64,000 nucleotides of DNA from Candidatus Nomurabacteria bacterium (GTDB taxonomy: Bacteria > Patescibacteriota > Patescibacteriia > UBA1558 > GWA2-36-10), in the NCBI GenBank assembly GCA_020632415.1, contig JACKFO010000002.1, forward strand, positions 322,732 to 386,731, written 5' to 3'. Below the pieces are notes generated by a model. That model had not been told where the DNA came from, ran no database searches, and saw only the letters and a list, made by a program, of their open reading frames with translations. Numbering within the stretch: position 1 is the stretch's first letter; every line of letters starts with the position of its first letter. Shown piece by piece: positions 1 through 64,000 of the stretch. A program made the translations under genes and the position numbers.

Positions 1-590
1 CTTAACTAAAGATTTATGAATAGAAATATAAAGCTGAACGTTTTTTTCTCTTTCTCTCAAAGTATCACCACTGAACTTGACTCGTGGCTTGACCATCTGA
101 TACATCGTTTCAATCACGCTATCTTCAATGTCCTCTGGATTCAAAAGCATGTCGATTTCACAGGCCATCACACCAATGATCCAATCAAAATATTGTTTTC
201 TTTCTTTGCCTTGATAAAGATCATTGAGCATCACAAACAAATCACCGTAGCGACGAATGATCTGCGCCACTTCCAAAATCATTTTTTCTGGAATAGTATT
301 GTTTGGCAAATATTTGGAACGAATCAAATCCTCGATCAAACCTTTGGCAATATGCGGTTTTAAAGTTTCTAGAATCAAACGACGGCGTAAATTTCTTTCA
401 ATTGCAAAACGTCTCAATAAATGAGCCTCTTTAAAATCAACGCTATTGCGTAATTTTTCATAGACAAAAGTCACTCTTGAAGTAATATCTTCAACTTCAA
501 TCTTGTTTTCATCCTCTAAAATTGTACGACGTCTTTGGTAAATTTTGTCCAATTTCTGATACAAATCAACGATACTTGGGGAAATTTCCA
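1..590 (-). CDS. hypothetical protein, 3' end runs off the window start
   Basis: Own reverse-complement translation from ATG (complement of 588-590): MEISPSIVDLYQKLDKIYQRRRTILEDENK...; open to position 1. Not in the ORF track because the stop is outside the window. The track ORF 16..363 (+) is its antisense shadow. Confidence 0.45.
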
Positions 591-715
591 TAAAATTTTA
601 TAATATAAATTCAAAGTTAAAATACCATATTTTTCACTTTTTTTCAATCTAGAGAAAAAATAAAAAAATAACCCCCTGAATTAAACTATCAGAGGGGTTA
701 TTTAAATTAACTGAT

Positions 716-1246
716 TTATTTTTTCTTTTTTGCAGCTACTTTTTTAGGAGCTTTCTTAACAGCAGCTACTTTTTTTGTTGTTTTTTTCTTAGGTGTAGTT
801 TTTTCTTCTACTGGAGTAGTTTTTTCTTTTTTTGATTCTACTTTTTCTACTTTAACTTCAGTCTTTGGTTTTGCTTGTAATAAATTAATAATTTGATCAA
901 GCTTGTGATTTAAACCAGACAAAGCATCAGCTAACTGTTTGTTTCCTTGACCACGATCTGATCCACGAGAATCACGAGCTGGTCTACTATCAGATTTTTT
1001 AAAACAATCATTACAATAAATAGGCTTGCCACTTGTTGGGCGAAAGGGAACTTCGCAAGTCGCACCACAACCATCACAAACAGCATTGTGCATTTCTACT
1101 TGACGATCACGATCTCGGCCACCGCCAAAACCACGATCTCTTGAGCCACCAAAATCTCTTCGGCCACCGCCAAAACCACGATCTCTTGAGCCCCGGTCAC
1201 CTCTATCACCACCTGATCTTCTATTATCTCTTTTAAAATTTCCCAT
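716..1246 (-). CDS. RG/RGG-repeat protein with C4 zinc ribbon and Lys/Ala/Pro-rich basic tail, putative nucleic-acid binding
   Basis: N-terminal DRGFGGGRRDFGGSRDRGFGGGRDRDR repeats from a 48-bp tandem DNA repeat. Motif CDGCGATCEVPFRPTSGKPIYCNDCF (CxxC...CxxC). C-terminal KKxxAAKK tail. Immediately downstream of and co-directional with the DEAD-box helicase. Confidence 0.6.
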   Translation of the reverse strand: MGNFKRDNRRSGGDRGDRGSRDRGFGGGRRDFGGSRDRGFGGGRDRDRQVEMHNAVCDGCGATCEVPFRPTSGKPIYCNDCFKKSDSRPARDSRGSDRGQGNKQLADALSGLNHKLDQIINLLQAKPKTEVKVEKVESKKEKTTPVEEKTTPKKKTTKKVAAVKKAPKKVAAKKKK

Positions 1247-1312
1247 AAATTTATTTATCTTATTAGACTTTAATTTTATGCTTTTTTTAAAGAAAAAGCA
1301 ATCAAAAAATAA

Positions 1313-2560
1313 TTAATTAGCTCTTCTGCGACGACTAAAATTTCTATTATCTTCGCGAAAATTTCTACTTGAACGATTTCTATTTGCAACATTAGCAAAT
1401 CCTCTACTTGCTCTAGGAATGATTTTTGCTGCTGGTAATTTTGGCACTGCTTTGACTGGAATGGTTTTTTTAATCAATCTTTCAATTTGTTTAATTGATC
1501 TTTTTTCATCATTGCCAACAAAAGAAATTGCTTTACCAAAAGCGCCAGCCCGACCAGTACGGCCAATACGATGAACATAATCATCTGGATTATCTGGTAA
1601 ATCATAATTAATCACCAAGGAAATATCTTTAACATCAATTCCACGAGCCGCAATGTCAGTTGCCACTAAAACTCGATATTTACCATTTTTAAAACCGCTC
1701 AAAGCTTCTTTTCTTTGATTTAAAGTACGATTAGAATGAATTTCGGTCGCTGAGTGCCCTAAGGCTCTGATTAAAATAGCAATTTTCTTTGCGCCATGTT
1801 TGGTACGAGAAAAAATCAAGACACTACCATTGTAGTCAGTCAATAATTTATCTAGTAATTGTCCGCGCATTTCTTTGGAAATAATAAAAATTTCCTGCTC
1901 TACTTTGGCAGCGGCAGTTCCAGCTGGGGCAACTTCGATACGCCAAGGAGTTTTCATAAACTGATTAGCAATTTCAGCAATTGCTTTAGGCATGGTTGCT
2001 GAAAACATCAAAGTCTGTCTTTCTTTAGGAGCCAATTTTAAAATTTGTTTAATCTGAGGCATGAAACCAATGTCGAGCATTCGATCAGCCTCGTCCAAAA
2101 CAATCATTTTAACTTTTGCTAAATTTAAATTTTTCTGTTGCAAATGGTCAATCAAACGTCCGGGAGTAGAAACAATGATTTGTGGATTACGACGCATTGC
2201 GTTGATTTGTTGCTGAGCAGAAGCTCCGCCGATCAAAACTACGGTTTTTAAACCAAATTTTTGACCAAGCTTATTTAAAACTTCTTCGACTTGCAAAGCA
2301 AGTTCGCGAGTAGGCAATAAAATCAAAGCTTGCGCCTTATTTTGTGATAAAAGCTGAACTATTGGCACGCCAAAGGCCAAAGTTTTTCCAGTACCAGTTT
2401 GAGCAATGCCCACAACATCTTTGCCTTGCAAAGTTGCTGGAATACACTGGTGTTGGATGGGAGTTGGAGCCAAAAATTTGAGCCTAGTTAAAAGCTCCAA
2501 TAAATTGGGGCTAATCCCTAAATTATCAAAATTAGAGGCAATTGTTGTTGTTTTTGTCAT
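1313..2560 (-). CDS. DEAD-box ATP-dependent RNA helicase
   Basis: Motifs AQTGTGKT, PTRELA, DEAD, SAT, HRIGRTGR. Basic RS/RN-rich C-terminal tail. Start trimmed to MTKTTT (ATG complement 2558-2560); the track ORF extends to 2599. Confidence 0.9.
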   Translation of the reverse strand: MTKTTTIASNFDNLGISPNLLELLTRLKFLAPTPIQHQCIPATLQGKDVVGIAQTGTGKTLAFGVPIVQLLSQNKAQALILLPTRELALQVEEVLNKLGQKFGLKTVVLIGGASAQQQINAMRRNPQIIVSTPGRLIDHLQQKNLNLAKVKMIVLDEADRMLDIGFMPQIKQILKLAPKERQTLMFSATMPKAIAEIANQFMKTPWRIEVAPAGTAAAKVEQEIFIISKEMRGQLLDKLLTDYNGSVLIFSRTKHGAKKIAILIRALGHSATEIHSNRTLNQRKEALSGFKNGKYRVLVATDIAARGIDVKDISLVINYDLPDNPDDYVHRIGRTGRAGAFGKAISFVGNDEKRSIKQIERLIKKTIPVKAVPKLPAAKIIPRASRGFANVANRNRSSRNFREDNRNFSRRRRAN

Positions 2561-2753
2561 AAAAAAATAATGTGACCAGTTTCTACTGAGCCACATCATG
2601 ACACAAAAGATTCAAGTCTGTTGACTGAAATAATCAGTCAAATTTATTAGATTATCTACTATATCATAAAAAAATAAATTTGTCAACATTAAAAACAAAA
2701 AAGACCCAGCGTAAGCCGCGTCTTAGTAAAAATTTCTACTAGCTTTATTTATT

Positions 2754-2827
2754 TGGCTCGGGGACAGGGGCTCGAACCCCGATTGCCTGGACCAAAACCA
2801 GGTGTCCTACCATTAGACGATCCCCGA
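2754..2827 (-). tRNA. tRNA-Gln (anticodon UUG)
   Basis: Hand-folded cloverleaf on the reverse complement: U1:A72 first pair (typical of bacterial tRNA-Gln), anticodon loop TTTTGGT, T-loop GGTTCGAGC, 3' GCCA. Confidence 0.85.
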
Positions 2828-2926
2828 ATGAAATAACGAAAGTATGATAATATTTTTTCTAAAAAATGTCAATACTAAAAAACTCCCCAAGCAAAATACT
2901 TAGGAAGTTTTTTCTTTTAATTTATT

Positions 2927-3883
2927 CTAATCTATCAAATTCTGTTTAGTGGCTGAATTATTTTTGTATAATTCTGGGTCAATTGTTCGTTCAAAACAAG
3001 TTTTTTCTGACTTGTGCTCCCAATTTTGCGAATCAATACTAGGATAATAATAACGAGCCGCTTGACTACCGTTTACAAAATCTTCACTGTTGGTTGTAAA
3101 ATCAGCACAAAGTTCAAATGATAAATCGCCTAATACTTGATACTGATAATCAGCTTTTGTTTCTGGATCATTAGCAACTTGATAACCAGATATGTCATTT
3201 TCCAATTGGCTTAGTTCTGTTGGTAGCACTTCTTTGTTTTGCCAATAATTAATAATCTGACTCTGGAGAAGTTGCAAATCCTGCACTCTTTGTTCATCAA
3301 AACGATGATCACGTTGTTGACTTGGAGCGCCAATCAAGAAGAAACCCCAAACAATACTAGCCACCATAATCACCAACAAAGTTGCAGCAATAGTTACTGG
3401 TAACTTGCTTTTAATATTTTCATTTTTTAAATCCCAAAAATAATATAAAAATAAAGCTGCTGCCACCAATAAAACTACTAAAATCTTTAAGAAAAATTGA
3501 GTGCTTAATTCCCCGTTCAAAAAATTATAAACCAAAATCATCAAGTCAATAATCACTGTCACGGCCGAAACAAATAAAGTCAAATAAACTAGCCATTTTC
3601 TGATTTTGATTTCTCGATGTAAAATGTTTTTTTGGTCATCTTTTTTCAAAAACCAAGAGCTAATTAAATAAGCGGGCAAAGCAATCAGCAAAATAGCCAT
3701 TGAAACCCTAATCCCCTCGCTGACTGAACGATAATAAAAAGTCAAAGGATCGGGAAAAATAACATTAATGTACTGCACATACAAAGTCATAAAAGATACC
3801 ACGCTCAAATAAAGAGTGACAATTGCAAACAAATGTAAAAATACATCTTTTGGTGTGGTTTTGGGGATGTTTGAATTTTCCAT
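2927..3883 (-). CDS. hypothetical polytopic membrane protein
   Basis: About six predicted TM helices in the N-terminal two thirds, then a polar C-terminal domain. No recognisable catalytic motif. Confidence 0.5.
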   Translation of the reverse strand: MENSNIPKTTPKDVFLHLFAIVTLYLSVVSFMTLYVQYINVIFPDPLTFYYRSVSEGIRVSMAILLIALPAYLISSWFLKKDDQKNILHREIKIRKWLVYLTLFVSAVTVIIDLMILVYNFLNGELSTQFFLKILVVLLVAAALFLYYFWDLKNENIKSKLPVTIAATLLVIMVASIVWGFFLIGAPSQQRDHRFDEQRVQDLQLLQSQIINYWQNKEVLPTELSQLENDISGYQVANDPETKADYQYQVLGDLSFELCADFTTNSEDFVNGSQAARYYYPSIDSQNWEHKSEKTCFERTIDPELYKNNSATKQNLID

Positions 3884-3934
3884 AAAATTTTTGATTATTT
3901 TTAAACTACTCTAATTATCCTATTTTTATTAAGA

Positions 3935-3975
3935 AAAGTCAAAAGGCTCGCCGATTTTTACTCTTTGAGCCTTTT
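3935..3975 (-). terminator. putative intrinsic terminator of the 79-aa gene
   Basis: Stem AAGGCTC/GAGCCTT with a U-rich tract on the minus strand. Confidence 0.35.
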
Positions 3976-3994
3976 TCCTAAATCATGCATGACT

Positions 3995-4234
3995 TCACTC
4001 TCCCAAGGCTTTTTTGGCCTGTTGATACTGACGAATCAACCAGAGACTGGCCAACACTCCCAAAACAAAACCGCCGCTCAGGAGCATCGCCAATTCAAGA
4101 TCTAGCACATCTTTGGTCATCGACCAAAACACACCACCCAAACAGCTGAGAGTGGCTATAACCGCCACAACGGAAAAGCCAAACCAATTGCTTTTGACCT
4201 GCTCCAGGTCTTTGAGTTCAGATGCACGTGACAT
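3995..4234 (-). CDS. small two-TM membrane protein (79 aa), compositionally atypical cassette gene
   Basis: GC about 48% against about 34% in the flanks. GGAGG 8 nt upstream of ATG (MSRASELKDLEQ...), which host genes lack. Two hydrophobic helices. Track ORF trimmed from 4249 to the SD-preceded ATG. Confidence 0.45.
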   Translation of the reverse strand: MSRASELKDLEQVKSNWFGFSVVAVIATLSCLGGVFWSMTKDVLDLELAMLLSGGFVLGVLASLWLIRQYQQAKKALGE

Positions 4235-4304
4235 CAGTCTATCCTCCAAATTGAAGAACCGTCATCTTGCTTTAAGTTTGACACAGAGCAAAAAATTTGT
4301 AAAA

Positions 4305-4338
4305 TAAAAAATCCTCTGAGACCTCAAAGGATTTTTTG
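4305..4338 (-). terminator. intrinsic terminator after the SIMPL-domain gene
   Basis: Stem AATCCTCTGAG/CTCAAAGGATT (one mismatch) followed by UUUUUUAUUUU on the minus strand. Confidence 0.55.
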
Positions 4339-4343
4339 CTAAA

Positions 4344-5096
4344 TTATTTAACTTTATAATTTAAATTTACCTCAACCACTAAATCATATTCACCGCTTGG
4401 CAGATAAGCTGGCGCTGCCTCAGCAGACAACATTGCGCCGCCTTTGCCATAAACATCATTGGCCGGATAATAATTTTCCCACCAACCAATGGTCTTTCCT
4501 AAACGCACACCAGTGGCTTTAGACATTTCTTTAGCTTTCATTTTAGCATCTGTAATTGCCTTTAATCTAGCTTCTTGTTTTAAATTTTCTAAATCAGCAG
4601 CTTCAAAATTTACACTGTTTACTTGATTAGCTCCGGCCTTGGTAGCCGCAGAAATCAAATTTCCAACAATGTTCTCTTGAGCTGAAAAATTATTAACAGT
4701 TATTATAACTGACTGATTGGCACTATAGCCGGCTAATTTTGAACTTCCTTCAAAATAATCATACTGCGGATAAAGATTGTAATTTCTGGTTTGAATATCT
4801 TTTTCTTCAATACCCTGATCTTTGATCGCCTGCAAAACTTGATTCATTTTTTGATTTAAGTTTTCTAGAGCCAAATTAGCATTAGCCGCTCGATCTACTT
4901 GCACGCCTAAATCAATTTTTGCTGTGTCAGGTAAATACGAAACCTCTCCTCGTCCAGTCACTGAAACTTGATACTGCGGATCATTGATAATTCGGTCTCT
5001 TAACAAAGCAACCACCAAAACAATAGTGATCAAGACCATCATGGTGATTTTTACCCACAAACGATGTGGCTGATAAACTTTTTGTTCGTTTTCCAT
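4344..5096 (-). CDS. SIMPL-domain (DUF541/YggE-like) periplasmic or membrane-anchored protein
   Basis: N-terminal TM anchor. Conserved SIMPL architecture (GRGEVSYLPDTAKIDLGV... KAKEMSKATGVRLGK... YDLVVEVNLNYKV). Confidence 0.75.
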   Translation of the reverse strand: MENEQKVYQPHRLWVKITMMVLITIVLVVALLRDRIINDPQYQVSVTGRGEVSYLPDTAKIDLGVQVDRAANANLALENLNQKMNQVLQAIKDQGIEEKDIQTRNYNLYPQYDYFEGSSKLAGYSANQSVIITVNNFSAQENIVGNLISAATKAGANQVNSVNFEAADLENLKQEARLKAITDAKMKAKEMSKATGVRLGKTIGWWENYYPANDVYGKGGAMLSAEAAPAYLPSGEYDLVVEVNLNYKVK

Positions 5097-5123
5097 ATAA
5101 TTAATTTATTATTTTTTAATCAT

Positions 5124-6746
<1,623 letters not shown>

Positions 6747-6826
6747 TTAAGATTTTTCAAAACAGAGACATTATAACAAATTTTATTTAAAAAAACAAAA
6801 ATGCCTCAACTTGTGAGGCATTTCTT

Positions 6827-7273
6827 CTACTCTTCTAAAATAGTAATAAAAATGTTAATTTTTTCTTTATTTGGTAATTGTAAATTGACTTGATGCTTGC
6901 CCAAGTCTTTCAAGGCAGTAAAATTATCAAACCATTTTTCTTCTACATCTAAATTAAATTTATCTTTTATCTCTCTGATAATATCTGCTTGGTGAATAGC
7001 TTGAAACAAATTTCCTTTTTCTGAAGCTTTGCCTTTAAATTGCAGGCCCTGTTTATTTAAAGTTTTTATTATTTTTTGTTGAGCATTAATTTTTGTTTGC
7101 TCTTGTTTAATAATCTTTTGTTTTCCTTGCTGAATTTTATTGACATTTTGGTTACTAGCCAAAATTGCTTTCTTATTTGGCAACAAAAAATTATTAGCAT
7201 AACCAAAACTAACTTCTTTAATATCCCCTTTTTTACCCAAAGAGCTAATATCTTCCAATAAAACAACTTTCAT
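6827..7273 (-). CDS. rplI: 50S ribosomal protein L9
   Basis: MKVVLLEDISSLGKKGDIKEVSFGYANNFLLP is the canonical L9 N-terminus. 148 aa. Confidence 0.85.
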   Translation of the reverse strand: MKVVLLEDISSLGKKGDIKEVSFGYANNFLLPNKKAILASNQNVNKIQQGKQKIIKQEQTKINAQQKIIKTLNKQGLQFKGKASEKGNLFQAIHQADIIREIKDKFNLDVEEKWFDNFTALKDLGKHQVNLQLPNKEKINIFITILEE

Positions 7274-7276
7274 AAA

Positions 7277-8563
7277 CTATTCTTTAATTATCTCTTTTGC
7301 ACGATCCAATTGTGGGTCTAAGTCATTGTTATAATCTTCAGTAGTGTATTCTATTTTTTCATCAGGCTCAACTCCCACATCGTCAATTGTTCTGCCTTTA
7401 GGAGTAATCCAATTAGCCACCGTTACTTTCAAGGCTGAACCATCTTTAAGCTCAAACAACTGTTGGACAGAACCCTTACCAAAAGTAGTTTGACCAATTA
7501 CCGTACCAAAACCATAGTCCTGTAAAGCGCCAGCCAAAATCTCCGCTGCTGAAGCCGATCCTTCATTAACTAAAATGACCATCTTATATTGACTCAAATC
7601 TAGTTCTTTTGGCGCTTTATAATCTTTACTATCTTTTTGATTTGAAAAAATTTCTCTGACCACCACTTGTCCATCTTGCAACCAAGAGCCGGCAATGTCC
7701 ACTGCTACATCCAAAAATCCACCAGGATTGTTTCTTAGATCCAAAATAATACCATCCGGATTATCTCGTAAAACTTGCTGAGCAATTTTAATAAAACGAC
7801 TGTCCGTGTCACTATTAAAGTGACTAATCTTAATTACTGCAAGATTATCTTCTAATTTATAAGTGACACTAGGAATAGCGATTTTATCACGCTTGATTTT
7901 AATTTCTTTTGGCGTATTTTCATCTTTAGACAAAACAGTCAAAACAAGCTCTGTTCCTTTGTCACCACGAATCAAATTAACCGCTCCGTCAACTGACAAA
8001 CTACTAGCATCTTGTTCATCAATGCCTAAAATCTTGTCCCCTGCTCTCAAGCCAGCAATTTCTGCTGGAGAATCTGGCAAGGGAGCGATAATCACCAAAG
8101 CGCCATTTTTACGACCAATCTCTGCACCGATTCCAAAAAAGCTACCATTTAATTCTTGAGTAAATTCATCAGTAACTTCTGGATTCAAAAAAATAGTATA
8201 AGGGTCATTAACCGCTGCCACCATACCAGAAATTGCTCCGTAGAATAAATCTGATTCTGAAATTTGATTTCGCTTAAAATAATATTGGTGTAAAGTTTCC
8301 CAAGCATCTTTGAATAAAGCTGGATCAATATTTTCTGTTCCAGAAAAAATGCCTAAAATTTCATCAGCAGTAGTTGCAAAAACGTTTTCCTGAGCGGTTT
8401 TATTATTTAAATTACTAGTAAAAACCCCTGCTCCAAAAGCAACTAAAATTAAAAAAAACAAAGCGTAAATTTTAATTACCCTTTTAAACAAATTTTTCTT
8501 CTTTTTCAAAACATCTTCAGTTTGCTCATTGGTAAACTGACTCTTATTTTCAAATTGATACAT
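7277..8563 (-). CDS. ctpA: carboxyl-terminal processing protease (S41 peptidase)
   Basis: N-terminal TM, PDZ domain (GLRAGDKILGID), S41 catalytic region (NEGSASAAEILAGALQD). Confidence 0.85.
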   Translation of the reverse strand: MYQFENKSQFTNEQTEDVLKKKKNLFKRVIKIYALFFLILVAFGAGVFTSNLNNKTAQENVFATTADEILGIFSGTENIDPALFKDAWETLHQYYFKRNQISESDLFYGAISGMVAAVNDPYTIFLNPEVTDEFTQELNGSFFGIGAEIGRKNGALVIIAPLPDSPAEIAGLRAGDKILGIDEQDASSLSVDGAVNLIRGDKGTELVLTVLSKDENTPKEIKIKRDKIAIPSVTYKLEDNLAVIKISHFNSDTDSRFIKIAQQVLRDNPDGIILDLRNNPGGFLDVAVDIAGSWLQDGQVVVREIFSNQKDSKDYKAPKELDLSQYKMVILVNEGSASAAEILAGALQDYGFGTVIGQTTFGKGSVQQLFELKDGSALKVTVANWITPKGRTIDDVGVEPDEKIEYTTEDYNNDLDPQLDRAKEIIKE

Positions 8564-8569
8564 AATTTA

Positions 8570-9865
8570 TTAATCGTTTACTCTTTTTATCTTAGCGCCC
8601 AAAGCTGCTAATCTTTGATCTAAAAATTGATAACCACGATCGACTTGATAGATGTTATCGATCACACTTTCACCACGAGCAGATAAGGCAGCCAAAATTA
8701 AAGTCGCGCCTGCTCTCAAATCAAAACTACTCATTTCTTTACCAAATAAAGGAGAAGGGCCAATAACAATCACTCGGTGTGGATCAGAAACAATAATGTT
8801 AGCTCCCATTTTCTTTAGTTCTGCCACATATTTCATCCGACCATCATACATCCAGTCATGAATTAAGGTTGTGCCATGAGCCTGAGTCATCAAAGCAGTC
8901 ATCGGCTGAATTAAATCAGCAGCAAAACCAGGATAAGGCATGTCATGAATTTTTTCTACTGCTTTCAAATCCACTCTACCGTCAACTTTAATATTTGCCA
9001 ACTGATAATGTTTATTTGGCGATAAATCTAAATAATTAATTTCTATTTTTAAACCAACTTCTTTAAATTTTTCTAACTCCAAAGCCAAAAAATAAGGAGC
9101 AGTATTTAAAATAGTGATTTCAGATCTAGTGCAACCGGCCAAAGAAATAAAAGTTCCCGTCTCAATTGGATCCGGCATAATATGATATTCGCCACCGCCC
9201 AAAGACTTTGCGCCTTTGATCGTTAATTCGTGTGTGCCAATGCCTTGGATCTCTAAACCTAGAGTTTCCAAAAACCAACAAAGATCCTGAACACTTGGAT
9301 CAGAAGCAGCGATTCTTATTTTGATTTCTCCTTGATTGATCGCTGAAGCTAAAATAATATTTTCTGTACCAGTGACAGAAAATTCATCCATCACAATCTC
9401 TGTGTTGGCGGCTCGTTTTTTTTCTAAAATATAATATTTGCCATCAAACTCTACATCTACACCCAAACGAGCAAAAGCTTTAAAGTGGGTATCCATTGAA
9501 CGAGCGCCGATCTGACAACCACCGGGCGCTTTGGTTTTAATTTTACCAAAACGACCAACCATTGCCCCCATCAATAAAATTGAGGAGCGCATCGTACTCA
9601 TCAGGTCCATATCCAACTTTTCTGGATCAAGCTCAGCGGCATCAATAGTTAGACTATGTTTATCCAACCAAACAACTTTAACTCCCAAAGAAGTTAAAAT
9701 TTGAATCATTTTTTTCACATCCTCAATTAAAGGAACGTTGTGTAAAGTGATCTTTTCTTTTGACAAAACAGAAGCTGCTAAAATTGGTGTCGTAGCGTTT
9801 TTAAAACCAGCAACCTCGATTGTTCCTTTGAGCGCATTGCCTCCTTGAATAATAAATTTAGACAT
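8570..9865 (-). CDS. murA: UDP-N-acetylglucosamine 1-carboxyvinyltransferase
   Basis: MSKFIIQGGNALKGTIEVAGFKNATTPIL. Active-site Cys loop KAPGGCQIGARSMD. Full-length EPT fold. Confidence 0.93.
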   Translation of the reverse strand: MSKFIIQGGNALKGTIEVAGFKNATTPILAASVLSKEKITLHNVPLIEDVKKMIQILTSLGVKVVWLDKHSLTIDAAELDPEKLDMDLMSTMRSSILLMGAMVGRFGKIKTKAPGGCQIGARSMDTHFKAFARLGVDVEFDGKYYILEKKRAANTEIVMDEFSVTGTENIILASAINQGEIKIRIAASDPSVQDLCWFLETLGLEIQGIGTHELTIKGAKSLGGGEYHIMPDPIETGTFISLAGCTRSEITILNTAPYFLALELEKFKEVGLKIEINYLDLSPNKHYQLANIKVDGRVDLKAVEKIHDMPYPGFAADLIQPMTALMTQAHGTTLIHDWMYDGRMKYVAELKKMGANIIVSDPHRVIVIGPSPLFGKEMSSFDLRAGATLILAALSARGESVIDNIYQVDRGYQFLDQRLAALGAKIKRVND

Positions 9866-9930
9866 AGTATTATAGCTTATAGCTAGTAATCATTAGCTAT
9901 ATCATACCCTAAATCTTAACATAAAACAAG

Positions 9931-11199
9931 ATGAGCATCATCTTACGACGTTTAACTTACCTCAGTTTTTTCTTGGCCTTCATCATTGTTGCCCCTTTGT
10001 TAATTTTTTATTCTTTGGGCTATCGTTATAATTTTGATAAACATTTGATTGAAAAAAATGGAGCTTTTTTTGTAAAGTCTTATCCAAGAAATTCCAATAT
10101 TTTTATTGATGGCGAAAAAACAAAATTCAAAACCCCCGCTCAAGTTACCAATGTTAAAACTGGTACGCATTTAGTAGAAATAAAAAAAGAAGGTTTTGAT
10201 ACTTGGCAAAAAAATCTAAACATTATTGCCGGAGAAACTACTTTTATTGAAGACGTGACTTTATTTTTAAACGAACAAAAAATCGTTGATTTAGGACCTG
10301 GCTCAGAAGATTACTTAATTAACAAAAATAAAGATAAATACAGCTACCTCCGAGACAATACCCTTTGGCTCGTCAATACTGAAACAGAACAAATTTTTGA
10401 CGTCTATCAATTTCCACAAAAAACTGAATTAATTGACTGGTCAAAAAATGATCAACAAATTTTGATTAAACAAAATAATTATAAAATTTTTGACATTAGT
10501 CAACAAAAAATTACCGACTTAAATATCCTTAACCCAGATAAAATAATTTGGGACAATCAAGATGAAAATATCATTTGGTTTTTACGTAATCAAAAATTAT
10601 ATAAATATAACATTGTCTTGAATAGCACCACTTTAAAAGCTGATGATTTATCAGATTTTGATCTAACCGGAGAATATATAATTTTACAAAACAACCAAGC
10701 AGGCATCAGCAATCTAGCTCAGATTCAAAAAGACTCTACTGACGAAGTCAGGAGTTTGGAAAATCTAAAACTTGGAAAATTAAAAATTATTTTGGCTGAC
10801 AAAGACTATTTAATTTTCATGCTTGGTTCACACCTTTACTTACAAAAACAAGAACAAGAATTGATCGAAATCCCCGCTTCCTTAGTAGAGATCTATGGTA
10901 AATTTTTGTTAATCAACGATGGTTACCAAACAATTCTTTATGATTATAATGATGATTACAAAGAAATAATTGATCGTTCTTCACAAGTTGTCTCTGATTT
11001 AAAATGGCATCCTAATGGCAGCTACTTCATCAACGAAGTAAATGGCAAAAGCACCATCTACGAGTTAGACGGTCGGGATTATCGCAACAACACTCAAGTC
11101 TTAAATGACCCGCTAAAGAAAATGTATCTGTTTAACAAAAAAGGAGATAAATTATTTATTCTAACAGCCGAAAGAAATTTTTATCTTCAAGTTCAATAA
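9931..11199 (+). CDS. PEGA-domain protein with predicted beta-propeller-like C-terminal region
   Basis: N-terminal TM, then a PEGA-like segment (FVKSYPRNSNIFIDGEKTKFKTPAQVTNVKTGTHLVEIKKEGFDTWQKNLNIIAGETTF). Confidence 0.55.
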   Translation: MSIILRRLTYLSFFLAFIIVAPLLIFYSLGYRYNFDKHLIEKNGAFFVKSYPRNSNIFIDGEKTKFKTPAQVTNVKTGTHLVEIKKEGFDTWQKNLNIIAGETTFIEDVTLFLNEQKIVDLGPGSEDYLINKNKDKYSYLRDNTLWLVNTETEQIFDVYQFPQKTELIDWSKNDQQILIKQNNYKIFDISQQKITDLNILNPDKIIWDNQDENIIWFLRNQKLYKYNIVLNSTTLKADDLSDFDLTGEYIILQNNQAGISNLAQIQKDSTDEVRSLENLKLGKLKIILADKDYLIFMLGSHLYLQKQEQELIEIPASLVEIYGKFLLINDGYQTILYDYNDDYKEIIDRSSQVVSDLKWHPNGSYFINEVNGKSTIYELDGRDYRNNTQVLNDPLKKMYLFNKKGDKLFILTAERNFYLQVQ

Positions 11200-11222
11200 A
11201 AAATAAATCAAACAAAATAAAA

Positions 11223-11260
11223 AATAATAGTACAAAATACTATTATTTTTTGTTGTTTTT
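11223..11260 (+). terminator. weak AT-rich hairpin plus T-run after the PEGA gene
   Basis: AATAATAGTA-caaaa-TACTATTATT followed by TTTTTGTTGTTTTT. Confidence 0.3.
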
Positions 11261-11281
11261 AACTTATCCACAGTCCAGCTC

Positions 11282-11311
11282 TTGACGTTCGGTTTTTGTT
11301 CGGTATATAAT
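11282..11311 (+). promoter_or_regulatory. lexA promoter (TTGACG-18-TATAAT) overlapped by direct repeat GTTCGG-N6-GTTCGG
   Basis: -35 at 11282-11287, -10 at 11306-11311. The repeated GTTCGG sits between them and is a candidate autoregulatory operator. Confidence 0.5.
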
Positions 11312-11345
11312 AAAGATATAATAAAGCTCAATAATTATTAATCTT

Positions 11346-11945
11346 ATGTCAAATCTAACAAAAAAACAAAAAGAAATTTTAGACTTTGTCACTGAATTTA
11401 TTCAAAGCAATGATTATGCTCCTAGCTATCGAGAAATAGCTGACTACTTTGGTCTCTCCTCTACTGCTACAGTCCACGAGCACCTCAAAGCTTTGGAAGA
11501 TAAAGGTCTAATTACCTCCAATCATAACGCGGCGCGTTCTTTAGAGCTTGTTACTCAACGTTTTGGCAAATCAATTGAATTGCCCTTAGTTGGTTTAATC
11601 GCTGCCGGAGAGCCGATTGAGGCGATTCAACAAAATGAATCAATCGATGTGCCTCAAAGCTTTGTTCGCGATGAAAATAGCTATGTTCTAAAAGTCAAAG
11701 GAGAATCAATGATTGAAGAAGGAATTTTGGATGGTGACTATGTAATTGTTGAACGTAATTTTTATCCACGCAATGGTGATGTGGTAGTCGCTCTACTTGA
11801 TAATACTTATGCTACTCTCAAAAAATATTTCCGAGAAGAAAACCGCATTCGTCTTCAGCCAGCCAACCACACCATGAAACCAATCTATGCCAAAAATCCA
11901 GCAATCCAAGGAATAGTCCGAGCAGTATTAAGAAAATTTGTTTAA
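11346..11945 (+). CDS. lexA: LexA repressor
   Basis: N-terminal wHTH. AAGEPI cleavage-site region. S24 peptidase Ser (VKGESM) and Lys (ATLKKY) dyad. Confidence 0.9.
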   Translation: MSNLTKKQKEILDFVTEFIQSNDYAPSYREIADYFGLSSTATVHEHLKALEDKGLITSNHNAARSLELVTQRFGKSIELPLVGLIAAGEPIEAIQQNESIDVPQSFVRDENSYVLKVKGESMIEEGILDGDYVIVERNFYPRNGDVVVALLDNTYATLKKYFREENRIRLQPANHTMKPIYAKNPAIQGIVRAVLRKFV

Positions 11946-12090
11946 TATGTCAAACTTTAGAAAAATAAAAATTTGGTATCGCAATATTCCGATTCTGAAA
12001 AAAAGTATTATCACTAGATATTACCAACGTTTGTTTCCCAAAAATAAACAAAGAATAGTTATTCGTTATCGAAAATTAGGTTTATTATAA

Positions 12091-12672
12091 TCAATTAAAC
12101 AAAGCTTTTATTTTTGCAAGATAAGCCGCAGATAAACCATGTTCTTCAGCGCCACTTAAAACAACTTGATAATATTCTTCGCTCGGCTGAGCAAAAGTTT
12201 GATCATTTTCAACAAGATAAACTTGAGCTAAAATATTTTTCTGATCAAAATTTACTTTGACAATTCGGCGCTGATAAACATTTGGGTAGCCCTCTACCTG
12301 ATCTAAAGCTCTTAAACAAGTATCGCTGATTCTAAACAAAACACCCTCTACTTCTTGACTAGCTTTTTCTTTAATATTGGCATAACCTCGACCATAAAAA
12401 TAAAAATCATAGTCCGCAAGTTTTGCCTGACCTAAATCCAAAAAATTATCCTCCCCACAACGTTGTAACATGCGAGAAGTGCTCATGTTTGACCCATAAG
12501 CAAAATAAAAAATATTTACTTCCGAATCTAATTTCAAGAACTGACTATCGTTATTTTTTGAATCGGAAATAGCTATTTCTTGCTGATTTTCAATCGGAAC
12601 AGTTTTTTGGCTAGCACAAGCAGTCAAAGAGCCTAAAGCCAAAAGCATTAAGAGAATCTTCAATTTTTTCAT
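12091..12672 (-). CDS. gamma-glutamylcyclotransferase (AIG2/GGCT)-like lipoprotein
   Basis: Signal peptide with lipobox LTAC. YFAYGSNM motif of the GGCT/AIG2 fold. Confidence 0.65.
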   Translation of the reverse strand: MKKLKILLMLLALGSLTACASQKTVPIENQQEIAISDSKNNDSQFLKLDSEVNIFYFAYGSNMSTSRMLQRCGEDNFLDLGQAKLADYDFYFYGRGYANIKEKASQEVEGVLFRISDTCLRALDQVEGYPNVYQRRIVKVNFDQKNILAQVYLVENDQTFAQPSEEYYQVVLSGAEEHGLSAAYLAKIKALFN

Positions 12673-12834
12673 AAAAAATAAGCTTAATTAATAGCTTAAG
12701 TATAACATATCCAAAAATAAAGTGAAAAAAGCCTAAAAAATAAGCTTTTGCTAAGTAGGGTTGACAAAAGCAAAAAAATTAGCTATTATATTGATACTTT
12801 TTAGAATACTTAAGGAAAAAATTAAAAATAGTAT

Positions 12835-13122
12835 ATGGCACATAAGAAAGCAGGCGGCTCCACAAGTTTAGGCCGCGATTCCGTTAGTAAACGTCTAGGC
12901 GTAAAATTATTTGCTGGCCAATTTGCAAAGGCTGGTAATATTTTGGTTCGCCAAAGAGGTAGTAAATTTCATCCTGGATTAAACGTAAAAAAAGGTAGTG
13001 ATGATACTTTATTTGCTGCTATTTCTGGCTTCATCAAATTTAGAAAACTAAAAAAGAGAAAATTTGATGGTTCACTAAAAGAAACTAGATTTATCGACAT
13101 TCTTCCAGAAGATCAAAAATAA
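12835..13122 (+). CDS. rpmA: 50S ribosomal protein L27
   Basis: [29 protein letters not shown]...[10 protein letters not shown] is the canonical L27 sequence. Upstream promoter TTGACA-17-TATTAT at about 12764-12792. Confidence 0.92.
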
Positions 13123-13131
13123 CAAATATTA

Positions 13132-13166
13132 AATCCCGCCGCGTTTGACGCGGCGGGATTTTTAGT
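13132..13166. terminator. bidirectional intrinsic terminator between rpmA and ftsX
   Basis: Perfect 12-bp GC-rich stem AATCCCGCCGCG/CGCGGCGGGATT, loop TTTGA, flanked by an A-run and a T-run. Confidence 0.7.
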
Positions 13167-13184
13167 TTAAAAAATTTATCTTAA

Positions 13185-14102
13185 CTAAACTTTCAAATAT
13201 TTACGAATAGCAATTGAAGTACTCAAAATATTTAATAAGGCTAGAACTGCAAATTGAGTGCCAAAAATTAAGAAAAAATTGGACTGAAAATACTCTGAAA
13301 TATTAATCACATTGACATCTTGAAAATACATTGTTAATGACGGCTGAATAAAATTAATGATCGGGTAAATAATAGCAATTAATAACACTACTGCCGTAAA
13401 AGCATACAGAACGCCTTCCAAAATAAAAGGCATCTTAACAAACCAATTTCCAGCACCCACTAGCTTCATGATCATGATTTCATTTTTGCGACTATAAATA
13501 CTAATTCTGATTGTATTAAAAATGACAACGATCGAAATCAACAAAAATGCACCGATAATATACCAGCTATATTTATTTAATACTTTTGAGAAATTTTCAA
13601 TTTTTCCTACAAAACTATCAAAATCATTAAAATCACTACTATCTACTAAATCCTGATATTTTTCTTGAGAAATTTTATCTAAAATCGTCGTATACTGAGA
13701 AAGCTCATTGCCTTGCACAGCCAAAGAAAAACTAAAAGGATTTTCATCTTCGTCAAAAATATCCAAAACTTTTTTAGCCTTTTCGTCTAAATTTGATTGT
13801 TCATACAAAACTTTATTTTCCTCTGGAGTAATAATTGTCACTTTTTTTACCTCTGCTTGAGAATCCAAATCTGTTGCCAATAGCTCCACTTCTTCTCGGC
13901 TAGCTCCAGGCTTCAAAGAAACTAAAATATCAACTTTTTTATTAACTCCCTCTAGCGTAGCTTCTTTGATATAATCAATTCCAATCAATAAAGTAGTTGA
14001 AAACAAAGCCATCAACATCATTGTAATTGTCACCAAAGATAACCAAAAATTTCTAAAAAATCCTTGGAAAGCAAACTTGATGACTCTAAAAAAACTGATC
14101 AT
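13185..14102 (-). CDS. ftsX: cell-division ABC transporter permease FtsX
   Basis: Four TM helices with a large extracytoplasmic loop after TM1. Directly downstream of ftsE. Confidence 0.75.
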   Translation of the reverse strand: MISFFRVIKFAFQGFFRNFWLSLVTITMMLMALFSTTLLIGIDYIKEATLEGVNKKVDILVSLKPGASREEVELLATDLDSQAEVKKVTIITPEENKVLYEQSNLDEKAKKVLDIFDEDENPFSFSLAVQGNELSQYTTILDKISQEKYQDLVDSSDFNDFDSFVGKIENFSKVLNKYSWYIIGAFLLISIVVIFNTIRISIYSRKNEIMIMKLVGAGNWFVKMPFILEGVLYAFTAVVLLIAIIYPIINFIQPSLTMYFQDVNVINISEYFQSNFFLIFGTQFAVLALLNILSTSIAIRKYLKV

Positions 14103-14122
14103 ATTTTTTATTTTAAACTATT

Positions 14123-14803
14123 TTATAATAAATAACGTCCTTGAGCTTGATCGGAAATCAAAACTCCATTATCCAAAGTAATTACCCTGCCTTTTAAACT
14201 ATTCACCACATCTTTATTATGAGTAACCAAGACAATGGTTGTCCCTAAATTATTAATCTTTTTTAATAAATCAATAATTTCTCGTGTATTAATCGAATCT
14301 AAGTTTCCAGTCGGTTCGTCAGCAACTAATAATTTTGGTTTATGGACCAAAGCTCGCGCAATAGCCACTCTTTGCTGTTCTCCTCCTGACAGCTGATTTG
14401 GATAGCGATCTTCCTTATCTTTTAAACCAACCAAAGCTAGCATCTGTCTAACTGTTTTTTTGATGTCTTTTTTTGCAAAACCACAAGCTTCCATCGCAAA
14501 AGCTACGTTTTCAAAGACAGTTTTTTTGGCAAGTAACTTATAATCTTGGAAGATAACGCCTAATTGACGACGCAAAGTTGGGACTTCTCTTTCTTTGATA
14601 TCGCTAATATCCCAGCCACCAACCAGAAGCTCTCCTTGATCAGCTTTTAACTCAGCAATAATGATTTTGATTAATGTCGATTTTCCTGAGCCACTCTGAC
14701 CAACAATAGAAACAAATTCTCCCGGCTGAATATGAAAACTGATATCATTTAAAGCCTGAATTTTTTTACCGTATTTTTTTGATAAATTAGTTACTTTGAT
14801 CAT
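14123..14803 (-). CDS. ftsE: cell-division ABC transporter ATP-binding protein FtsE
   Basis: Walker A GQSGSGKST, ABC signature LSGGEQQRVAIARAL, Walker B LLVADEPTGNLD. Confidence 0.9.
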   Translation of the reverse strand: MIKVTNLSKKYGKKIQALNDISFHIQPGEFVSIVGQSGSGKSTLIKIIIAELKADQGELLVGGWDISDIKEREVPTLRRQLGVIFQDYKLLAKKTVFENVAFAMEACGFAKKDIKKTVRQMLALVGLKDKEDRYPNQLSGGEQQRVAIARALVHKPKLLVADEPTGNLDSINTREIIDLLKKINNLGTTIVLVTHNKDVVNSLKGRVITLDNGVLISDQAQGRYLL

Positions 14804-15764
14804 AAAATTCTACTTTGACATAAATTAAACCAGCTCCTAAAGAGCTCAATTGCTTAAAAGCTTCGGTATCCAAGTCAATGATTCGTCCTGTTTGTAATTC
14901 TGGACCATAATCATTAACTTCGATAATAATTGATTTCCCAGTTTTTAACCTGGTCACTTTTAGTTTTGTGCCCTTGGGATAATCACGAGAAGCAGCGAAA
15001 TTTCCATTTTGATAATTAAAATAGCGATAACGACTTTGGTCATAAAAACTAGCAATTCCATCTTCAGCTTTTGGATCAGCAAAAATTGCTACTACCAAGT
15101 CCTGATCGTTATTTCTAACTTGAGCGCTAATAAATTTTTCCTCAACATCATTGTAGCCAACAAGTGCGGTCCATTTATTATTTGAATAATCATAATAATA
15201 AATATTTTTTGAACGAAAATCTTCTACTTGATAATGAAACTTAAGATTAGCATTTTGAAAGTTAGCTATTTTATAAAACTTCGATATTCTTTCTAAATCT
15301 CCATTTTGAATCGGCGCCATTACTTTGCTAATGATCAAATTCTGATCAGCTTCCACCTCCAAAAAAGAATCTTCTGATCTAAATTCTTGAGAAAAATTTT
15401 GATTATCTCTAACTATTTCAATATTCTCTGAAGTTAAATTTAAAACTTCTTCTGTTTTTGGTTTAACTTGCACTAAAATTTGATGATCAGTGGTTTTTTC
15501 AGCATCTTGCAAAAGCTGATTATTTTGGTCAACTAAAGAATACTTTAAATATTTTTGACTAGGATAAATCTTAAGCAGACCCGTTTTTTCTTCCCAACTT
15601 AAAACCCAATTTTTACTAGCATCATCAATTTCTAAAATATTAACAAAAATTCCATCGGTGACTTGAATTTTTTCTTGATCATTTTGAAAAGGAATCAGCT
15701 TAGCCTCAACTTTGAAAGCTATAAAAAATAAACTAAAACTTAAGATAAATAAATATTTTTTCAT
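14787..15764 (-). CDS. secreted protein with C-terminal RlpA-like double-psi beta-barrel (putative septal lytic transglycosylase or PG-binding)
   Basis: Signal peptide. C-terminal ASFYDQ...NGNFAASRDYPKGTKLKVTRLKTGKSIIIEVNDYGPELQTGRIIDLDTEAF matches the RlpA DPBB consensus. Its 3' end overlaps the ftsE start by 17 nt. Confidence 0.6.
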   Translation of the reverse strand: MKKYLFILSFSLFFIAFKVEAKLIPFQNDQEKIQVTDGIFVNILEIDDASKNWVLSWEEKTGLLKIYPSQKYLKYSLVDQNNQLLQDAEKTTDHQILVQVKPKTEEVLNLTSENIEIVRDNQNFSQEFRSEDSFLEVEADQNLIISKVMAPIQNGDLERISKFYKIANFQNANLKFHYQVEDFRSKNIYYYDYSNNKWTALVGYNDVEEKFISAQVRNNDQDLVVAIFADPKAEDGIASFYDQSRYRYFNYQNGNFAASRDYPKGTKLKVTRLKTGKSIIIEVNDYGPELQTGRIIDLDTEAFKQLSSLGAGLIYVKVEFYDQSN

Positions 15765-16633
15765 TAATAAAATTTATTAATTTTTGCAATTGTAAAATAC
15801 TGTTCAAAAAACTGATCCATTGTTTTGGCCTGAACTATAATCGATCTTACTTTCCAAGCCTTTTCCCCATTATCGTCATCAACCAAATCATCAACTCGCC
15901 AAATGATATAAGCTTCTGGGACAATAACAATTTTACTAAAATCATTCTTTTCTAGCTCAAGAATTGGCTCATAAATACCAACTAAATCCTCTGTTTTTAA
16001 CCAAACAGCTTCTTCAGCGGCCTGTGGGATATTCGAATAAGTTTCGGCAACGGCAAGAAAATCTTGACCATCTTCTAAGGCAGCATAAGCGTCTTGAGCT
16101 TTTACGATCCCTTCTTTGTCGTTGTAATTTTCTAATAACTGTTGATAAACTTTGATTTCTAAAAGATAAAGTCTAACAATATCGTTTTTAAAATCTTTCA
16201 AAGATGAACCGTAATTATCTTTCGCAAAATCAGTCAATTCTTTCAAATCTTCATCTTGAAAGGTTTCTTGCATGTAAGCCTCTAATTCTTCATCACTAAC
16301 ACTCAAAGAAAAATTCTGAGCCAAATTTTTGATCCATAAATCTCTAATGGTCTTCTGCCAAGCTAAGTCAGTAAGATCAAGCTCTGCCATTGCCTCTGGA
16401 TTGCTTTCTAAATATTTATTTAAAGATTGATAATAGCGAAGATAGTCAGCTAAATAAATCGGATAAGTCTGCTTGTTTTCAACCAACTCCCCTGCTTTTA
16501 AATTATAAACTTTAGCTAAAGATTTTGTAAAAGCAACTGGAAATTTATGAGCATAAATCATTTTGGTACTCACCCAAAAAGCTAGAGCCAAAACTCCAAT
16601 GACAGTTAATATAATTTTTAATTTATTTTTCAT
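15764..16633 (-). CDS. hypothetical membrane-anchored protein in the division cluster
   Basis: Single N-terminal TM, acidic helical ectodomain. Position between the FtsB-like and RlpA-like genes. Confidence 0.45.
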   Translation of the reverse strand: MKNKLKIILTVIGVLALAFWVSTKMIYAHKFPVAFTKSLAKVYNLKAGELVENKQTYPIYLADYLRYYQSLNKYLESNPEAMAELDLTDLAWQKTIRDLWIKNLAQNFSLSVSDEELEAYMQETFQDEDLKELTDFAKDNYGSSLKDFKNDIVRLYLLEIKVYQQLLENYNDKEGIVKAQDAYAALEDGQDFLAVAETYSNIPQAAEEAVWLKTEDLVGIYEPILELEKNDFSKIVIVPEAYIIWRVDDLVDDDNGEKAWKVRSIIVQAKTMDQFFEQYFTIAKINKFY

Positions 16634-16636
16634 ATT

Positions 16637-17020
16637 TTATTTAAAAAAGTAAGCAAACCATTTTTGCCAGTTAGACAAATCACTAGAAGCATCTCCTAAT
16701 TGATCTAGTGTTTTTGCTTGCTCTGACAAATCAATTCTTTTTTCTCCTGGCTTGCTTAAATTAAGCTGAGTTCTAGCTTGTTCTTCGATATATTGATCAC
16801 TTTGCAAATAAGAGATCAGATCTTCTAATTTATCTCGATTTAGCTCTGCCTCTGCTAGTTGCTGATTTAAATGGCTAATTTCTTTATTGATCTGATGACG
16901 ACGTGCTAATTCTTTGCCAACTTTTAAAATTGATAAAATCAAAACTACCAATAAAATGGCAATAAAAATATTTGAACTATAAACGGCACTCCAGAAAGTT
17001 TTTTTTTGTTTTTCTCTCAT
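16637..17020 (-). CDS. FtsB/DivIC-like septum formation initiator
   Basis: N-terminal TM then coiled coil (LNQQLAEAELNRDKLEDLISYLQSDQYIEEQARTQLNLSKPGEKRI), typical of the FtsB/DivIC family. Confidence 0.6.
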   Translation of the reverse strand: MREKQKKTFWSAVYSSNIFIAILLVVLILSILKVGKELARRHQINKEISHLNQQLAEAELNRDKLEDLISYLQSDQYIEEQARTQLNLSKPGEKRIDLSEQAKTLDQLGDASSDLSNWQKWFAYFFK

Positions 17021-17143
17021 TCAAAAATAAGAAATTAAGTAAGATAATTATAACATAAATTAAATAGTTTTTCCAAAACAGAAAAATAGGTTTACCAATC
17101 TACCAAAAAAGATTATAATGATAAAGGATAATTTTAAAAAATT

Positions 17144-18064
17144 ATGTCTATCCAACAAATAAAAACAAAAAAATTAACTTGGATTCATCTTAATAAAGCA
17201 ACTCGTAAAGAGATTGAGGAACTAGAAAATGAATATGGTTTTCATCGTCTAGATTTAGAAGACTGCCTAGTCAAAGTCCAAAGGCCACAAATCAGTGAGT
17301 ATCATAATTATATTTTTTTTATTCTTACTTTTCCGGTCTACAATCCTCATACTAGAGAAATAGAATCTAGTGAAGTGGATTTTTTTGTTGGCTCAAAATA
17401 CGTAATTACTCTTACCGATGGTCTAAATCCAACAGTTAATGATTTTTTTCAAGAATTAAAAAATAATGACCAAGACCTGGATCACTACATGTCCGGCTAT
17501 CAGGTAAATTTACTCTACGAAATCTTGCATCGTTTACAAAATCATACCATGCCGATGCTTGACCATGTTTCAGAAGATATTGAAGATGTTGAAAAAAGAA
17601 TTTTTAAAGGCGAAGAACGAAAAGTAGTCAAAGAAATATTACATATCAAGAGAAACATTGTTAACTTGCGAAAAATCATGCAAGCTCACAAAAACATCAT
17701 CAAAAAACTAATGCTGACCAAAAATAAATTCTTCATGCCCGATCAAACCAATATTTATTTTACAAACATCTTAGATCGAACCAAAGATATCTGGGATATC
17801 TTAGAAACTCAAAAAGAAAATATCAATGCCTTTCAAGAAACAAACGAATCTTTGATCTCAAATAAATTAAACGAGATTATGAAAATCTTGACTATTATTT
17901 CTGTGATCATGATCCCGGCCAACTTAGTTGCTTCTGTTTTTGGAATGAACGCCCGTTTTATGCCAATAGTTAATAAACCCGGCGATTTTCAAATTATCGT
18001 TTCCTTGATGCTAGTAATGATGCTCTCTTTTATCTGGTATTTTAGAAAAAAAGAATGGCTCTAG
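17144..18064 (+). CDS. corA: CorA-family magnesium/cobalt transporter
   Basis: Two C-terminal TM helices with the GMN signature (VFGMNARFMP). Confidence 0.88.
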   Translation: MSIQQIKTKKLTWIHLNKATRKEIEELENEYGFHRLDLEDCLVKVQRPQISEYHNYIFFILTFPVYNPHTREIESSEVDFFVGSKYVITLTDGLNPTVNDFFQELKNNDQDLDHYMSGYQVNLLYEILHRLQNHTMPMLDHVSEDIEDVEKRIFKGEERKVVKEILHIKRNIVNLRKIMQAHKNIIKKLMLTKNKFFMPDQTNIYFTNILDRTKDIWDILETQKENINAFQETNESLISNKLNEIMKILTIISVIMIPANLVASVFGMNARFMPIVNKPGDFQIIVSLMLVMMLSFIWYFRKKEWL

Positions 18065-18092
18065 GCTTTTCAAAAATTAAAATTTATGTTAT

Positions 18093-18120
18093 AAACCCCG
18101 TATTAAACGGGGTTTAATTT
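18093..18120 (+). terminator. putative terminator after corA
   Basis: AAACCCCGT-attaa-ACGGGGTTT followed by AATTTTA. The dus start follows directly. Confidence 0.4.
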
Positions 18121-18121
18121 T

Positions 18122-19093
18122 ATGGATAATTTCTGGCAAAAACTAAATAAACCAATTTTATCAATGACGCCAATGGCTGGAATCACTGATACTGCTTGGC
18201 GCCAAATTTGTAAAATGTGGGGAGCTGATGTTGTTTTTACTGAATTTGTTTCAGCTGACGCTTTAAATTATGATAGTAAAAAAACCCTCAAAATGCTAGA
18301 ATATCATGCTTCTGAACAGCCAGTTGTCGTTCAAATTTTCGGACGACGAATAGATATGTACCCCAAAGCAGCAAAAGTTGTAGAATCTTTGGGTGTCGCT
18401 GGAATTGATATTAATTTTGGTTGTCCGGCAAAAAAAGTAGCTGGACACGGCGGTGGAATCTGCCTTTTAAGAGACTTGGATACTGTCAAAAAAATCGTCT
18501 CCACAACCATTGAATCGGTCAATATTCCAGTCTCCGTAAAAAGTAGAATTGCTTTAAATACTGTCCAAGGCCATCCTGAAAAAGGCAAAACTACTGTCTT
18601 TGACTTGATTGAAACCTTAGCTGATTTGCCAGTAGCTTCGATGATTATTCATGGGCGTACTTACGAAACACCTTTTACTGGTCCAGTTGATTTAGAAAAT
18701 TTAAAAAAAGCCAAACTTGCTTTCAAAACCGGAACATTTTTGATCAATGGTTCGTTCCAAACTATTGAATCTGTTGCTGCTGATTTAAAATATACTCAAG
18801 CCGATGGAATCGCCTTGTCTCGTGCCTTGTATGGACAACCATGGCTTTTTAAACAAATTAGGGATTACTTAGAAACGGGAACTTATCAAGAAATCACTTG
18901 GCCAGAAATCAAAGATACCGCCATTAAACACGCTCATCTTTTGTATCAATCAAAAGGTGAAAAAGGATTTAAAGAAATGCGTAAGCATTTACTATTTTAC
19001 GTCAAAGGCAGACCAGATGCTTCAACTTTAAGAAAAGAATTGGTTCAAGTAGAAAATCCAGAGCAAGTTGAAAAAATATTTAAAAATATTTAA
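18122..19093 (+). CDS. dus: tRNA-dihydrouridine synthase
   Basis: MTPMAGITDTAWRQ..., FMN-binding TIM barrel, catalytic INFGCPAKKV. Confidence 0.88.
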   Translation: MDNFWQKLNKPILSMTPMAGITDTAWRQICKMWGADVVFTEFVSADALNYDSKKTLKMLEYHASEQPVVVQIFGRRIDMYPKAAKVVESLGVAGIDINFGCPAKKVAGHGGGICLLRDLDTVKKIVSTTIESVNIPVSVKSRIALNTVQGHPEKGKTTVFDLIETLADLPVASMIIHGRTYETPFTGPVDLENLKKAKLAFKTGTFLINGSFQTIESVAADLKYTQADGIALSRALYGQPWLFKQIRDYLETGTYQEITWPEIKDTAIKHAHLLYQSKGEKGFKEMRKHLLFYVKGRPDASTLRKELVQVENPEQVEKIFKNI

Positions 19094-19094
19094 A

Positions 19095-19124
19095 AACTCC
19101 GGACATTAAGTCCGGAGTTTTTTA
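19095..19124. terminator. bidirectional intrinsic terminator (dus / 851-aa surface protein)
   Basis: ACTCCGGAC-attaa-GTCCGGAGT followed by TTTTTTATTT. Convergent genes lie on both sides. Confidence 0.7.
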
Positions 19125-19132
19125 TTTAGTTT

Positions 19133-21688
19133 TTAATCAACTAATTGATAAGGCAACAAATCCGCTTCAAAGCGAGAAATGCTACTGCCAGTTGGATAAA
19201 CGGACAAATCCGTTTTAATCACCACGTCTTTCATTCTAAAATAATTAGCGCTAAAGGCTGCTAAATTAGAAAAAGGTCTTTTTCTTCCGTTTTCAATATA
19301 ATAAATCGTGTCATTATCAGGCTCTTTAGCTAAAATTCCGCTTGGCAATAGATTATAAATATCATCTCCTTTTTCATAAGTAGTAGCAAAATAACCAGGA
19401 ATTACATCTTGTACCAAACGAAACCAATTATCGCCATACAAATGTCTAGCCATTTCCTCTGAAGGGATATATCTTAAAAATCCATTTGGTTCAACTGCAT
19501 AAATTTTATTTGAATCCACAGTAGTAACCAATTTTATTCCCGGACGATAAGTTATCACTCCTCCATCTGGATATAAATCTAATTCTGCAACATCAACTTT
19601 TACTACACGATCAAAATTATCATACCAAGTATAGTAGGTTTTTGGATCTGGAAAAGCATATTTCTTACCATCTTGGCCAATATAATAAACAGTTGCGTCT
19701 TTGACTCCAGCTTGAGCAAGTAATAAACCCGAGTCAGCAAACTCTTGAATACCTAAAACTTGTCCCACAGAAACTTGAATTGAATCATTGACAATAGAAC
19801 TAGTTCCTCTTCTATTTTTGAATTGAGCATAAACCGTTCTTGTGCCATTACCAGCAAGCAAAGCCCAAGGAGTGGTAGTACTATAAGCTCGCCAAGCAAC
19901 ATTATCAAAATTAGAAAAATTACTAATTCTCATTTCCAAAGGAGCATAGGCAGAAGTCATGTTATTAGCAAATAGATTCAAAGTTACCACGCTACTATTA
20001 CTAGTTGCTGCGTTATTATTAATCAAAACTTGTGGATTGCGAGGATTGGAGCTAATTCCTCCTCCGCCGCCTCCTCCGCCGCCTCCTCCGCCGCCACCGG
20101 AAATAGCATTAACAGTAATTGTGCTGGTAGCAAAATCAGAATAAGCTAAACCATCAAAAGCACGATAAGTAAACTGATCGGCACCAACAAATCCACTTTC
20201 TGGTGAATAAGTAAATGAACCATCGTCATTTAAGGTCAATTGTCCATGACTAACATTTGTTCCTAGAACACTAGATAGATCGTGTGGACCTTGATCACTA
20301 TCACTGTCATTGGCTAAAACACCATCTCCAGCTGAAATATTTAACTGAACATTTGCATTTGTCTGATAGCTATCATTATTGGCGACTGGATTTTCGTTTA
20401 GATTTTCTCCAACTGCCAAAATTACTTTGGCAAGATTAGAATAAGCTAAACCATCAAAAGCACGGTAAGTAAAAGCATCTTTTCCTTCAAAATCTGTATC
20501 TGGTACGTATTTAAAATTACCATTTACACCCATGATCAAAACTCCATGTTCAACCCAATTTTCAACTTTAACAGTCATAGGCTCTGGACGATTGTCTGGA
20601 TCTTTATCATTGTCCAAAATACTTTCCGGAGAAAGAATGAATGTTTCATTTTTATCTAATTGATAAGCATCACCTTTAGCAATTGGTGAGCGATTAGAAC
20701 CGGTATCTTTAACAACAACCTTAACTGTTGCAATGTCAGAATAATCAAGACCATCAAAGGCTTGATACCTAAAATAAGCATTGCCAACATAACCCTTTTC
20801 TGGCTTATAAATAAAAGACCCATTATTATTTAATTCTAAATGTCCATGAGTCAAATCTTCATTACCCATATCCCACAAACGAGCTGTTAAATGCTGCGGA
20901 CCATCTTGATCTTGGTCATTTGCCAAAACTCCATTTAAACGATCAATAGTTAAAAGATTACCGGAAACAACTGAATATAAATCTCCTTTAGCAATTGGCT
21001 TTTGATTATCAACCGGATCATTTCCGCGGCCAATTTCTATTTTGATGATAATTTCTTCAGTGTCCGTACCATTTACTGCCTTTAATCTTCCAGAGAACTT
21101 ATAGGTTCCTTCTGGCCAATCACCACGTATCTTAAAACTTTTTGTATCATCTAAAGCATCCTTAAAAACCAAACCATTTTGACCATTGGCATAAAGATAA
21201 AATATCGGTGCTCGATCATAAATAATATGATGCATCGGCTCAGTCATGTCACCAAGATAACGTAAAAAAGTACTTGGATAATCAACTATTGCAAAAGGAT
21301 AGTCGCCACGCAATACTTCGACGTTAGTGGAGCTCTCAATAGAATTAATATAATAAATTTCTATTTCTTCTTTGGTATTTAATTGATAACCGTGATCTAA
21401 ATCGCCACGCAATCTTTGCCATTCACGACCATCAAGTGAAGAAGCCAGGGTTAAACTCTCCAAGGTCAATCTTTCATTTTGATAACCAAAGCCACCATAA
21501 GGAGAGGTGTTATTTGGTTTTTTTGATGCTGTGCTCGCTGAATCTTGCTTAGTATTTTGATTGATCAAAACTTTAGCGCTGAGATTAGACACGTCTTCAC
21601 TGATCATCGCCAAAGCTGGCAATGAATAACTAAAGCTACTGCTCAACAAAATACTGGAAATAGTAAAAATACTAATAAATTTTTTCAT
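19133..21688 (-). CDS. large secreted surface protein with three tandem cadherin-like/Ig-like repeats and a poly-Gly linker
   Basis: Signal peptide. Three repeats of about 95 aa (PIAKGD...GSFxYxPExGxxGxDxFxYRAFDGLxYS...). A run of 14 Gly. C-terminal domain. Confidence 0.6.
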   Translation of the reverse strand: MKKFISIFTISSILLSSSFSYSLPALAMISEDVSNLSAKVLINQNTKQDSASTASKKPNNTSPYGGFGYQNERLTLESLTLASSLDGREWQRLRGDLDHGYQLNTKEEIEIYYINSIESSTNVEVLRGDYPFAIVDYPSTFLRYLGDMTEPMHHIIYDRAPIFYLYANGQNGLVFKDALDDTKSFKIRGDWPEGTYKFSGRLKAVNGTDTEEIIIKIEIGRGNDPVDNQKPIAKGDLYSVVSGNLLTIDRLNGVLANDQDQDGPQHLTARLWDMGNEDLTHGHLELNNNGSFIYKPEKGYVGNAYFRYQAFDGLDYSDIATVKVVVKDTGSNRSPIAKGDAYQLDKNETFILSPESILDNDKDPDNRPEPMTVKVENWVEHGVLIMGVNGNFKYVPDTDFEGKDAFTYRAFDGLAYSNLAKVILAVGENLNENPVANNDSYQTNANVQLNISAGDGVLANDSDSDQGPHDLSSVLGTNVSHGQLTLNDDGSFTYSPESGFVGADQFTYRAFDGLAYSDFATSTITVNAISGGGGGGGGGGGGGGISSNPRNPQVLINNNAATSNSSVVTLNLFANNMTSAYAPLEMRISNFSNFDNVAWRAYSTTTPWALLAGNGTRTVYAQFKNRRGTSSIVNDSIQVSVGQVLGIQEFADSGLLLAQAGVKDATVYYIGQDGKKYAFPDPKTYYTWYDNFDRVVKVDVAELDLYPDGGVITYRPGIKLVTTVDSNKIYAVEPNGFLRYIPSEEMARHLYGDNWFRLVQDVIPGYFATTYEKGDDIYNLLPSGILAKEPDNDTIYYIENGRKRPFSNLAAFSANYFRMKDVVIKTDLSVYPTGSSISRFEADLLPYQLVD
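20058..20104 (-). repeat. in-frame 9-bp microsatellite (GGAGGCGGC)n encoding the poly-Gly tract
   Basis: cctcctccgccgcctcctccgccgcctcctccgccgccaccgga on the plus strand. The 9-nt unit means slippage would change linker length without a frameshift. Confidence 0.7.
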
Positions 21689-21721
21689 ATACTTAAAAAG
21701 TTACAAACTTTATTTACAAAT

Positions 21722-23395
21722 TTAAAAAATAATTAAAAACCCTAACAACAATAGTAATAAAACCGCTGAACCAATTACTTTGTAATTTTGCTTTTTAATG
21801 TGTACAAAGATATTTAAAATCAAAGCAATACTTAATAACAAACCAAAAATCTTATAATAAATCAAAGAAATATTAAACAAAGTTTTTGTACCATCAAGTT
21901 GATTATGTCGCAAAAAGAAATATTGATTCAACAAAGAAGTCTTAACTGGCTTGATTTGATCAAAAGAAAGATCAACTGTATTTTGATTACCAGCAAAATC
22001 AATAATTTGCAAACTTGGTAAAATGATTGGATTAAAAAATTTTTCTGCTTGTTCTTTTGAAAAAGTTGTATAAGCTAGCCAATGTCCAGGATCATTTTGT
22101 TCTAAATCAACAAATACCCCACCGATATTAACCATTGCTGTTTCTACGTCTTCACTCAAATAAGCATCAATTTTAACAATTGCTTCATTTTTTCCTTCTG
22201 GTTGATCAATGATAATTTTTGTCTTTTCCAAATCAACGCTAGGCGCTGTCAAATCTACCTGATAATAATATTTTTCGGAACTAATTTGCTCTTGATCTTT
22301 GAAGGCAAGTAAATAAATCTCGTGCTCGCCTTCAGTTAAAGTAAGTGGCAAAATAAAATTATTCAAATTCTCCGCTTTGTTTTTATCGAGTAAAACTTGA
22401 CCATTGTCATAAACAATTATTTTATTTGAAGCTACGGATTCAATTTCTAAATCAATTTGGCTAAAGTTTGCCAAAAATCCAGTTTCCGGAGAGATGATTT
22501 TTGCTGGCAACAAAGGCTGGTTCAATTCTTGCTCAGCCAAAACCTGTGAATCAGAGATGATTTCTAAATCAGGAATATTTTCTTCTACTACAAAATCAAA
22601 GTTTTCTTCTGGCAAATCTAAAACTTCCGGTTGATTTTCTGCTTCGATAATCTGTGAATTGTTTAAATCATTTGTCTTGATTTCTGGAACAATACTTTCT
22701 GGAACTTTTACTTCAGTCACCTCCTTGATTTCTTCTGTTGTTTCTGTAATCGGCTGAACAACAACTCTTGGTTTGGCAAAAAACTGCGCTGCCAAAGTTG
22801 TGTCTCCACCATTATAAAGTCCATTAGCCATACTGACGCCAATTTCTGAATATAAAGGATCGATCAAGTTAGCATAGTGAGTAGGACTATTTTGCCAAGC
22901 TGCTACTACATCTTCGGCACTAGCAAAACCCATGGCCAGATTTTCACCAGCAACATGATAAGTGTAACCCAGTGCTCTTAGCCAAGAAGAGACTCGCTTG
23001 CCATCAGGACCAACATGCGCAAAATACTGCTCCAAAAGCATATCTTCCACTTTATTGTAAGCTGCTTGATCCAAAATCGCACTTTCGGTCAAGGGATTTA
23101 AATTTAAATTTACTCGAACTTGATTGGTCAAAGTGATGATTTTTTTACTTTCACCAGTCAAAACATCTGGAGTCAACCAAGCGGTAATTGGCAATAAAAC
23201 TACAAAAATAGCCACAATTACCTTCATGGCCACTGCTGAACTGGCATAAAAAAATAAACGACGATACTGCAAAGAATGAGGATGATAATCATTCTCAATG
23301 CTTGGAATAAAAAAATCCTTGACTTTAGTCCGCCAAGACTTATTTCCCTCTTTAAATTGTGGACCTAAATCTTCAAACATAAGTTTATGTTTCAT
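21722..23395 (-). CDS. membrane-anchored CAP (SCP/PR-1/YkwD-like) domain protein
   Basis: N-terminal TM. CAP core HVGPDGKRV...HVAGENLAMGF...AAWQNSPTHYANLIDPLYSEIGVSM. C-terminal TM anchor. Confidence 0.65.
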   Translation of the reverse strand: MKHKLMFEDLGPQFKEGNKSWRTKVKDFFIPSIENDYHPHSLQYRRLFFYASSAVAMKVIVAIFVVLLPITAWLTPDVLTGESKKIITLTNQVRVNLNLNPLTESAILDQAAYNKVEDMLLEQYFAHVGPDGKRVSSWLRALGYTYHVAGENLAMGFASAEDVVAAWQNSPTHYANLIDPLYSEIGVSMANGLYNGGDTTLAAQFFAKPRVVVQPITETTEEIKEVTEVKVPESIVPEIKTNDLNNSQIIEAENQPEVLDLPEENFDFVVEENIPDLEIISDSQVLAEQELNQPLLPAKIISPETGFLANFSQIDLEIESVASNKIIVYDNGQVLLDKNKAENLNNFILPLTLTEGEHEIYLLAFKDQEQISSEKYYYQVDLTAPSVDLEKTKIIIDQPEGKNEAIVKIDAYLSEDVETAMVNIGGVFVDLEQNDPGHWLAYTTFSKEQAEKFFNPIILPSLQIIDFAGNQNTVDLSFDQIKPVKTSLLNQYFFLRHNQLDGTKTLFNISLIYYKIFGLLLSIALILNIFVHIKKQNYKVIGSAVLLLLLLGFLIIF

Positions 23396-23464
23396 ATTAA
23401 AATAACATATAAACTAAGAAAAGTCAACTCTAGATAGCTTACAAGCTTATTGTAAATAATTTTA

Positions 23465-23508
23465 AATAAAAAAGAAAGCGGTGATCACGTTAGACGCGAC
23501 CACCGCTT
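23465..23508 (-). terminator. intrinsic terminator of the GC-rich beta-barrel-like gene
   Basis: Stem AAGCGGTG/CACCGCTT (17-nt loop) followed on the minus strand by UUCUUUUUUAUUU. Confidence 0.55.
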
Positions 23509-23529
23509 GAGAACATCGAAACCAGAAGA

Positions 23530-24513
23530 TCAGGGACGCCAGTAGTAGCGCACAGCCGCGACTGCCTGCTCGAGACGACTGTCGTAGCCGACCTGGAAGC
23601 TCAAAGAGCCGATCAGCTCCCCAGAATTCTTCCAGCCAAGAAAAGCCTGCCAGGCTTCAGCTTGCTCACCGAAGTCAAATCCTGAGGTCAAGAAGAACTT
23701 CTGCTTTGCTCCCAGACGGAGAAAATCCCAGTTTCCCTTCAAGACGTAGAGATTGTCCGGAGCGATCCATCCGTCCGGATGGAAGCGATAGCTCCAGCCA
23801 CCGGCCAAAGCCAAAGACTGCCAGGGTCGAGTGTAGAGCGAGACGTTATGACCAATCTCTTCTTCCCAGCTCAAGTGAAGATCGAAAATGCTCCAGTAGC
23901 CATTGAGGTGGTAGTTGCCGACCCAAACATCACTATCCAGCATCGGAAAAGCGCTGAACAAACTATCCAGACCTCGTGCTGGCCATGTACGACGAGCGCC
24001 ATAGCCCAAAGCAGCAGAAGCGCCAAAAGGTCGACCTCCCAACTGATCATACCAAGCGACTTGCAAGGCTGCTCCTGAGATACTCCCGGTAAAAGGCAGC
24101 TCAGCGTCATTTGGTCGCAAGAGAGTTGCTTCGTAGGCCTGAGGAAAGCTTTCCAAAGCCAGGTTTCGATACTGTCCAGCGCGCAGACTGAAATTCCCAT
24201 TGGAATTTCGCCAATCGTGCTGAACAAAGGCCTCGCTCAAGAAAGCCTCAGCCTGATCACCGTAAGCAATCTGACCTTCAGCCTTGAACGAAAAAACCTT
24301 GTTTTGACCACTTGAAACCCAAGCTTGTCCTCCTAGAAGGCTGTATGACCAGCGGGCTTGCAAGCTATCTTCGAAGCTGGTATTCAAACCAGCGCCTCCA
24401 TAGAAGTCCAGCTGGAAACGTTCCACCTGATCATCACTGGAAGCAGCAGCAAAAGCTGTGGACTGGGTCCAGAGGATCAACAGACCCAACAGCCAAAAAC
24501 TCAAAGTTTTCAT
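23530..24513 (-). CDS. secreted beta-barrel-like protein (ORFan, GC-rich cassette A)
   Basis: GC about 58%. GGAGG 8 nt upstream. Signal peptide (AFA|AA). Alternating aromatic/Gly-rich amphipathic strands along the protein. No recognisable family. Confidence 0.5.
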   Translation of the reverse strand: MKTLSFWLLGLLILWTQSTAFAAASSDDQVERFQLDFYGGAGLNTSFEDSLQARWSYSLLGGQAWVSSGQNKVFSFKAEGQIAYGDQAEAFLSEAFVQHDWRNSNGNFSLRAGQYRNLALESFPQAYEATLLRPNDAELPFTGSISGAALQVAWYDQLGGRPFGASAALGYGARRTWPARGLDSLFSAFPMLDSDVWVGNYHLNGYWSIFDLHLSWEEEIGHNVSLYTRPWQSLALAGGWSYRFHPDGWIAPDNLYVLKGNWDFLRLGAKQKFFLTSGFDFGEQAEAWQAFLGWKNSGELIGSLSFQVGYDSRLEQAVAAVRYYWRP

Positions 24514-24584
24514 CGCCTTTTCCTCCGCGTTGCTTGATTTTGTTGTTATTTTCTGATTTCGTTTGTGTCAAAGATCGGGAGAAC

Positions 24585-24606
24585 TTCATGTTTAAAAAAA
24601 CATGAA
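24585..24606. promoter_or_regulatory. palindrome TTCATGTTT-aaaa-AAACATGAA in the divergent cassette-A intergenic region
   Basis: Perfect 9-bp arms. Lies in the 5' leader of the minus-strand gene between two divergent promoters. Confidence 0.4.
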
Positions 24607-24679
24607 ATATCCAACTGTAAACCATACACCAAAATCTATTATTTGTCAAGTCTAGCTTATTTTAGCCCAAAAATAACTC

Positions 24680-24708
24680 TTGACAAATATTTTAAAATAG
24701 TATATAAT
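24680..24708 (+). promoter_or_regulatory. consensus sigma70 promoter TTGACA-17-TATAAT
   Basis: -35 at 24680-24685, -10 at 24703-24708. RBS GGAGG at 24744-24748 then ATG at 24754. Confidence 0.6.
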
Positions 24709-24753
24709 ACTTTGTTACGTACACTGACAACCAAAACCACACGGAGGAACACC

Positions 24754-25500
24754 ATGAACCGCATTCACAGCTTCTGCCTGCTGATGCTCCTGTGCATCAG
24801 CGCCGCCTTCGCCGACGCCTACGAAGAACCCATCAAGAACACCAACCCCGACACCACGGCCACCACGGCGTCCTGGGAAGCGAACACGCTTCCGATGGAA
24901 CCCTGGCTGATCAAGTGGGACGCCAACGGCCAGCCGGTCAAGACGCATCGTCTGAGCTTCGAAATTTCCGGCAGCGACACCCTGTACTACAAGGGTGACT
25001 GCCTGATCGAAGATCAGCGCGTCCGCTGGTATCCGAAGTCCCTGCAGGACAACCGGATGCACTCGGCCTACTGGACCGCTCGTCGCAGCATGTACGCGGC
25101 ACTGCTCGTCGCCGGCTACCAAGCGCGCGAAGCCGACTCGCTCTGCCGCACGCTACAACCCGTGATCGATGGCCAGAAGGACAGTCGTCCCCTGCTCAAC
25201 CAGATCATGGCCGCCGCCCCGAACATCCACAAGCTGAACATGCTGGAACATGAGCTCCTGGCAATGCAACAGCAGATGGTCACCGTCGACATGCTCAACG
25301 AGTTCGCCGGAGACATCGACGCCGCCCTGTCCGAACACGTCAACTTCGCCGAAACGGTGGATGACTTCCTCAATCAGACACGAGGAAAGAAGTGGGGACG
25401 CGCCAAACGTGCTCACTCCCTCTTCCTGACATCGGCGCCGCCGAGCGAGGAACGATGCCTTCCGTCAACGGAAGAGATGCCCATGCCGAGCAAGTTCTGA
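24754..25500 (+). CDS. secreted protein (ORFan, GC-rich cassette A)
   Basis: GC about 60% with E. coli-like codons (CTG, GGC, CGC, ATC). Signal peptide MNRIHSFCLLMLLCISAAFA. Start trimmed from the track ORF 24565 to the SD-preceded ATG. Confidence 0.5.
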   Translation: MNRIHSFCLLMLLCISAAFADAYEEPIKNTNPDTTATTASWEANTLPMEPWLIKWDANGQPVKTHRLSFEISGSDTLYYKGDCLIEDQRVRWYPKSLQDNRMHSAYWTARRSMYAALLVAGYQAREADSLCRTLQPVIDGQKDSRPLLNQIMAAAPNIHKLNMLEHELLAMQQQMVTVDMLNEFAGDIDAALSEHVNFAETVDDFLNQTRGKKWGRAKRAHSLFLTSAPPSEERCLPSTEEMPMPSKF

Positions 25501-25528
25501 CCTCCTCCGTGAAGCGCAATTTCAGCGC

Positions 25529-25576
25529 AAGCCCGCCCCAAACTACAGCAGTAGCAAAGGCGGGCTTTTTCTTTGA
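25529..25576 (+). terminator. intrinsic terminator of the cassette-A plus-strand gene
   Basis: AAGCCCGCC...GGCGGGCTT followed by TTTTTCTTT. Confidence 0.5.
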
Positions 25577-25609
25577 TTAAAAAACACCTCGCAGCTTAGC
25601 TGCGAGGTG
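25577..25609 (-). terminator. intrinsic terminator of the 1699-aa gene
   Basis: CACCTCGCAGC-tta-GCTGCGAGGTG followed by UUUUUU on the minus strand. Confidence 0.65.
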
Positions 25610-25622
25610 AAATTTTATTTAT

Positions 25623-28600
25623 TTATTTTTTATACAAATTGTCTAAATCTACTTGATTACGAACTTCAATTGTTGGATCACCCAAAGGATCTAATCTAAA
25701 TAATTTACCGGCTTCTTTAACAAAGGTATTTCCTTCAGTATCAGTAAAAGTAGCGCCATCATTCATTTGTGATAATTGATCAAAACCACGGTGTACTTCA
25801 CCAGCTATTTCTGTGCTTGTCTGAGCTGCCTCAGCAACATTCTCGCTAACTGGAACTTGTTCAGGTATCGCCTCAGCTGACACTGGCTCTACCGGCTCTT
25901 CAATTGGCGTCTCAAAACTTTCTGGTTCCATAGCCCCAGCTGTCTCCCTAGCTTTCCTAGCTTGATCCAGACTTTCACTTAAACCAGACGCTTTTGGTTC
26001 TGGAATATTATCTGCTACTGGCGGCAAATTTTCAGACGCAGCTTTTGCCGCTGTTTTTACTGGCTCTGATAAAACTGAATTATCCAACCAAGATTCTAAA
26101 ACTTTTTCTTTCAAAGTCCAAGTATTGCCACTCAAGTCGTCTAACATATATTCTTCTTGACCAAATAAATGTTTTTTTACTAAATGCACAAAAGCATAAA
26201 ATTGACGACCATTTTCATCTTTGACTAAACGCGCCTCCCAAGCTTTACCAGGCAAAGAATCGCTAGTAGCTACTTTATCAAAAGCGGAAGTGTATCTTTC
26301 TACTGTTTCCAAATCATTTAGATCAGAAATCTTTACATTTGGCGCTTGTTCTACATATTTCAAAAATATCGCTGCTTTATTACTATCTGGTGTAAAAGAA
26401 TTTGGATAATAATCCTCCAAAAATTGCCTTTGTACCTCTGGAGAACTTTCAAAAACATGATTAACTAAAGCGTCAATTTCTTGTGGATTATTTTCTACTG
26501 CTCTTAAGAGCTCTTCTGAATAAGGAGTCTTACCAGCTAAAAATCCATCCAAATTAGCGGTAGCTACTTCTGCTGAGCCTGTTGTTTCTGGAACAAAATT
26601 ATGTCCACTATGATCTACCATTTTACTCAAATCATCTACTGTAACATCATGATTGTCTGCAAGACGATAAATTGTTTGACCATTGATTTCTACCTGCTCA
26701 ACTGGCTGATGATCAAAAGACCAATTATGCACTTCTCCATCATGAGACAACCAATCCGTACCATGTGCTCTAACTTCAGCAGCGATTTGGTCAACGCTTT
26801 CCGTACTGATTCTCACTCCATGTTTTGCTGCCTCGGCAATTGCTTCATTATTGGCAACAATATTTTGCATTTGCTCAGCAGTCAAAGCGCCTGATTTTTG
26901 CGCAGCTTCACTAATGTTTTCTGGATTAAATAAATTACCAAAATTTAACTTCGTGCCAAGCTTTAGCTGATCAACATCACCGTCAATACCAAAAGCTTTT
27001 GGATCAGCGACAATTTTATCTTTAAAATAATCAATAAAATAAGTACGCTGAGCTTCATTTAGATTGTTCCAATTTGGCACTCTAGCTCTTAACTGATCTT
27101 CTGTTAGATTCCAAACATTATCTCCTTTACTAACTACGGCTTCAACACTAATTCCTCCTTGATCTGGGATATTCTCTGCCACACCATGTGGTACTGGAGC
27201 GTCTGATTCTAAAGTTGGTCTTAAATAAGCTGTTTCTGGAGCGCCAGGATCAGCAACTTCCTGAGCGTGCTCTGCTGCGCCTTGCACCTGATCTGCGCCA
27301 TCAGCGTGACTTAATTTATCCAAAACTCTTGAACCAGCTATTGCTCCAACTGTCAAACCTAAAACCGCTGAGACGCCATATCGTCTCATAGCCTTCATAC
27401 GTGATTTATCTTGTGCGCTAGATAAAGTCTCTACCGTCTTCTGTTCTGTTTTTAAAGTCTCGCTGACAATATCAATTTTAACAGAATTAATTCTTTCATT
27501 ACCATTAACTATAGGCTCTCCTATAATTTCATCGAGAGCGATTTTATCTTGGAATTCCGACTTTAATCTTCGAAAATACTCTTCTTGAATCAAGTTCACA
27601 AAAGCTGCTTGCTCATCACCAAAACGACCAGCCTCAGCTAAACCAACTCTTTTATCTAAACTCAAAATTCTTAATCGCGCTAATTCTTTAGCTAATTCCT
27701 CTGTTGGATATTGCTCTTGATTTCCTAACACCTCTCTCCATTCAACGATATCTTCGTCTGTAATTTTTCCTGCTTCTGATTTTTTGCTTTTGAATCCAAG
27801 ATTTTTCATCTTGTCAATCAAACCTTTTTGTCCGCCCCATTCACTTCTTTTATCAATTGTTGCTTCAGCAAACATAAAAGTGCCCGTAGAAGACATCACG
27901 CCACGTGCTGTCAAAATACCAGCAACAACTCCAGTTGTACCACCGCTAAACAACAAACTAGCGCCAAACAAACCAACACCTAAACCTAATCTAATTTTTC
28001 CGGTTTTACGCCAAAATTCTTTAAATTTTCCAATAAAATTTTTATCCAAACCACTGGCTTCAGCGTCAATCGCCACTTCTTCGGCTTGTAACAAAGAAAT
28101 GTATTCGCTGGCCAATATGTTTTTAAGCTGTTCTATCGTAATCTTACCCTCAGTAAAATCTTGTAATAATTCTCCTTTTTTATTTTCCAAACTATCATGA
28201 ACATGCTTGTCTTTGGCCTCTTGGTAAGCTTGAGCTATTTTTTCAAATTTGCTTTTACCTCCACGAACAACCTGGCCTCTTTTATATAAAGCTTTTACAA
28301 AGGCTGAACGCAACTCATCTAAATTACCAGGAACAACATCTTCATAAGACTCATTTTCAATCTCCTCTGAAATTCCTCCGTCAATCACCTCCTCAACGCC
28401 TTCTTCAGTGCGATGGCTTTCTTCTGAATCTTCTTCAGTGGCGCCTTCTGCTGCTTTTTCAATTTCTTGACTAAAACGAGCAATAATATCATCCAACTTA
28501 TCTTCTAATTCCTCTCTTGGCAAACTTCTGTCTAAACTACTGATTTCATCAAGAAACTTAGCTTGAATTTCTGGATGTTTTTGACCGTCTTCATAATGAT

Positions 28601-30722
28601 TAATATATTCTTCATAGTCTTCAAATAATTTAACCATTTCATCATTTACCGGCTGTTTTTCTTGATCATTATCTCGTAATAATTCTAATTTCTGATCCAA
28701 AGCCTGATTAATCTCTCCAATTCTTTGATTTAGTTCTGCGATAGTTAAATTTTGATCAAGGGCTTTTATTTCGGCAATTTTAGCCGCAACTAAACCCGCT
28801 GCTTGTTCAGCTTTATTTCCATAATCATCAGCTCTCAATTCAGCAAATGTCTGATCTAATTCTTTAGCTGCTTTAGTAATTAATTTGGTTTGTTCATTAT
28901 TAGATTCAACTTGAGTTTCTACTTGTTCGGCTCCCTCTGCCACTTGACCATCTGCAGAATCCGATGCCGCTGTAGTGGCAGCTTCTCTATTTCTGTGATC
29001 TAAAGCTTCCTGAATAGTATAAACTTTTTCATTTGTTGTATTTGTATCCATTCCACGATCATTAAAAACAAAATCTGGATATGCAGTGGCAATCTTTTGT
29101 TCTAATTCGCTTAACTCTTCTCCCTCGATAATTTTGATCATTACTCTTCTAACCGCATTAATTAGTTCAACTTGAATCACATAATCTGACATGCTTTCGA
29201 TCGGATCACCAAACTTCCAACCACCCGGATTAGTTAATTGATCATTGACAATTTTAGCAAATAATCTTTCATCATAAGCAAATCTCATGCGATCATAAAC
29301 CCCTGCGGTTGGTACCGAATCTGGAGCTTCTTCTTCCGCTGCTTCAGGAGCATCATCGATATTTGAATCTACTTCTTTAGGTTCTAATTTAGCAACTAAA
29401 TCTGGAGACAAAAGCTTCCAAATAACAAATGGCTCTTGGCCTTCAATTTTGACTTCAAATTTTACTTTTTTCCAACCCTTATATGCGTCTTTGATTTCTG
29501 CTGAAGTGATCAAAGCTGCTGGGCGTACTTCATTGCGCAAACCCAACTGTAACTCTCCAGAAAGCTCGGTTAATTCATTACCCATTAATTGATTTACAGC
29601 GTCTACTATACCATCAAGATGCTCTTTGGCATCAAACTCAACCTGACCATCACCCATGATCATCAAATCGACTACTTTTGCTGCAAAGTCTTTTGGCATT
29701 AAAAAACTTTCCATCCCAGGTAGACCCTTAACAAAAGCTGAATCTACTTTAACTAATTCGTCAGTACCAAATTCTTCCATCGCACCTTCTTTTTCTGGAT
29801 CAAAATTTTCTATGCCTTGAAATTTAAACTCTGTTGGTATATTTATAATCACCTCCATCATTGCTCCGCTGCGCTCACCCAAACCTCTTTCAAATTCTTC
29901 AAGAGAAAAATCTAGCCTCCTTAAATCCTCTGGAACTTCGACAACAGGACTAACAGGCTTTTGACCAACGATTTTTGATGCTTCTTGATCAACAGGATTA
30001 GTACCAGTAACAGCACTATCTGGACGCAAGGCTGCTAAAAACTTCGGAAATTTATCAACCACATCTTCTATTTCTGCTGCTTTCAATCTTTTTAAACCAG
30101 ACAAATTACTTGCTAGCTTATCTTGTGCTTTTTTAAGAATTTCCTCATCAACACCCGAAGCTCTAAATTTTCTAAAATCACCACGCAAAATAGGCTCTGC
30201 TGCTTTTTCAATCGCAGCAAGAAATTCACGGCCGATATTTTGCATTTTTTCTTCAACGGCAGCTGAATCATCAAAAAAATGAGGATCATTAATTTGCTTC
30301 AATAAATCCTCTCTCTTGCTTTCAGCTAATAAATTGCTGTCTTTAATAGCCCTTTCTAATCTATCAAGCTCCTCTGCTAAGCGCTCCTGATCTGCATCAA
30401 AATCAGCTTCTTTTCCAAATACAGCATGTGCTAAATTATCAACTAATTCTTTAGTGGATTTGCCCGCTTGCTCTGCTTCAAGCCGCAAGCTAGGATCTTT
30501 AACTTCTGCTTTAAACTCATCAACATTTTGATCAACTTTTTGCTCAGTTTCTTGCGCAACTTGCAAAACTTGATCTGGTCGAGCTTCTGTCTCTGCTCCT
30601 GCTGTTAAATTTTCTTGACGATCTTGAGCTAAAAGCGCATCAATTCTTTCTGGATCAATTGCGCCAGGAATATTCTCTCCATTCCTTTTTTCTCTTAAAT
30701 GCCTGGATTGTTTATCACCCAT
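25623..30722 (-). CDS. giant (1699 aa) acidic coiled-coil protein with a central TM hairpin
   Basis: Single uninterrupted ORF. Long Glu/Lys-rich heptad-like stretches. Two hydrophobic helices near residue 900-950 (GLGVGLFGASLLFSGGTTGVVAGILTARGV). Polar C-terminal domain. Confidence 0.7.
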   Translation of the reverse strand: MGDKQSRHLREKRNGENIPGAIDPERIDALLAQDRQENLTAGAETEARPDQVLQVAQETEQKVDQNVDEFKAEVKDPSLRLEAEQAGKSTKELVDNLAHAVFGKEADFDADQERLAEELDRLERAIKDSNLLAESKREDLLKQINDPHFFDDSAAVEEKMQNIGREFLAAIEKAAEPILRGDFRKFRASGVDEEILKKAQDKLASNLSGLKRLKAAEIEDVVDKFPKFLAALRPDSAVTGTNPVDQEASKIVGQKPVSPVVEVPEDLRRLDFSLEEFERGLGERSGAMMEVIINIPTEFKFQGIENFDPEKEGAMEEFGTDELVKVDSAFVKGLPGMESFLMPKDFAAKVVDLMIMGDGQVEFDAKEHLDGIVDAVNQLMGNELTELSGELQLGLRNEVRPAALITSAEIKDAYKGWKKVKFEVKIEGQEPFVIWKLLSPDLVAKLEPKEVDSNIDDAPEAAEEEAPDSVPTAGVYDRMRFAYDERLFAKIVNDQLTNPGGWKFGDPIESMSDYVIQVELINAVRRVMIKIIEGEELSELEQKIATAYPDFVFNDRGMDTNTTNEKVYTIQEALDHRNREAATTAASDSADGQVAEGAEQVETQVESNNEQTKLITKAAKELDQTFAELRADDYGNKAEQAAGLVAAKIAEIKALDQNLTIAELNQRIGEINQALDQKLELLRDNDQEKQPVNDEMVKLFEDYEEYINHYEDGQKHPEIQAKFLDEISSLDRSLPREELEDKLDDIIARFSQEIEKAAEGATEEDSEESHRTEEGVEEVIDGGISEEIENESYEDVVPGNLDELRSAFVKALYKRGQVVRGGKSKFEKIAQAYQEAKDKHVHDSLENKKGELLQDFTEGKITIEQLKNILASEYISLLQAEEVAIDAEASGLDKNFIGKFKEFWRKTGKIRLGLGVGLFGASLLFSGGTTGVVAGILTARGVMSSTGTFMFAEATIDKRSEWGGQKGLIDKMKNLGFKSKKSEAGKITDEDIVEWREVLGNQEQYPTEELAKELARLRILSLDKRVGLAEAGRFGDEQAAFVNLIQEEYFRRLKSEFQDKIALDEIIGEPIVNGNERINSVKIDIVSETLKTEQKTVETLSSAQDKSRMKAMRRYGVSAVLGLTVGAIAGSRVLDKLSHADGADQVQGAAEHAQEVADPGAPETAYLRPTLESDAPVPHGVAENIPDQGGISVEAVVSKGDNVWNLTEDQLRARVPNWNNLNEAQRTYFIDYFKDKIVADPKAFGIDGDVDQLKLGTKLNFGNLFNPENISEAAQKSGALTAEQMQNIVANNEAIAEAAKHGVRISTESVDQIAAEVRAHGTDWLSHDGEVHNWSFDHQPVEQVEINGQTIYRLADNHDVTVDDLSKMVDHSGHNFVPETTGSAEVATANLDGFLAGKTPYSEELLRAVENNPQEIDALVNHVFESSPEVQRQFLEDYYPNSFTPDSNKAAIFLKYVEQAPNVKISDLNDLETVERYTSAFDKVATSDSLPGKAWEARLVKDENGRQFYAFVHLVKKHLFGQEEYMLDDLSGNTWTLKEKVLESWLDNSVLSEPVKTAAKAASENLPPVADNIPEPKASGLSESLDQARKARETAGAMEPESFETPIEEPVEPVSAEAIPEQVPVSENVAEAAQTSTEIAGEVHRGFDQLSQMNDGATFTDTEGNTFVKEAGKLFRLDPLGDPTIEVRNQVDLDNLYKK

Positions 30723-30723
30723 A

Positions 30724-30891
30724 TTATAATTGTTTATGAATTTTATCTAAAACCTTGTCTATTTCTTTTTGTTCAATAGACTTAATTTCCGCGCGAACCT
30801 TTTCGTTTGCGCGGTCTTTTAATTTATCTAATTCCTGCAAAAAATCTTGATAAATTTCTCTGATTTTTTTGATTTTTTCGTTGTTGGTCAT
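30724..30891 (-). CDS. small Lys/Glu-rich coiled-coil protein (55 aa), translationally coupled to the giant gene
   Basis: Own translation MTNNEKIKKIREIYQDFLQELDKLKDRANEKVRAEIKSIEQKEIDKVLDKIHKQL. Its TAA ends 1 nt before the ATG of the 1699-aa ORF. Below the ORF-track size cutoff. Confidence 0.35.
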   Translation of the reverse strand: MTNNEKIKKIREIYQDFLQELDKLKDRANEKVRAEIKSIEQKEIDKVLDKIHKQL

Positions 30892-30901
30892 AGCTTAAAA
30901 A

Positions 30902-31201
30902 CTAGGCATTAAAAACCTTGTCTTTCATGTTTAGCATTTCTTGCTTTAAATCATCAATGATTTGTTTGTGTAAGTCAGCAAAATTCGGCACTTTGCTTTT
31001 TATAAATTCATCAATGCCCTCGCCTTTTTCTAACACTTTGTCAAATTCAAGCTTATCTTCTTCAGACATTGCACCCAATAAAGCTCTGTTAAAACGACTT
31101 TCAATGACGTCAATGATTTGCTCACGCAAAGCTTGTTTTTTTTCTTCTGCTAAATCATTTAAGCCAAACTCTGTTAAAATATCAAATTGTTCTTCTGCCA
31201 T
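30902..31201 (-). CDS. hypothetical acidic helical protein (99 aa), first gene of the giant-protein operon
   Basis: Same strand and tight spacing with the two downstream genes. No known domain. Confidence 0.5.
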   Translation of the reverse strand: MAEEQFDILTEFGLNDLAEEKKQALREQIIDVIESRFNRALLGAMSEEDKLEFDKVLEKGEGIDEFIKSKVPNFADLHKQIIDDLKQEMLNMKDKVFNA

Positions 31202-31291
31202 AATTTTATTTGTTCCACTACTAGTGGCTAGTTAATTTTATTGACTTAATTATACAATAAATCAACAATTTAGCAAAATAAAAAGCCCACC

Positions 31292-31331
31292 ACTATTCCC
31301 GAAGGATTTCGTGGTGGGCTTGAGAAAACAA
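31292..31331 (-). terminator. intrinsic terminator of the cassette-F gene
   Basis: AAGCCCACCAC...GTGGTGGGCTT followed by UUUAUUUUG on the minus strand. Confidence 0.55.
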
Positions 31332-31338
31332 GACCGAA

Positions 31339-32688
31339 CTAGTCGACGTTCACTGTGCCAACAGCGCCACCGCCTCTGACCTTGATATTGGAGTTTTTCT
31401 TCTCAGCCAAATCTCCAATCTCTTGCAGACAACGCAGACGCTGTTCATAGGTTGCTGTTTCGGGGTTCAGGCCTAAAGCCGCCAAAGCAGCATCAATCTC
31501 TGCTGTGAAAGCCTCGCCATCTGCCTTGCGAAGACGAATCTTACGCTTGGATTCAGACTCAGCGGCGGCCTCAGCATTTTGAGCTTTTTCGATCTCTGGA
31601 TCTCTAGTGGGATCACCAAAGTCCAAAGTATCGAAAGCATGCCCAACGGCCTCCAGCAACTTGCCATTAAGTTCGGTTTGCTTCGAATGATCAAAGGTTA
31701 CGTCCAAACCCTTGACCTGATCGAAACTCATAGAGCTCATGACACTTATCACATCATTGACAATTACTGTGCCAGCTACCTCAACCGAAGTCGACTGATC
31801 CTCAGACGACATCCGCAGAAAACGAGAAGGATGCTGACAAGTAATCACGCCAACTCGAAGATCAATATTGGCAGTAGAGTTGTCTCCTAGCGGCACAAAA
31901 CCAGTCTTGTATTTGCGTTCTATGGCCTCATAACGCAACAGAGTGACGCTATAGAGAAACATCCAAACTGGAATTCCTACTCGGCCCAGATACCAAGGCA
32001 AGATTGGCGCATTTATGTCACTATCACGATGATTGCCGTGATTAGATCCATAAAAATACCAATCGCCAAATTTCTTCCTGATCGGACCTCTCGGAATCAG
32101 AAATGGCCTATTCATGAACTTCGGAACCCAGCGCTCGGTCACTTCCGGCACCATGATCGAACCAATACTCCAGAAAATTGGTAAAGCCAAGAGAAAGACT
32201 GGCTGCCAGATACCAACCATAGCGCAGGTGAAAAAGCCGACAGCAGAAATTACTCCGAACCCGTAAGGTCTGGCCGGAGGCGGAGCTGGTTTTTGACCCT
32301 TGACTACATCACGCTTATCAATGAAAAAGCTGCCGGTCCAAGCTCGGCGGAAAGCGATCACGCCGAAGCCTAGCAAAACAAGGCTGGCGATCAGCTTCCA
32401 CCAAGGGAATTCTCCGTTGAAATTAAGCCAGGAGAAAAGCTGCCAGTTCCACGGCTTCAGCAACAAAGCTGCGTACCAAAGAACAAGTCCAAGCTGCAAA
32501 GCGATCCGAGTCCTCTTATCCTTAGATGTTTTAGGCTTCTTATCCTTGTCCAGATCAACGAGCCAGCTATTCAAGCTCCAGTAGATACTGAGCGGCAAGG
32601 CAAAGAAGATCAGGAAAATAGCGATGCCGTGAACAAATTGTGGGTCTTTCCATCCCACACGGCTGATGATTTTCTCCAAGGCTTCCAT
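31339..32688 (-). CDS. polytopic membrane protein with cytoplasmic C-terminal domain (ORFan, GC-rich cassette F)
   Basis: GC about 50%. RBS GGAGAA. About six TM helices then an approximately 200-aa soluble domain ending in a coiled-coil-like KIRLRKADGEAFTAEIDAALAALG. Confidence 0.55.
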   Translation of the reverse strand: MEALEKIISRVGWKDPQFVHGIAIFLIFFALPLSIYWSLNSWLVDLDKDKKPKTSKDKRTRIALQLGLVLWYAALLLKPWNWQLFSWLNFNGEFPWWKLIASLVLLGFGVIAFRRAWTGSFFIDKRDVVKGQKPAPPPARPYGFGVISAVGFFTCAMVGIWQPVFLLALPIFWSIGSIMVPEVTERWVPKFMNRPFLIPRGPIRKKFGDWYFYGSNHGNHRDSDINAPILPWYLGRVGIPVWMFLYSVTLLRYEAIERKYKTGFVPLGDNSTANIDLRVGVITCQHPSRFLRMSSEDQSTSVEVAGTVIVNDVISVMSSMSFDQVKGLDVTFDHSKQTELNGKLLEAVGHAFDTLDFGDPTRDPEIEKAQNAEAAAESESKRKIRLRKADGEAFTAEIDAALAALGLNPETATYEQRLRCLQEIGDLAEKKNSNIKVRGGGAVGTVNVD

Positions 32689-32786
32689 GGTCGTTCTCCT
32701 TCATTTCGTTTTTTATTCAATCTTGTTTTCGTTGTCGATGAACAGTCGAACAATCGAGCTTGAAAGCTCAAATTATTCAATATAGA

Positions 32787-32815
32787 ATTATATCACATTT
32801 TTACATTTTTGTCAA
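32787..32815 (-). promoter_or_regulatory. consensus promoter TTGACA-17(ends TGA)-TATAAT for the cassette-F gene
   Basis: Minus-strand -35 is the complement of 32810-32815, -10 is the complement of 32787-32792. An approximately 95-nt leader contains the palindrome GAGCTT-ga-AAGCTC (32756-32769). Confidence 0.55.
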
Positions 32816-32873
32816 ACATAAAAGCCCCTATTCACAAAGATTAGAGGCTTTTTGGCTAATACTAGAGAAAATT

Positions 32874-33515
32874 TTATTTTCGCTCTTTTTTAAATAAGAA
32901 ATAAGAATAAATAACTGGAATCAACAATAAAACAATCAAAAGCACAAAAGCAGGGCTCATCAAACCCTCTGGCAAATAGCTGATAAAAATAAACATTGCG
33001 CCAGCAATTATAAACATGTACTTAGCTAATTCGTGAGTTTTTTGCCAAACACTATCACTGGACAAAGTCCATGGAGTTCGAATGCCGATAAACCAATTGG
33101 ATTTAAACTTCGGCATTAAAAAGCCAAAGATAATAAACATTACTCCAATCAATGAACTGACAACTGTGCCAATTGGTAAATTCCAACCTAAATTAGCTAA
33201 ACTAGTAACTACAAATAAAATTGCAAAAAATAATAAAAAAACAAATTGCATAATTTTATAAGCCGAGCCAAATTGAGCATAGTTCATTTTCTTGGGATCG
33301 AGGCGTGGTAAAAATTGAAACAAAAGATAAACAGCTAAAGTTAATAAAGGAAGAAAGATGACTTGAAAATTTTTGCTACTCCAGCCATCAACTTCGCCGG
33401 CAAAATTCCAGTGACTTGCTACCTTGGCTGGTAAAAGTGGGTAAAAATAAATCGCTAAAACAATTACCACCATGACCAAAATTGGATTTAAATAATCTAG
33501 TGTTTTTAATTTCAT
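32874..33515 (-). CDS. SdpI/DUF1648-family membrane protein
   Basis: HWNFAGEVDGWSSK...IGIRTPWTLSSDSVWQKTH motifs. Start trimmed to MKLKTL; the longer track ORF overlaps mutM. Confidence 0.6.
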   Translation of the reverse strand: MKLKTLDYLNPILVMVVIVLAIYFYPLLPAKVASHWNFAGEVDGWSSKNFQVIFLPLLTLAVYLLFQFLPRLDPKKMNYAQFGSAYKIMQFVFLLFFAILFVVTSLANLGWNLPIGTVVSSLIGVMFIIFGFLMPKFKSNWFIGIRTPWTLSSDSVWQKTHELAKYMFIIAGAMFIFISYLPEGLMSPAFVLLIVLLLIPVIYSYFLFKKERK

Positions 33516-33529
33516 ATTTTTAAATTTAA

Positions 33530-34387
33530 TTATTTCTGACAATTTGGGCAAAAAGTAGTACCCCGACCTCCTAATTTTACCTTTTTTAAAGTTTCTCCAC
33601 AAGCAAGACACTTCTCTCCTCCACGTCCATAAACTTTCAGATAATCAACAAAATTTCCTGATCTACCTGAAGCATCTCGATAATCACTAAAAGTTGTGCC
33701 TCGTTTTAAAATTGCTTTCTGAATAATTTTTTCCGTAGCTTGATAAAGTTTTTTTAATTCTACTTCTGATAAAGTATCAATTTTTCTATCCGGTAAAATT
33801 TTTGCTGCGTGACAAATTTCATCCACATAAATATTCCCAAGTCCTGAAATAATTTGTTGATTTAACAAAAATGGTTTTAAGATACTTTTTTTATTAACAA
33901 ATACTTTTTTAAAATTACTAAAAGTAAAATTAGCTTGCAGAGGCTCAATGCCAAAACGCTCTAAAATTTTCTCCAGCTCCATAGCATTGACTAACTGCAT
34001 ATAGCCAAAACGACGCAAGTCATTAAAAAATAACTGAGAATTATCCGCAAAATCTAAAATAATATGCGAATGTTTATTTGGCAAAGCAGAAACATCAGGC
34101 CAATCATGTCCGCCGGCAATGACCTGATCAGACATTTGGTAGATTAATTGACCAGTCATTCGCAAATGACTTAACAAAAAATTTTGCTGATCAGCAAGAT
34201 GAAAAACCAAAAGCTTGCCTTGTCGTCCGATGTCAACAAAGTGCTGACCAGACAAAGTGTCAATAAAATAAGACTTTTTATTTTTAACAGATTTGCTTTG
34301 TTTAACTTGGATCTTCTGGATTTTCTTTCCCAAAATCTTAGTTTTTAAATCTTGTCTAATTGTCTCTACTTCTGGAAGTTCTGGCAT
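33530..34387 (-). CDS. mutM: formamidopyrimidine-DNA glycosylase
   Basis: MPELPEVETIR N-terminal catalytic Pro2/Glu3. C-terminal zinc finger CLACGETL...CPNCQ. Confidence 0.9.
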   Translation of the reverse strand: MPELPEVETIRQDLKTKILGKKIQKIQVKQSKSVKNKKSYFIDTLSGQHFVDIGRQGKLLVFHLADQQNFLLSHLRMTGQLIYQMSDQVIAGGHDWPDVSALPNKHSHIILDFADNSQLFFNDLRRFGYMQLVNAMELEKILERFGIEPLQANFTFSNFKKVFVNKKSILKPFLLNQQIISGLGNIYVDEICHAAKILPDRKIDTLSEVELKKLYQATEKIIQKAILKRGTTFSDYRDASGRSGNFVDYLKVYGRGGEKCLACGETLKKVKLGGRGTTFCPNCQK

Positions 34388-34388
34388 T

Positions 34389-34844
34389 TTATTTTTTTGA
34401 CAAAACTATTTTACCCAATTCTACAACAAATTCAGCGATACTATAATAAAAACCAAAAAGACCTAAATACAACAAAACTACAGTGAGGTATAAATCAAAA
34501 TTCATCGAAAGATTACCGCCTGTTCCTGCTAATGAAAAACCATGAGCAATTAGCATGAAAATACTAGACAAAATCAACGTGAAAGAAATTCTTGGTAAAA
34601 TTTTCTCTTGCCCTGCTATTAAATATTTTTCTCTAATAGATAAAATAAAGGTTCCAACAACAAAAGCAAAAGAAATCAGATACCACAGTTGCATAACAAA
34701 ACTTTCTCCAATTGAAATTTTTAAGACATCATTAGCACCTGAAAAAATCAGAATAGCAAGTAAAATCTTAAACCAAGATTTAAGAATGTAAGCTAATATT
34801 TTTTCTAATTTATCTAAAATCTTCATCGCTGTATTTCGAAACAT
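34389..34844 (-). CDS. hypothetical small polytopic membrane protein
   Basis: Four hydrophobic helices. Adjacent to mutM with only a 1-nt gap. Confidence 0.4.
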   Translation of the reverse strand: MFRNTAMKILDKLEKILAYILKSWFKILLAILIFSGANDVLKISIGESFVMQLWYLISFAFVVGTFILSIREKYLIAGQEKILPRISFTLILSSIFMLIAHGFSLAGTGGNLSMNFDLYLTVVLLYLGLFGFYYSIAEFVVELGKIVLSKK

Positions 34845-34944
34845 TTTTTAGTAAAATAGCATATTTTTAATACTTTTACTACTCAATAGTATATTGCTTT
34901 GATGGTTTTTGTCAAACAAAAAAACAGCCTTTCGGCTGAAAAAG

Positions 34945-35019
<75 letters not shown>

Positions 35020-35029
35020 TTGAAATAAA

Positions 35030-35281
35030 TTATAATAAATTTTTAAGTAACTTTTCTTTTTGAGCTTTGGTCCAAGTTTTAATTTCCGCTTCTCTTTGCA
35101 TTGCTTCAGAAATAGTCTTGAACTCTTCTGAGTAAATAATTTTTACTGGTCTTCTGGCCTTTGTATATTTAGCTCCTTCTCCTACATTGTGTTTTGCTTC
35201 TCTGTCTTTTAAATTAACAGTATACCCAGTATACAAAGAGTTATCTTTACATCTTGCTAAATAAACATGATATTTCTTCAT
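35030..35281 (-). CDS. small GIY-YIG nuclease-family protein (YhbQ/UPF0213-like)
   Basis: YHVYLARCKDNSLYTGYTVNLKDREAKHN...VKIIYSEEF. Start trimmed to MKKYHV; the track ORF's N-terminal extension is tRNA-Tyr read as protein. Confidence 0.7.
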   Translation of the reverse strand: MKKYHVYLARCKDNSLYTGYTVNLKDREAKHNVGEGAKYTKARRPVKIIYSEEFKTISEAMQREAEIKTWTKAQKEKLLKNLL

Positions 35282-35298
35282 CGCTTTTCTTACTAAAA

Positions 35299-35386
35299 TG
35301 GTGGGCCGGGTAGGATTCGAACCTACGAAGGCGAAAGCCAGCAGATTTACAGTCTGCCCCGGTTGACCGCTTCGGTACCGACCCAT
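35299..35386 (-). tRNA. tRNA-Tyr (anticodon GUA), class II with long variable arm
   Basis: GGGTCGGTACCGAAGCGGTCAACCGGGGCAGACTGTAAATCTGCTGGCTTTCGCCTTCGTAGGTTCGAATCCTACCCGGCCCACCA. Confidence 0.85.
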
Positions 35387-35434
35387 GAAAAAAAATAAAA
35401 ACCCGTGTTATCCCAAGTAGTTGAGAAAGGGGTG

Positions 35435-35452
35435 CAAGGGGAAATTCCCCTT
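35435..35452. repeat. palindromic hairpin element CAAGGGGAA-a-TTCCCCTTG (copy 1 of 2)
   Basis: A related copy CCAAGGGGAacaaattTCCCCTTGG lies at 56523-56548, where it acts as the argS terminator. Confidence 0.45.
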
Positions 35453-35460
35453 GATAAAAA

Positions 35461-36348
35461 TTAAACTAATTCGTCTATTTCTTCGATAAAATGTGCAATT
35501 TTTTGATTATCTGGATTGACTTCCTGTAATTTTGCCAAATATCTATTTGCCAATTCTTTATCTTGGATAATTATACTAATATTTATCAAAAAGTCAAGAA
35601 TCTTTGGATTATTTGGTGAAAGCAATAATGCTCTTTGAGCAGTTTCTAGAGCCTGTTCTTGATCATCGAGATCTAGATAAACTTCTGCGAGTGACAAAAA
35701 ATTTAAGTGATTATCATCAGATAAAGAAATAGACTGCAAATACTCTTCCTCTGCCTGTTTTAAATTACCTCTAACTTTGGAAATTTCTGCTAAAGAAGTA
35801 AAAACGCCAGCGTCAGCATTGTGAGTCAATTTCAAAAGATATTTCAAAGTTTCTTTGGCTTGTTCGTATTCTTTTTTTTCACGATAAACATTGGCTAGCA
35901 ATTTATAAACATCAACGCTATAAGGATCAACTGACAAAGCATCAATCAAAACTTCTTCTGCTTTAGAGTACTCTTCGTTGTTAAACAAAATCTTAGCTTC
36001 AGTCAAAAGCTCATCAACAGTTTGTGATTTACTCAAGGTAGAAGAAAATTGCTCCTGACTACGACGACGCAAATCTCTTTCTAATTCTTTTAGCTTGCCA
36101 TAATTATTTTTGAACCAATCAAAAACTCTATCCCGTGCCGGCAAAGAAACATGACGCCAAAAAGAAAAAACTTTTCCCAAATCTCTTTTTAATCTAGTTT
36201 TTAAAATATCATCTTTCTTTTGCTTATTCTGAATATGTGGCAAACTCTCAACATTGATGTTAGATAAATGAGGTAATTTTTGATACAACAACCAAGCCAA
36301 ATAAGCAAGGCTCAATAAAATTATTAAAATTAGAAAAATATTTAACAT
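35461..36348 (-). CDS. membrane-anchored TPR-repeat protein
   Basis: N-terminal TM. Multiple TPR-like helical repeats (AEISKVRGNLKQAEEEYLQSISL...). Confidence 0.6.
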   Translation of the reverse strand: MLNIFLILIILLSLAYLAWLLYQKLPHLSNINVESLPHIQNKQKKDDILKTRLKRDLGKVFSFWRHVSLPARDRVFDWFKNNYGKLKELERDLRRRSQEQFSSTLSKSQTVDELLTEAKILFNNEEYSKAEEVLIDALSVDPYSVDVYKLLANVYREKKEYEQAKETLKYLLKLTHNADAGVFTSLAEISKVRGNLKQAEEEYLQSISLSDDNHLNFLSLAEVYLDLDDQEQALETAQRALLLSPNNPKILDFLINISIIIQDKELANRYLAKLQEVNPDNQKIAHFIEEIDELV

Positions 36349-36366
36349 ACCCAGTTAGAAATTTAT

Positions 36367-37236
36367 TTAAGCTTTGTTGCTGCTGCCAAAAATTTTGATC
36401 ATTTTTTCTACCTCTTTTTGCATCGCATCAATACTTGGTTGCATAATCTTCCGTGGGTCAATTTTGTCCATCTTAGCATTTACTGTCTTTTGCAAAGAAT
36501 TTTTGAAAGCAATGCGTAAATTAGTATCAATATTTATCACGGAAATGCCATTTTTAATGGCTGTTTTAAAGGTTTGTGAAGACAAACCGCTACCACCATG
36601 CAAAACCAGAGGTACCTTAACCGAAGCGGCTATTTTTTGCAAGCGTGCCTGGTCTACTTTTTCCACACCTTTGAAATGTCCATGAATCGTACCGACAGAA
36701 ACAGCCAAAGTATCTACGCCTGTTTTCTGGATAAATTCCGCAGCTTTTCCTGGATCAGTCATCAAATCTTCCATTTTGATTTCGCCCATTTCTAGTTTTA
36801 ACAAACCCTCTGCTCCTAAAATAGTTCCTAATTCTGCTTGCGCCCAAATTTTTTTAGCATGAGCGACTCGAGCGATTTTTTGAGACAAACTAATATTCTT
36901 TTGCCACTTCTCTAAGCTAGCGTCAATGTGAACGGAATTATAACCAATCTTAATGCACTCTTGAATTAATTTTAAGTCTTTACCGTGATCCAAATGAATT
37001 GCAATCGGTACTTTCTTGCCAACAGTATTAGCTAAAGTAGTCATGATCGCAAATAATGTTTCTAAATTGGAGTAGCGAATCGCTGACTCAGAAGTCTGAA
37101 TAATCACCGGGGATTTCTGAGCTACTGCTGCACGGACAATTGCTAAAGTTATTTCTAAATTGGAAGTATTAAAAGCGCCAACAGCATATTTTTGCTTTTT
37201 GGCTTTATTAATAATTTGAGAAATTGGAACAATCAT
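36367..37236 (-). CDS. fba: class II fructose-bisphosphate aldolase
   Basis: Class II aldolase TIM barrel: IAIHLDHGKD, HGGSGL metal and substrate ligands. Confidence 0.85.
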   Translation of the reverse strand: MIVPISQIINKAKKQKYAVGAFNTSNLEITLAIVRAAVAQKSPVIIQTSESAIRYSNLETLFAIMTTLANTVGKKVPIAIHLDHGKDLKLIQECIKIGYNSVHIDASLEKWQKNISLSQKIARVAHAKKIWAQAELGTILGAEGLLKLEMGEIKMEDLMTDPGKAAEFIQKTGVDTLAVSVGTIHGHFKGVEKVDQARLQKIAASVKVPLVLHGGSGLSSQTFKTAIKNGISVINIDTNLRIAFKNSLQKTVNAKMDKIDPRKIMQPSIDAMQKEVEKMIKIFGSSNKA

Positions 37237-38003
37237 AAGACTGATTTTTTAATTAATTCAATAAAAGTACCTGCTTCTAAACTTGCGCCACCAACCAAAG
37301 CGCCATCGATTTCTTTTGTTTTGACAAAAGACTCAATGTTCTCTGGGGTAACTGAGCCACCATACAAAATTTTGACCAAAGGCAAATCCGCGCCTTCCAA
37401 AACATCGATTAAGCTTTGTTTGATGATCAAAGCTGTATGTCGTGCTTCTTCTGGCTGTGTTGCTTGTCCAGAACCGATCGCCCAAACTGGCTCATAAGCA
37501 ATAATCAAATTCTGTTCGGGTTTGATATCCACACCTTTTAGGGCAGTTTGTACTTGCTGCATAATCACTAAATCTTTGCGCCCTTCTTTTCTTTCGTCAA
37601 AAGTCTCGCCAACGCAAAGCACGGGCGTTAAATCATTTTTTAAAGCAGTAATAATCTTTTTGTTAACCTCAACATAATCTTCATGAGCAAACTGGCGTCT
37701 TTCTGAGTGCGCCAAAATTAAATAATGACAAGAAAAATATTTCAAATTTACTGGAGAAATTTGACTAGTAAAAGAGCCAAAATCTTCTGACCAAGCATCT
37801 TGTGCTCCTAGTTTGACGCCAGTGTTTTTTAAAATTTGAGAAACTAAGGGTAAACTCAAAAAATCTGGCGCAATACCAATGTCTACACTTTTAGCTAATT
37901 TCCCGGTAACAAGTTTTTTTAATTGTTTGGCTTGCTTAACAGATTCTTCAACTGTTAATTTCATTTTCCAATTACCAATTACAATTTTTTTCTCCATATT
38001 CAT
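37233..38003 (-). CDS. tpiA: triosephosphate isomerase
   Basis: IGNWKMK, AYEPVWAIGSGQ catalytic loop, GGSV. Overlaps the fba start by 4 nt. Confidence 0.92.
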   Translation of the reverse strand: MNMEKKIVIGNWKMKLTVEESVKQAKQLKKLVTGKLAKSVDIGIAPDFLSLPLVSQILKNTGVKLGAQDAWSEDFGSFTSQISPVNLKYFSCHYLILAHSERRQFAHEDYVEVNKKIITALKNDLTPVLCVGETFDERKEGRKDLVIMQQVQTALKGVDIKPEQNLIIAYEPVWAIGSGQATQPEEARHTALIIKQSLIDVLEGADLPLVKILYGGSVTPENIESFVKTKEIDGALVGGASLEAGTFIELIKKSVL

Positions 38004-38491
38004 TATAAATTAAAAAAAGAAAATAGACCGAGAGAAATCAAAGTCACTAAAATACCAGCTAAAATCACCCCAGCAGTAATATAAAAAATTGATTCTTTTT
38101 TGGAAATATCAAACAACCAAGCGGCTATCGATCCGGTCCAAGCGCCAGTTCCTGGCAAAGGAATGGCTACAAAAAACATTAAAGCTATTTTACCCCAAGT
38201 AGCGTAGCCAGAATCAAATCTTCTTCTGGTCTTGGCAAAAAGCCAAGAAAAAAATCGATCAGCTGACTTAAAGTTTTTTCTTAAAACTTGGGAAATAGGT
38301 CCAATAAAATAAATAATCAAAATAGCTGGAATAATATCCCCCAAAATTGACCATAAAAAAGCTGACCAAATTGGTAAATTCAAAACTTGTAAAGCAAAAG
38401 GAATAGAAAACCTCAATTCCGTCACTGGCAACATTGCCAAAATCAAAGTCAATAATTCTGGGCTTAAAGGCAAATTATATAAAAAATCCAT
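38003..38491 (-). CDS. small multidrug-export-family (Sm_multidrug_ex-like) membrane protein
   Basis: LPVTELRFSIPFAL...FFVAIPLPGTGAWTGSIAAWLF matches the family consensus. Confidence 0.55.
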   Translation of the reverse strand: MDFLYNLPLSPELLTLILAMLPVTELRFSIPFALQVLNLPIWSAFLWSILGDIIPAILIIYFIGPISQVLRKNFKSADRFFSWLFAKTRRRFDSGYATWGKIALMFFVAIPLPGTGAWTGSIAAWLFDISKKESIFYITAGVILAGILVTLISLGLFSFFNL

Positions 38492-38523
38492 ATCGTTCTA
38501 ATTATAAGCTAAAACCGGCTTAT

Positions 38524-39426
38524 TTACCAGTTAAAATTATTTAAAGTCCAAGCTAATAAAATTTTTAAATCTTGAAAACGATCTTCATGTGTTTTGGATC
38601 CCAAAACTACACCAATGATTTTATGACCATCTTTTGAACGGGCTTCTGAAACCAAGCAATAACCAGCGGAATTAATGAATCCTGTTTTACCAGCAATAAT
38701 ATCCAAATAACTATCTAACAATTTATTTGTCGAAAATATTTTATGCGCTCTGCCGCTAAAATCATTAAAATTATAAATTCTTTTTTCTGTTGCTGCTTGA
38801 ATATCTTTATTTTCTAAAGCAATTTTTGCTAATTGTAAAATTTCTAAAGCAGTAGAATGATTTTGATCAGTCAAACCAGTCAGGTCTTCAAAATGTGTAT
38901 TTTTTAATCCCAAAGATTCTGCTTTTTGATTCATCAGTTTAATAAAATCATTTTTGGCAATTCCCGTGCTCCGCACCAAAGCATTAATCGCGTTATTATC
39001 TGAGGCAATCAAGCCAGCATAAAACAAATCTTTAACTGTCACTGTTTCGCCACGCAAAATATTTGGCGCTGCTCCACCGACCTCATCAGAAATCTGCATA
39101 GTCACTGATTTGTTCCAACCAGGATTGTGCTCTAGAAAAACCAAAGTTGTCATTAGTTTGGTAATGCTAGCCAGCGATCTAACTTCTTCAGCATTTTTTT
39201 GCCACAAAATTGCTCCACTTGCCAGATCCAAGATTGCTGCTGATTCAGCGGTAATTTTTACTCCCCAGGAATCAAAATTATTTTTCTGCGGCGCCTTACT
39301 AGAGCTACTCAGTTCTTGCTTTGTAAGATTGACATTTTGTTCTTGCAAACTTAAAACCGGCGCAAAATTCAAAGGCGCCGCAATTAAATTTAAACTCAAA
39401 AAAATTGTCGCCAAAACTTCCCACAT
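38524..39426 (-). CDS. serine-type D-Ala-D-Ala carboxypeptidase (S11, DacA-like)
   Basis: Signal peptide. SITK (SxxK), SDN (SxN) and KTGF (KTG) motifs. Confidence 0.8.
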   Translation of the reverse strand: MWEVLATIFLSLNLIAAPLNFAPVLSLQEQNVNLTKQELSSSSKAPQKNNFDSWGVKITAESAAILDLASGAILWQKNAEEVRSLASITKLMTTLVFLEHNPGWNKSVTMQISDEVGGAAPNILRGETVTVKDLFYAGLIASDNNAINALVRSTGIAKNDFIKLMNQKAESLGLKNTHFEDLTGLTDQNHSTALEILQLAKIALENKDIQAATEKRIYNFNDFSGRAHKIFSTNKLLDSYLDIIAGKTGFINSAGYCLVSEARSKDGHKIIGVVLGSKTHEDRFQDLKILLAWTLNNFNW

Positions 39427-40103
39427 TAAGCAATCTCCTCTTTCTTAATTTTCTTAAATTTACCAACTGGTAAATTTTTAATGTTTAATTTTCCTTCACT
39501 TAAGCGAATCAAAGTTAACACTTGTAAACCACAAACTTTGAGCATTCTTCTGATTTGTCTTTTCCAGCCTTGATGTAAAACAATTTCTAATTCAAATTTA
39601 TTTTTTATTTTTACTTGATCAGCTTTGGCTATTCCTTCTTCTAGTTTAATACCTTTTTTCAATTTCTTAACTATCTCTTCATCCAAAATCTTATCAACAC
39701 GCACTAAATATGTTTTAGAAACTTTAAATTTAGGATGAGTAAGCTGATAAGTTAAATCTCCGTCATTAGTTAACAATAATAAACCCTGGCTATCCTTATC
39801 CAAACGCCCAACTGGGTAAACTGCCGGCTGTTTTGGTACTAGTTGCAAAACATTTTTTGAATTGTGCGGATCACTAACTGAACAAATATAAGCTACCGGC
39901 TTATTTAACAAATAATAAACTTTCTCAACATCGCCAACTATTTTATTATCAAATTTCACTTCGTCTTCCTCACTTACTTTAGTAGCAAGTTCGGTAATTA
40001 TTTTATTATTTACTTTTATTTTGCCTGACAAAATTAGCTCCTCCGCCTTACGGCGAGAAGCAATTCCGTGATTTGCTAAAAATTTTGCTAAGCGTTCAGC
40101 CAT
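39426..40103 (-). CDS. rluB: RsuA/RluB-family 16S/23S rRNA pseudouridine synthase
   Basis: N-terminal S4 domain (KFLANHGIASRRKAEELI). Catalytic VGRLDKDSQGLLLLTNDG. Confidence 0.85.
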   Translation of the reverse strand: MAERLAKFLANHGIASRRKAEELILSGKIKVNNKIITELATKVSEEDEVKFDNKIVGDVEKVYYLLNKPVAYICSVSDPHNSKNVLQLVPKQPAVYPVGRLDKDSQGLLLLTNDGDLTYQLTHPKFKVSKTYLVRVDKILDEEIVKKLKKGIKLEEGIAKADQVKIKNKFELEIVLHQGWKRQIRRMLKVCGLQVLTLIRLSEGKLNIKNLPVGKFKKIKKEEIA

Positions 40104-40750
40104 TATTCTTGCTCTTTATTTTCTACGAGATTTTCTACTTCTGCGCTTTGCTCAAGTTCTTGGTTTTTTGCCGCTGCCGCGGGGGCTGCTTCATCGGAGT
40201 TTTGACTTGCTTCTAATAATTTTTCTAAATTCTCATTGCTATTCAAACTAGCAAATTCTGGCAAAGCCTCTACAGAATCAATGCCTAAATGCCGTAAAAA
40301 ATCTAAAGTTACTGAATATTTTGCTGCTAAATCATTTTTCTCTTCTCGTGATTCAATCAATCCCCGAATCATCAGATTGCGTAAAATCACGCTACAATTT
40401 ACTCCTCTGATTTGCTCTAGCTCTTCTTTGGAAATGGGCTGGCGATAAGCAATAATCGTCAAAGTCTCTAAAGAAGGTTTGCTTAACTCTCCGCTACTTT
40501 CATCTTCAAAAAACTCTCGTAAAAAATCTGCATACTCTGGATTTGTCACAAACTGTATTTTTTCATTGTTGATTGCCAAATGAATGCCACTTTCTGCTTT
40601 GTTATATTTTTCTTGTAATTCAAAAATCACCTGATCAAGCTCTTCTTTGCTACTTTCAAACAAAGTAAGTAATTCTTTTTTAGCAATTGGTTTACCGAGT
40701 GCTAATAACAAACTTTCTAAAGCAGCAATTTTTATTTTTTGTTCTGACAT
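40103..40750 (-). CDS. scpB: segregation and condensation protein B
   Basis: Tandem winged-helix ScpB architecture. Directly downstream of scpA. Confidence 0.8.
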   Translation of the reverse strand: MSEQKIKIAALESLLLALGKPIAKKELLTLFESSKEELDQVIFELQEKYNKAESGIHLAINNEKIQFVTNPEYADFLREFFEDESSGELSKPSLETLTIIAYRQPISKEELEQIRGVNCSVILRNLMIRGLIESREEKNDLAAKYSVTLDFLRHLGIDSVEALPEFASLNSNENLEKLLEASQNSDEAAPAAAAKNQELEQSAEVENLVENKEQE

Positions 40751-40761
40751 ATTTTAAAGTC

Positions 40762-41502
40762 TTAAAATTCTATTTCTTGATTTTTGTCTCGCCTCGATTC
40801 GGCGAAGCCGGTCAAAATATTCACTTCGCCAAAAAGAGCATCTTGATTAACAACAATTTCTCGTTGTTTAACTAATTCTAACATCGCTAAAAAACTGACA
40901 ATGATCTCTGTTTTGTCTTTTTTGTCTTTTAACAAATTACCAAAGGTTAATCTTGAACTATTTTTAATTAATTCTTTGATGTGTGAAATTTTTTCACCAA
41001 TTGAAATTGCTTTGGCAATCACTACTTTTGGTAAATCAACAATTCGTTTAATTTTATTTAAGGCAATTTCAAAAAAATCTTTCAAAATTTCTAAAGAAAC
41101 ATTGCTTGGCGGATTAAATCCCTCAGCTTTTTCTAACTTATAAGGATTTTGGCGAGTATAAGTTTGGCGATTCAAAGACCAAAGGGCATCTATCTTTTTA
41201 CTAGCCTCATAATACTGTCGATAAATCTTCAATTGTTTTTCCAAATTCTGAGCATCTTCGTCAGCTTCCAACTCTAGATTTGGTAATAAATATTTTGATT
41301 TCAGATAAATTAATTTGGAGGCAATTAGCAAAAAATCTGCCACTTCTTCACTGGCAATGTCTTCACTGTTATCTATATAATCCAAGTACTGATCAGTAAC
41401 AAGGCTCAAAGAAATTTCAGTGATTTGTAATTTTTGTTTTTCGATTAGTTGCAAAAGAAGATCAAGTGGACCTTCAAATTGCTCCAAAGAAATTTTGTGC
41501 AT
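40762..41502 (-). CDS. scpA: segregation and condensation protein A
   Basis: MHKISLEQFEGPLDLLLQLIEKQKL is the canonical ScpA N-terminus. Confidence 0.85.
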   Translation of the reverse strand: MHKISLEQFEGPLDLLLQLIEKQKLQITEISLSLVTDQYLDYIDNSEDIASEEVADFLLIASKLIYLKSKYLLPNLELEADEDAQNLEKQLKIYRQYYEASKKIDALWSLNRQTYTRQNPYKLEKAEGFNPPSNVSLEILKDFFEIALNKIKRIVDLPKVVIAKAISIGEKISHIKELIKNSSRLTFGNLLKDKKDKTEIIVSFLAMLELVKQREIVVNQDALFGEVNILTGFAESRRDKNQEIEF

Positions 41503-41510
41503 TATTTATT

Positions 41511-42905
41511 TTATTTTTTCAAACTCAAATGCAATTCATCTAGCTGCGCTTTTGAAACATCGCTTGGTGAATCCATCAAAGGATCACGATTATCTGAAGT
41601 CTTTGGGAAAGCCATGACTTCGCGGATGCTGTCTTCGCCAGCTAAAATCATCAACAAACGATCCAGGCCAATAGCAATGCCGCCGTGTGGTGGCACACCA
41701 TATTTAAAAGCTTCTAATAAATGACCAAATTGAGATTGTACTTCTTCTTCACTATGGCCCAAAGCCTTGAAAACTTTGGCTAAAATCTCAGCACTGTGCG
41801 TTCTAATACTACCGCCAGCAATCTCAGAGCCATTTAAAACTAAATCGTATTGTTTGGCTTTGATCTCACCTAAATCTCCGGCTTCTACTTTAGCCAAATC
41901 AGCCTGATCAAAAGCGGTAAATGGATGATGAACAGCGCCCCATCTTTCGTCACCTTCTTTGTATTCAAACATTGGAAAATCAACTACCCAAGCAAAAGCC
42001 AGTTCATCTTTGTCTTCTTTATTTTTACGCAAATCTGGTTTATCACTTTGATATTTTTCCATCGCCTCTTTATAAGTCAAACGAGGAAATGGAACGCTCA
42101 TGATCTTTTTATCTGGAGCAACAACTTCCACCATTTTGATCATGATGGCTTCTAACATATTGATAATCTCCTCCTGATCAACAAAACTTCGCTCTACATC
42201 AATCTGCGTAAATTCAGCCTGTCTGTCACCACGTTGATCTTCATCTCTAAAACAGCGAACAACTTGAAAATATTTTTCTAAGCCGGCGACCATCAACATT
42301 TGTTTGTATTGCTGTGGACTTTGTGGTAAAGCATAAAATTTACCAGGATAATTTCTCGATGGCACCAAAAAGTCTCTTGCGCCTTCCGGAGTACTCTTGG
42401 AAAGATATGGAGTCTCAATTTCTTTGAAATCCAAAGCGTAAAATTGCTCACGAAAATTTTTAATCACTTGATGACGCAAGTTCATATTTTTGGCCATTCG
42501 TTCGTGACGCAAATCTAAATAGCGATATTTTAATCTAAGTTCTTCATTGGCTTGTCTTTCTTCGTTGACAATTTCAAATGGTGGTGTTTCAGACTCAGAA
42601 AGGATTTCTAATTCTTTGGCTAAAATTTCAATTTTACCAGTAAGTTGATCTTCGCGTTGTTGTTTTACTCCGCGCTCTTGGATCACGCCTTTGATGGAAA
42701 CGACAAATTCACTGCGTACATCGTCCAAAATATCCGCGCCTTGCGTCATTTCATCTGGCACACAAACGACTTGGATAATACCAGTAGAATCTCTTAAGTC
42801 GATAAAGCCTAATTTACCCATCCGACGATAAACATGCACCCAGCCTTTGAGAATAACTTCAGCGCCGGCTTTGAGGTCAACTGTTTCTTTAATGTAATTT
42901 TTCAT
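41511..42905 (-). CDS. aspS: aspartate--tRNA ligase, short form lacking the bacterial GAD insertion
   Basis: N-terminal OB fold. Motif 2 FRDEDQRGDRQAEFTQIDVE (FRNED type, which marks Asp). Motif 3 GGIAIGLDRL. 464 aa against about 590 for canonical bacterial AspRS. Confidence 0.85.
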   Translation of the reverse strand: MKNYIKETVDLKAGAEVILKGWVHVYRRMGKLGFIDLRDSTGIIQVVCVPDEMTQGADILDDVRSEFVVSIKGVIQERGVKQQREDQLTGKIEILAKELEILSESETPPFEIVNEERQANEELRLKYRYLDLRHERMAKNMNLRHQVIKNFREQFYALDFKEIETPYLSKSTPEGARDFLVPSRNYPGKFYALPQSPQQYKQMLMVAGLEKYFQVVRCFRDEDQRGDRQAEFTQIDVERSFVDQEEIINMLEAIMIKMVEVVAPDKKIMSVPFPRLTYKEAMEKYQSDKPDLRKNKEDKDELAFAWVVDFPMFEYKEGDERWGAVHHPFTAFDQADLAKVEAGDLGEIKAKQYDLVLNGSEIAGGSIRTHSAEILAKVFKALGHSEEEVQSQFGHLLEAFKYGVPPHGGIAIGLDRLLMILAGEDSIREVMAFPKTSDNRDPLMDSPSDVSKAQLDELHLSLKK

Positions 42906-42922
42906 AATATTTTATTTATAAA

Positions 42923-42998
42923 TGGAGCCGAGAACAGGAGTCGAACCTGCGACCCACGGTTTACGATACCGTTGCTCTACCAACTGAGCTATCTCGGC
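42923..42998 (-). tRNA. tRNA-Thr (anticodon CGU)
   Basis: GCCGAGATAGCTCAGTTGGTAGAGCAACGGTATCGTAAACCGT...TCTCGGCTCCA. Confidence 0.85.
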
Positions 42999-43022
42999 AA
43001 AAACTCGCTTAAAGCGAGTAAA

Positions 43023-43235
43023 TTATTCACCTAAATATTTTTCAATCTGACTTTTAAGCAGCCCTAAACCTTCTTTCCCTTCAGGAGAAAGCTCTACACC
43101 CTTTGCTCTTAATTCATTTAGATTAGCCATCATTCTAGTAGCATCACCAATCCTTTGATTTGCTATTTCATTAGCCAAATCCTGTTCTTCACTTCTTTCT
43201 GGATTAAGATGGTCACCTTGTCTTTCAAAGCCCAT
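43023..43235 (-). CDS. hypothetical small acidic protein (70 aa)
   Basis: Host-like composition. Followed by hairpin ACTCGCTT-aa-AGCGAGT plus a U-run (43001-43020). Confidence 0.35.
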   Translation of the reverse strand: MGFERQGDHLNPERSEEQDLANEIANQRIGDATRMMANLNELRAKGVELSPEGKEGLGLLKSQIEKYLGE

Positions 43236-43261
43236 AAATTTATTTGTTAATATTTTATTAA

Positions 43262-44551
43262 TTAAGGATTTAAACGACTAATTGTTCTTGGAAAAGGAAT
43301 CGTCTCTCTAATATGAGGAATACCGCAAACCCAAGCGACAATGCGCTCCAAGCCAAAACCAAAACCACCATGAGGCACCGAGCCATATTTACGCAAATCC
43401 AAATACCAAGAAAATGCATCTTCTGGCAAGCGATGCTCTTTGATTCTCTTTAATAGTTCTTGGTAATCATCTTCTCTTTGAGAACCACCAATAATCTCTC
43501 CATAACCCTCAGGAGCTAACAAGTCCGCACATAAAGCCTTTGATTCATCTTCAGCGTCTCGCTTCATATAAAAAGCTTTGATCTTGCTTGGATAATGGGT
43601 GACAAACAAAGGATTGTCATACTGTTTGGTCAAAATTGTTTCGTCATCAGCGCCTAAATCTTCACCATCTTTGATATCAGAACCAAGCTCTTGCAATTTT
43701 TTCACAGCTTCAACATGAGTAATTTTATAAAATGGCTTAGTAATGTTTTCTAAGGCTTTAATATCTCTTTCTAAAATTTCTAACTCTGCTTTATTTTTTT
43801 CTAAAACTGCCGAAACCATAAAACGAATTAAATCTTCTTGGACTTTCAAATTTTCTGCCAAGTCAACAAAAGCCATTTCTGCATCCATCATCCAGAACTC
43901 CGTCAAATGACGACGAGTTTTAGATTTTTCTGCTCTGAAAACTGGACCAAAATCAAAGACGCGTCCATGAGCAGCAATTGCTGCTTCTAAATAAAGCTGT
44001 CCGCTTTGTGATAAGTAAGCCTTGGTATCAAAATAATCCAATTCAAAAAGCTCAGTTGTGCCTTCACAAGCATTTGGTGTCAAAATAGGAGAATCAATTT
44101 TGATAAAATTATGTTCTCTGAAAAAATCATAAGTAGCGGAAATTAAAGTGTTGCGTACACGCATGATTGCCCACTGATGACTGGAACGCAACCATAGATG
44201 ACGATTGTCCATTAAAAAATCTACACCATGTTCTTTTTTGGCAATCGGATATTCCTCGGCAATTTGATAAAACTCAAAGTCTGAAACTTGAATTTCATAC
44301 TCTTCTTTCTTTGGATGTTTAGAAACTTTGCCGATTATTTTAACCGAACTTTCTAAACTGACTTTTTGTAGCTCTTGCCACTTTGTTTCGTCTAATTCTG
44401 TTGAACTCAAAATAGCTTGCGCAAAGCCACTTCCGTCTCGCAACTGCCAAAAGGCAATTTTTCCAGATGAACGAAAATTAGCCACCCAAGCCTTGATTTC
44501 TACTTCTTGATCGACGAATTTCGCTAAATCTTTGATTAAAACTGTTTCCAT
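43262..44551 (-). CDS. asnS: asparagine--tRNA ligase
   Basis: Class IIb synthetase. FRAEKSKTRRHLTEFWMMDAEMAF (the FRAE type marks Asn), GGSQRE, C-terminal GFGFGLERI. Confidence 0.9.
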   Translation of the reverse strand: METVLIKDLAKFVDQEVEIKAWVANFRSSGKIAFWQLRDGSGFAQAILSSTELDETKWQELQKVSLESSVKIIGKVSKHPKKEEYEIQVSDFEFYQIAEEYPIAKKEHGVDFLMDNRHLWLRSSHQWAIMRVRNTLISATYDFFREHNFIKIDSPILTPNACEGTTELFELDYFDTKAYLSQSGQLYLEAAIAAHGRVFDFGPVFRAEKSKTRRHLTEFWMMDAEMAFVDLAENLKVQEDLIRFMVSAVLEKNKAELEILERDIKALENITKPFYKITHVEAVKKLQELGSDIKDGEDLGADDETILTKQYDNPLFVTHYPSKIKAFYMKRDAEDESKALCADLLAPEGYGEIIGGSQREDDYQELLKRIKEHRLPEDAFSWYLDLRKYGSVPHGGFGFGLERIVAWVCGIPHIRETIPFPRTISRLNP

Positions 44552-44611
44552 AATTTTTATAACAATTGTTTAAATAATACCTAAATTTAAAGAAAAAAAC
44601 AAGGGAAAATA

Positions 44612-44686
44612 TGGCTGCCAGGACAGGATTCGAACCTGTAACATCTGCATTAACAGTGCAGCGTTCTACCATTGAACTACCTGGCA
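44612..44686 (-). tRNA. tRNA-Asn (anticodon GUU)
   Basis: TGCCAGGTAGTTCAATGGTAGAACGCTGCACTGTTAATGCAG...CCTGGCAGCCA. U1:A72 and G73 as in E. coli tRNA-Asn. Confidence 0.85.
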
Positions 44687-45004
44687 AAAAATATCAAAAA
44701 ACCGGTCCTTTTGGGACCGGTTTGGAAATTTGAATTAAACACCAAAAATTACCGGTCCAAGAATCGGTTATTATCATTATTATTTGAGTTGTTGTATTTT
44801 TGGTAACCCATATTTATACTTAACTATAAAACTACAATTTTGTCAAATATCCCTACCCTTTCTTTAAAAACATGTCCTTAAAACTAAACTCAACTTCATT
44901 TCTTTTAACGTTTGCAAACTCACTTGCTAAATTGACAATAGGTATAATTTTCTTCATATTTTACATTTTACTAGATAAACGACTAATTGGCAAAAGTAAA
45001 TAAA

Positions 45005-45035
45005 AAAAGGTCGACCCGAGGATCGACCGTGGAAA
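45005..45035 (-). terminator. intrinsic terminator of the cassette-G gene
   Basis: GGTCGA-cccgagga-TCGACC followed by UUUUUUU on the minus strand. Confidence 0.45.
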
Positions 45036-45052
45036 CAATTCAGAAGTCAAGA

Positions 45053-45439
45053 TTACACCCCGCCGCGAATAAACCCATAAATCCTATATGGATAACCGTT
45101 AGCAAGATTACACCCCGCCAAAATATGCACAAGTACAAGAGCGGGATCATTAAGTAATTTCTGCAAAAAACGCTCAAAATATTCCGGCGTATTTTGATTC
45201 AAACCATCACTTTTCATATCCCTCTCAATCTGATCAAACCTATCATGATGCCACTGAAATAGACGATCAGAATAAACGTACTCCGCATCATCAACACAAT
45301 CCATTCCGAAAGAAAATTTCACTTCAACACCTGAGCTCAAAAAAATAGTCTGTGGCTTCTTGAAACGACGATCAGTGTAATGAGGTTCAAGGCAACCGCT
45401 TTGAAACAATGCCTTTTTGTCGGTGATGCTCAAACTCAT
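45053..45439 (-). CDS. cytoplasmic ORFan (128 aa, cassette G)
   Basis: GC about 42%. GGAGG 6 nt upstream of ATG (MSLSITDKK...). Upstream TTGACA-17-TATTAT with an extended -10 TG (complement of 45500-45528). Track ORF trimmed from 45538. Confidence 0.45.
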   Translation of the reverse strand: MSLSITDKKALFQSGCLEPHYTDRRFKKPQTIFLSSGVEVKFSFGMDCVDDAEYVYSDRLFQWHHDRFDQIERDMKSDGLNQNTPEYFERFLQKLLNDPALVLVHILAGCNLANGYPYRIYGFIRGGV

Positions 45440-45576
45440 CTCTACCTCCTCAAAAAATCTTGTGCATTTTTTCTTTTGCTGTGTTAAGAACGAATATATT
45501 ATAATAACACAAGAATATAAATATGTCAAGAATAACAAAAAACAACCCCCGGTTTGGGGGCTGTTTAAAAGTTTAT

Positions 45577-47817
45577 TTATTCACTAATTTCTATTTTTTC
45601 TTCAATTGCCTTGATTTCTACCGGTTTAACTTCAGCAGGTTTTTCAACTTTGACTTCCACTTTTGCCTCTGGCTTTAATTCTAATGGCTCTACTTTTACC
45701 GACTCTTTTTCTACTTTTTTAACTTCTTTAATCAACTTAACCGGACTTACTGAACCACCACCAAAACTAGGCTTGATCAAATTGATCTGCAAGGCATAAA
45801 AAGCTTGTTCGCCATTTTCAGCAGTCACTTTGACTACCAAAGTATCCTGATTAACAAATTGATATTTAGCTTCTGAAATCATCGGCTTGAGTTGCTCTTG
45901 ATTTTCTGGATAAACTTGCTTATCTGCGCGGTAAACCAACAATTCAACTTGAGCTTGCTGATCTGTGGTTGCAACTTTTACTTGAGATAAATCATAATTA
46001 CCAAATAATTTTACTTGTGCTGGTTTACTTAAGTCCAATTCTTTTCCTAAATACAAGCCGGCTAATTTTACAAAATCATTATTGGCAATTGTCAATGAAG
46101 TCAAAGTATTATCAGCGCTATAGACAATCGCTTGATAAGTCACTGTTACTTTATAAAGTTTTTGCTCACCGTTTTCTGCTGTCACTCTAATCACGATAAC
46201 ATCATTTGGCAAAAGGGGTTCTCTGCCTACTATATCTAAACCAAGATCATATTTCCAAGTAGTCCAAACTCCATCACGATAAATCAAAACTTCCACGTCA
46301 GCATTTTCCCGATCATTAGCAAAGGCTTGTACGCCTTTGAAATTATCAAAATCTTCTACTTCCAAAATAGCTCCTGTACTAGTAGCACTTTCTACCTCTA
46401 CACCTGGTAGATCCAAAACGTTTTGATTGCCAACTGCAAAATATTGCAAGGTATTATCACTACCTAATTCACTACTTTGTTCAACTAGAGTATCTCCTTG
46501 TAATAAATTTAATCGGTATAAATATTTATTACCACTAATGTCTTCTAACCACAAAATCATTACTTCGCCAGCATGTAAATCCATTTCCGCTAATAACTCA
46601 TCAGTACCCGGGTAAAGCAAGCTCCAAGGCACCCAATAATCATTCCAAGTATACAAAACAGCCTTTTCTAAATTTTCAATGTTATCTAATTCAATAGTAA
46701 TTCCTTGGGCTGTTTCAAAATCAAGAATTTCTAAATTAGCTCCAAAGTCAATCATGTTCATACTTGGGTACTGCATTTTCAAACCAGGCAAACCCAGCAC
46801 ACTTTGTCCATTTACTTCAAAATCGATCAAATAATCAGAAGATAATCTTGGCTCGTCTACATATATTTTTACCTTGTACCAGCTATTAGTTTGACCATCT
46901 TCAGCAGTAATGCCTAAAGCCAAAACATCATTAGCTTCAAAAGATAAAGAATCTAAAACTTCTTCAGATCCTGGATATAAAATATCATAAGGAATCCAAT
47001 AACCTCTAAAAATATAAAGAATTCCTCTGCTGATTTTATCACTATTTGTAGTAATCTGAGTACCAATAAAATTATCTATATCATCAACCATTAAAGCAAC
47101 TCCTGGAAGAGAACTAAGCCAACCCTGGCTAGTTGCTGGCTCTGAACCTGGCAAACCAATGATCTCCTGACCGCCAACAACCCAACTTAATAAAGTAGAA
47201 TCAGTACTAGTAGTGTATTGATTTCCTTCTGGGTCAACACTTTCGTTGCCGCCATTTCCTCCGCCATTGGAAGAGCCCCCAGAATTAGATCCTCCACCTC
47301 CGCCAGAAATAAATCCTTGATTATTATTTTGATTATCAGTATTTTCATCTACTGGTAAATTTTCATTATCAAGATCAACTAAACATTGCCCGACGTCAAA
47401 ACCAGTAGCCGCAGCAACAATCACATCGGCACAGGGATCGTATTCTTCTTCAACAAGTGGGATTTCTTCTACGACCGGCTCTTGAATTGCTAAATCTTTT
47501 CCGGAAAGATCGTAATCTTTTTCTTTAGTATCTGTATAAGGAGCTGTACCAAACAAACCATAAGTGTCTGCTGGCACTCCTGAAACTTGCCATTCTGGAC
47601 CAAATTCTTGATCACCCAAAACTTGCTGAATTGGTTCAAGATTCTGTTCAATGACCGTTGTGTCTCCCAAAGCCAAAGGATCGGTTTCGGTTTTTCCAAA
47701 GCTAATTACGCTTTGAATAGAGGCGTAAGCACCTAGCACAAATAAAAGAAACAAAAGAAGATACTTGCGCTGCTTCTTTTTTTCCTGATAAATGCTTTCA
47801 TTAAAATCTTCCTGCAT
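45577..47817 (-). CDS. large secreted surface protein with Gly/Ser/Asn-rich linker, tandem cadherin-like beta-sandwich domains and Lys/Glu/Pro-rich C-terminal repeats
   Basis: Signal anchor. GGGGGSNSGGSSNGGGNGGN linker. At least four domains ending in a ...VTAENGEQKLYKVTVTY-type motif (Cadherin-like beta-sandwich family). C-terminal KVEVKVEKPAEVKPVEIK repeats. Confidence 0.6.
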   Translation of the reverse strand: MQEDFNESIYQEKKKQRKYLLLFLLFVLGAYASIQSVISFGKTETDPLALGDTTVIEQNLEPIQQVLGDQEFGPEWQVSGVPADTYGLFGTAPYTDTKEKDYDLSGKDLAIQEPVVEEIPLVEEEYDPCADVIVAAATGFDVGQCLVDLDNENLPVDENTDNQNNNQGFISGGGGGSNSGGSSNGGGNGGNESVDPEGNQYTTSTDSTLLSWVVGGQEIIGLPGSEPATSQGWLSSLPGVALMVDDIDNFIGTQITTNSDKISRGILYIFRGYWIPYDILYPGSEEVLDSLSFEANDVLALGITAEDGQTNSWYKVKIYVDEPRLSSDYLIDFEVNGQSVLGLPGLKMQYPSMNMIDFGANLEILDFETAQGITIELDNIENLEKAVLYTWNDYWVPWSLLYPGTDELLAEMDLHAGEVMILWLEDISGNKYLYRLNLLQGDTLVEQSSELGSDNTLQYFAVGNQNVLDLPGVEVESATSTGAILEVEDFDNFKGVQAFANDRENADVEVLIYRDGVWTTWKYDLGLDIVGREPLLPNDVIVIRVTAENGEQKLYKVTVTYQAIVYSADNTLTSLTIANNDFVKLAGLYLGKELDLSKPAQVKLFGNYDLSQVKVATTDQQAQVELLVYRADKQVYPENQEQLKPMISEAKYQFVNQDTLVVKVTAENGEQAFYALQINLIKPSFGGGSVSPVKLIKEVKKVEKESVKVEPLELKPEAKVEVKVEKPAEVKPVEIKAIEEKIEISE

Positions 47818-47929
47818 ATATTTTAAGATAATTTATTTTATAATCTGACAATTTTCCATCTTTACTATACCATAATTCACGAAAAAATAAAAACCCCTGC
47901 GCGTCAGGGATTTTTATCTAGTATATATT

Positions 47930-49609
47930 TTATCTATTTTCTAAAACTGGAATGTTTTCCGGTTTAATTTCTTCCACTGACTTTTGAGCGTCTTGCTCGA
48001 TCATTTGCGGTTTTTCTTCAATTTCTACTAATTCTTCACTATCTTGAAATTCAATTACTTCTATCTCTACTGGTTTAATTTCTTCCTTGATCTGAATTGG
48101 TGAAATACGGGCTGTGCCGCCACCAGAACGAATTGGCTTGATAATTTGTTCTTTTTTAGTAATTTCTTCTTTGCCTACTATCAAAACTTCAACATCTTCT
48201 TTGCTTAATTCAGTTACTGGAACTTTTGGTAAAATAGTAACTTTATACAAAGTTTCAGTTAAACCATTTTCAGAAACCACCCTGACGACAATCACATCGT
48301 TTAAAGTAAATTCTTTTTTGCTTAACTCATCAATGTCTTTGTTTTCCCATAATTGCCATTTTTTGTCTCTTAACAAAGAAACTCCCAAATAACTAGCATC
48401 TGGATCATTAGCTTCTACAAATAAGCTATTTAAATCGATGGAATCAACACAAGCATGATCTGACCATTCATGACAATTTTCTTCGCTGATTACTGGTACA
48501 AATAAACTCGCGCCTTCATCTTCCATTTTGGCAACTTTGACATTGTCTAATTTTAAAATATCATTTTGACCGATGCTAAATTTCTGCAAACTTGCATCAT
48601 TAACTTGATTGCCGATGATATTTAATTTATAAAAAGCTTGAGTTGTGCCATCTTCGGCAACTACCGTTACCTGGATAACATCACCGGGCAAAATATTTTC
48701 TTTATGTAAAGATAAAATCTTTTCGTTTTCCCAAATAAAAGTTGGTGCTGGGTAAACCAAAATTGCACTTGGACGGACAATTTCTACTTTAATATAACTA
48801 ATGTTTTGATCTTCTGGCTCTAAAAATAAACCAAGAAAATTTTTGTTTGGATCTAAACAAGTTTGACTAGAAACTTCTGTTTCTGAACAAAAATAATCAT
48901 CAATTAACAAATTTGCTCCTGTTTCAGTAAAATCTTTGACTGTTAAATTAGCAAAAGGCAAAACATCAACGAAATCAACTTTAAAAATGTTTAAGTTAGC
49001 ATTATCAGACAAAACGATTTCCGATCCGCCTCCGCCACCATTACCGCCTCCGCCATAAATAGGTCTAGTGGAAGTAGGGGTTGAAGTAGCCTCTTCATCT
49101 TGCAATAAATCTTGTAAATCTTCCCACATCAACAAACACTGATTAACAACGTCATCATTAATATCTTCTGGATTTAAAGCAGCCATCACAATATCAGCCT
49201 CAATACAATCGTCTAAAGTTAAATCTGTCAAAAGATCTTCAGTTGAAGTAGATAAGTCTTCTGCTGGAGCAACAGGAACTTTTGGTGGAGCTACAAAATT
49301 TGGTCTTTGACCACCAATTCCACCGACAAAGTCATCGGTACTAGTGCTTGACTCATCGGCCACTTCTTCTACCAAAAGCTGTTCAGATGCAACTTCTTGA
49401 TTATTATCGCTAATTTCTGGTGCTTCATCACGACCAAAAACGATAATACTTTGAATTAAGGCATAAACACCTAAAGCAAACAAAAACCAAAAAAAGAATT
49501 TCTTTTTCTTCTTTTCTTCTGGCTGAGGATTTTGATCCAAATTTTCAGTTGGCGTTTGAGCAACTTGATTGTCTGGTGATTGATCTAAATTATTTTGATT
49601 TTCTTCCAT
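47930..49609 (-). CDS. paralogous secreted surface protein with poly-Gly linker and cadherin-like beta-sandwich domains
   Basis: Same architecture as 45577..47817 (GGGGNGGGGGS; ...VVAEDGTTQAFYKLNIIG; ...VVSENGLTETLYKVTILP). In tandem with it. Confidence 0.6.
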   Translation of the reverse strand: MEENQNNLDQSPDNQVAQTPTENLDQNPQPEEKKKKKFFFWFLFALGVYALIQSIIVFGRDEAPEISDNNQEVASEQLLVEEVADESSTSTDDFVGGIGGQRPNFVAPPKVPVAPAEDLSTSTEDLLTDLTLDDCIEADIVMAALNPEDINDDVVNQCLLMWEDLQDLLQDEEATSTPTSTRPIYGGGGNGGGGGSEIVLSDNANLNIFKVDFVDVLPFANLTVKDFTETGANLLIDDYFCSETEVSSQTCLDPNKNFLGLFLEPEDQNISYIKVEIVRPSAILVYPAPTFIWENEKILSLHKENILPGDVIQVTVVAEDGTTQAFYKLNIIGNQVNDASLQKFSIGQNDILKLDNVKVAKMEDEGASLFVPVISEENCHEWSDHACVDSIDLNSLFVEANDPDASYLGVSLLRDKKWQLWENKDIDELSKKEFTLNDVIVVRVVSENGLTETLYKVTILPKVPVTELSKEDVEVLIVGKEEITKKEQIIKPIRSGGGTARISPIQIKEEIKPVEIEVIEFQDSEELVEIEEKPQMIEQDAQKSVEEIKPENIPVLENR

Positions 49610-49732
49610 ATTTTTATATAAATTATTGACGTTTCATTATAACATATTTAAATTTTAAGGCAAATCATCTCTGATATGATACCAAAAAATTACATAATTC
49701 AACTTTTGCGGATAATAACATATTTTATATAT

Positions 49733-49775
49733 TCTGTCAATATGTATTGACAGAAAAGTAAATATATGATATAAA
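49733..49775 (+). promoter_or_regulatory. promoter TTGACA-17(ends TGA)-TATAAA whose -35 lies inside a perfect 22-bp palindrome TCTGTCAATA-tg-TATTGACAGA
   Basis: Palindrome 49733-49754, -35 49747-49752, -10 49770-49775. A candidate operator overlapping the promoter. Confidence 0.55.
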
Positions 49776-49893
49776 AATACATTAATTACGTTCCTTACAA
49801 AGGAGATTGTTATAGTGTCTAGATTAACTAGATCATAGTTAGTTTGCACACTGTAACAGTCTTTCAACAATCCTCAAACAGGAGAACAAAGCC

Positions 49894-49962
49894 ATGTTCA
49901 AAAAGTGGTTTCCTAATCAAAGCAACCAGAGAGAGTCGACGTCTTCAACGCGAGTTGAGTAA
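49894..49962 (+). CDS. 22-aa upstream peptide (MFKKWFPNQSNQRESTSSTRVE)
   Basis: AGGAG 8 nt upstream. Ends 17 nt before the AAGGAGGG RBS of the next gene. Composition intermediate between host and cassette. Confidence 0.3.
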   Translation: MFKKWFPNQSNQRESTSSTRVE

Positions 49963-49979
49963 GCCTTAAGGAGGGAACA

Positions 49980-50429
49980 ATGAGTCCCAAGACCAAATTT
50001 TACTGCTGGCTGGCGGCGATGACCGTCATCACTCTGACGACTCTTTTTGTTGTCAACGCAGTGAGTGGTAATCCCACATTAGCCATATCCGCCGCATTCG
50101 GCGCGTTCGCTATCACCGTAATAGTCGCGCTCGCTGTCGCCACATCATCTGTCGTGCTCGCCGGACTCATCGCACTCCTGATCGCCAGCGGAGGCGGAGT
50201 GGTCGCGTGCGCTGTCGCACTCCTGATCACCGCCAGAGCCGGAGTGGTCGCGAACGTCGACGCATTCGCCGGACTCGCCGCCGCATCCTTAGCATTCGCC
50301 ATATCCGTCGTAATTATCTTCATCCTTTCTGCTTATAAGAGCACTCTTTCCAAGAGGCATATCCTTCTTTCAATGACGGTGGTATCCATTGTCATCGCCA
50401 CCCCGATGCTCTACCTCGCACTGCAGTAG
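49980..50429 (+). CDS. Ala-rich polytopic membrane protein (149 aa, ORFan, cassette B)
   Basis: GC about 58%. RBS AAGGAGGG. Four to five Ala/Val/Ile-rich TM helices. No known family. Confidence 0.5.
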   Translation: MSPKTKFYCWLAAMTVITLTTLFVVNAVSGNPTLAISAAFGAFAITVIVALAVATSSVVLAGLIALLIASGGGVVACAVALLITARAGVVANVDAFAGLAAASLAFAISVVIIFILSAYKSTLSKRHILLSMTVVSIVIATPMLYLALQ

Positions 50430-50463
50430 AACATTGAAACATTGACTGTTTGAAGACCAAAGT

Positions 50464-50500
50464 CCCTCACGTGCACTATGACGTGAGGGCTTTTATTTTC
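50464..50500 (+). terminator. intrinsic terminator of cassette B; its T-tract overlaps the stop codon of the convergent SDR gene
   Basis: CCCTCACGT-gcactatg-ACGTGAGGG followed by CTTTTATTTTCTTTC. The SDR TAA is the complement of 50493-50495. Confidence 0.6.
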
Positions 50501-51203
50501 TTTCTAAATGTTGGAACGGATCAACCACTGCTCCGCTTTTGTATTTTTGCTGTTGACTAATTGTTTCGCCAATAATTTGAGCTGTCTCCTCTGGCTGATA
50601 CAAAGCCTGACGTCCTTGTTTAAAAGCTTTTTTAAACAAAGCAGTATTAGTTGCTCCTGGAGTAACTGTCAAAACTTTGACAGTTTTCAAATCTTTGGCC
50701 AAAGATTGACCAAAACCAACCACACCAAATTTTGAAGCACAATACACGGAAAATTCTTTTTTACCTTCCAAGCCAGCGCCAGAGGAAATATTCACAATCA
50801 ATCCTCTGCTCTTTTTTAAATTTGGCAAAAAATATTTTGACATCAAGATTGTTGCCTGCAAATTAACAACTAAGGTTTTGACAATTGCCTGATCTTGATA
50901 AGTTTCTAAAAGACCTGCCAGTGGCACGCCGGCGTTATTTAACAAAACATCAATTCTCTGATTCTTGAGTTTAGTGGCGATTTTTTTTATTTGTTGAACT
51001 TTTTCTAAATCAATGACAAAAGTCTGAATTGTTATCTTTTCTTTTTCGGCTAAAGTTTTGGCTTTTTTTTGCCAAGTTCCTCTTTTTTTATCCAATAGAA
51101 TCAAATCAAAATTATTTTTGGCCAGCCAACAAGCCGTAGCCCAACCAATCCCTTGAGCCGCTCCGGTGATCAAAACTGTTTTGGAAGCTTTTGAAAAAAT
51201 CAT
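50493..51203 (-). CDS. short-chain dehydrogenase/reductase
   Basis: TGAAQGIGWA (TGxxxGxG), NNAG, catalytic YCASK. Confidence 0.85.
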   Translation of the reverse strand: MIFSKASKTVLITGAAQGIGWATACWLAKNNFDLILLDKKRGTWQKKAKTLAEKEKITIQTFVIDLEKVQQIKKIATKLKNQRIDVLLNNAGVPLAGLLETYQDQAIVKTLVVNLQATILMSKYFLPNLKKSRGLIVNISSGAGLEGKKEFSVYCASKFGVVGFGQSLAKDLKTVKVLTVTPGATNTALFKKAFKQGRQALYQPEETAQIIGETISQQQKYKSGAVVDPFQHLERK

Positions 51204-53881
51204 AAGTTTTTAACTTTAACTTTTTTATAATAAAAAATAAAAATAGTTTTAATGATTTCAATTGCTAAAATTACTCCCACTAAAAAGACCAAAATTACTC
51301 GCCACTCAGACCAAGTCAAAGGTACGGTGTGCAAAGCTTGATTTAAAAACGGTAGATAAATTGCTGCTAATTGTAAAAATAAACCAAAAACTACAGCTAA
51401 ATTTAAATATTGATTTTGAAAAGGATGGGAAGTAAAAATACTGTGTTTTAAACTACGAATACTAAAAACATAAAATAAAGTATCAAGGCCCAAGGCTGTA
51501 AAGACCACAGTACGAGCTAAGTCTTCGTCACCATGTCGCCAAAACCACCAAAAAATCCACAAACTAGATAAAGCGGTAATCAAACTAATAATAAAAATCA
51601 AAAATTTTCCTTCAAAATCAAGCAAAGTTTTTTTGTTTAATTTAGACTTGGCATTCATCGCCTCTTCATCTTCTGGTTCCATAGTCAAAGCCAAATTTGG
51701 CAAACCATCGCTGACCAAGTTGATCCACAAAATCTGCGCTGTGGCAATCGGCAAAGGCCAACCCAAAAGCATCGCTAAAAAAATTATAATAATCTCTGAA
51801 AAACTATCAGACAATAAATATAAAATAACTTTGCGAACATTATCAAAAATAACTCGTCCTTGCCTGATTGCTGTAACGATAGTTTTAAAATTATTGTCCA
51901 ACAAAACTAGATCTGCTACTTCTTTGGCAACATCCGAGCCAGAAGAAACTGCTACGCCGATGTCGGCTGCTTTCAAAGCCGGTGCATCATTGACGCCATC
52001 GCCAGTCATCGAAACGATCTCTCCTTTTTTTTGCCAAGCTTTAACAATTCTTAATTTATCAGCCGGAGTTACCCGAGCATAGACTTGCACTTCATCGATC
52101 TTTTTTTCTAGCTCAAGATCGCTCATTTTTAATAAATCTTCACCGCCCAAAATATTTTTCTGCTCTATTTTTAAACCCAAATCTTCGGCAATTTTACTGG
52201 CTGTAAATTTATTGTCTCCAGTGATAATAATTGTCTTAATCCCGGCTTTTAAAGCAATTTCAATCGTCTCTTTAGTATCTTGACGCAAAGGATCAGAAAG
52301 ACCCCAAAGGCCAACAAAAATCAAATCATGCGGATTTGTCTGACAAATTTTGATATCTTTTTCTTTCCGAGGAATTAATTTATAAGCTCCAGCTAATACT
52401 CGCAAACCTTCGGAACTTAAATCTTGCCAAACCTTCAAAAAATGATCGCGCTTTGCTTTGTTTAGTTTAACTACTTTATTCTGATTTAAATAAAAGTCTG
52501 AAAATTGAAAAACTTTTTCTGGTGCACCTTTGAAAAAAATAATGTCATGTTGATGGTCATAGCTATGTCTAGTGACCATGTACTTGTATTTTGAATCAAA
52601 AGGAATTTCTTCTTTTCTTCTAAAACGATGTTCTAAATCTTTAATTTTTGCCAGCTGTGAACCAAATAATAACAAGGCTTTTTCTGTTGGGCTGCCCAAG
52701 ACCAACCAATCATCGATCGCATCATTAGGATTTTGCACAGCGGCATCATTACACATCATAGCAATTTGCATCAAACGCTCAATTTCTTTATCTTGTTTTT
52801 GATCTTTCCAAGAGCTGTCGCTTAAGCTAAATAAATGCTGACTAGTAAAAATCTTAGTCACTCGCATCTCTCCTTCAGTCAAAGTACCGGTTTTATCGGT
52901 ACAAATCAAAGTCGTTGAACCCAAAGTTTCTGCTGAAACAAGCTTCCTAACCAAACCGTTGTTTTTCAAAATTCGCTGCATGCCAATCGTCAAAATCATT
53001 GTCACGCCGATCACCAAACCTTCAGGGATTGCTGAAACCGCTAAAGCTACGGCGACAGTAAACATCTCTACTATTGGCTGTCCTTCAACTAAACCTAAAA
53101 AGAAAACAAGCAAAGCAATGACAACAATGATTTTGGTAATATTTTTAGCAAATTGATCAAGATTTTTTTGTAAAGGAGTTTTCTCATCTTCTGTTTCTTT
53201 GAGCAAACTAGTAATTTGACCTATTTCTGTTGCCAAGCCAGTATTTGTCACTATTACTCGCGCGCGACCTTCCACAACCAAAGTGCCCATAAAAACAGAA
53301 TTACTACGTTCAGCTAAAACCGTTCCTTTTTCTAAAACTTTTAGATTTTTTTCCTGCGGCCAAGACTCTCCAGTCAAAGTTGCCTCATTGACTCTAAAAT
53401 TATTTATCTCTAACAATCTTCCATCAGCCGGAACTCTGTCTCCGGCTTGTAAAACAATCAGATCACCAGGAACCAAAAATCTGCTTTCAATTTTTTGTTC
53501 CTGTCCGTCACGAATCACTACACTTTCTTGTTTAACTACTTTGTTTAGTTTTTGTAGCGACTGATTAGCTTTTTTCTCCTGCCAAAAACCAATCACCACA
53601 TTCAAAAGTACTGCCGCAAAAATAACATAAGCGTCTACAAACTCTCCAAAAACAAAGCTAATCAAAGCTGCAATTATCAAAACATAAACCAAAGCACTTT
53701 TGAATTGCGACCAAAACAAACGCCAAGCAGAAAATTTTTCTGCTTGCGCTAAAACATTAAGGTCATGACTATCTTGGCGCTTTTCTGCTTCTTTTTGTTT
53801 AAGGCCAAATTTTGTAGCTTCTAAATTCTGAAAAATTTTATCTAAAGCCAAATGATGCCAAACGATTTTTGTTTTGTGCAT
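51200..53881 (-). CDS. P-type cation-transporting ATPase (P2-type, Ca2+/Mg2+-like)
   Basis: DKTGTLT phosphorylation site, TGDGVNDAPAL hinge, PEGL motif, 10 TM. Start taken at MHKTKIV (track ORF from 53929). Confidence 0.88.
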   Translation of the reverse strand: MHKTKIVWHHLALDKIFQNLEATKFGLKQKEAEKRQDSHDLNVLAQAEKFSAWRLFWSQFKSALVYVLIIAALISFVFGEFVDAYVIFAAVLLNVVIGFWQEKKANQSLQKLNKVVKQESVVIRDGQEQKIESRFLVPGDLIVLQAGDRVPADGRLLEINNFRVNEATLTGESWPQEKNLKVLEKGTVLAERSNSVFMGTLVVEGRARVIVTNTGLATEIGQITSLLKETEDEKTPLQKNLDQFAKNITKIIVVIALLVFFLGLVEGQPIVEMFTVAVALAVSAIPEGLVIGVTMILTIGMQRILKNNGLVRKLVSAETLGSTTLICTDKTGTLTEGEMRVTKIFTSQHLFSLSDSSWKDQKQDKEIERLMQIAMMCNDAAVQNPNDAIDDWLVLGSPTEKALLLFGSQLAKIKDLEHRFRRKEEIPFDSKYKYMVTRHSYDHQHDIIFFKGAPEKVFQFSDFYLNQNKVVKLNKAKRDHFLKVWQDLSSEGLRVLAGAYKLIPRKEKDIKICQTNPHDLIFVGLWGLSDPLRQDTKETIEIALKAGIKTIIITGDNKFTASKIAEDLGLKIEQKNILGGEDLLKMSDLELEKKIDEVQVYARVTPADKLRIVKAWQKKGEIVSMTGDGVNDAPALKAADIGVAVSSGSDVAKEVADLVLLDNNFKTIVTAIRQGRVIFDNVRKVILYLLSDSFSEIIIIFLAMLLGWPLPIATAQILWINLVSDGLPNLALTMEPEDEEAMNAKSKLNKKTLLDFEGKFLIFIISLITALSSLWIFWWFWRHGDEDLARTVVFTALGLDTLFYVFSIRSLKHSIFTSHPFQNQYLNLAVVFGLFLQLAAIYLPFLNQALHTVPLTWSEWRVILVFLVGVILAIEIIKTIFIFYYKKVKVKNL

Positions 53882-53922
53882 GTTTATATTATACCATAAA
53901 ATGCAGTAATTCATATCTACTA

Positions 53923-53951
53923 TTGACAAATAAATACTTTTATGATAATAT
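53923..53951 (+). promoter_or_regulatory. promoter TTGACA-17(ends TGA)-TAATAT for the cassette-C gene
   Basis: -35 53923-53928, -10 53946-53951. RBS GGAG at about 54007. Confidence 0.5.
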
Positions 53952-54015
53952 TCAAAATCTAAAATTGTCCTTTTCGCTTTTCAATAACCAATCACCTCAA
54001 GCAACCGGAGCAAAA

Positions 54016-54558
54016 ATGCAAGCCTTTCATGAGTGGTTCGTCCACGAACTCGAGCAACGGCAGAACACGATCGACAATCCCTGTCCGATCGAAGTCGAAG
54101 TCAATGAATCGGGTACGGTACTCGGTACCCTACCCGACAACCTGAAGCCCCTCTTCTTCCTGATGCTCGACCTGATCGATGAGCGCAACGAGTCCGCCAC
54201 CGCGCTCCACGACTGGATCGTGGAACACCCCGGATTCCACCCGGCACACCCCGAAGATGCCAAGCCGGAACTGATCGGGGAATTCCAGGAGAAGAAGATC
54301 AATCACCGAGTCGCCTGCGACAAGCTGAAGACGATCACGTCCTACTTCTGGAGCAGCATCCACCACATCTTCCCCGACAGCCACAACCACAACAAGATGG
54401 AGGTCTGCAAGGACTGGCAGATCGTCTGCGGAGATGATGAAGGTGACATCAAGATCGATATCATCGGCATCGGCGGCATTCCCTCCGACTTCGTCGGTGG
54501 CTCCACCGTCGATCCCTTCGGCGACCTCCTCGGCAGCTTCTTCCGTCGAGGACACTGA
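54016..54558 (+). CDS. acidic His/Cys-containing cytoplasmic ORFan (180 aa, cassette C)
   Basis: GC about 57%, E. coli-like codons. Start trimmed to the SD-preceded ATG (MQAFHEWFVHELEQ...). No known domain. Confidence 0.5.
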   Translation: MQAFHEWFVHELEQRQNTIDNPCPIEVEVNESGTVLGTLPDNLKPLFFLMLDLIDERNESATALHDWIVEHPGFHPAHPEDAKPELIGEFQEKKINHRVACDKLKTITSYFWSSIHHIFPDSHNHNKMEVCKDWQIVCGDDEGDIKIDIIGIGGIPSDFVGGSTVDPFGDLLGSFFRRGH

Positions 54559-54590
54559 CGCCTCAACGCAGCAGAAATGATTGGCCACAG

Positions 54591-54626
54591 CCCCAAGTGC
54601 ATCACGCGCTTGGGGTTATTTTTTTA
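54591..54626 (+). terminator. intrinsic terminator of cassette C
   Basis: CCCCAAG-tgcatcacgcg-CTTGGGG followed by TTATTTTTTT. Confidence 0.55.
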
Positions 54627-54691
54627 AAACAAAATATAATACATTGATTTTTTTCTTAAAAATAAGTAAGATTAGCTTATAAATTTTAATT

Positions 54692-56515
54692 ATGTCTACT
54701 TTAGAACAAATAAAATTAGTTTTACAGAAAAATATTTCTGAAATCCTAAATCAACAGCTAGAATTGGATCAAATAGGACTTGATCTTCCGCCAAATGAAA
54801 TGTTTGGTGATTATGCTTTTTCTTGTTTTGAATTAGCAAAAATTCTAAAAATCAACCCTCAAGAAGTCGCTGAAAAATTAAACAACAAGTTTATTGCTGA
54901 TCAAACTATTCTAGCCACCAAAAATGCCGGGCCATATTTAAATTTAGAACTAAATCCACAATTTTTAGCCAAAGAAACACTCCAGGAAATCAGTCAAACA
55001 AAAAACTTTGGCCAAAACACTTTTGGTCATGGTAAAAAAGTCTTGATTGAATTTTCCGGACCAAACACCAACAAACCTCAACATTTGGGTCATGTCCGTA
55101 ACGATATTTTAGGACAAGCAATGGTCAATCTTTATCGTGCTTGTGGTTTTGAAGTAATTGCTTGCAATATTATCAATGATCGTGGAATTCATATTGTCAA
55201 AAGCATGTTGGCTTACCAAAAATGGGGCGACAATCAAACTCCAGAAAGTAGTAAAATTAAAGGTGATCATTTTGTAGGTAATTTTTATGTCAAATTTGAG
55301 CAAGCTTTAAAAGCTGAACGAGATGATTATTATCAAAAAAATAAAATCGATCTGACCAAACTAAAAGCCCAAGAACAACGTCAAGCAGAAGATGCTTTCT
55401 TACAACAATCGCCACTAATGCAAGAAGCTCACGAAATGCTAAAAAAATGGGAAGCCGAAGATCCAGAAACACGAAATCTTTGGTCAAAAATGAATTCTTG
55501 GGTTTATCAAGGTTTTGAGGAAACCTATCAAGCTCTTGGCATTAAATTTGACCAAGTTTATTATGAAAGCCAAACTTATCTTTTGGGCAAAGAAATTATC
55601 AAACTTGGTTTAGAAAAAAAAGTTTTCTTTCAAAAAGAAGATAATTCAATTTGGATTGATTTAAGCTCAGAAAACTTAGATCAAAAATTGGTTTTACGTG
55701 CTGATGGCACTTCTGTTTATATTACTCAAGATTTAGGCATGGCAAAACAACGCCATGATCAATACAAGTTTGATCAAATGATCTATGTCGTGGCCAATGA
55801 GCAAAATTATCATTTTCAAGTACTATTTGCGACTCTCAAAGCGATTGGTTTTCCTTGGGCAGAAAATTTACACCATTTAAGCTACGGAATGGTCAATCTT
55901 CCTGATGGTAAAATGAAATCTCGTGAAGGCAAAGTTGTTGATGCTGATGATCTTATTTTGGAAATGAAAAATAAAGCCAGCGAAGTAATGGCAAAAGCTA
56001 CTAAACAAGTAGCAAGCTCTGTTGAACAAAAAATAAAAAGTTCCGAACAAGTTGGTTTGGGCGCTCTCAAATTTTTCTGTCTTTCAACTAGCCCACAAAA
56101 AGATATCACTTTTAATCCAACAGAAAGCATTTCTTTTGATGGTTATACTGGACCGTTTATTCAATACACGCACGCTAGAATTAATAATATTTTAACTAAA
56201 GCTGAAAAAATCCCACAATTTGCAGATTTAAATTTTAATCTAGAAATCTCCGCTGAAGAAAAAAAATTATTAAAAATTTTACTCAATTTTCCAGATAGCA
56301 TCAAAAATAGCGCTCTTGATCACAACCCAGCGACCCTTACTCAATACCTATTTGACTTAGCTAAAACTTTTAACAATTTCTACCAACAACATTCGGTTTT
56401 ACAAGCCGAGAGTCCTGATTTACAACAATTCAGATTATTTTTGGCAAATGCTACCAAACAAATCTTAAGCTCTGGCTTAGAACTCTTAGGCATCGAAGCC
56501 CCAGAGACAATGTAA
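54692..56515 (+). CDS. argS: arginine--tRNA ligase
   Basis: Class I HIGH-type motif (PQHLGHVRN). C-terminal DALR anticodon-binding domain ending in the characteristic ...LLGIEAPETM. Confidence 0.88.
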   Translation: MSTLEQIKLVLQKNISEILNQQLELDQIGLDLPPNEMFGDYAFSCFELAKILKINPQEVAEKLNNKFIADQTILATKNAGPYLNLELNPQFLAKETLQEISQTKNFGQNTFGHGKKVLIEFSGPNTNKPQHLGHVRNDILGQAMVNLYRACGFEVIACNIINDRGIHIVKSMLAYQKWGDNQTPESSKIKGDHFVGNFYVKFEQALKAERDDYYQKNKIDLTKLKAQEQRQAEDAFLQQSPLMQEAHEMLKKWEAEDPETRNLWSKMNSWVYQGFEETYQALGIKFDQVYYESQTYLLGKEIIKLGLEKKVFFQKEDNSIWIDLSSENLDQKLVLRADGTSVYITQDLGMAKQRHDQYKFDQMIYVVANEQNYHFQVLFATLKAIGFPWAENLHHLSYGMVNLPDGKMKSREGKVVDADDLILEMKNKASEVMAKATKQVASSVEQKIKSSEQVGLGALKFFCLSTSPQKDITFNPTESISFDGYTGPFIQYTHARINNILTKAEKIPQFADLNFNLEISAEEKKLLKILLNFPDSIKNSALDHNPATLTQYLFDLAKTFNNFYQQHSVLQAESPDLQQFRLFLANATKQILSSGLELLGIEAPETM

Positions 56516-56522
56516 CTTTTTC

Positions 56523-56561
56523 ACCAAGGGGAACAAATTTCCCCTTGGCATCCCCTTTTTA
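56523..56561 (+). terminator. argS terminator formed by palindromic element copy 2
   Basis: CCAAGGGGA-acaaatt-TCCCCTTGG followed by catCCCCTTTTTA. Confidence 0.5.
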
Positions 56562-56610
56562 TTGACAAGAAAAGAGAAATACCTTATAATCAAGTTCGTA
56601 ATTTTATAAT

Positions 56611-56687
56611 GCGCCTATAGCTCAGCCTGGTAGAGCAGTTGCCTTTTAAGCAAACGGTCGAGGGTTCGAATCCCCCTGGGCGCACCA
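56611..56687 (+). tRNA. tRNA-Lys (anticodon UUU)
   Basis: GCGCCTATAGCTCAGCCTGGTAGAGCAGTTGCCTTTTAAGCAAACGGTCGAGGGTTCGAATCCCCCTGGGCGCACCA. Close to E. coli tRNA-Lys. One T-stem mismatch noted. Confidence 0.8.
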
Positions 56688-56811
56688 CTCACTTAAAATT
56701 AATCAAGGTGCTCTGACCTTGTTTTTTTATTGACAAAATAAATAAGTAGTATAAACTTAATAAGTAAAATAAGTCCTTCCACCCGTCCATCTTAAACCAA
56801 GGAGGTATGCC

Positions 56812-56898
56812 ATGCATGCCAACCACGCCCCGCCCACGATGAGCACCGATCTCGTTTCGCCCCTGCGCCGTCAGCTCAAGAGCACCGAAATCGTCTAG
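56812..56898 (+). CDS. 28-aa hydrophilic peptide (MHANHAPPTMSTDLVSPLRRQLKSTEIV), cassette D unit 1
   Basis: GC-rich. AAGGAGG 6 nt upstream. Own promoter-like TTGACA at about 56743. Followed by a strong terminator. Confidence 0.35.
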   Translation: MHANHAPPTMSTDLVSPLRRQLKSTEIV

Positions 56899-56935
56899 AG
56901 CCACCAAGGCAGACGAGGCTATTGAGCTTCACCTA

Positions 56936-56967
56936 CGGCTCGCGCCACGCGCGAGCCGCTTTTTTTA
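56936..56967 (+). terminator. intrinsic terminator CGGCTCGCGC-cac-GCGCGAGCCG plus T7 (copy 1)
   Basis: 10-bp GC stem with a 3-nt loop. Identical to the copy at 57246-57278. Confidence 0.65.
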
Positions 56968-57102
56968 TCCAAAGTTTGACAAAATTAGAAATATATCATA
57001 AAATAAAAACTCAAGGAGTGTGAGTATTCTCAAGACTGACTTGGGAATCTCCCTCAACAACCATCAACCGTGGCTGTCCGCAAGGACGAAAGGAGCCGGT
57101 CT

Positions 57103-57201
57103 ATGAAGACCCCCTGCACCGCCATCATCACCCAGAAGAGCACGGAGATCGTGCAGACCACCGAGAAGAACGGCCAGCTCAAGGCCATCGAGCAGATCTA
57201 G
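57103..57201 (+). CDS. 32-aa hydrophilic peptide (MKTPCTAIITQKSTEIVQTTEKNGQLKAIEQI), cassette D unit 2
   Basis: GC-rich. RBS AAGGAG. Shares KSTEIV with unit 1. Promoter TTGACA-17-TAAAAT at 56975-57003. Approximately 95-nt GC-rich leader. Confidence 0.35.
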   Translation: MKTPCTAIITQKSTEIVQTTEKNGQLKAIEQI

Positions 57202-57245
57202 CTCCAGCGGGAGTAAATCACTCGAAGCCAAGAAGCTGAAACACC

Positions 57246-57278
57246 CACGGCTCGCGCCACGCGCGAGCCGCTTTTTTT
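57246..57278 (+). terminator. intrinsic terminator CGGCTCGCGC-cac-GCGCGAGCCG plus T7 (copy 2)
   Basis: 33-nt near-identical repeat of the unit-1 terminator, with one mismatch in the 5' flank. Confidence 0.65.
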
Positions 57279-57366
57279 ATTGCATAAATTGTGTTTAAAC
57301 TGTCAATAAAATTGCCTTGAAAAAAGCTAAAAAATAAGGTAAGCTAACTCTACTAAAACAGGCTTT

Positions 57367-58782
57367 ATGGACAAAATGCCCCCACAAAATCTAGAAGCAG
57401 AAAGCTCATTATTGGGTGCTTTGTTGATCGACAAAGAAGCAATTATCAAGGTTGCAGACGTAATTAATGCTCGTGATTTTTATAGCAACAAACACGGCAT
57501 GATTTATGAAACCATTTTAGACCTATTAGAACAACATGAGCCAGTTGACATTGTTTCGGTTTCCAATCGTTTAAATGAAAAAAAACAACTAGAAACTATC
57601 GGCGGAAAAACTTATATTGCCGAACTTACTGCTGCGGTTCCAAATTCTTCACACGTCAAATCTTACGCTAATATCATTCGCAAAAAATCTATTTTGCGTC
57701 AGCTAGAATCTGCTGCTGCTGAAATTTCAGAAATTTCTTTTTCGGAAGTTGATGACGTTGATAAAACTTTGGATAAAGCTGAACAAAAACTTTTTGCTAT
57801 CTCTCAAAATTCACTCAAACAAAATTTTGTTCAAGTCAAAAATATTTTGACCGACACTTTTAATCGTATCGATGAATTACATAAATCTGGTGGTGCCGGT
57901 GTCCGCGGCGTTCCTTCTGGCTACCCAGACATTGATCGACTTTTATCTGGCTTCCAAAAATCAGACTTAATAATTTTAGCTGCTCGACCTTCGGTCGGTA
58001 AAACAACTTTTGCTCTTGATTTGGTCAGAAATATTGCGATCAAATCCAAAGTACCAGTCGGCATGTTTTCTTTGGAAATGTCCAAAGAACAGCTAGTAGA
58101 CAAATTACTTGCCGCTGAAGCTGGCGTTGATCTCTGGCGAATGCGTACTGGAAAACTTTCTGACAAAGAGGAAAACGATGATTTTCCGCGCATTGGACGA
58201 GCAATGGGAGTCTTATCTGAAGCACCAATTTTTATTGATGATTCCGCTAATTCAAATATCTTAGAAATTCGAACCAAGGCTAGACGTCTAAAAATGGAAC
58301 ATGGTTTAGGTTTTTTGGTGATTGACTATTTACAATTAATGGAAGGGCGAGACAGAGAAAATCGAGTTAATGAAATCTCTGAAATTTCTCGAGCTTTAAA
58401 ACAATTAGCCAAAGAGATTGACGTACCAGTACTTGCTTTGTCTCAATTATCTCGTGCTGTGGAAAACCGAAGTCCTGCTATTCCAAAACTAGCTGATTTA
58501 AGAGAATCAGGCTCAATTGAACAAGACGCTGACATTGTCATGTTTATCTATCGTAAATCAAAAGATAAGAGTCGTGACTGTCCAGAAGATGAAAAAAATT
58601 TGGCAGAAATTCACGTTGAAAAACATCGTAACGGACCAACTGGCATTGTCAATTTATTCTTTGATGAAAACAAGGTTACTTTCCGTAGCGTCGAAAGGGC
58701 CCAAAATGTCGGTACTCCGCCACCAGAAGAAATTGGCCCACCAATACAAACCAATGGCTGGCAAGATGCTCCTAATCAATAA
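57367..58782 (+). CDS. dnaB: replicative DNA helicase
   Basis: N-terminal PPQNLEAESSLLGALL. RecA-like core with Walker A ARPSVGKTTFAL. Full length, no intein. Confidence 0.92.
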   Translation: MDKMPPQNLEAESSLLGALLIDKEAIIKVADVINARDFYSNKHGMIYETILDLLEQHEPVDIVSVSNRLNEKKQLETIGGKTYIAELTAAVPNSSHVKSYANIIRKKSILRQLESAAAEISEISFSEVDDVDKTLDKAEQKLFAISQNSLKQNFVQVKNILTDTFNRIDELHKSGGAGVRGVPSGYPDIDRLLSGFQKSDLIILAARPSVGKTTFALDLVRNIAIKSKVPVGMFSLEMSKEQLVDKLLAAEAGVDLWRMRTGKLSDKEENDDFPRIGRAMGVLSEAPIFIDDSANSNILEIRTKARRLKMEHGLGFLVIDYLQLMEGRDRENRVNEISEISRALKQLAKEIDVPVLALSQLSRAVENRSPAIPKLADLRESGSIEQDADIVMFIYRKSKDKSRDCPEDEKNLAEIHVEKHRNGPTGIVNLFFDENKVTFRSVERAQNVGTPPPEEIGPPIQTNGWQDAPNQ

Positions 58783-58812
58783 ACATTAATTAGCAAAATA
58801 ATAAATAAAATT

Positions 58813-59103
58813 ATGTTCAATAAATTAAAACAATTCAACGACTTAAGAAAACAAGCTAACGATCTAAAAAGCATGTTAGCCAAAGAAAGTGTTGAAGTAG
58901 AAAATAAAGGCGTCAAGATTATCATGGATGGTAATCAAGAAATAAAAACTTTTGAAATAAAACCTGAAATGCTAAAAGCTGAACACAAAGCTGATTTGGA
59001 AAAACAAATTAAAGAAGCTTTCGCTGAAAGCATCAAAAAAGTCCAGCGTAAGATGGCCATGAAAATGCAACAATCTGGCAATTTTAATTTACCAGGAATG
59101 TAA
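58813..59103 (+). CDS. ybaB: YbaB/EbfC nucleoid-associated protein
   Basis: 96 aa. LKQ...KGVKIIMDGNQEIKTFEIKPEML...LPGM matches the YbaB pattern. Upstream of recR as is usual. Confidence 0.85.
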   Translation: MFNKLKQFNDLRKQANDLKSMLAKESVEVENKGVKIIMDGNQEIKTFEIKPEMLKAEHKADLEKQIKEAFAESIKKVQRKMAMKMQQSGNFNLPGM

Positions 59104-59117
59104 ATAACAAAAAAACA

Positions 59118-59714
59118 ATGGCTCATTTGCCAAACTTTATCCAAAAACTAATCGATGAGTTCGATAAACTTCCGGGAATTGGTCCTAAAACCGCTTCCCG
59201 TTTAGTTTTTGATTTGTTGCACCGGAAAGAAGATATCAAAATTTTAGCAGACAACCTCAATGCTGCTTATCAACAAATTCATTTGTGCCCCAAATGTTTT
59301 AATCTCTCCGACGATGGTTTATGTAAAATATGTCGCAATCCAGAAAGAAATACCAAGCTAATTGCTGTTGTTGCTCACAACCAAGATGTTGAAGCTGTTG
59401 AAAAAACCAGCAAATTTACTGGCACCTATCATTTACTCAATGGCCTACTTAGTCCACTAGAAGGAATCACTCCTGATCGTCTAAAAATCAATGAACTGGA
59501 AAAAAGAATCAGCGAAGAAGAAGTAGCAGAAGTAATTTTGATTTTAGATCAAAGTATGGAAGGAGAGGCAACGGCTATTTATTTGAGCAAGCTTCTCAAA
59601 AAATATCCTCTAAAAATCAGCCAACTGGCTCGCGGCATTCCAATGGGAGCCAACATTGAATATACTGATGAAGTTACGCTCTCCTCGGCCTTGGAAAACA
59701 GAAAAGAATTATAA
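59118..59714 (+). CDS. recR: recombination protein RecR
   Basis: HhH (KLPGIGPKTASRLVFDLL), C4 zinc finger (CPKCFNLSDDGLCKIC), Toprim domain. Confidence 0.9.
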   Translation: MAHLPNFIQKLIDEFDKLPGIGPKTASRLVFDLLHRKEDIKILADNLNAAYQQIHLCPKCFNLSDDGLCKICRNPERNTKLIAVVAHNQDVEAVEKTSKFTGTYHLLNGLLSPLEGITPDRLKINELEKRISEEEVAEVILILDQSMEGEATAIYLSKLLKKYPLKISQLARGIPMGANIEYTDEVTLSSALENRKEL

Positions 59715-59745
59715 CAAAAAACCACTCTTGCGAGTGGTTTTTAAA
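59715..59745. terminator. bidirectional terminator between recR and rplU
   Basis: AACCACTC-ttgc-GAGTGGTT flanked by A6 and T5. Confidence 0.65.
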
Positions 59746-59756
59746 TTGAATTTAAA

Positions 59757-60074
59757 CTAAGCGCTAATCTTTTCAATCTTAATTTCTGCTTTATGTTGAC
59801 GATGGCCAACGGTTTTCTTATAACGAGTTTTAGCTTTATACTTAACGACCGTTACTTTACGATCTTTAAAATTCTTGACCAAAGTAGCTTCTACTTTAGC
59901 GCCTTTAATAATTGGATCGCCTAAAGTAACATTATCTTTATCATCAGCGATTAACAAAACATCATCAAAAACTACTTTTTCACCATCTTGTTTGGTTGGT
60001 AATTTTTCAATGCTTAAAACATCACCTTGTTTTACTTGATATTGTTTCCCGCCGGTTTTAATTACTGCTAACAT
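59757..60074 (-). CDS. rplU: 50S ribosomal protein L21
   Basis: MLAVIKTGGKQYQVKQGDVLSIEKL is the canonical L21 sequence. Track ORF trimmed from 60116. Not adjacent to rpmA in this genome. Confidence 0.88.
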   Translation of the reverse strand: MLAVIKTGGKQYQVKQGDVLSIEKLPTKQDGEKVVFDDVLLIADDKDNVTLGDPIIKGAKVEATLVKNFKDRKVTVVKYKAKTRYKKTVGHRQHKAEIKIEKISA

Positions 60075-60182
60075 ATTTTTTATAATTTTTCTAAAAAAGT
60101 ACTCATAGATTAGCAAAAAATCATTATATTGTCAACCTCAGGTATAAAAATATCCCAATTGCCCTGCATAAAATCAAATGGG

Positions 60183-60211
60183 TTGACAAAATATATATTA
60201 TATGATATAAT
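60183..60211 (+). promoter_or_regulatory. consensus promoter TTGACA-17(ends TGA)-TATAAT for the cassette-E gene
   Basis: -35 60183-60188, -10 60206-60211. RBS GGAGG at 60250-60254. Confidence 0.55.
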
Positions 60212-60260
60212 ACCAAAGAATTGGACATTTTCACAACAAAAGCAGCAGTTGGAGGAAATC

Positions 60261-60737
60261 ATGAATTGGCGAAAAATTGCACTTCTGTGCCTACTTCTTG
60301 CTTTGCCGATGTGGATGCTGATCCGTTCTATGCTGCCTTCGCAGTCAGTTATGGAACAGCTCCAGGAGATCGCCGATCGAACTCCCATTCACTTCGCTTT
60401 GTTGGTCGATGGACAGAGAATCGAGTATTTCGGCTTTGCCATCGATACCAGCACAGCAGCGGATACGAGTTTCGTCGAAAATCTCTACTTCTACGATCAA
60501 GTCGTGATCTGCAACATTCCAGGAGAGAACCAGTACCTCGAAGTACTCAAGGACACCCTGGATACGATCGACCCTCTGGGCACAGTCAAAGATCACGCTC
60601 CATTGGTCGGAGGCGACTACATCATCGAAGCCTACGATGCTTGGACGGATTCCCTCAAGTTCAGAGCGCGAATTCGCGCCGAACACATTGACGGAGAACC
60701 GTACATCTTCGATGATCAGAACCTTGTCAACAACTGA
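60261..60737 (+). CDS. secreted ORFan (158 aa, cassette E)
   Basis: GC about 55%. Signal peptide MNWRKIALLCLLLALPMW. Start trimmed to the SD-preceded ATG. No known domain. Confidence 0.5.
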   Translation: MNWRKIALLCLLLALPMWMLIRSMLPSQSVMEQLQEIADRTPIHFALLVDGQRIEYFGFAIDTSTAADTSFVENLYFYDQVVICNIPGENQYLEVLKDTLDTIDPLGTVKDHAPLVGGDYIIEAYDAWTDSLKFRARIRAEHIDGEPYIFDDQNLVNN

Positions 60738-60758
60738 CGCCCCCAATCCCCCCGGATC

Positions 60759-60810
60759 GATCCCGGCACAACACAGCAGCAGCTGTCGCGTGTCGGGATC
60801 ATTTTTATTT
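60759..60810 (+). terminator. intrinsic terminator of cassette E; its T-tract overlaps the stop codon of the convergent sufU
   Basis: GATCCCGGCACA...TGTCGGGATC followed by ATTTTTATTT. The sufU TAA is the complement of 60809-60811. Confidence 0.45.
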
Positions 60811-61207
60811 ACATCAAATCATCCCAAGTTCGCAAGGGATTTTTTTGTTCGGCTAAAATAATATTTTGCACTGTGATCAGGCCCAACAAAACACATTTAT
60901 AGCGCCGCTCACCAACTGGTAACCCCAACATATCCAGTAAGCTCTGATAATTAATAGCTAAAACTTCTGTAATATTTTGACCAATCAACTTTTCACTTAA
61001 AATTGACATTGCCGCGACCGAAATCGCACAACCATTAGCTTCAAATTTTAAGTCCTCTATCTGATCATCTTTAATTCTCAGATCAACGGCAAGTTGGTCG
61101 CCACAAGAGCGATTCATTTGTTTGCCAGAAATTTTTGGCTCAGCAAGACGACCGTGATTGCGTGGCTGTTTATAATGTTCGATAATATTTTGAGCGTAAA
61201 GATCCAT
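60809..61207 (-). CDS. sufU: SufU/IscU-type Fe-S cluster scaffold
   Basis: Three conserved Cys (RSCGD, ANGCAIS) plus the SufU-type insertion. Confidence 0.85.
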   Translation of the reverse strand: MDLYAQNIIEHYKQPRNHGRLAEPKISGKQMNRSCGDQLAVDLRIKDDQIEDLKFEANGCAISVAAMSILSEKLIGQNITEVLAINYQSLLDMLGLPVGERRYKCVLLGLITVQNIILAEQKNPLRTWDDLM

Positions 61208-61212
61208 ATGCG

Positions 61213-62430
61213 TTAAATAAATTTCTGATTAATTTTTTCTAATTCCCTAATAAAAATATCAATTTCTTCTTTAGTGTTATAAAAAGCAAGACTTGCTCTC
61301 ACAGTCGCGGGCACTTGCAAAAAATCATGTAAAGGTTGTGTGCAGTGCTGACCAGCTCGAAGAATAATTCCTGCCTCTCCTAATAAATCACCAACATCAT
61401 GAGCATGTACATTTTTTAAATTAAAAGCAAGGCTGGACAAATGATTTTCTACTATTTGTGGACCATAAATTTCCACGAAATCTAAATTTTGTAATTGTTG
61501 CAATAAATATTCTGTCAGTTCTTTTTCAATTTTTGCAATCTGATCCAAACCAAAATCATTGACAAAATCTATCGTCGCCCCATAAGCCACTACATCAGCA
61601 ATATTTGGCGTACCAGCCTCAAACTTATGTGGTAATTCATTAAGTGTAAAGTGATCTAAAAATACATCGGCAATCATATCACCGCCACCCAAAAATTCTG
61701 GCATTTCTTTTAACAATTCTTCACCGGCATATAAAACGCCAACGCCAGTTGGACCAAACATTTTATGAGCTGAAAAAGCTACGAAATTTGCACCTAAATT
61801 TTGGACATCAATTTTCTGATGAGCGATAACTTGCGCCGCGTCTAACAAAACTTTAATTCCTTTGCTTTGCGCTAGCTTGATTAGATCACTGATCTCATGA
61901 ACATTGCCCAAAGTATTTGAAGCCATTTGCAGGCTCAAAAATTTCACACCTGCTTGAGAAATTAATTCTTTGGCCTGTTTTAAGTCTAAATTTCCTTCTG
62001 GATCCAAAGTAATAAAAACTAATTCAATGCCAATTTCTTTTTTTAATTGTAACCAAGGTACGATATTTGAATGATGCTCAAGTATCGACAAAACTACCTT
62101 ATCACCTGCTTTTAAAAAATGCTGGCCATAAGTTTTGGCTACCAAATTAATACTCTCGGTAGTATTACGAGTAAAAACTATTTCCTTTTTATTTTTAGCG
62201 TTGATAAATTTTGCTACTTTTTCTCTAGTTGCCTCATGCATTTCAGTAGCTCTATCAGCTAAAGGATTTAAACCGCGATGAATATTAGAATTGTGCTTCT
62301 GATAAAAATCAACTAAAGCATCGATCATCACCTGTGGTTTTTGGGTAGTTGCAGCATTATCAAAATAAACCAGAGGCCGATCATTAATCTTGGTTTCTAA
62401 AATCGGAAACAGACTACGAATTTTGTTCAT
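61213..62430 (-). CDS. sufS: cysteine desulfurase (SufS, class V aminotransferase)
   Basis: PLP lysine SAHKMFGPTGVG. Catalytic Cys loop RAGQHCTQP. Confidence 0.9.
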   Translation of the reverse strand: MNKIRSLFPILETKINDRPLVYFDNAATTQKPQVMIDALVDFYQKHNSNIHRGLNPLADRATEMHEATREKVAKFINAKNKKEIVFTRNTTESINLVAKTYGQHFLKAGDKVVLSILEHHSNIVPWLQLKKEIGIELVFITLDPEGNLDLKQAKELISQAGVKFLSLQMASNTLGNVHEISDLIKLAQSKGIKVLLDAAQVIAHQKIDVQNLGANFVAFSAHKMFGPTGVGVLYAGEELLKEMPEFLGGGDMIADVFLDHFTLNELPHKFEAGTPNIADVVAYGATIDFVNDFGLDQIAKIEKELTEYLLQQLQNLDFVEIYGPQIVENHLSSLAFNLKNVHAHDVGDLLGEAGIILRAGQHCTQPLHDFLQVPATVRASLAFYNTKEEIDIFIRELEKINQKFI

Positions 62431-63238
62431 AAAATTTTATTTTATTCAATAAATTATCTAATCTATTCTTAATTTCCGGATGATTAATTTTTACAGTTAA
62501 TTTATCTAGCAAACTTTGCCAGATTAATTTTTTGATCTGAGCTTCTGTCAAAGCACGATTTTGTAAATAAAAACTTTGTTCTGGACTTAAATGACTAATT
62601 TTTGCGGCATGCGAGGCTTTGACTTGATTTGGCTCAACGGACAAACCAGGCGTTAAATTAACTTTAGCCTCTTTTGACCAAATAAAAGCTTCCATTTCCA
62701 AACGGGCTTCTGTATTAATCGCTGCTTTTTTAATCAATAAATCACTAAAATAATTAATCCTGGCTCGATCATCAGCCAAAGTTATGATTTTAATACTTCC
62801 TTCGCCAGCCGGATAAAGAAAATTATTATTTTCTTGCAAACTAAAATGCAAATCATTATTCAAATAAACAAAAACTTGATGCTCTAAATGACTATGACTA
62901 TCTAAATACTGATTTAAACTAAGCTCAGCTGGACTTTGTAAATAAAAATAATAATTATGTAAAACACTATTAATTCCTAATTTGATAACTCTTGCTTCAG
63001 AAAAAAGACTGCCTTGTTGATTTAAAACAAAAACATAGTCTACCAAAACATTATCTTTGATAATAATTTCTGTTTTAAGTTTTTGCTTAAGCTGACTTTC
63101 TTGATCAATCAATTCAAAAACTAAACAGTCTTCACTTAAAACAATTTGTTCTTGCTGTTTTCTGCTACTCTGATCAATGATAATTATTTTTTTATTCAAC
63201 ATATAATTATCCAACGCTCCCTTCCATTTCCAGTTCAA
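62414..63238 (-). CDS. sufD: Fe-S cluster assembly protein SufD (short form)
   Basis: C-terminal SufB/SufD signature ASHAAKISHLSPEQSFYLQNRALTEAQIKKLIWQSL. 274 aa, shorter than E. coli SufD. Confidence 0.65.
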   Translation of the reverse strand: MNWKWKGALDNYMLNKKIIIIDQSSRKQQEQIVLSEDCLVFELIDQESQLKQKLKTEIIIKDNVLVDYVFVLNQQGSLFSEARVIKLGINSVLHNYYFYLQSPAELSLNQYLDSHSHLEHQVFVYLNNDLHFSLQENNNFLYPAGEGSIKIITLADDRARINYFSDLLIKKAAINTEARLEMEAFIWSKEAKVNLTPGLSVEPNQVKASHAAKISHLSPEQSFYLQNRALTEAQIKKLIWQSLLDKLTVKINHPEIKNRLDNLLNKIKFYEQNS

Positions 63239-64000
63239 TCATTCGATTCATTTCTACTGCGTATTCTAGTGGCAATTCTCGAGTAATTGGCTCAATAAAA
63301 CCATTGACAATCATCTTAGCTGCCTCTTCTTCAGAAAGCCCGCGTGAACGTAAATAAAAAATATCTGTTTCTGAAATTTTTCCAGCCCTTGCTTCGTGAG
63401 CAATGGTTGCCGTTGGATTATCAATCTTCATTTGCGGTATAGTTTCTGTTTTTGAATCATCATCAAGAAGCAAAGCATCGCAATTAACCGTTGCTTTGAT
63501 ATTATCTGCTTTGCCTTTAACTTCTAACAAACCGCGGTAAATAGATTTTCCACCGCCACGGCTAATACTTTTCATCACTATATTTGAACTGGTTTCTGAT
63601 GCTAGGTGAATTACTTTTGCGCCAGTGTCTTGAATTTGCCCAGAGTTAGCAAAGGCCAAGCCCAAATGATCAGCCGAAGCTCCTCGGCCAAGTAAAACAG
63701 AACAAGGATAAAGCATGGTCACATTGGAGCCAAAATTTCCGCCAACCCATTCCATGTGAGCATTTTCAGAAACCATTGCTCGTTTGGTATTCAAATTATA
63801 AGCATCTTTACTCCAACTTTCGACACTACTATAACGAAATCGTGCATTATCTTTGACGTAAATTTCTACACAACCAGCATGTAAAGAATCAACACCATAA
63901 CGTGGCGCCGAACAACCCTCGATATAATGTCCTTGAGCATCACTTTCGATGATAATTAAAGTATGTTCAAATTGTCCCATACCTTTGGCATTCATTCGAA
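63207..64000 (-). CDS. sufB: Fe-S cluster assembly protein SufB (N-terminal part beyond the window end)
   Basis: Highly conserved SufB C-terminal two thirds (...GHYIEGCSAPRY...AHEARAGKISETDIFYLRSRGLSEEEA...). The reading frame remains open to position 64000. Confidence 0.85.
   Translation of the reverse strand, partial: RMNAKGMGQFEHTLIIIESDAQGHYIEGCSAPRYGVDSLHAGCVEIYVKDNARFRYSSVESWSKDAYNLNTKRAMVSENAHMEWVGGNFGSNVTMLYPCSVLLGRGASADHLGLAFANSGQIQDTGAKVIHLASETSSNIVMKSISRGGGKSIYRGLLEVKGKADNIKATVNCDALLLDDDSKTETIPQMKIDNPTATIAHEARAGKISETDIFYLRSRGLSEEEAAKMIVNGFIEPITRELPLEYAVEMNRMIELEMEGSVG

Follow-up and report, generated by a model that had tools for sequence, protein, structure and literature searches.

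What occupies the gap between tRNA-Lys and dnaB in a small candidate-phyla-radiation genome, and does it encode anything? In the 64,000-nucleotide stretch of DNA analyzed here (the window), which belongs to an 842-kb 'Candidatus Nomurabacteria' MAG at NCBI, positions 56730-57280 of this gap hold two tandem transcription units, which we call cassette D. The host is an AT-rich bacterium from an activated-sludge community, with a reduced genome whose locus tags are H6761_*, and the cassette has argS, tRNA-Lys, dnaB, ybaB, and recR as its neighbors. Each unit combines a sigma-70-like promoter, a strong Shine-Dalgarno (SD) site, a short hydrophilic ORF, and a terminator, and has a G+C content of 53-55% vs 36% for the window.

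Two natural transcription units between tRNA-Lys and dnaB

All elements that an initial annotation of this DNA had placed between tRNA-Lys and dnaB were recovered, either at the positions it gave or a few bases away. They are listed below together with the borders of the cassette; labels such as L003 denote comparison loci.

56611-56687: tRNA-Lys gene, upstream of cassette D
56704-56728, + strand: tRNA-Lys terminator, hairpin CAAGGT-N6-ACCTTG then T7; left border of the cassette
56730-56757, + strand: unit 1 promoter, TTGACA (56730-35), 16-nt spacer, TAAACT (56752-57); 10/12 consensus matches
56799-56805, + strand: unit 1 SD site AAGGAGG, 6 nt 5' of the ATG (direct reading and SD-ORF scan)
56812-56898, + strand: ORF1, 28 aa, MHANHAPPTMSTDLVSPLRRQLKSTEIV, with two copies of [K/M]ST[D/E][L/I]V
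56930-56968, + strand: unit 1 intrinsic terminator, repeat copy 1; stem-loop 56936-56958 plus T7
56976-57004, + strand: unit 2 promoter, TTGACA (56976-81), 17-nt spacer, TAAAAT (56999-57004); 11/12 consensus matches
57016-57055, + strand: unit 2 leader hairpin P1, from folding; apical loop ACUGA (57035-39); homologous to L003 357-396
57075-57088, + strand: second hairpin of the unit 2 leader, P2 (UGUCC-GCAA-GGACG), immediately preceding the SD site; kept in L003 416-429
57090-57095, + strand: unit 2 SD site AAGGAG, 7 nt 5' of the ATG (direct reading and SD-ORF scan)
57103-57201, + strand: ORF2, 32 aa, MKTPCTAIITQKSTEIVQTTEKNGQLKAIEQI (translation)
57242-57280, + strand: unit 2 intrinsic terminator, repeat copy 2; stem-loop 57248-57270 plus T7
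57281-57366, + strand: upstream region of dnaB itself, right border, outside the cassette; 75-80% conserved in L003, L004, L005, and L074

The promoter consensus of the two units is also used upstream of tRNA-Lys and of other genes of the genome. The predicted mRNAs are about 200 nt long for unit 1 and about 270 nt for unit 2, with 5' ends expected near 56764 and 57012. Both end at a terminator made of a 10-bp G+C stem, a CAC loop, and T7 (56936-56958 and 57248-57270), with a predicted stem energy of -20.9 kcal/mol. When the window was shuffled 100 times, the 23-nt stem-loop pattern was never matched, even with up to three mismatches allowed. The terminators are the only inverted repeats in cassette D. 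They had been described as identical, which is true of 34 consecutive nucleotides; the whole repeat is 39 nt long (56930-68 and 57242-80) and has one mismatch.

The regular promoter-SD-ORF-terminator layout and the duplicated terminator give the region an engineered appearance, and the initial annotation had mentioned synthetic inserts as one possible origin. This suggestion did not hold up. Logan contigs, which are read assemblies independent of the MAG, match the window exactly on either side, with the 39-nt repeat as their only breakpoint: contig L002 terminates at the unit 1 terminator, contig L001 begins inside the unit 2 terminator, and each is recorded in two samples. Analogous units also occupy the same site in related MAGs, and unrelated MAGs, from lakes as well as other metagenomes, have similar units at this locus. 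It is therefore hardly conceivable that the region is a synthetic construct or an assembly artefact, and we regard it as confirmed that cassette D contains two real, natural, unannotated units with the layout of mini-genes of 28 and 32 codons. That the mini-ORFs are unannotated can be read from the argS and dnaB protein accessions in the MAG, which run consecutively.

Coding signature and relationship of the two ORFs

G or C occupies the third position in 23/28 codons of ORF1 (GC3 0.82) and 32/32 codons of ORF2 (GC3 1.00). The GC3 of host genes in the window is about 0.25, and other, housekeeping-type genes range from 0.15 to 0.36. Read in the same phase, the UTRs of ORF1 have G/C at 6/16 (5') and 4/12 (3') third positions, and those of ORF2 at 16/31 and 7/15; the binomial P for ORF2 itself is 5e-9. 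The G/C periodicity is thus confined to the ORFs and ends at their borders, and on this pattern both ORFs look coding. Stand-alone small-protein genes, as the initial annotation had called them, are supported by this periodicity and by the promoter, SD site, and terminator that each unit has of its own.

The KSTEIV motif that had been noted in both peptides is indeed common to the two ORFs, its two DNA copies differing by three synonymous changes, and ORF1 contains a third copy, MSTDLV. Differences between the motif copies are either synonymous (ACC/ACG, GAA/GAG, GTC/GTG) or conservative (D/E, L/I, V/I, S/A). In a six-frame translation of the window and 187 loci (about 1.6 Mb), the pattern [KMRQ]ST[DE][ILV][VI] occurred three times, always in ORF1 or ORF2, and the match between the two peptides had a p value of about 0.015 in a shuffle test. 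Both peptides follow one layout, in which a variable N-terminus is followed by motif 1 ([K/M]ST[D/E][L/I]V), a linker with QL at its end, motif 2, and the stop codon. Judged by these sequence comparisons, the ORF1 and ORF2 units are paralogues. The earlier description of paralogous or duplicated modules applies to the second half of the ORFs and to the 3' end, and fails for the 5' leaders, which are unrelated in sequence and differ in length (about 47 vs about 92 nt).

We consider cassette D to be, with better than even probability, a pair of independent monocistronic small-protein genes that are paralogues. One point against translation of the ORFs is that host-type genes of the window seldom use G/C-ending codons, so that efficient translation is not obvious.

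Structured leader of unit 2

Only the leader hairpins of unit 2 recur in another genome, that of a single relative (L003). Hairpin P1 carries GGAG in its 5' strand and CUCC in its 3' strand and starts at most about 5 nt from the transcription start that the -10 box predicts; a 5' hairpin of this kind is missing from unit 1. All 14 pairs of P1 form in both the window and L003, with four compensatory pair changes, which substantiates the earlier proposal that this leader could fold. The ORF behind the leader is not conserved in L003, where a 44-aa ORF takes its place, and a homologue search with that ORF returned only itself. A leader that is kept without its ORF fits a function at the RNA level at least as well as it fits a small protein.

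The units could accordingly be small regulatory or dual-function RNAs, in which the structured RNA is the active part and the mini-ORFs are incidental or secondary. Several observations in addition to the compensatory changes in the leader are in keeping with this. Folds of the whole units are more stable than those of shuffled sequences (z -3.6 and -4.3), although these scores count the terminator hairpin and the leader alone reaches -1.4. The unit in L004 has a predicted transcript of about 300 nt with an ORF of only 9 codons, and the leader of the unit in L185 is about 350 nt long. G+C-rich islands in AT-rich genomes are also a classic signature of structured RNA. RNA structure, however, cannot explain a GC3 of 100% and 82% that is restricted to the ORFs, and the strong SD sites at optimal spacing to the start codons and the synonymous or conservative nature of the motif-copy differences also speak against this reading.

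Searches for a known family and for further copies of the leader weigh against the RNA reading as well. With a covariance model built from the window and L003 leaders, no additional copy was detected in related loci totaling about 1 Mb, and a scan of JGI metagenomes with a leader pattern gave 0 matches. In Rfam 15, only tRNAs reach the gathering score and nothing else matched at E values up to 10; the best scores in the cassette D region, 9-17.5 bits, are far under the threshold of each family. On balance, regulatory RNAs are an unlikely explanation of the two units.

Two specific mechanisms for the leader and terminators were considered and rejected. A switch between the SD site and an anti-SD sequence would use an alternative pairing that is predicted for L003 and not for the window sequence. 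A leader-peptide transcription attenuator would need an alternative partner for the 5' arm of the terminator, and sequence inspection and a repeat scan revealed none; moreover, what follows the terminators is either the unit 2 promoter or the conserved dnaB promoter region.

Turnover at the tRNA-Lys/dnaB site in relatives

In relatives, the site between tRNA-Lys and dnaB is either empty or filled by larger genes or by mini-ORF units that are GC3-rich but unlike those of cassette D. It is empty in L188 and L189, where the dnaB promoter comes straight after the trailer and terminator of tRNA-Lys. Mini-ORFs preceded by SD sites were found in L003 (44 aa with a GC3 of 0.98, and 29 aa with a GC3 of 0.97), L185 (33 aa, GC3 0.91), and L083 (21 aa, GC3 0.67), and L185 also has a gene for a 59-aa HTH_17 protein (excisionase/AlpA-like) at this site. 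On comparison of these sequences, the gap is a hotspot of unit turnover between related species. The tRNA-Lys gene itself is inverted in two relatives.

Lack of in-frame conservation in related genomes had been named beforehand as evidence that would speak against the ORFs, and neither ORF1 nor ORF2 is conserved in the closest relatives, whose DnaB proteins are 81-92% identical. This weakens any claim of a conserved function. The coding signature stands nonetheless, because the different mini-ORFs of the relatives show the same signature. As to how close the available relatives are, the 90%-identity clusters of DnaB and of ArgS have one member each, and the contig with the 92%-identical DnaB begins 74 nt upstream of dnaB.

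A variable site next to a tRNA gene is also what would be expected if the units were recent foreign DNA, that is, mobile-element remnants from a high-G+C donor and possibly functionless passengers. A GC3 near 100% is typical of high-G+C organisms, and both the excisionase-like gene in L185 and the inverted tRNA-Lys genes would suit such an origin. The site, however, lacks an integrase as well as direct repeats on its flanks, and the 3' end of the tRNA is not repeated there; the missing 3'-end repeat led us to reject integration of a tRNA-targeted island in particular. The promoters are AT-rich and of the host type. Phage and plasmid records, searched by blastn with the cassette, gave no match, and the terminator pattern and a looser leader pattern gave only chance matches in IMG/VR, inside unrelated coding regions of viral contigs. 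ORF2, searched in a 43-aa N-terminally extended form, had no candidate homologue among 5.8 billion protein clusters. Finally, the larger cassettes that share this composition are inherited at positions that are in part syntenic and have a high GC3 at 28-52% protein identity. Taken together, a recent foreign origin seems improbable.

Properties of the predicted peptides

Both peptides are hydrophilic, as had been stated for the ORFs, with GRAVY values of -0.39 and -0.38, and are rich in Thr, Ser, and Gln. Their maximum 15-residue hydropathy is 0.03 and 0.39, and neither has a transmembrane segment. AlphaFold2 run without an alignment predicts ORF2 as one helix spanning residues 4-30, which is a weak, single-sequence prediction. 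The predicted products are probably helical peptides of about 3-3.5 kDa, with masses of 3131 and 3547 Da.

Being small, transcribed on their own, and present as tandem paralogues, the units bear a superficial resemblance to the loci of type I toxins and of RiPP or bacteriocin precursors, and RiPP-like precursors had been among the roles proposed at the outset. Type I toxins are small hydrophobic membrane peptides, in contrast to the hydrophilic products of cassette D, and there is no credible antisense promoter: the sole promoter-like site on the minus strand (9/12 matches, 57024-56995) overlaps neither ORF. For a precursor peptide, a Cys-rich or hydrophobic core is missing (ORF1 has no Cys and ORF2 has one), as are a double-glycine site and a signal peptide. 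No leader/core pattern, known RiPP leader motif, or family match was recognized, in sequences so short that they are hard to judge. The neighboring genes argS, tRNA-Lys, and dnaB include no modification enzymes, and no transport or immunity genes lie nearby. A toxin or precursor role, for which Pfam, NCBIfam, PADLOC, and PHROGs also returned no match, is thus very improbable, and the RiPP proposal finds no support.

The same four databases contain no family for either peptide or for five larger cassette proteins. The only match of the family search, to the ComEA helix-hairpin-helix, scored 14.9 bits vs a cut-off of 53 and was taken as chance. A sequence search of the PDB with ORF2 gave no match, an exact look-up in a collection of 15 billion proteins found neither mini-ORF. 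When every fetched locus and the remainder of the window were queried, with the peptides by tblastn and with the cassette by blastn, only noise came back. Neither peptide had a homologue in any collection searched, but because gene callers rarely predict ORFs of less than about 30 aa, this absence is weak evidence.

A G+C-rich gene class in the genome

Six or more larger genes of the window are GC-rich in the same way, and the GC3 of the larger cassettes is 0.52-0.81. About one gene in seven in the window belongs to this G+C-rich, fast-evolving class, and several of them have a predicted signal peptide or membrane segments. In other AT-rich Patescibacteria, homologues of the larger cassettes have kept a raised GC3 at 28-52% identity or at matching positions, and where the flanks could be read, the promoter and terminator architecture was kept as well. 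Synteny is partial: the divergent neighbor gene is kept in L163, L164, and L181, cassette C lies upstream of argS in L004, and cassette E has a syntenic position between rplU and nifU. Because the raised GC3 is kept in diverged homologues, the composition appears to be maintained and not recently imported.

The cassette D units belong to this class of fast-evolving, G+C-rich, high-GC3 genes, which have their own promoters and terminators, stand among AT-rich housekeeping genes, and have no identifiable homologues outside the lineage. Translational optimization was rejected as the cause of the high GC3, since the ribosomal protein genes rplU and rplI have a GC3 of about 0.22. Searches of the literature on GC-rich gene classes in candidate-phyla-radiation bacteria found no paper on the pattern.

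Comparison with known systems and proposed function

Cassette D shares features with several known systems. Phage 'morons' are autonomous transcription units inserted between conserved genes (PMC3594210). Like them, each cassette D unit has its own promoter (10/12 and 11/12 matches, as consensus predictions) and its own intrinsic terminator, its base composition is unlike that of the flanking DNA, and the units represent accessory, lineage-specific content between two genes that are directly adjacent in L188. Unlike morons, they lie outside any phage or prophage, with housekeeping genes on either side and no phage-record or PHROGs match, and the larger members of the GC3-rich class are not recent imports, being vertically inherited at fixed positions with their odd composition kept. 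Integron gene cassettes are likewise small, compositionally odd ORFs that mostly have no homologues and turn over at a hotspot. The cassette D units differ from these in that each has a promoter and a terminator of its own, an attC site is absent, and the flanks encode no integrase; the cassettes of this genome are also scattered and not arrayed.

Bacterial proteins of 50 aa or less are known to be encoded by short transcripts that are monocistronic or dual-function; examples are RNAIII/delta-haemolysin, SR1/SR1P, and SgrS/SgrT. Cassette D resembles these in its transcripts of about 200-270 nt, with structured UTRs, an ORF of about 30 codons behind an SD site, and an intrinsic terminator, and in having been missed by automatic annotation. 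There is no sequence relation to them, and the codon composition of cassette D is opposite to that of the rest of its genome. The mRNAs of ompA and aprE have 5'-terminal hairpins in their leaders that act as stabilizers. Similarly, P1 of unit 2 begins no more than about 5 nt from the predicted 5' end and keeps its structure in L003, and P2 abuts the SD site; the start site of unit 2 is, however, predicted from the -10 box only, and unit 1 differs in having no such hairpin.

Our best guess is that the two small-protein genes give rise to stable small mRNAs encoding helical accessory peptides (Table of features above). Each unit would be transcribed from its host-type sigma-70 promoter and stopped by its strong intrinsic terminator, and the strong SD site would direct translation of the resulting mRNA into a hydrophilic peptide. 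The 5' hairpin of unit 2, the strong 3' hairpins, and the U-poor, G+C-rich body may make these mRNAs long-lived. Inside the cell, the peptides may bind a partner protein and serve as accessory modulators, perhaps where the bacterium interacts with a host or with phages.

Bacterial mutation is generally AT-biased, and a persistent GC3 enrichment in the fastest-evolving genes therefore requires an explanation. Selection on the mRNA, codon-based regulation, and biased gene conversion at recombination hotspots are candidate causes. It is conceivable, though we would not expect it, that the lineage keeps a gene set defined by its composition, made up of independent transcription units with almost exclusively G/C-ending codons among housekeeping genes whose codons end in A/T. 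This bias would be held by selection or biased gene conversion against AT-biased mutation, despite very rapid evolution of the proteins, and the composition itself would be functional. If so, the mini-genes of cassette D would be its extreme members, with a GC3 of 82-100%, and the composition could protect mRNAs from AU-directed RNases or place translation under the control of the tRNA or tRNA-modification state, for example in dependence on attachment to a host cell. The two mini-genes on their own add to the known under-annotation of small proteins, and the GC3-rich genes as a whole are natural candidates for the host-interaction repertoire of these uncultivated epibiotic bacteria.

Two small G+C-rich transcription units lie between tRNA-Lys and dnaB

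The window is AT-rich (36% G+C) and carries the housekeeping genes of a reduced bacterium. It comes from the NCBI MAG 'Candidatus Nomurabacteria bacterium' (842,326-bp contig, locus tags H6761_*), and DnaB-anchored searches place the host among the Patescibacteria (candidate phyla radiation). Cassette D consists of two tandem units bounded by the tRNA-Lys terminator and the conserved dnaB upstream region, with promoter, Shine-Dalgarno site, ORF and terminator laid out as the initial annotation described them.

Features of cassette D and its flanks
54692-56515, argS
56611-56687, tRNA-Lys
56704-56728, tRNA-Lys terminator
56730-56757, unit 1 promoter (TTGACA-N16-TAAACT)
56799-56805, unit 1 Shine-Dalgarno site (AAGGAGG)
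56812-56898, ORF1 (28 codons)
56936-56966, unit 1 terminator (hairpin and T7)
56976-57004, unit 2 promoter (TTGACA-N17-TAAAAT), followed by a leader of ~92 nt
57090-57095, unit 2 Shine-Dalgarno site (AAGGAG)
57103-57201, ORF2 (32 codons)
57248-57278, unit 2 terminator (same hairpin and T7 as unit 1)
57367-58782, dnaB

The terminators share one hairpin and T7 (stem-loop predicted at -20.9 kcal/mol), and the two terminator regions agree at 38 of 39 positions. The 23-nt stem-loop pattern, with up to three mismatches allowed, had no match in 100 shuffles of the window. The promoters are of host type, since their consensus also stands in front of several ordinary genes and of tRNA-Gln and tRNA-Lys (11-12 of 12 positions).

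This DNA is natural. Run SRR12358676 was assembled independently in Logan, and two of the resulting contigs are exact matches to the window, L002 at 51982-56964 and L001 at 57251-63782, which makes the synthetic insert once suggested unlikely. The end of L002 and the start of L001 each fall inside one of the two terminator copies, as expected of a short-read assembler meeting a 39-nt repeat. ArgS (MCB9802750) and DnaB (MCB9802751) have consecutive protein accessions, so ORF1 and ORF2 are both unannotated, and both are absent from a collection of 15 billion proteins.

Both ORFs bear marks of translated sequence

All 32 codons of ORF2 end in G or C, compared with 16/31 and 7/15 same-phase positions in its flanking UTRs; for ORF1 the count is 23 of 28, compared with 6/16 and 4/12. 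Tested against each unit's own G+C, the binomial P is 5e-9 for unit 2 and 0.003 for unit 1. This frame-specific bias in G/C at third codon positions (GC3) begins and ends at the ORF borders, and host-type genes of the window have a GC3 of 0.15-0.36. Together with the peptide features below, this gives both ORFs the look of translated sequence.

The peptides, MHANHAPPT-MSTDLV-SPLRRQL-KSTEIV-stop (ORF1) and MKTPCTAIITQ-KSTEIV-QTTEKNGQL-KAIEQI-stop (ORF2), have the same build, with two motif copies each, and match at p ~0.015 in a composition-preserving shuffle. The paralogy proposed from their common KSTEIV was borne out: the two identical copies differ by three synonymous DNA changes, and the remaining copies by D/E, L/I, V/I and S/A substitutions. 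In a six-frame translation of the window and 187 fetched loci (~1.6 Mb), [KMRQ]ST[DE][ILV][VI] occurred three times, always in ORF1 or ORF2. Both peptides are hydrophilic and neither has a membrane segment. AlphaFold2 without an alignment predicts one helix for ORF2 residues 4-30 (pLDDT 91.5, weak evidence for so short a peptide).

The unit 2 leader has a predicted fold in common with a related locus

The unit 2 leader (57015-57105) and the unit 1 leader of the related locus L003 (356-442) are clear homologues, although the ORFs downstream are unrelated. As the initial annotation suspected, it could fold. Both leaders are predicted to form a long hairpin, P1, at most ~5 nt from the predicted 5' end and with a conserved CAAG-NNUGA-CUUG apex, and a small one, P2 (GUCC-N4-GGAC), abutting the Shine-Dalgarno site. 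All 19 pairs form in both the window and L003, with four compensatory double changes and two one-sided changes; shifting the 3' partners by 1-3 columns left just 34-55% of cells paired. This covariation is suggestive only, as it compares two sequences from which the structure was itself derived. The covariance search proposed earlier, over ~1 Mb of related DNA, yielded no further copy beyond these two, nor did a metagenome pattern scan, and Rfam has no similar family. We read P1 as a putative 5'-terminal stabiliser or protein-binding hairpin. A Shine-Dalgarno/anti-Shine-Dalgarno switch was predicted for L003, not for the window, and is not claimed.

The leader bears on the main rival explanation, a purely or mainly RNA-level function of cassette D, which we consider rather improbable. 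Stand-alone paralogous small-protein genes are the best-supported reading, and probably the correct one.

The tRNA-Lys/dnaB gap is a turnover hotspot

The nearest relatives (DnaB identity 81-92%) come from lake and other metagenomes. The dnaB upstream region is conserved among them, and the content of the gap differs per genome.

Content of the tRNA-Lys/dnaB gap in related contigs
L188 and L189, tRNA trailer only
L083 (identical to L187), a single unit whose ORF has 21 codons
L004, one unit of ~300 nt with a 9-codon ORF only
L003, two units (44 and 29 codons)
L183-L185, a 59-aa HTH_17 gene and a long unit whose ORF has 33 codons
JGI contig (gene lengths only), two genes, 186 aa and 329 aa long

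Each of these mini-ORFs with at least 21 codons has a raised GC3 (0.67-0.98) and a good Shine-Dalgarno site, and none of them resembles ORF1 or ORF2. The initial annotation had named a lack of in-frame conservation in related genomes as evidence against its reading; formally this applies to these two ORFs, yet their kind of gene recurs at the site. Varying content with recurrent units marks the gap as a turnover hotspot for small G+C-rich units.

Several other features of the site were observed. The HTH_17 (excisionase/AlpA-like) gene (2817-2996 in L183, L184 and L185; GC3 0.78) has its own promoter and terminator and no integrase nearby; DnaB identity of this relative is 88%. Compared with the window (56611-56687), L003 (151-227) and L005 (5645-5721) have tRNA-Lys in the opposite orientation to dnaB, which indicates rearrangement at the hotspot. 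In several relatives 90-130 nt of moderately G+C-rich trailer separate tRNA-Lys from its terminator (L083 3465-3600; L188 45-135; L189 1-80; L004 5359-5450; L005 5500-5645, minus strand). These trailers share the start GACU-N-CG, with CGGCGAGCUCAG common to L083 and L188, and could be a co-transcribed small RNA; the window genome lacks one.

Larger G+C-rich genes form a wider class

The window also has at least six larger genes of this kind, roughly one-seventh of its genes, with a GC3 of 0.52-0.81, versus 0.15-0.36 for host genes. Each of the six has an AT-rich consensus promoter, leader, Shine-Dalgarno site, G+C-rich ORF and hairpin terminator.

Larger G+C-rich genes in the window
23530-24513, minus strand, ORF (unit 23476-24650)
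24754-25500, plus strand, ORF (unit 24680-25580)
31339-32688, minus strand, ORF (unit 31339-32815)
49980-50429, plus strand, ORF (unit 49748-50490)
54016-54558, plus strand, ORF (unit 53924-54625)
60261-60737, plus strand, ORF (unit 60183-60805)

None of the six has a family match. By eye, several translations show either a hydrophobic N-terminus resembling a membrane anchor or signal peptide, or multiple hydrophobic segments. Among 1.84 billion representative proteins, one of the six (327 aa) has only five homologues; the three that could be placed lie on contigs L163, L164, L180 and L181 (the last from Parcubacteria assembly GCA_000991205.1). L163, L164 and L181, long enough to show surroundings, are AT-rich outside the homologue, which in each case sits in a G+C-rich cassette with private promoter and terminator. 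Cassette C, the gene upstream of argS, has a homologue upstream of argS in L004 (33% identity), and cassette E, between rplU and nifU, has homologues or positional equivalents in L183 and L185-L188, all with GC3 above their neighbours'.

Homologues of the larger proteins are just 28-52% identical, and at a DnaB identity of 86-88% they reach no more than 33-36%, so these proteins evolve fast yet keep their composition. On this comparative evidence, the pattern argues for active maintenance of G+C richness and against DNA newly imported from a donor of high G+C. Ribosomal protein genes are not GC3-rich, which rules out ordinary selection for high expression as the cause.

All relatives examined have the rplU/nifU gene, always with a higher GC3 than the genes beside it, but it is so diverged that tblastn detects only the L185 copy (36% identity); the L188 copy has a lipoprotein-like N-terminus.

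The gene between rplU and nifU
Window, 60261-60737
L183, 6888-7406
L185, 6826-7359
L186, 3038-3439
L187, 5859-6386
L188, 3212-3604

The genes at 23530-24513 (minus) and 24754-25500 (plus), one encoding the 327-aa protein, form a divergent pair with signal-peptide-like N-termini. Homologues of both are arranged likewise in L163 (1-1726) and L164 (1-1894), and in L181 (2894-4900) the 327-aa homologue has a divergent G+C-rich neighbour; GC3 of all these genes is 0.57-0.71 in AT-rich surroundings. A 22-codon ORF at 49895-49963 (MFKKWFPNQSNQRESTSSTRVE), with a Shine-Dalgarno-like site, lies directly upstream of the gene for a 149-aa G+C-rich membrane protein, within the same transcription unit; it could represent a second mini-gene or else an upstream ORF. 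Separate 45-nt tandem duplications lie inside that gene (50170-50259) and inside an Arg/Gly-rich protein gene (1115-1204, minus strand). Cassette promoters are alike beyond the two hexamers across genomes (window 24665-24735, L003 690-760, L185 3075-3145); the common sequence, CTTGACAA...TA..(C)TACTTTRTTA, runs past the predicted start site and could serve as a portable module of promoter and initial transcript, or as an operator.

Relation to known systems

Phage 'morons' carry their own promoter and terminator, are of odd composition, and sit between genes that would otherwise adjoin (PMC3594210). The cassette D units share these traits; however, they are chromosomal and their class is vertically inherited, which sets them outside that category. 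Type I toxins, attenuators, integron cassettes and all Rfam families were tested too, and the units fit none of them. As to RiPP precursors, no modification, transport or immunity genes lie nearby, and the peptides are rich in Thr, Ser and Gln but showed no known leader motif. The RiPP-like precursors suggested earlier are accordingly unlikely, as is a toxin. The transcripts rather resemble short mRNAs or dual-function RNAs encoding ~30-aa peptides. Our committed guess, on the small-protein reading, is that cassette D would yield stable small mRNAs for helical accessory peptides, which would belong to the rapidly evolving set of G+C-rich accessory genes in this lineage. The mini-gene pair alone is of modest interest; its compositional class merits genome-wide attention.
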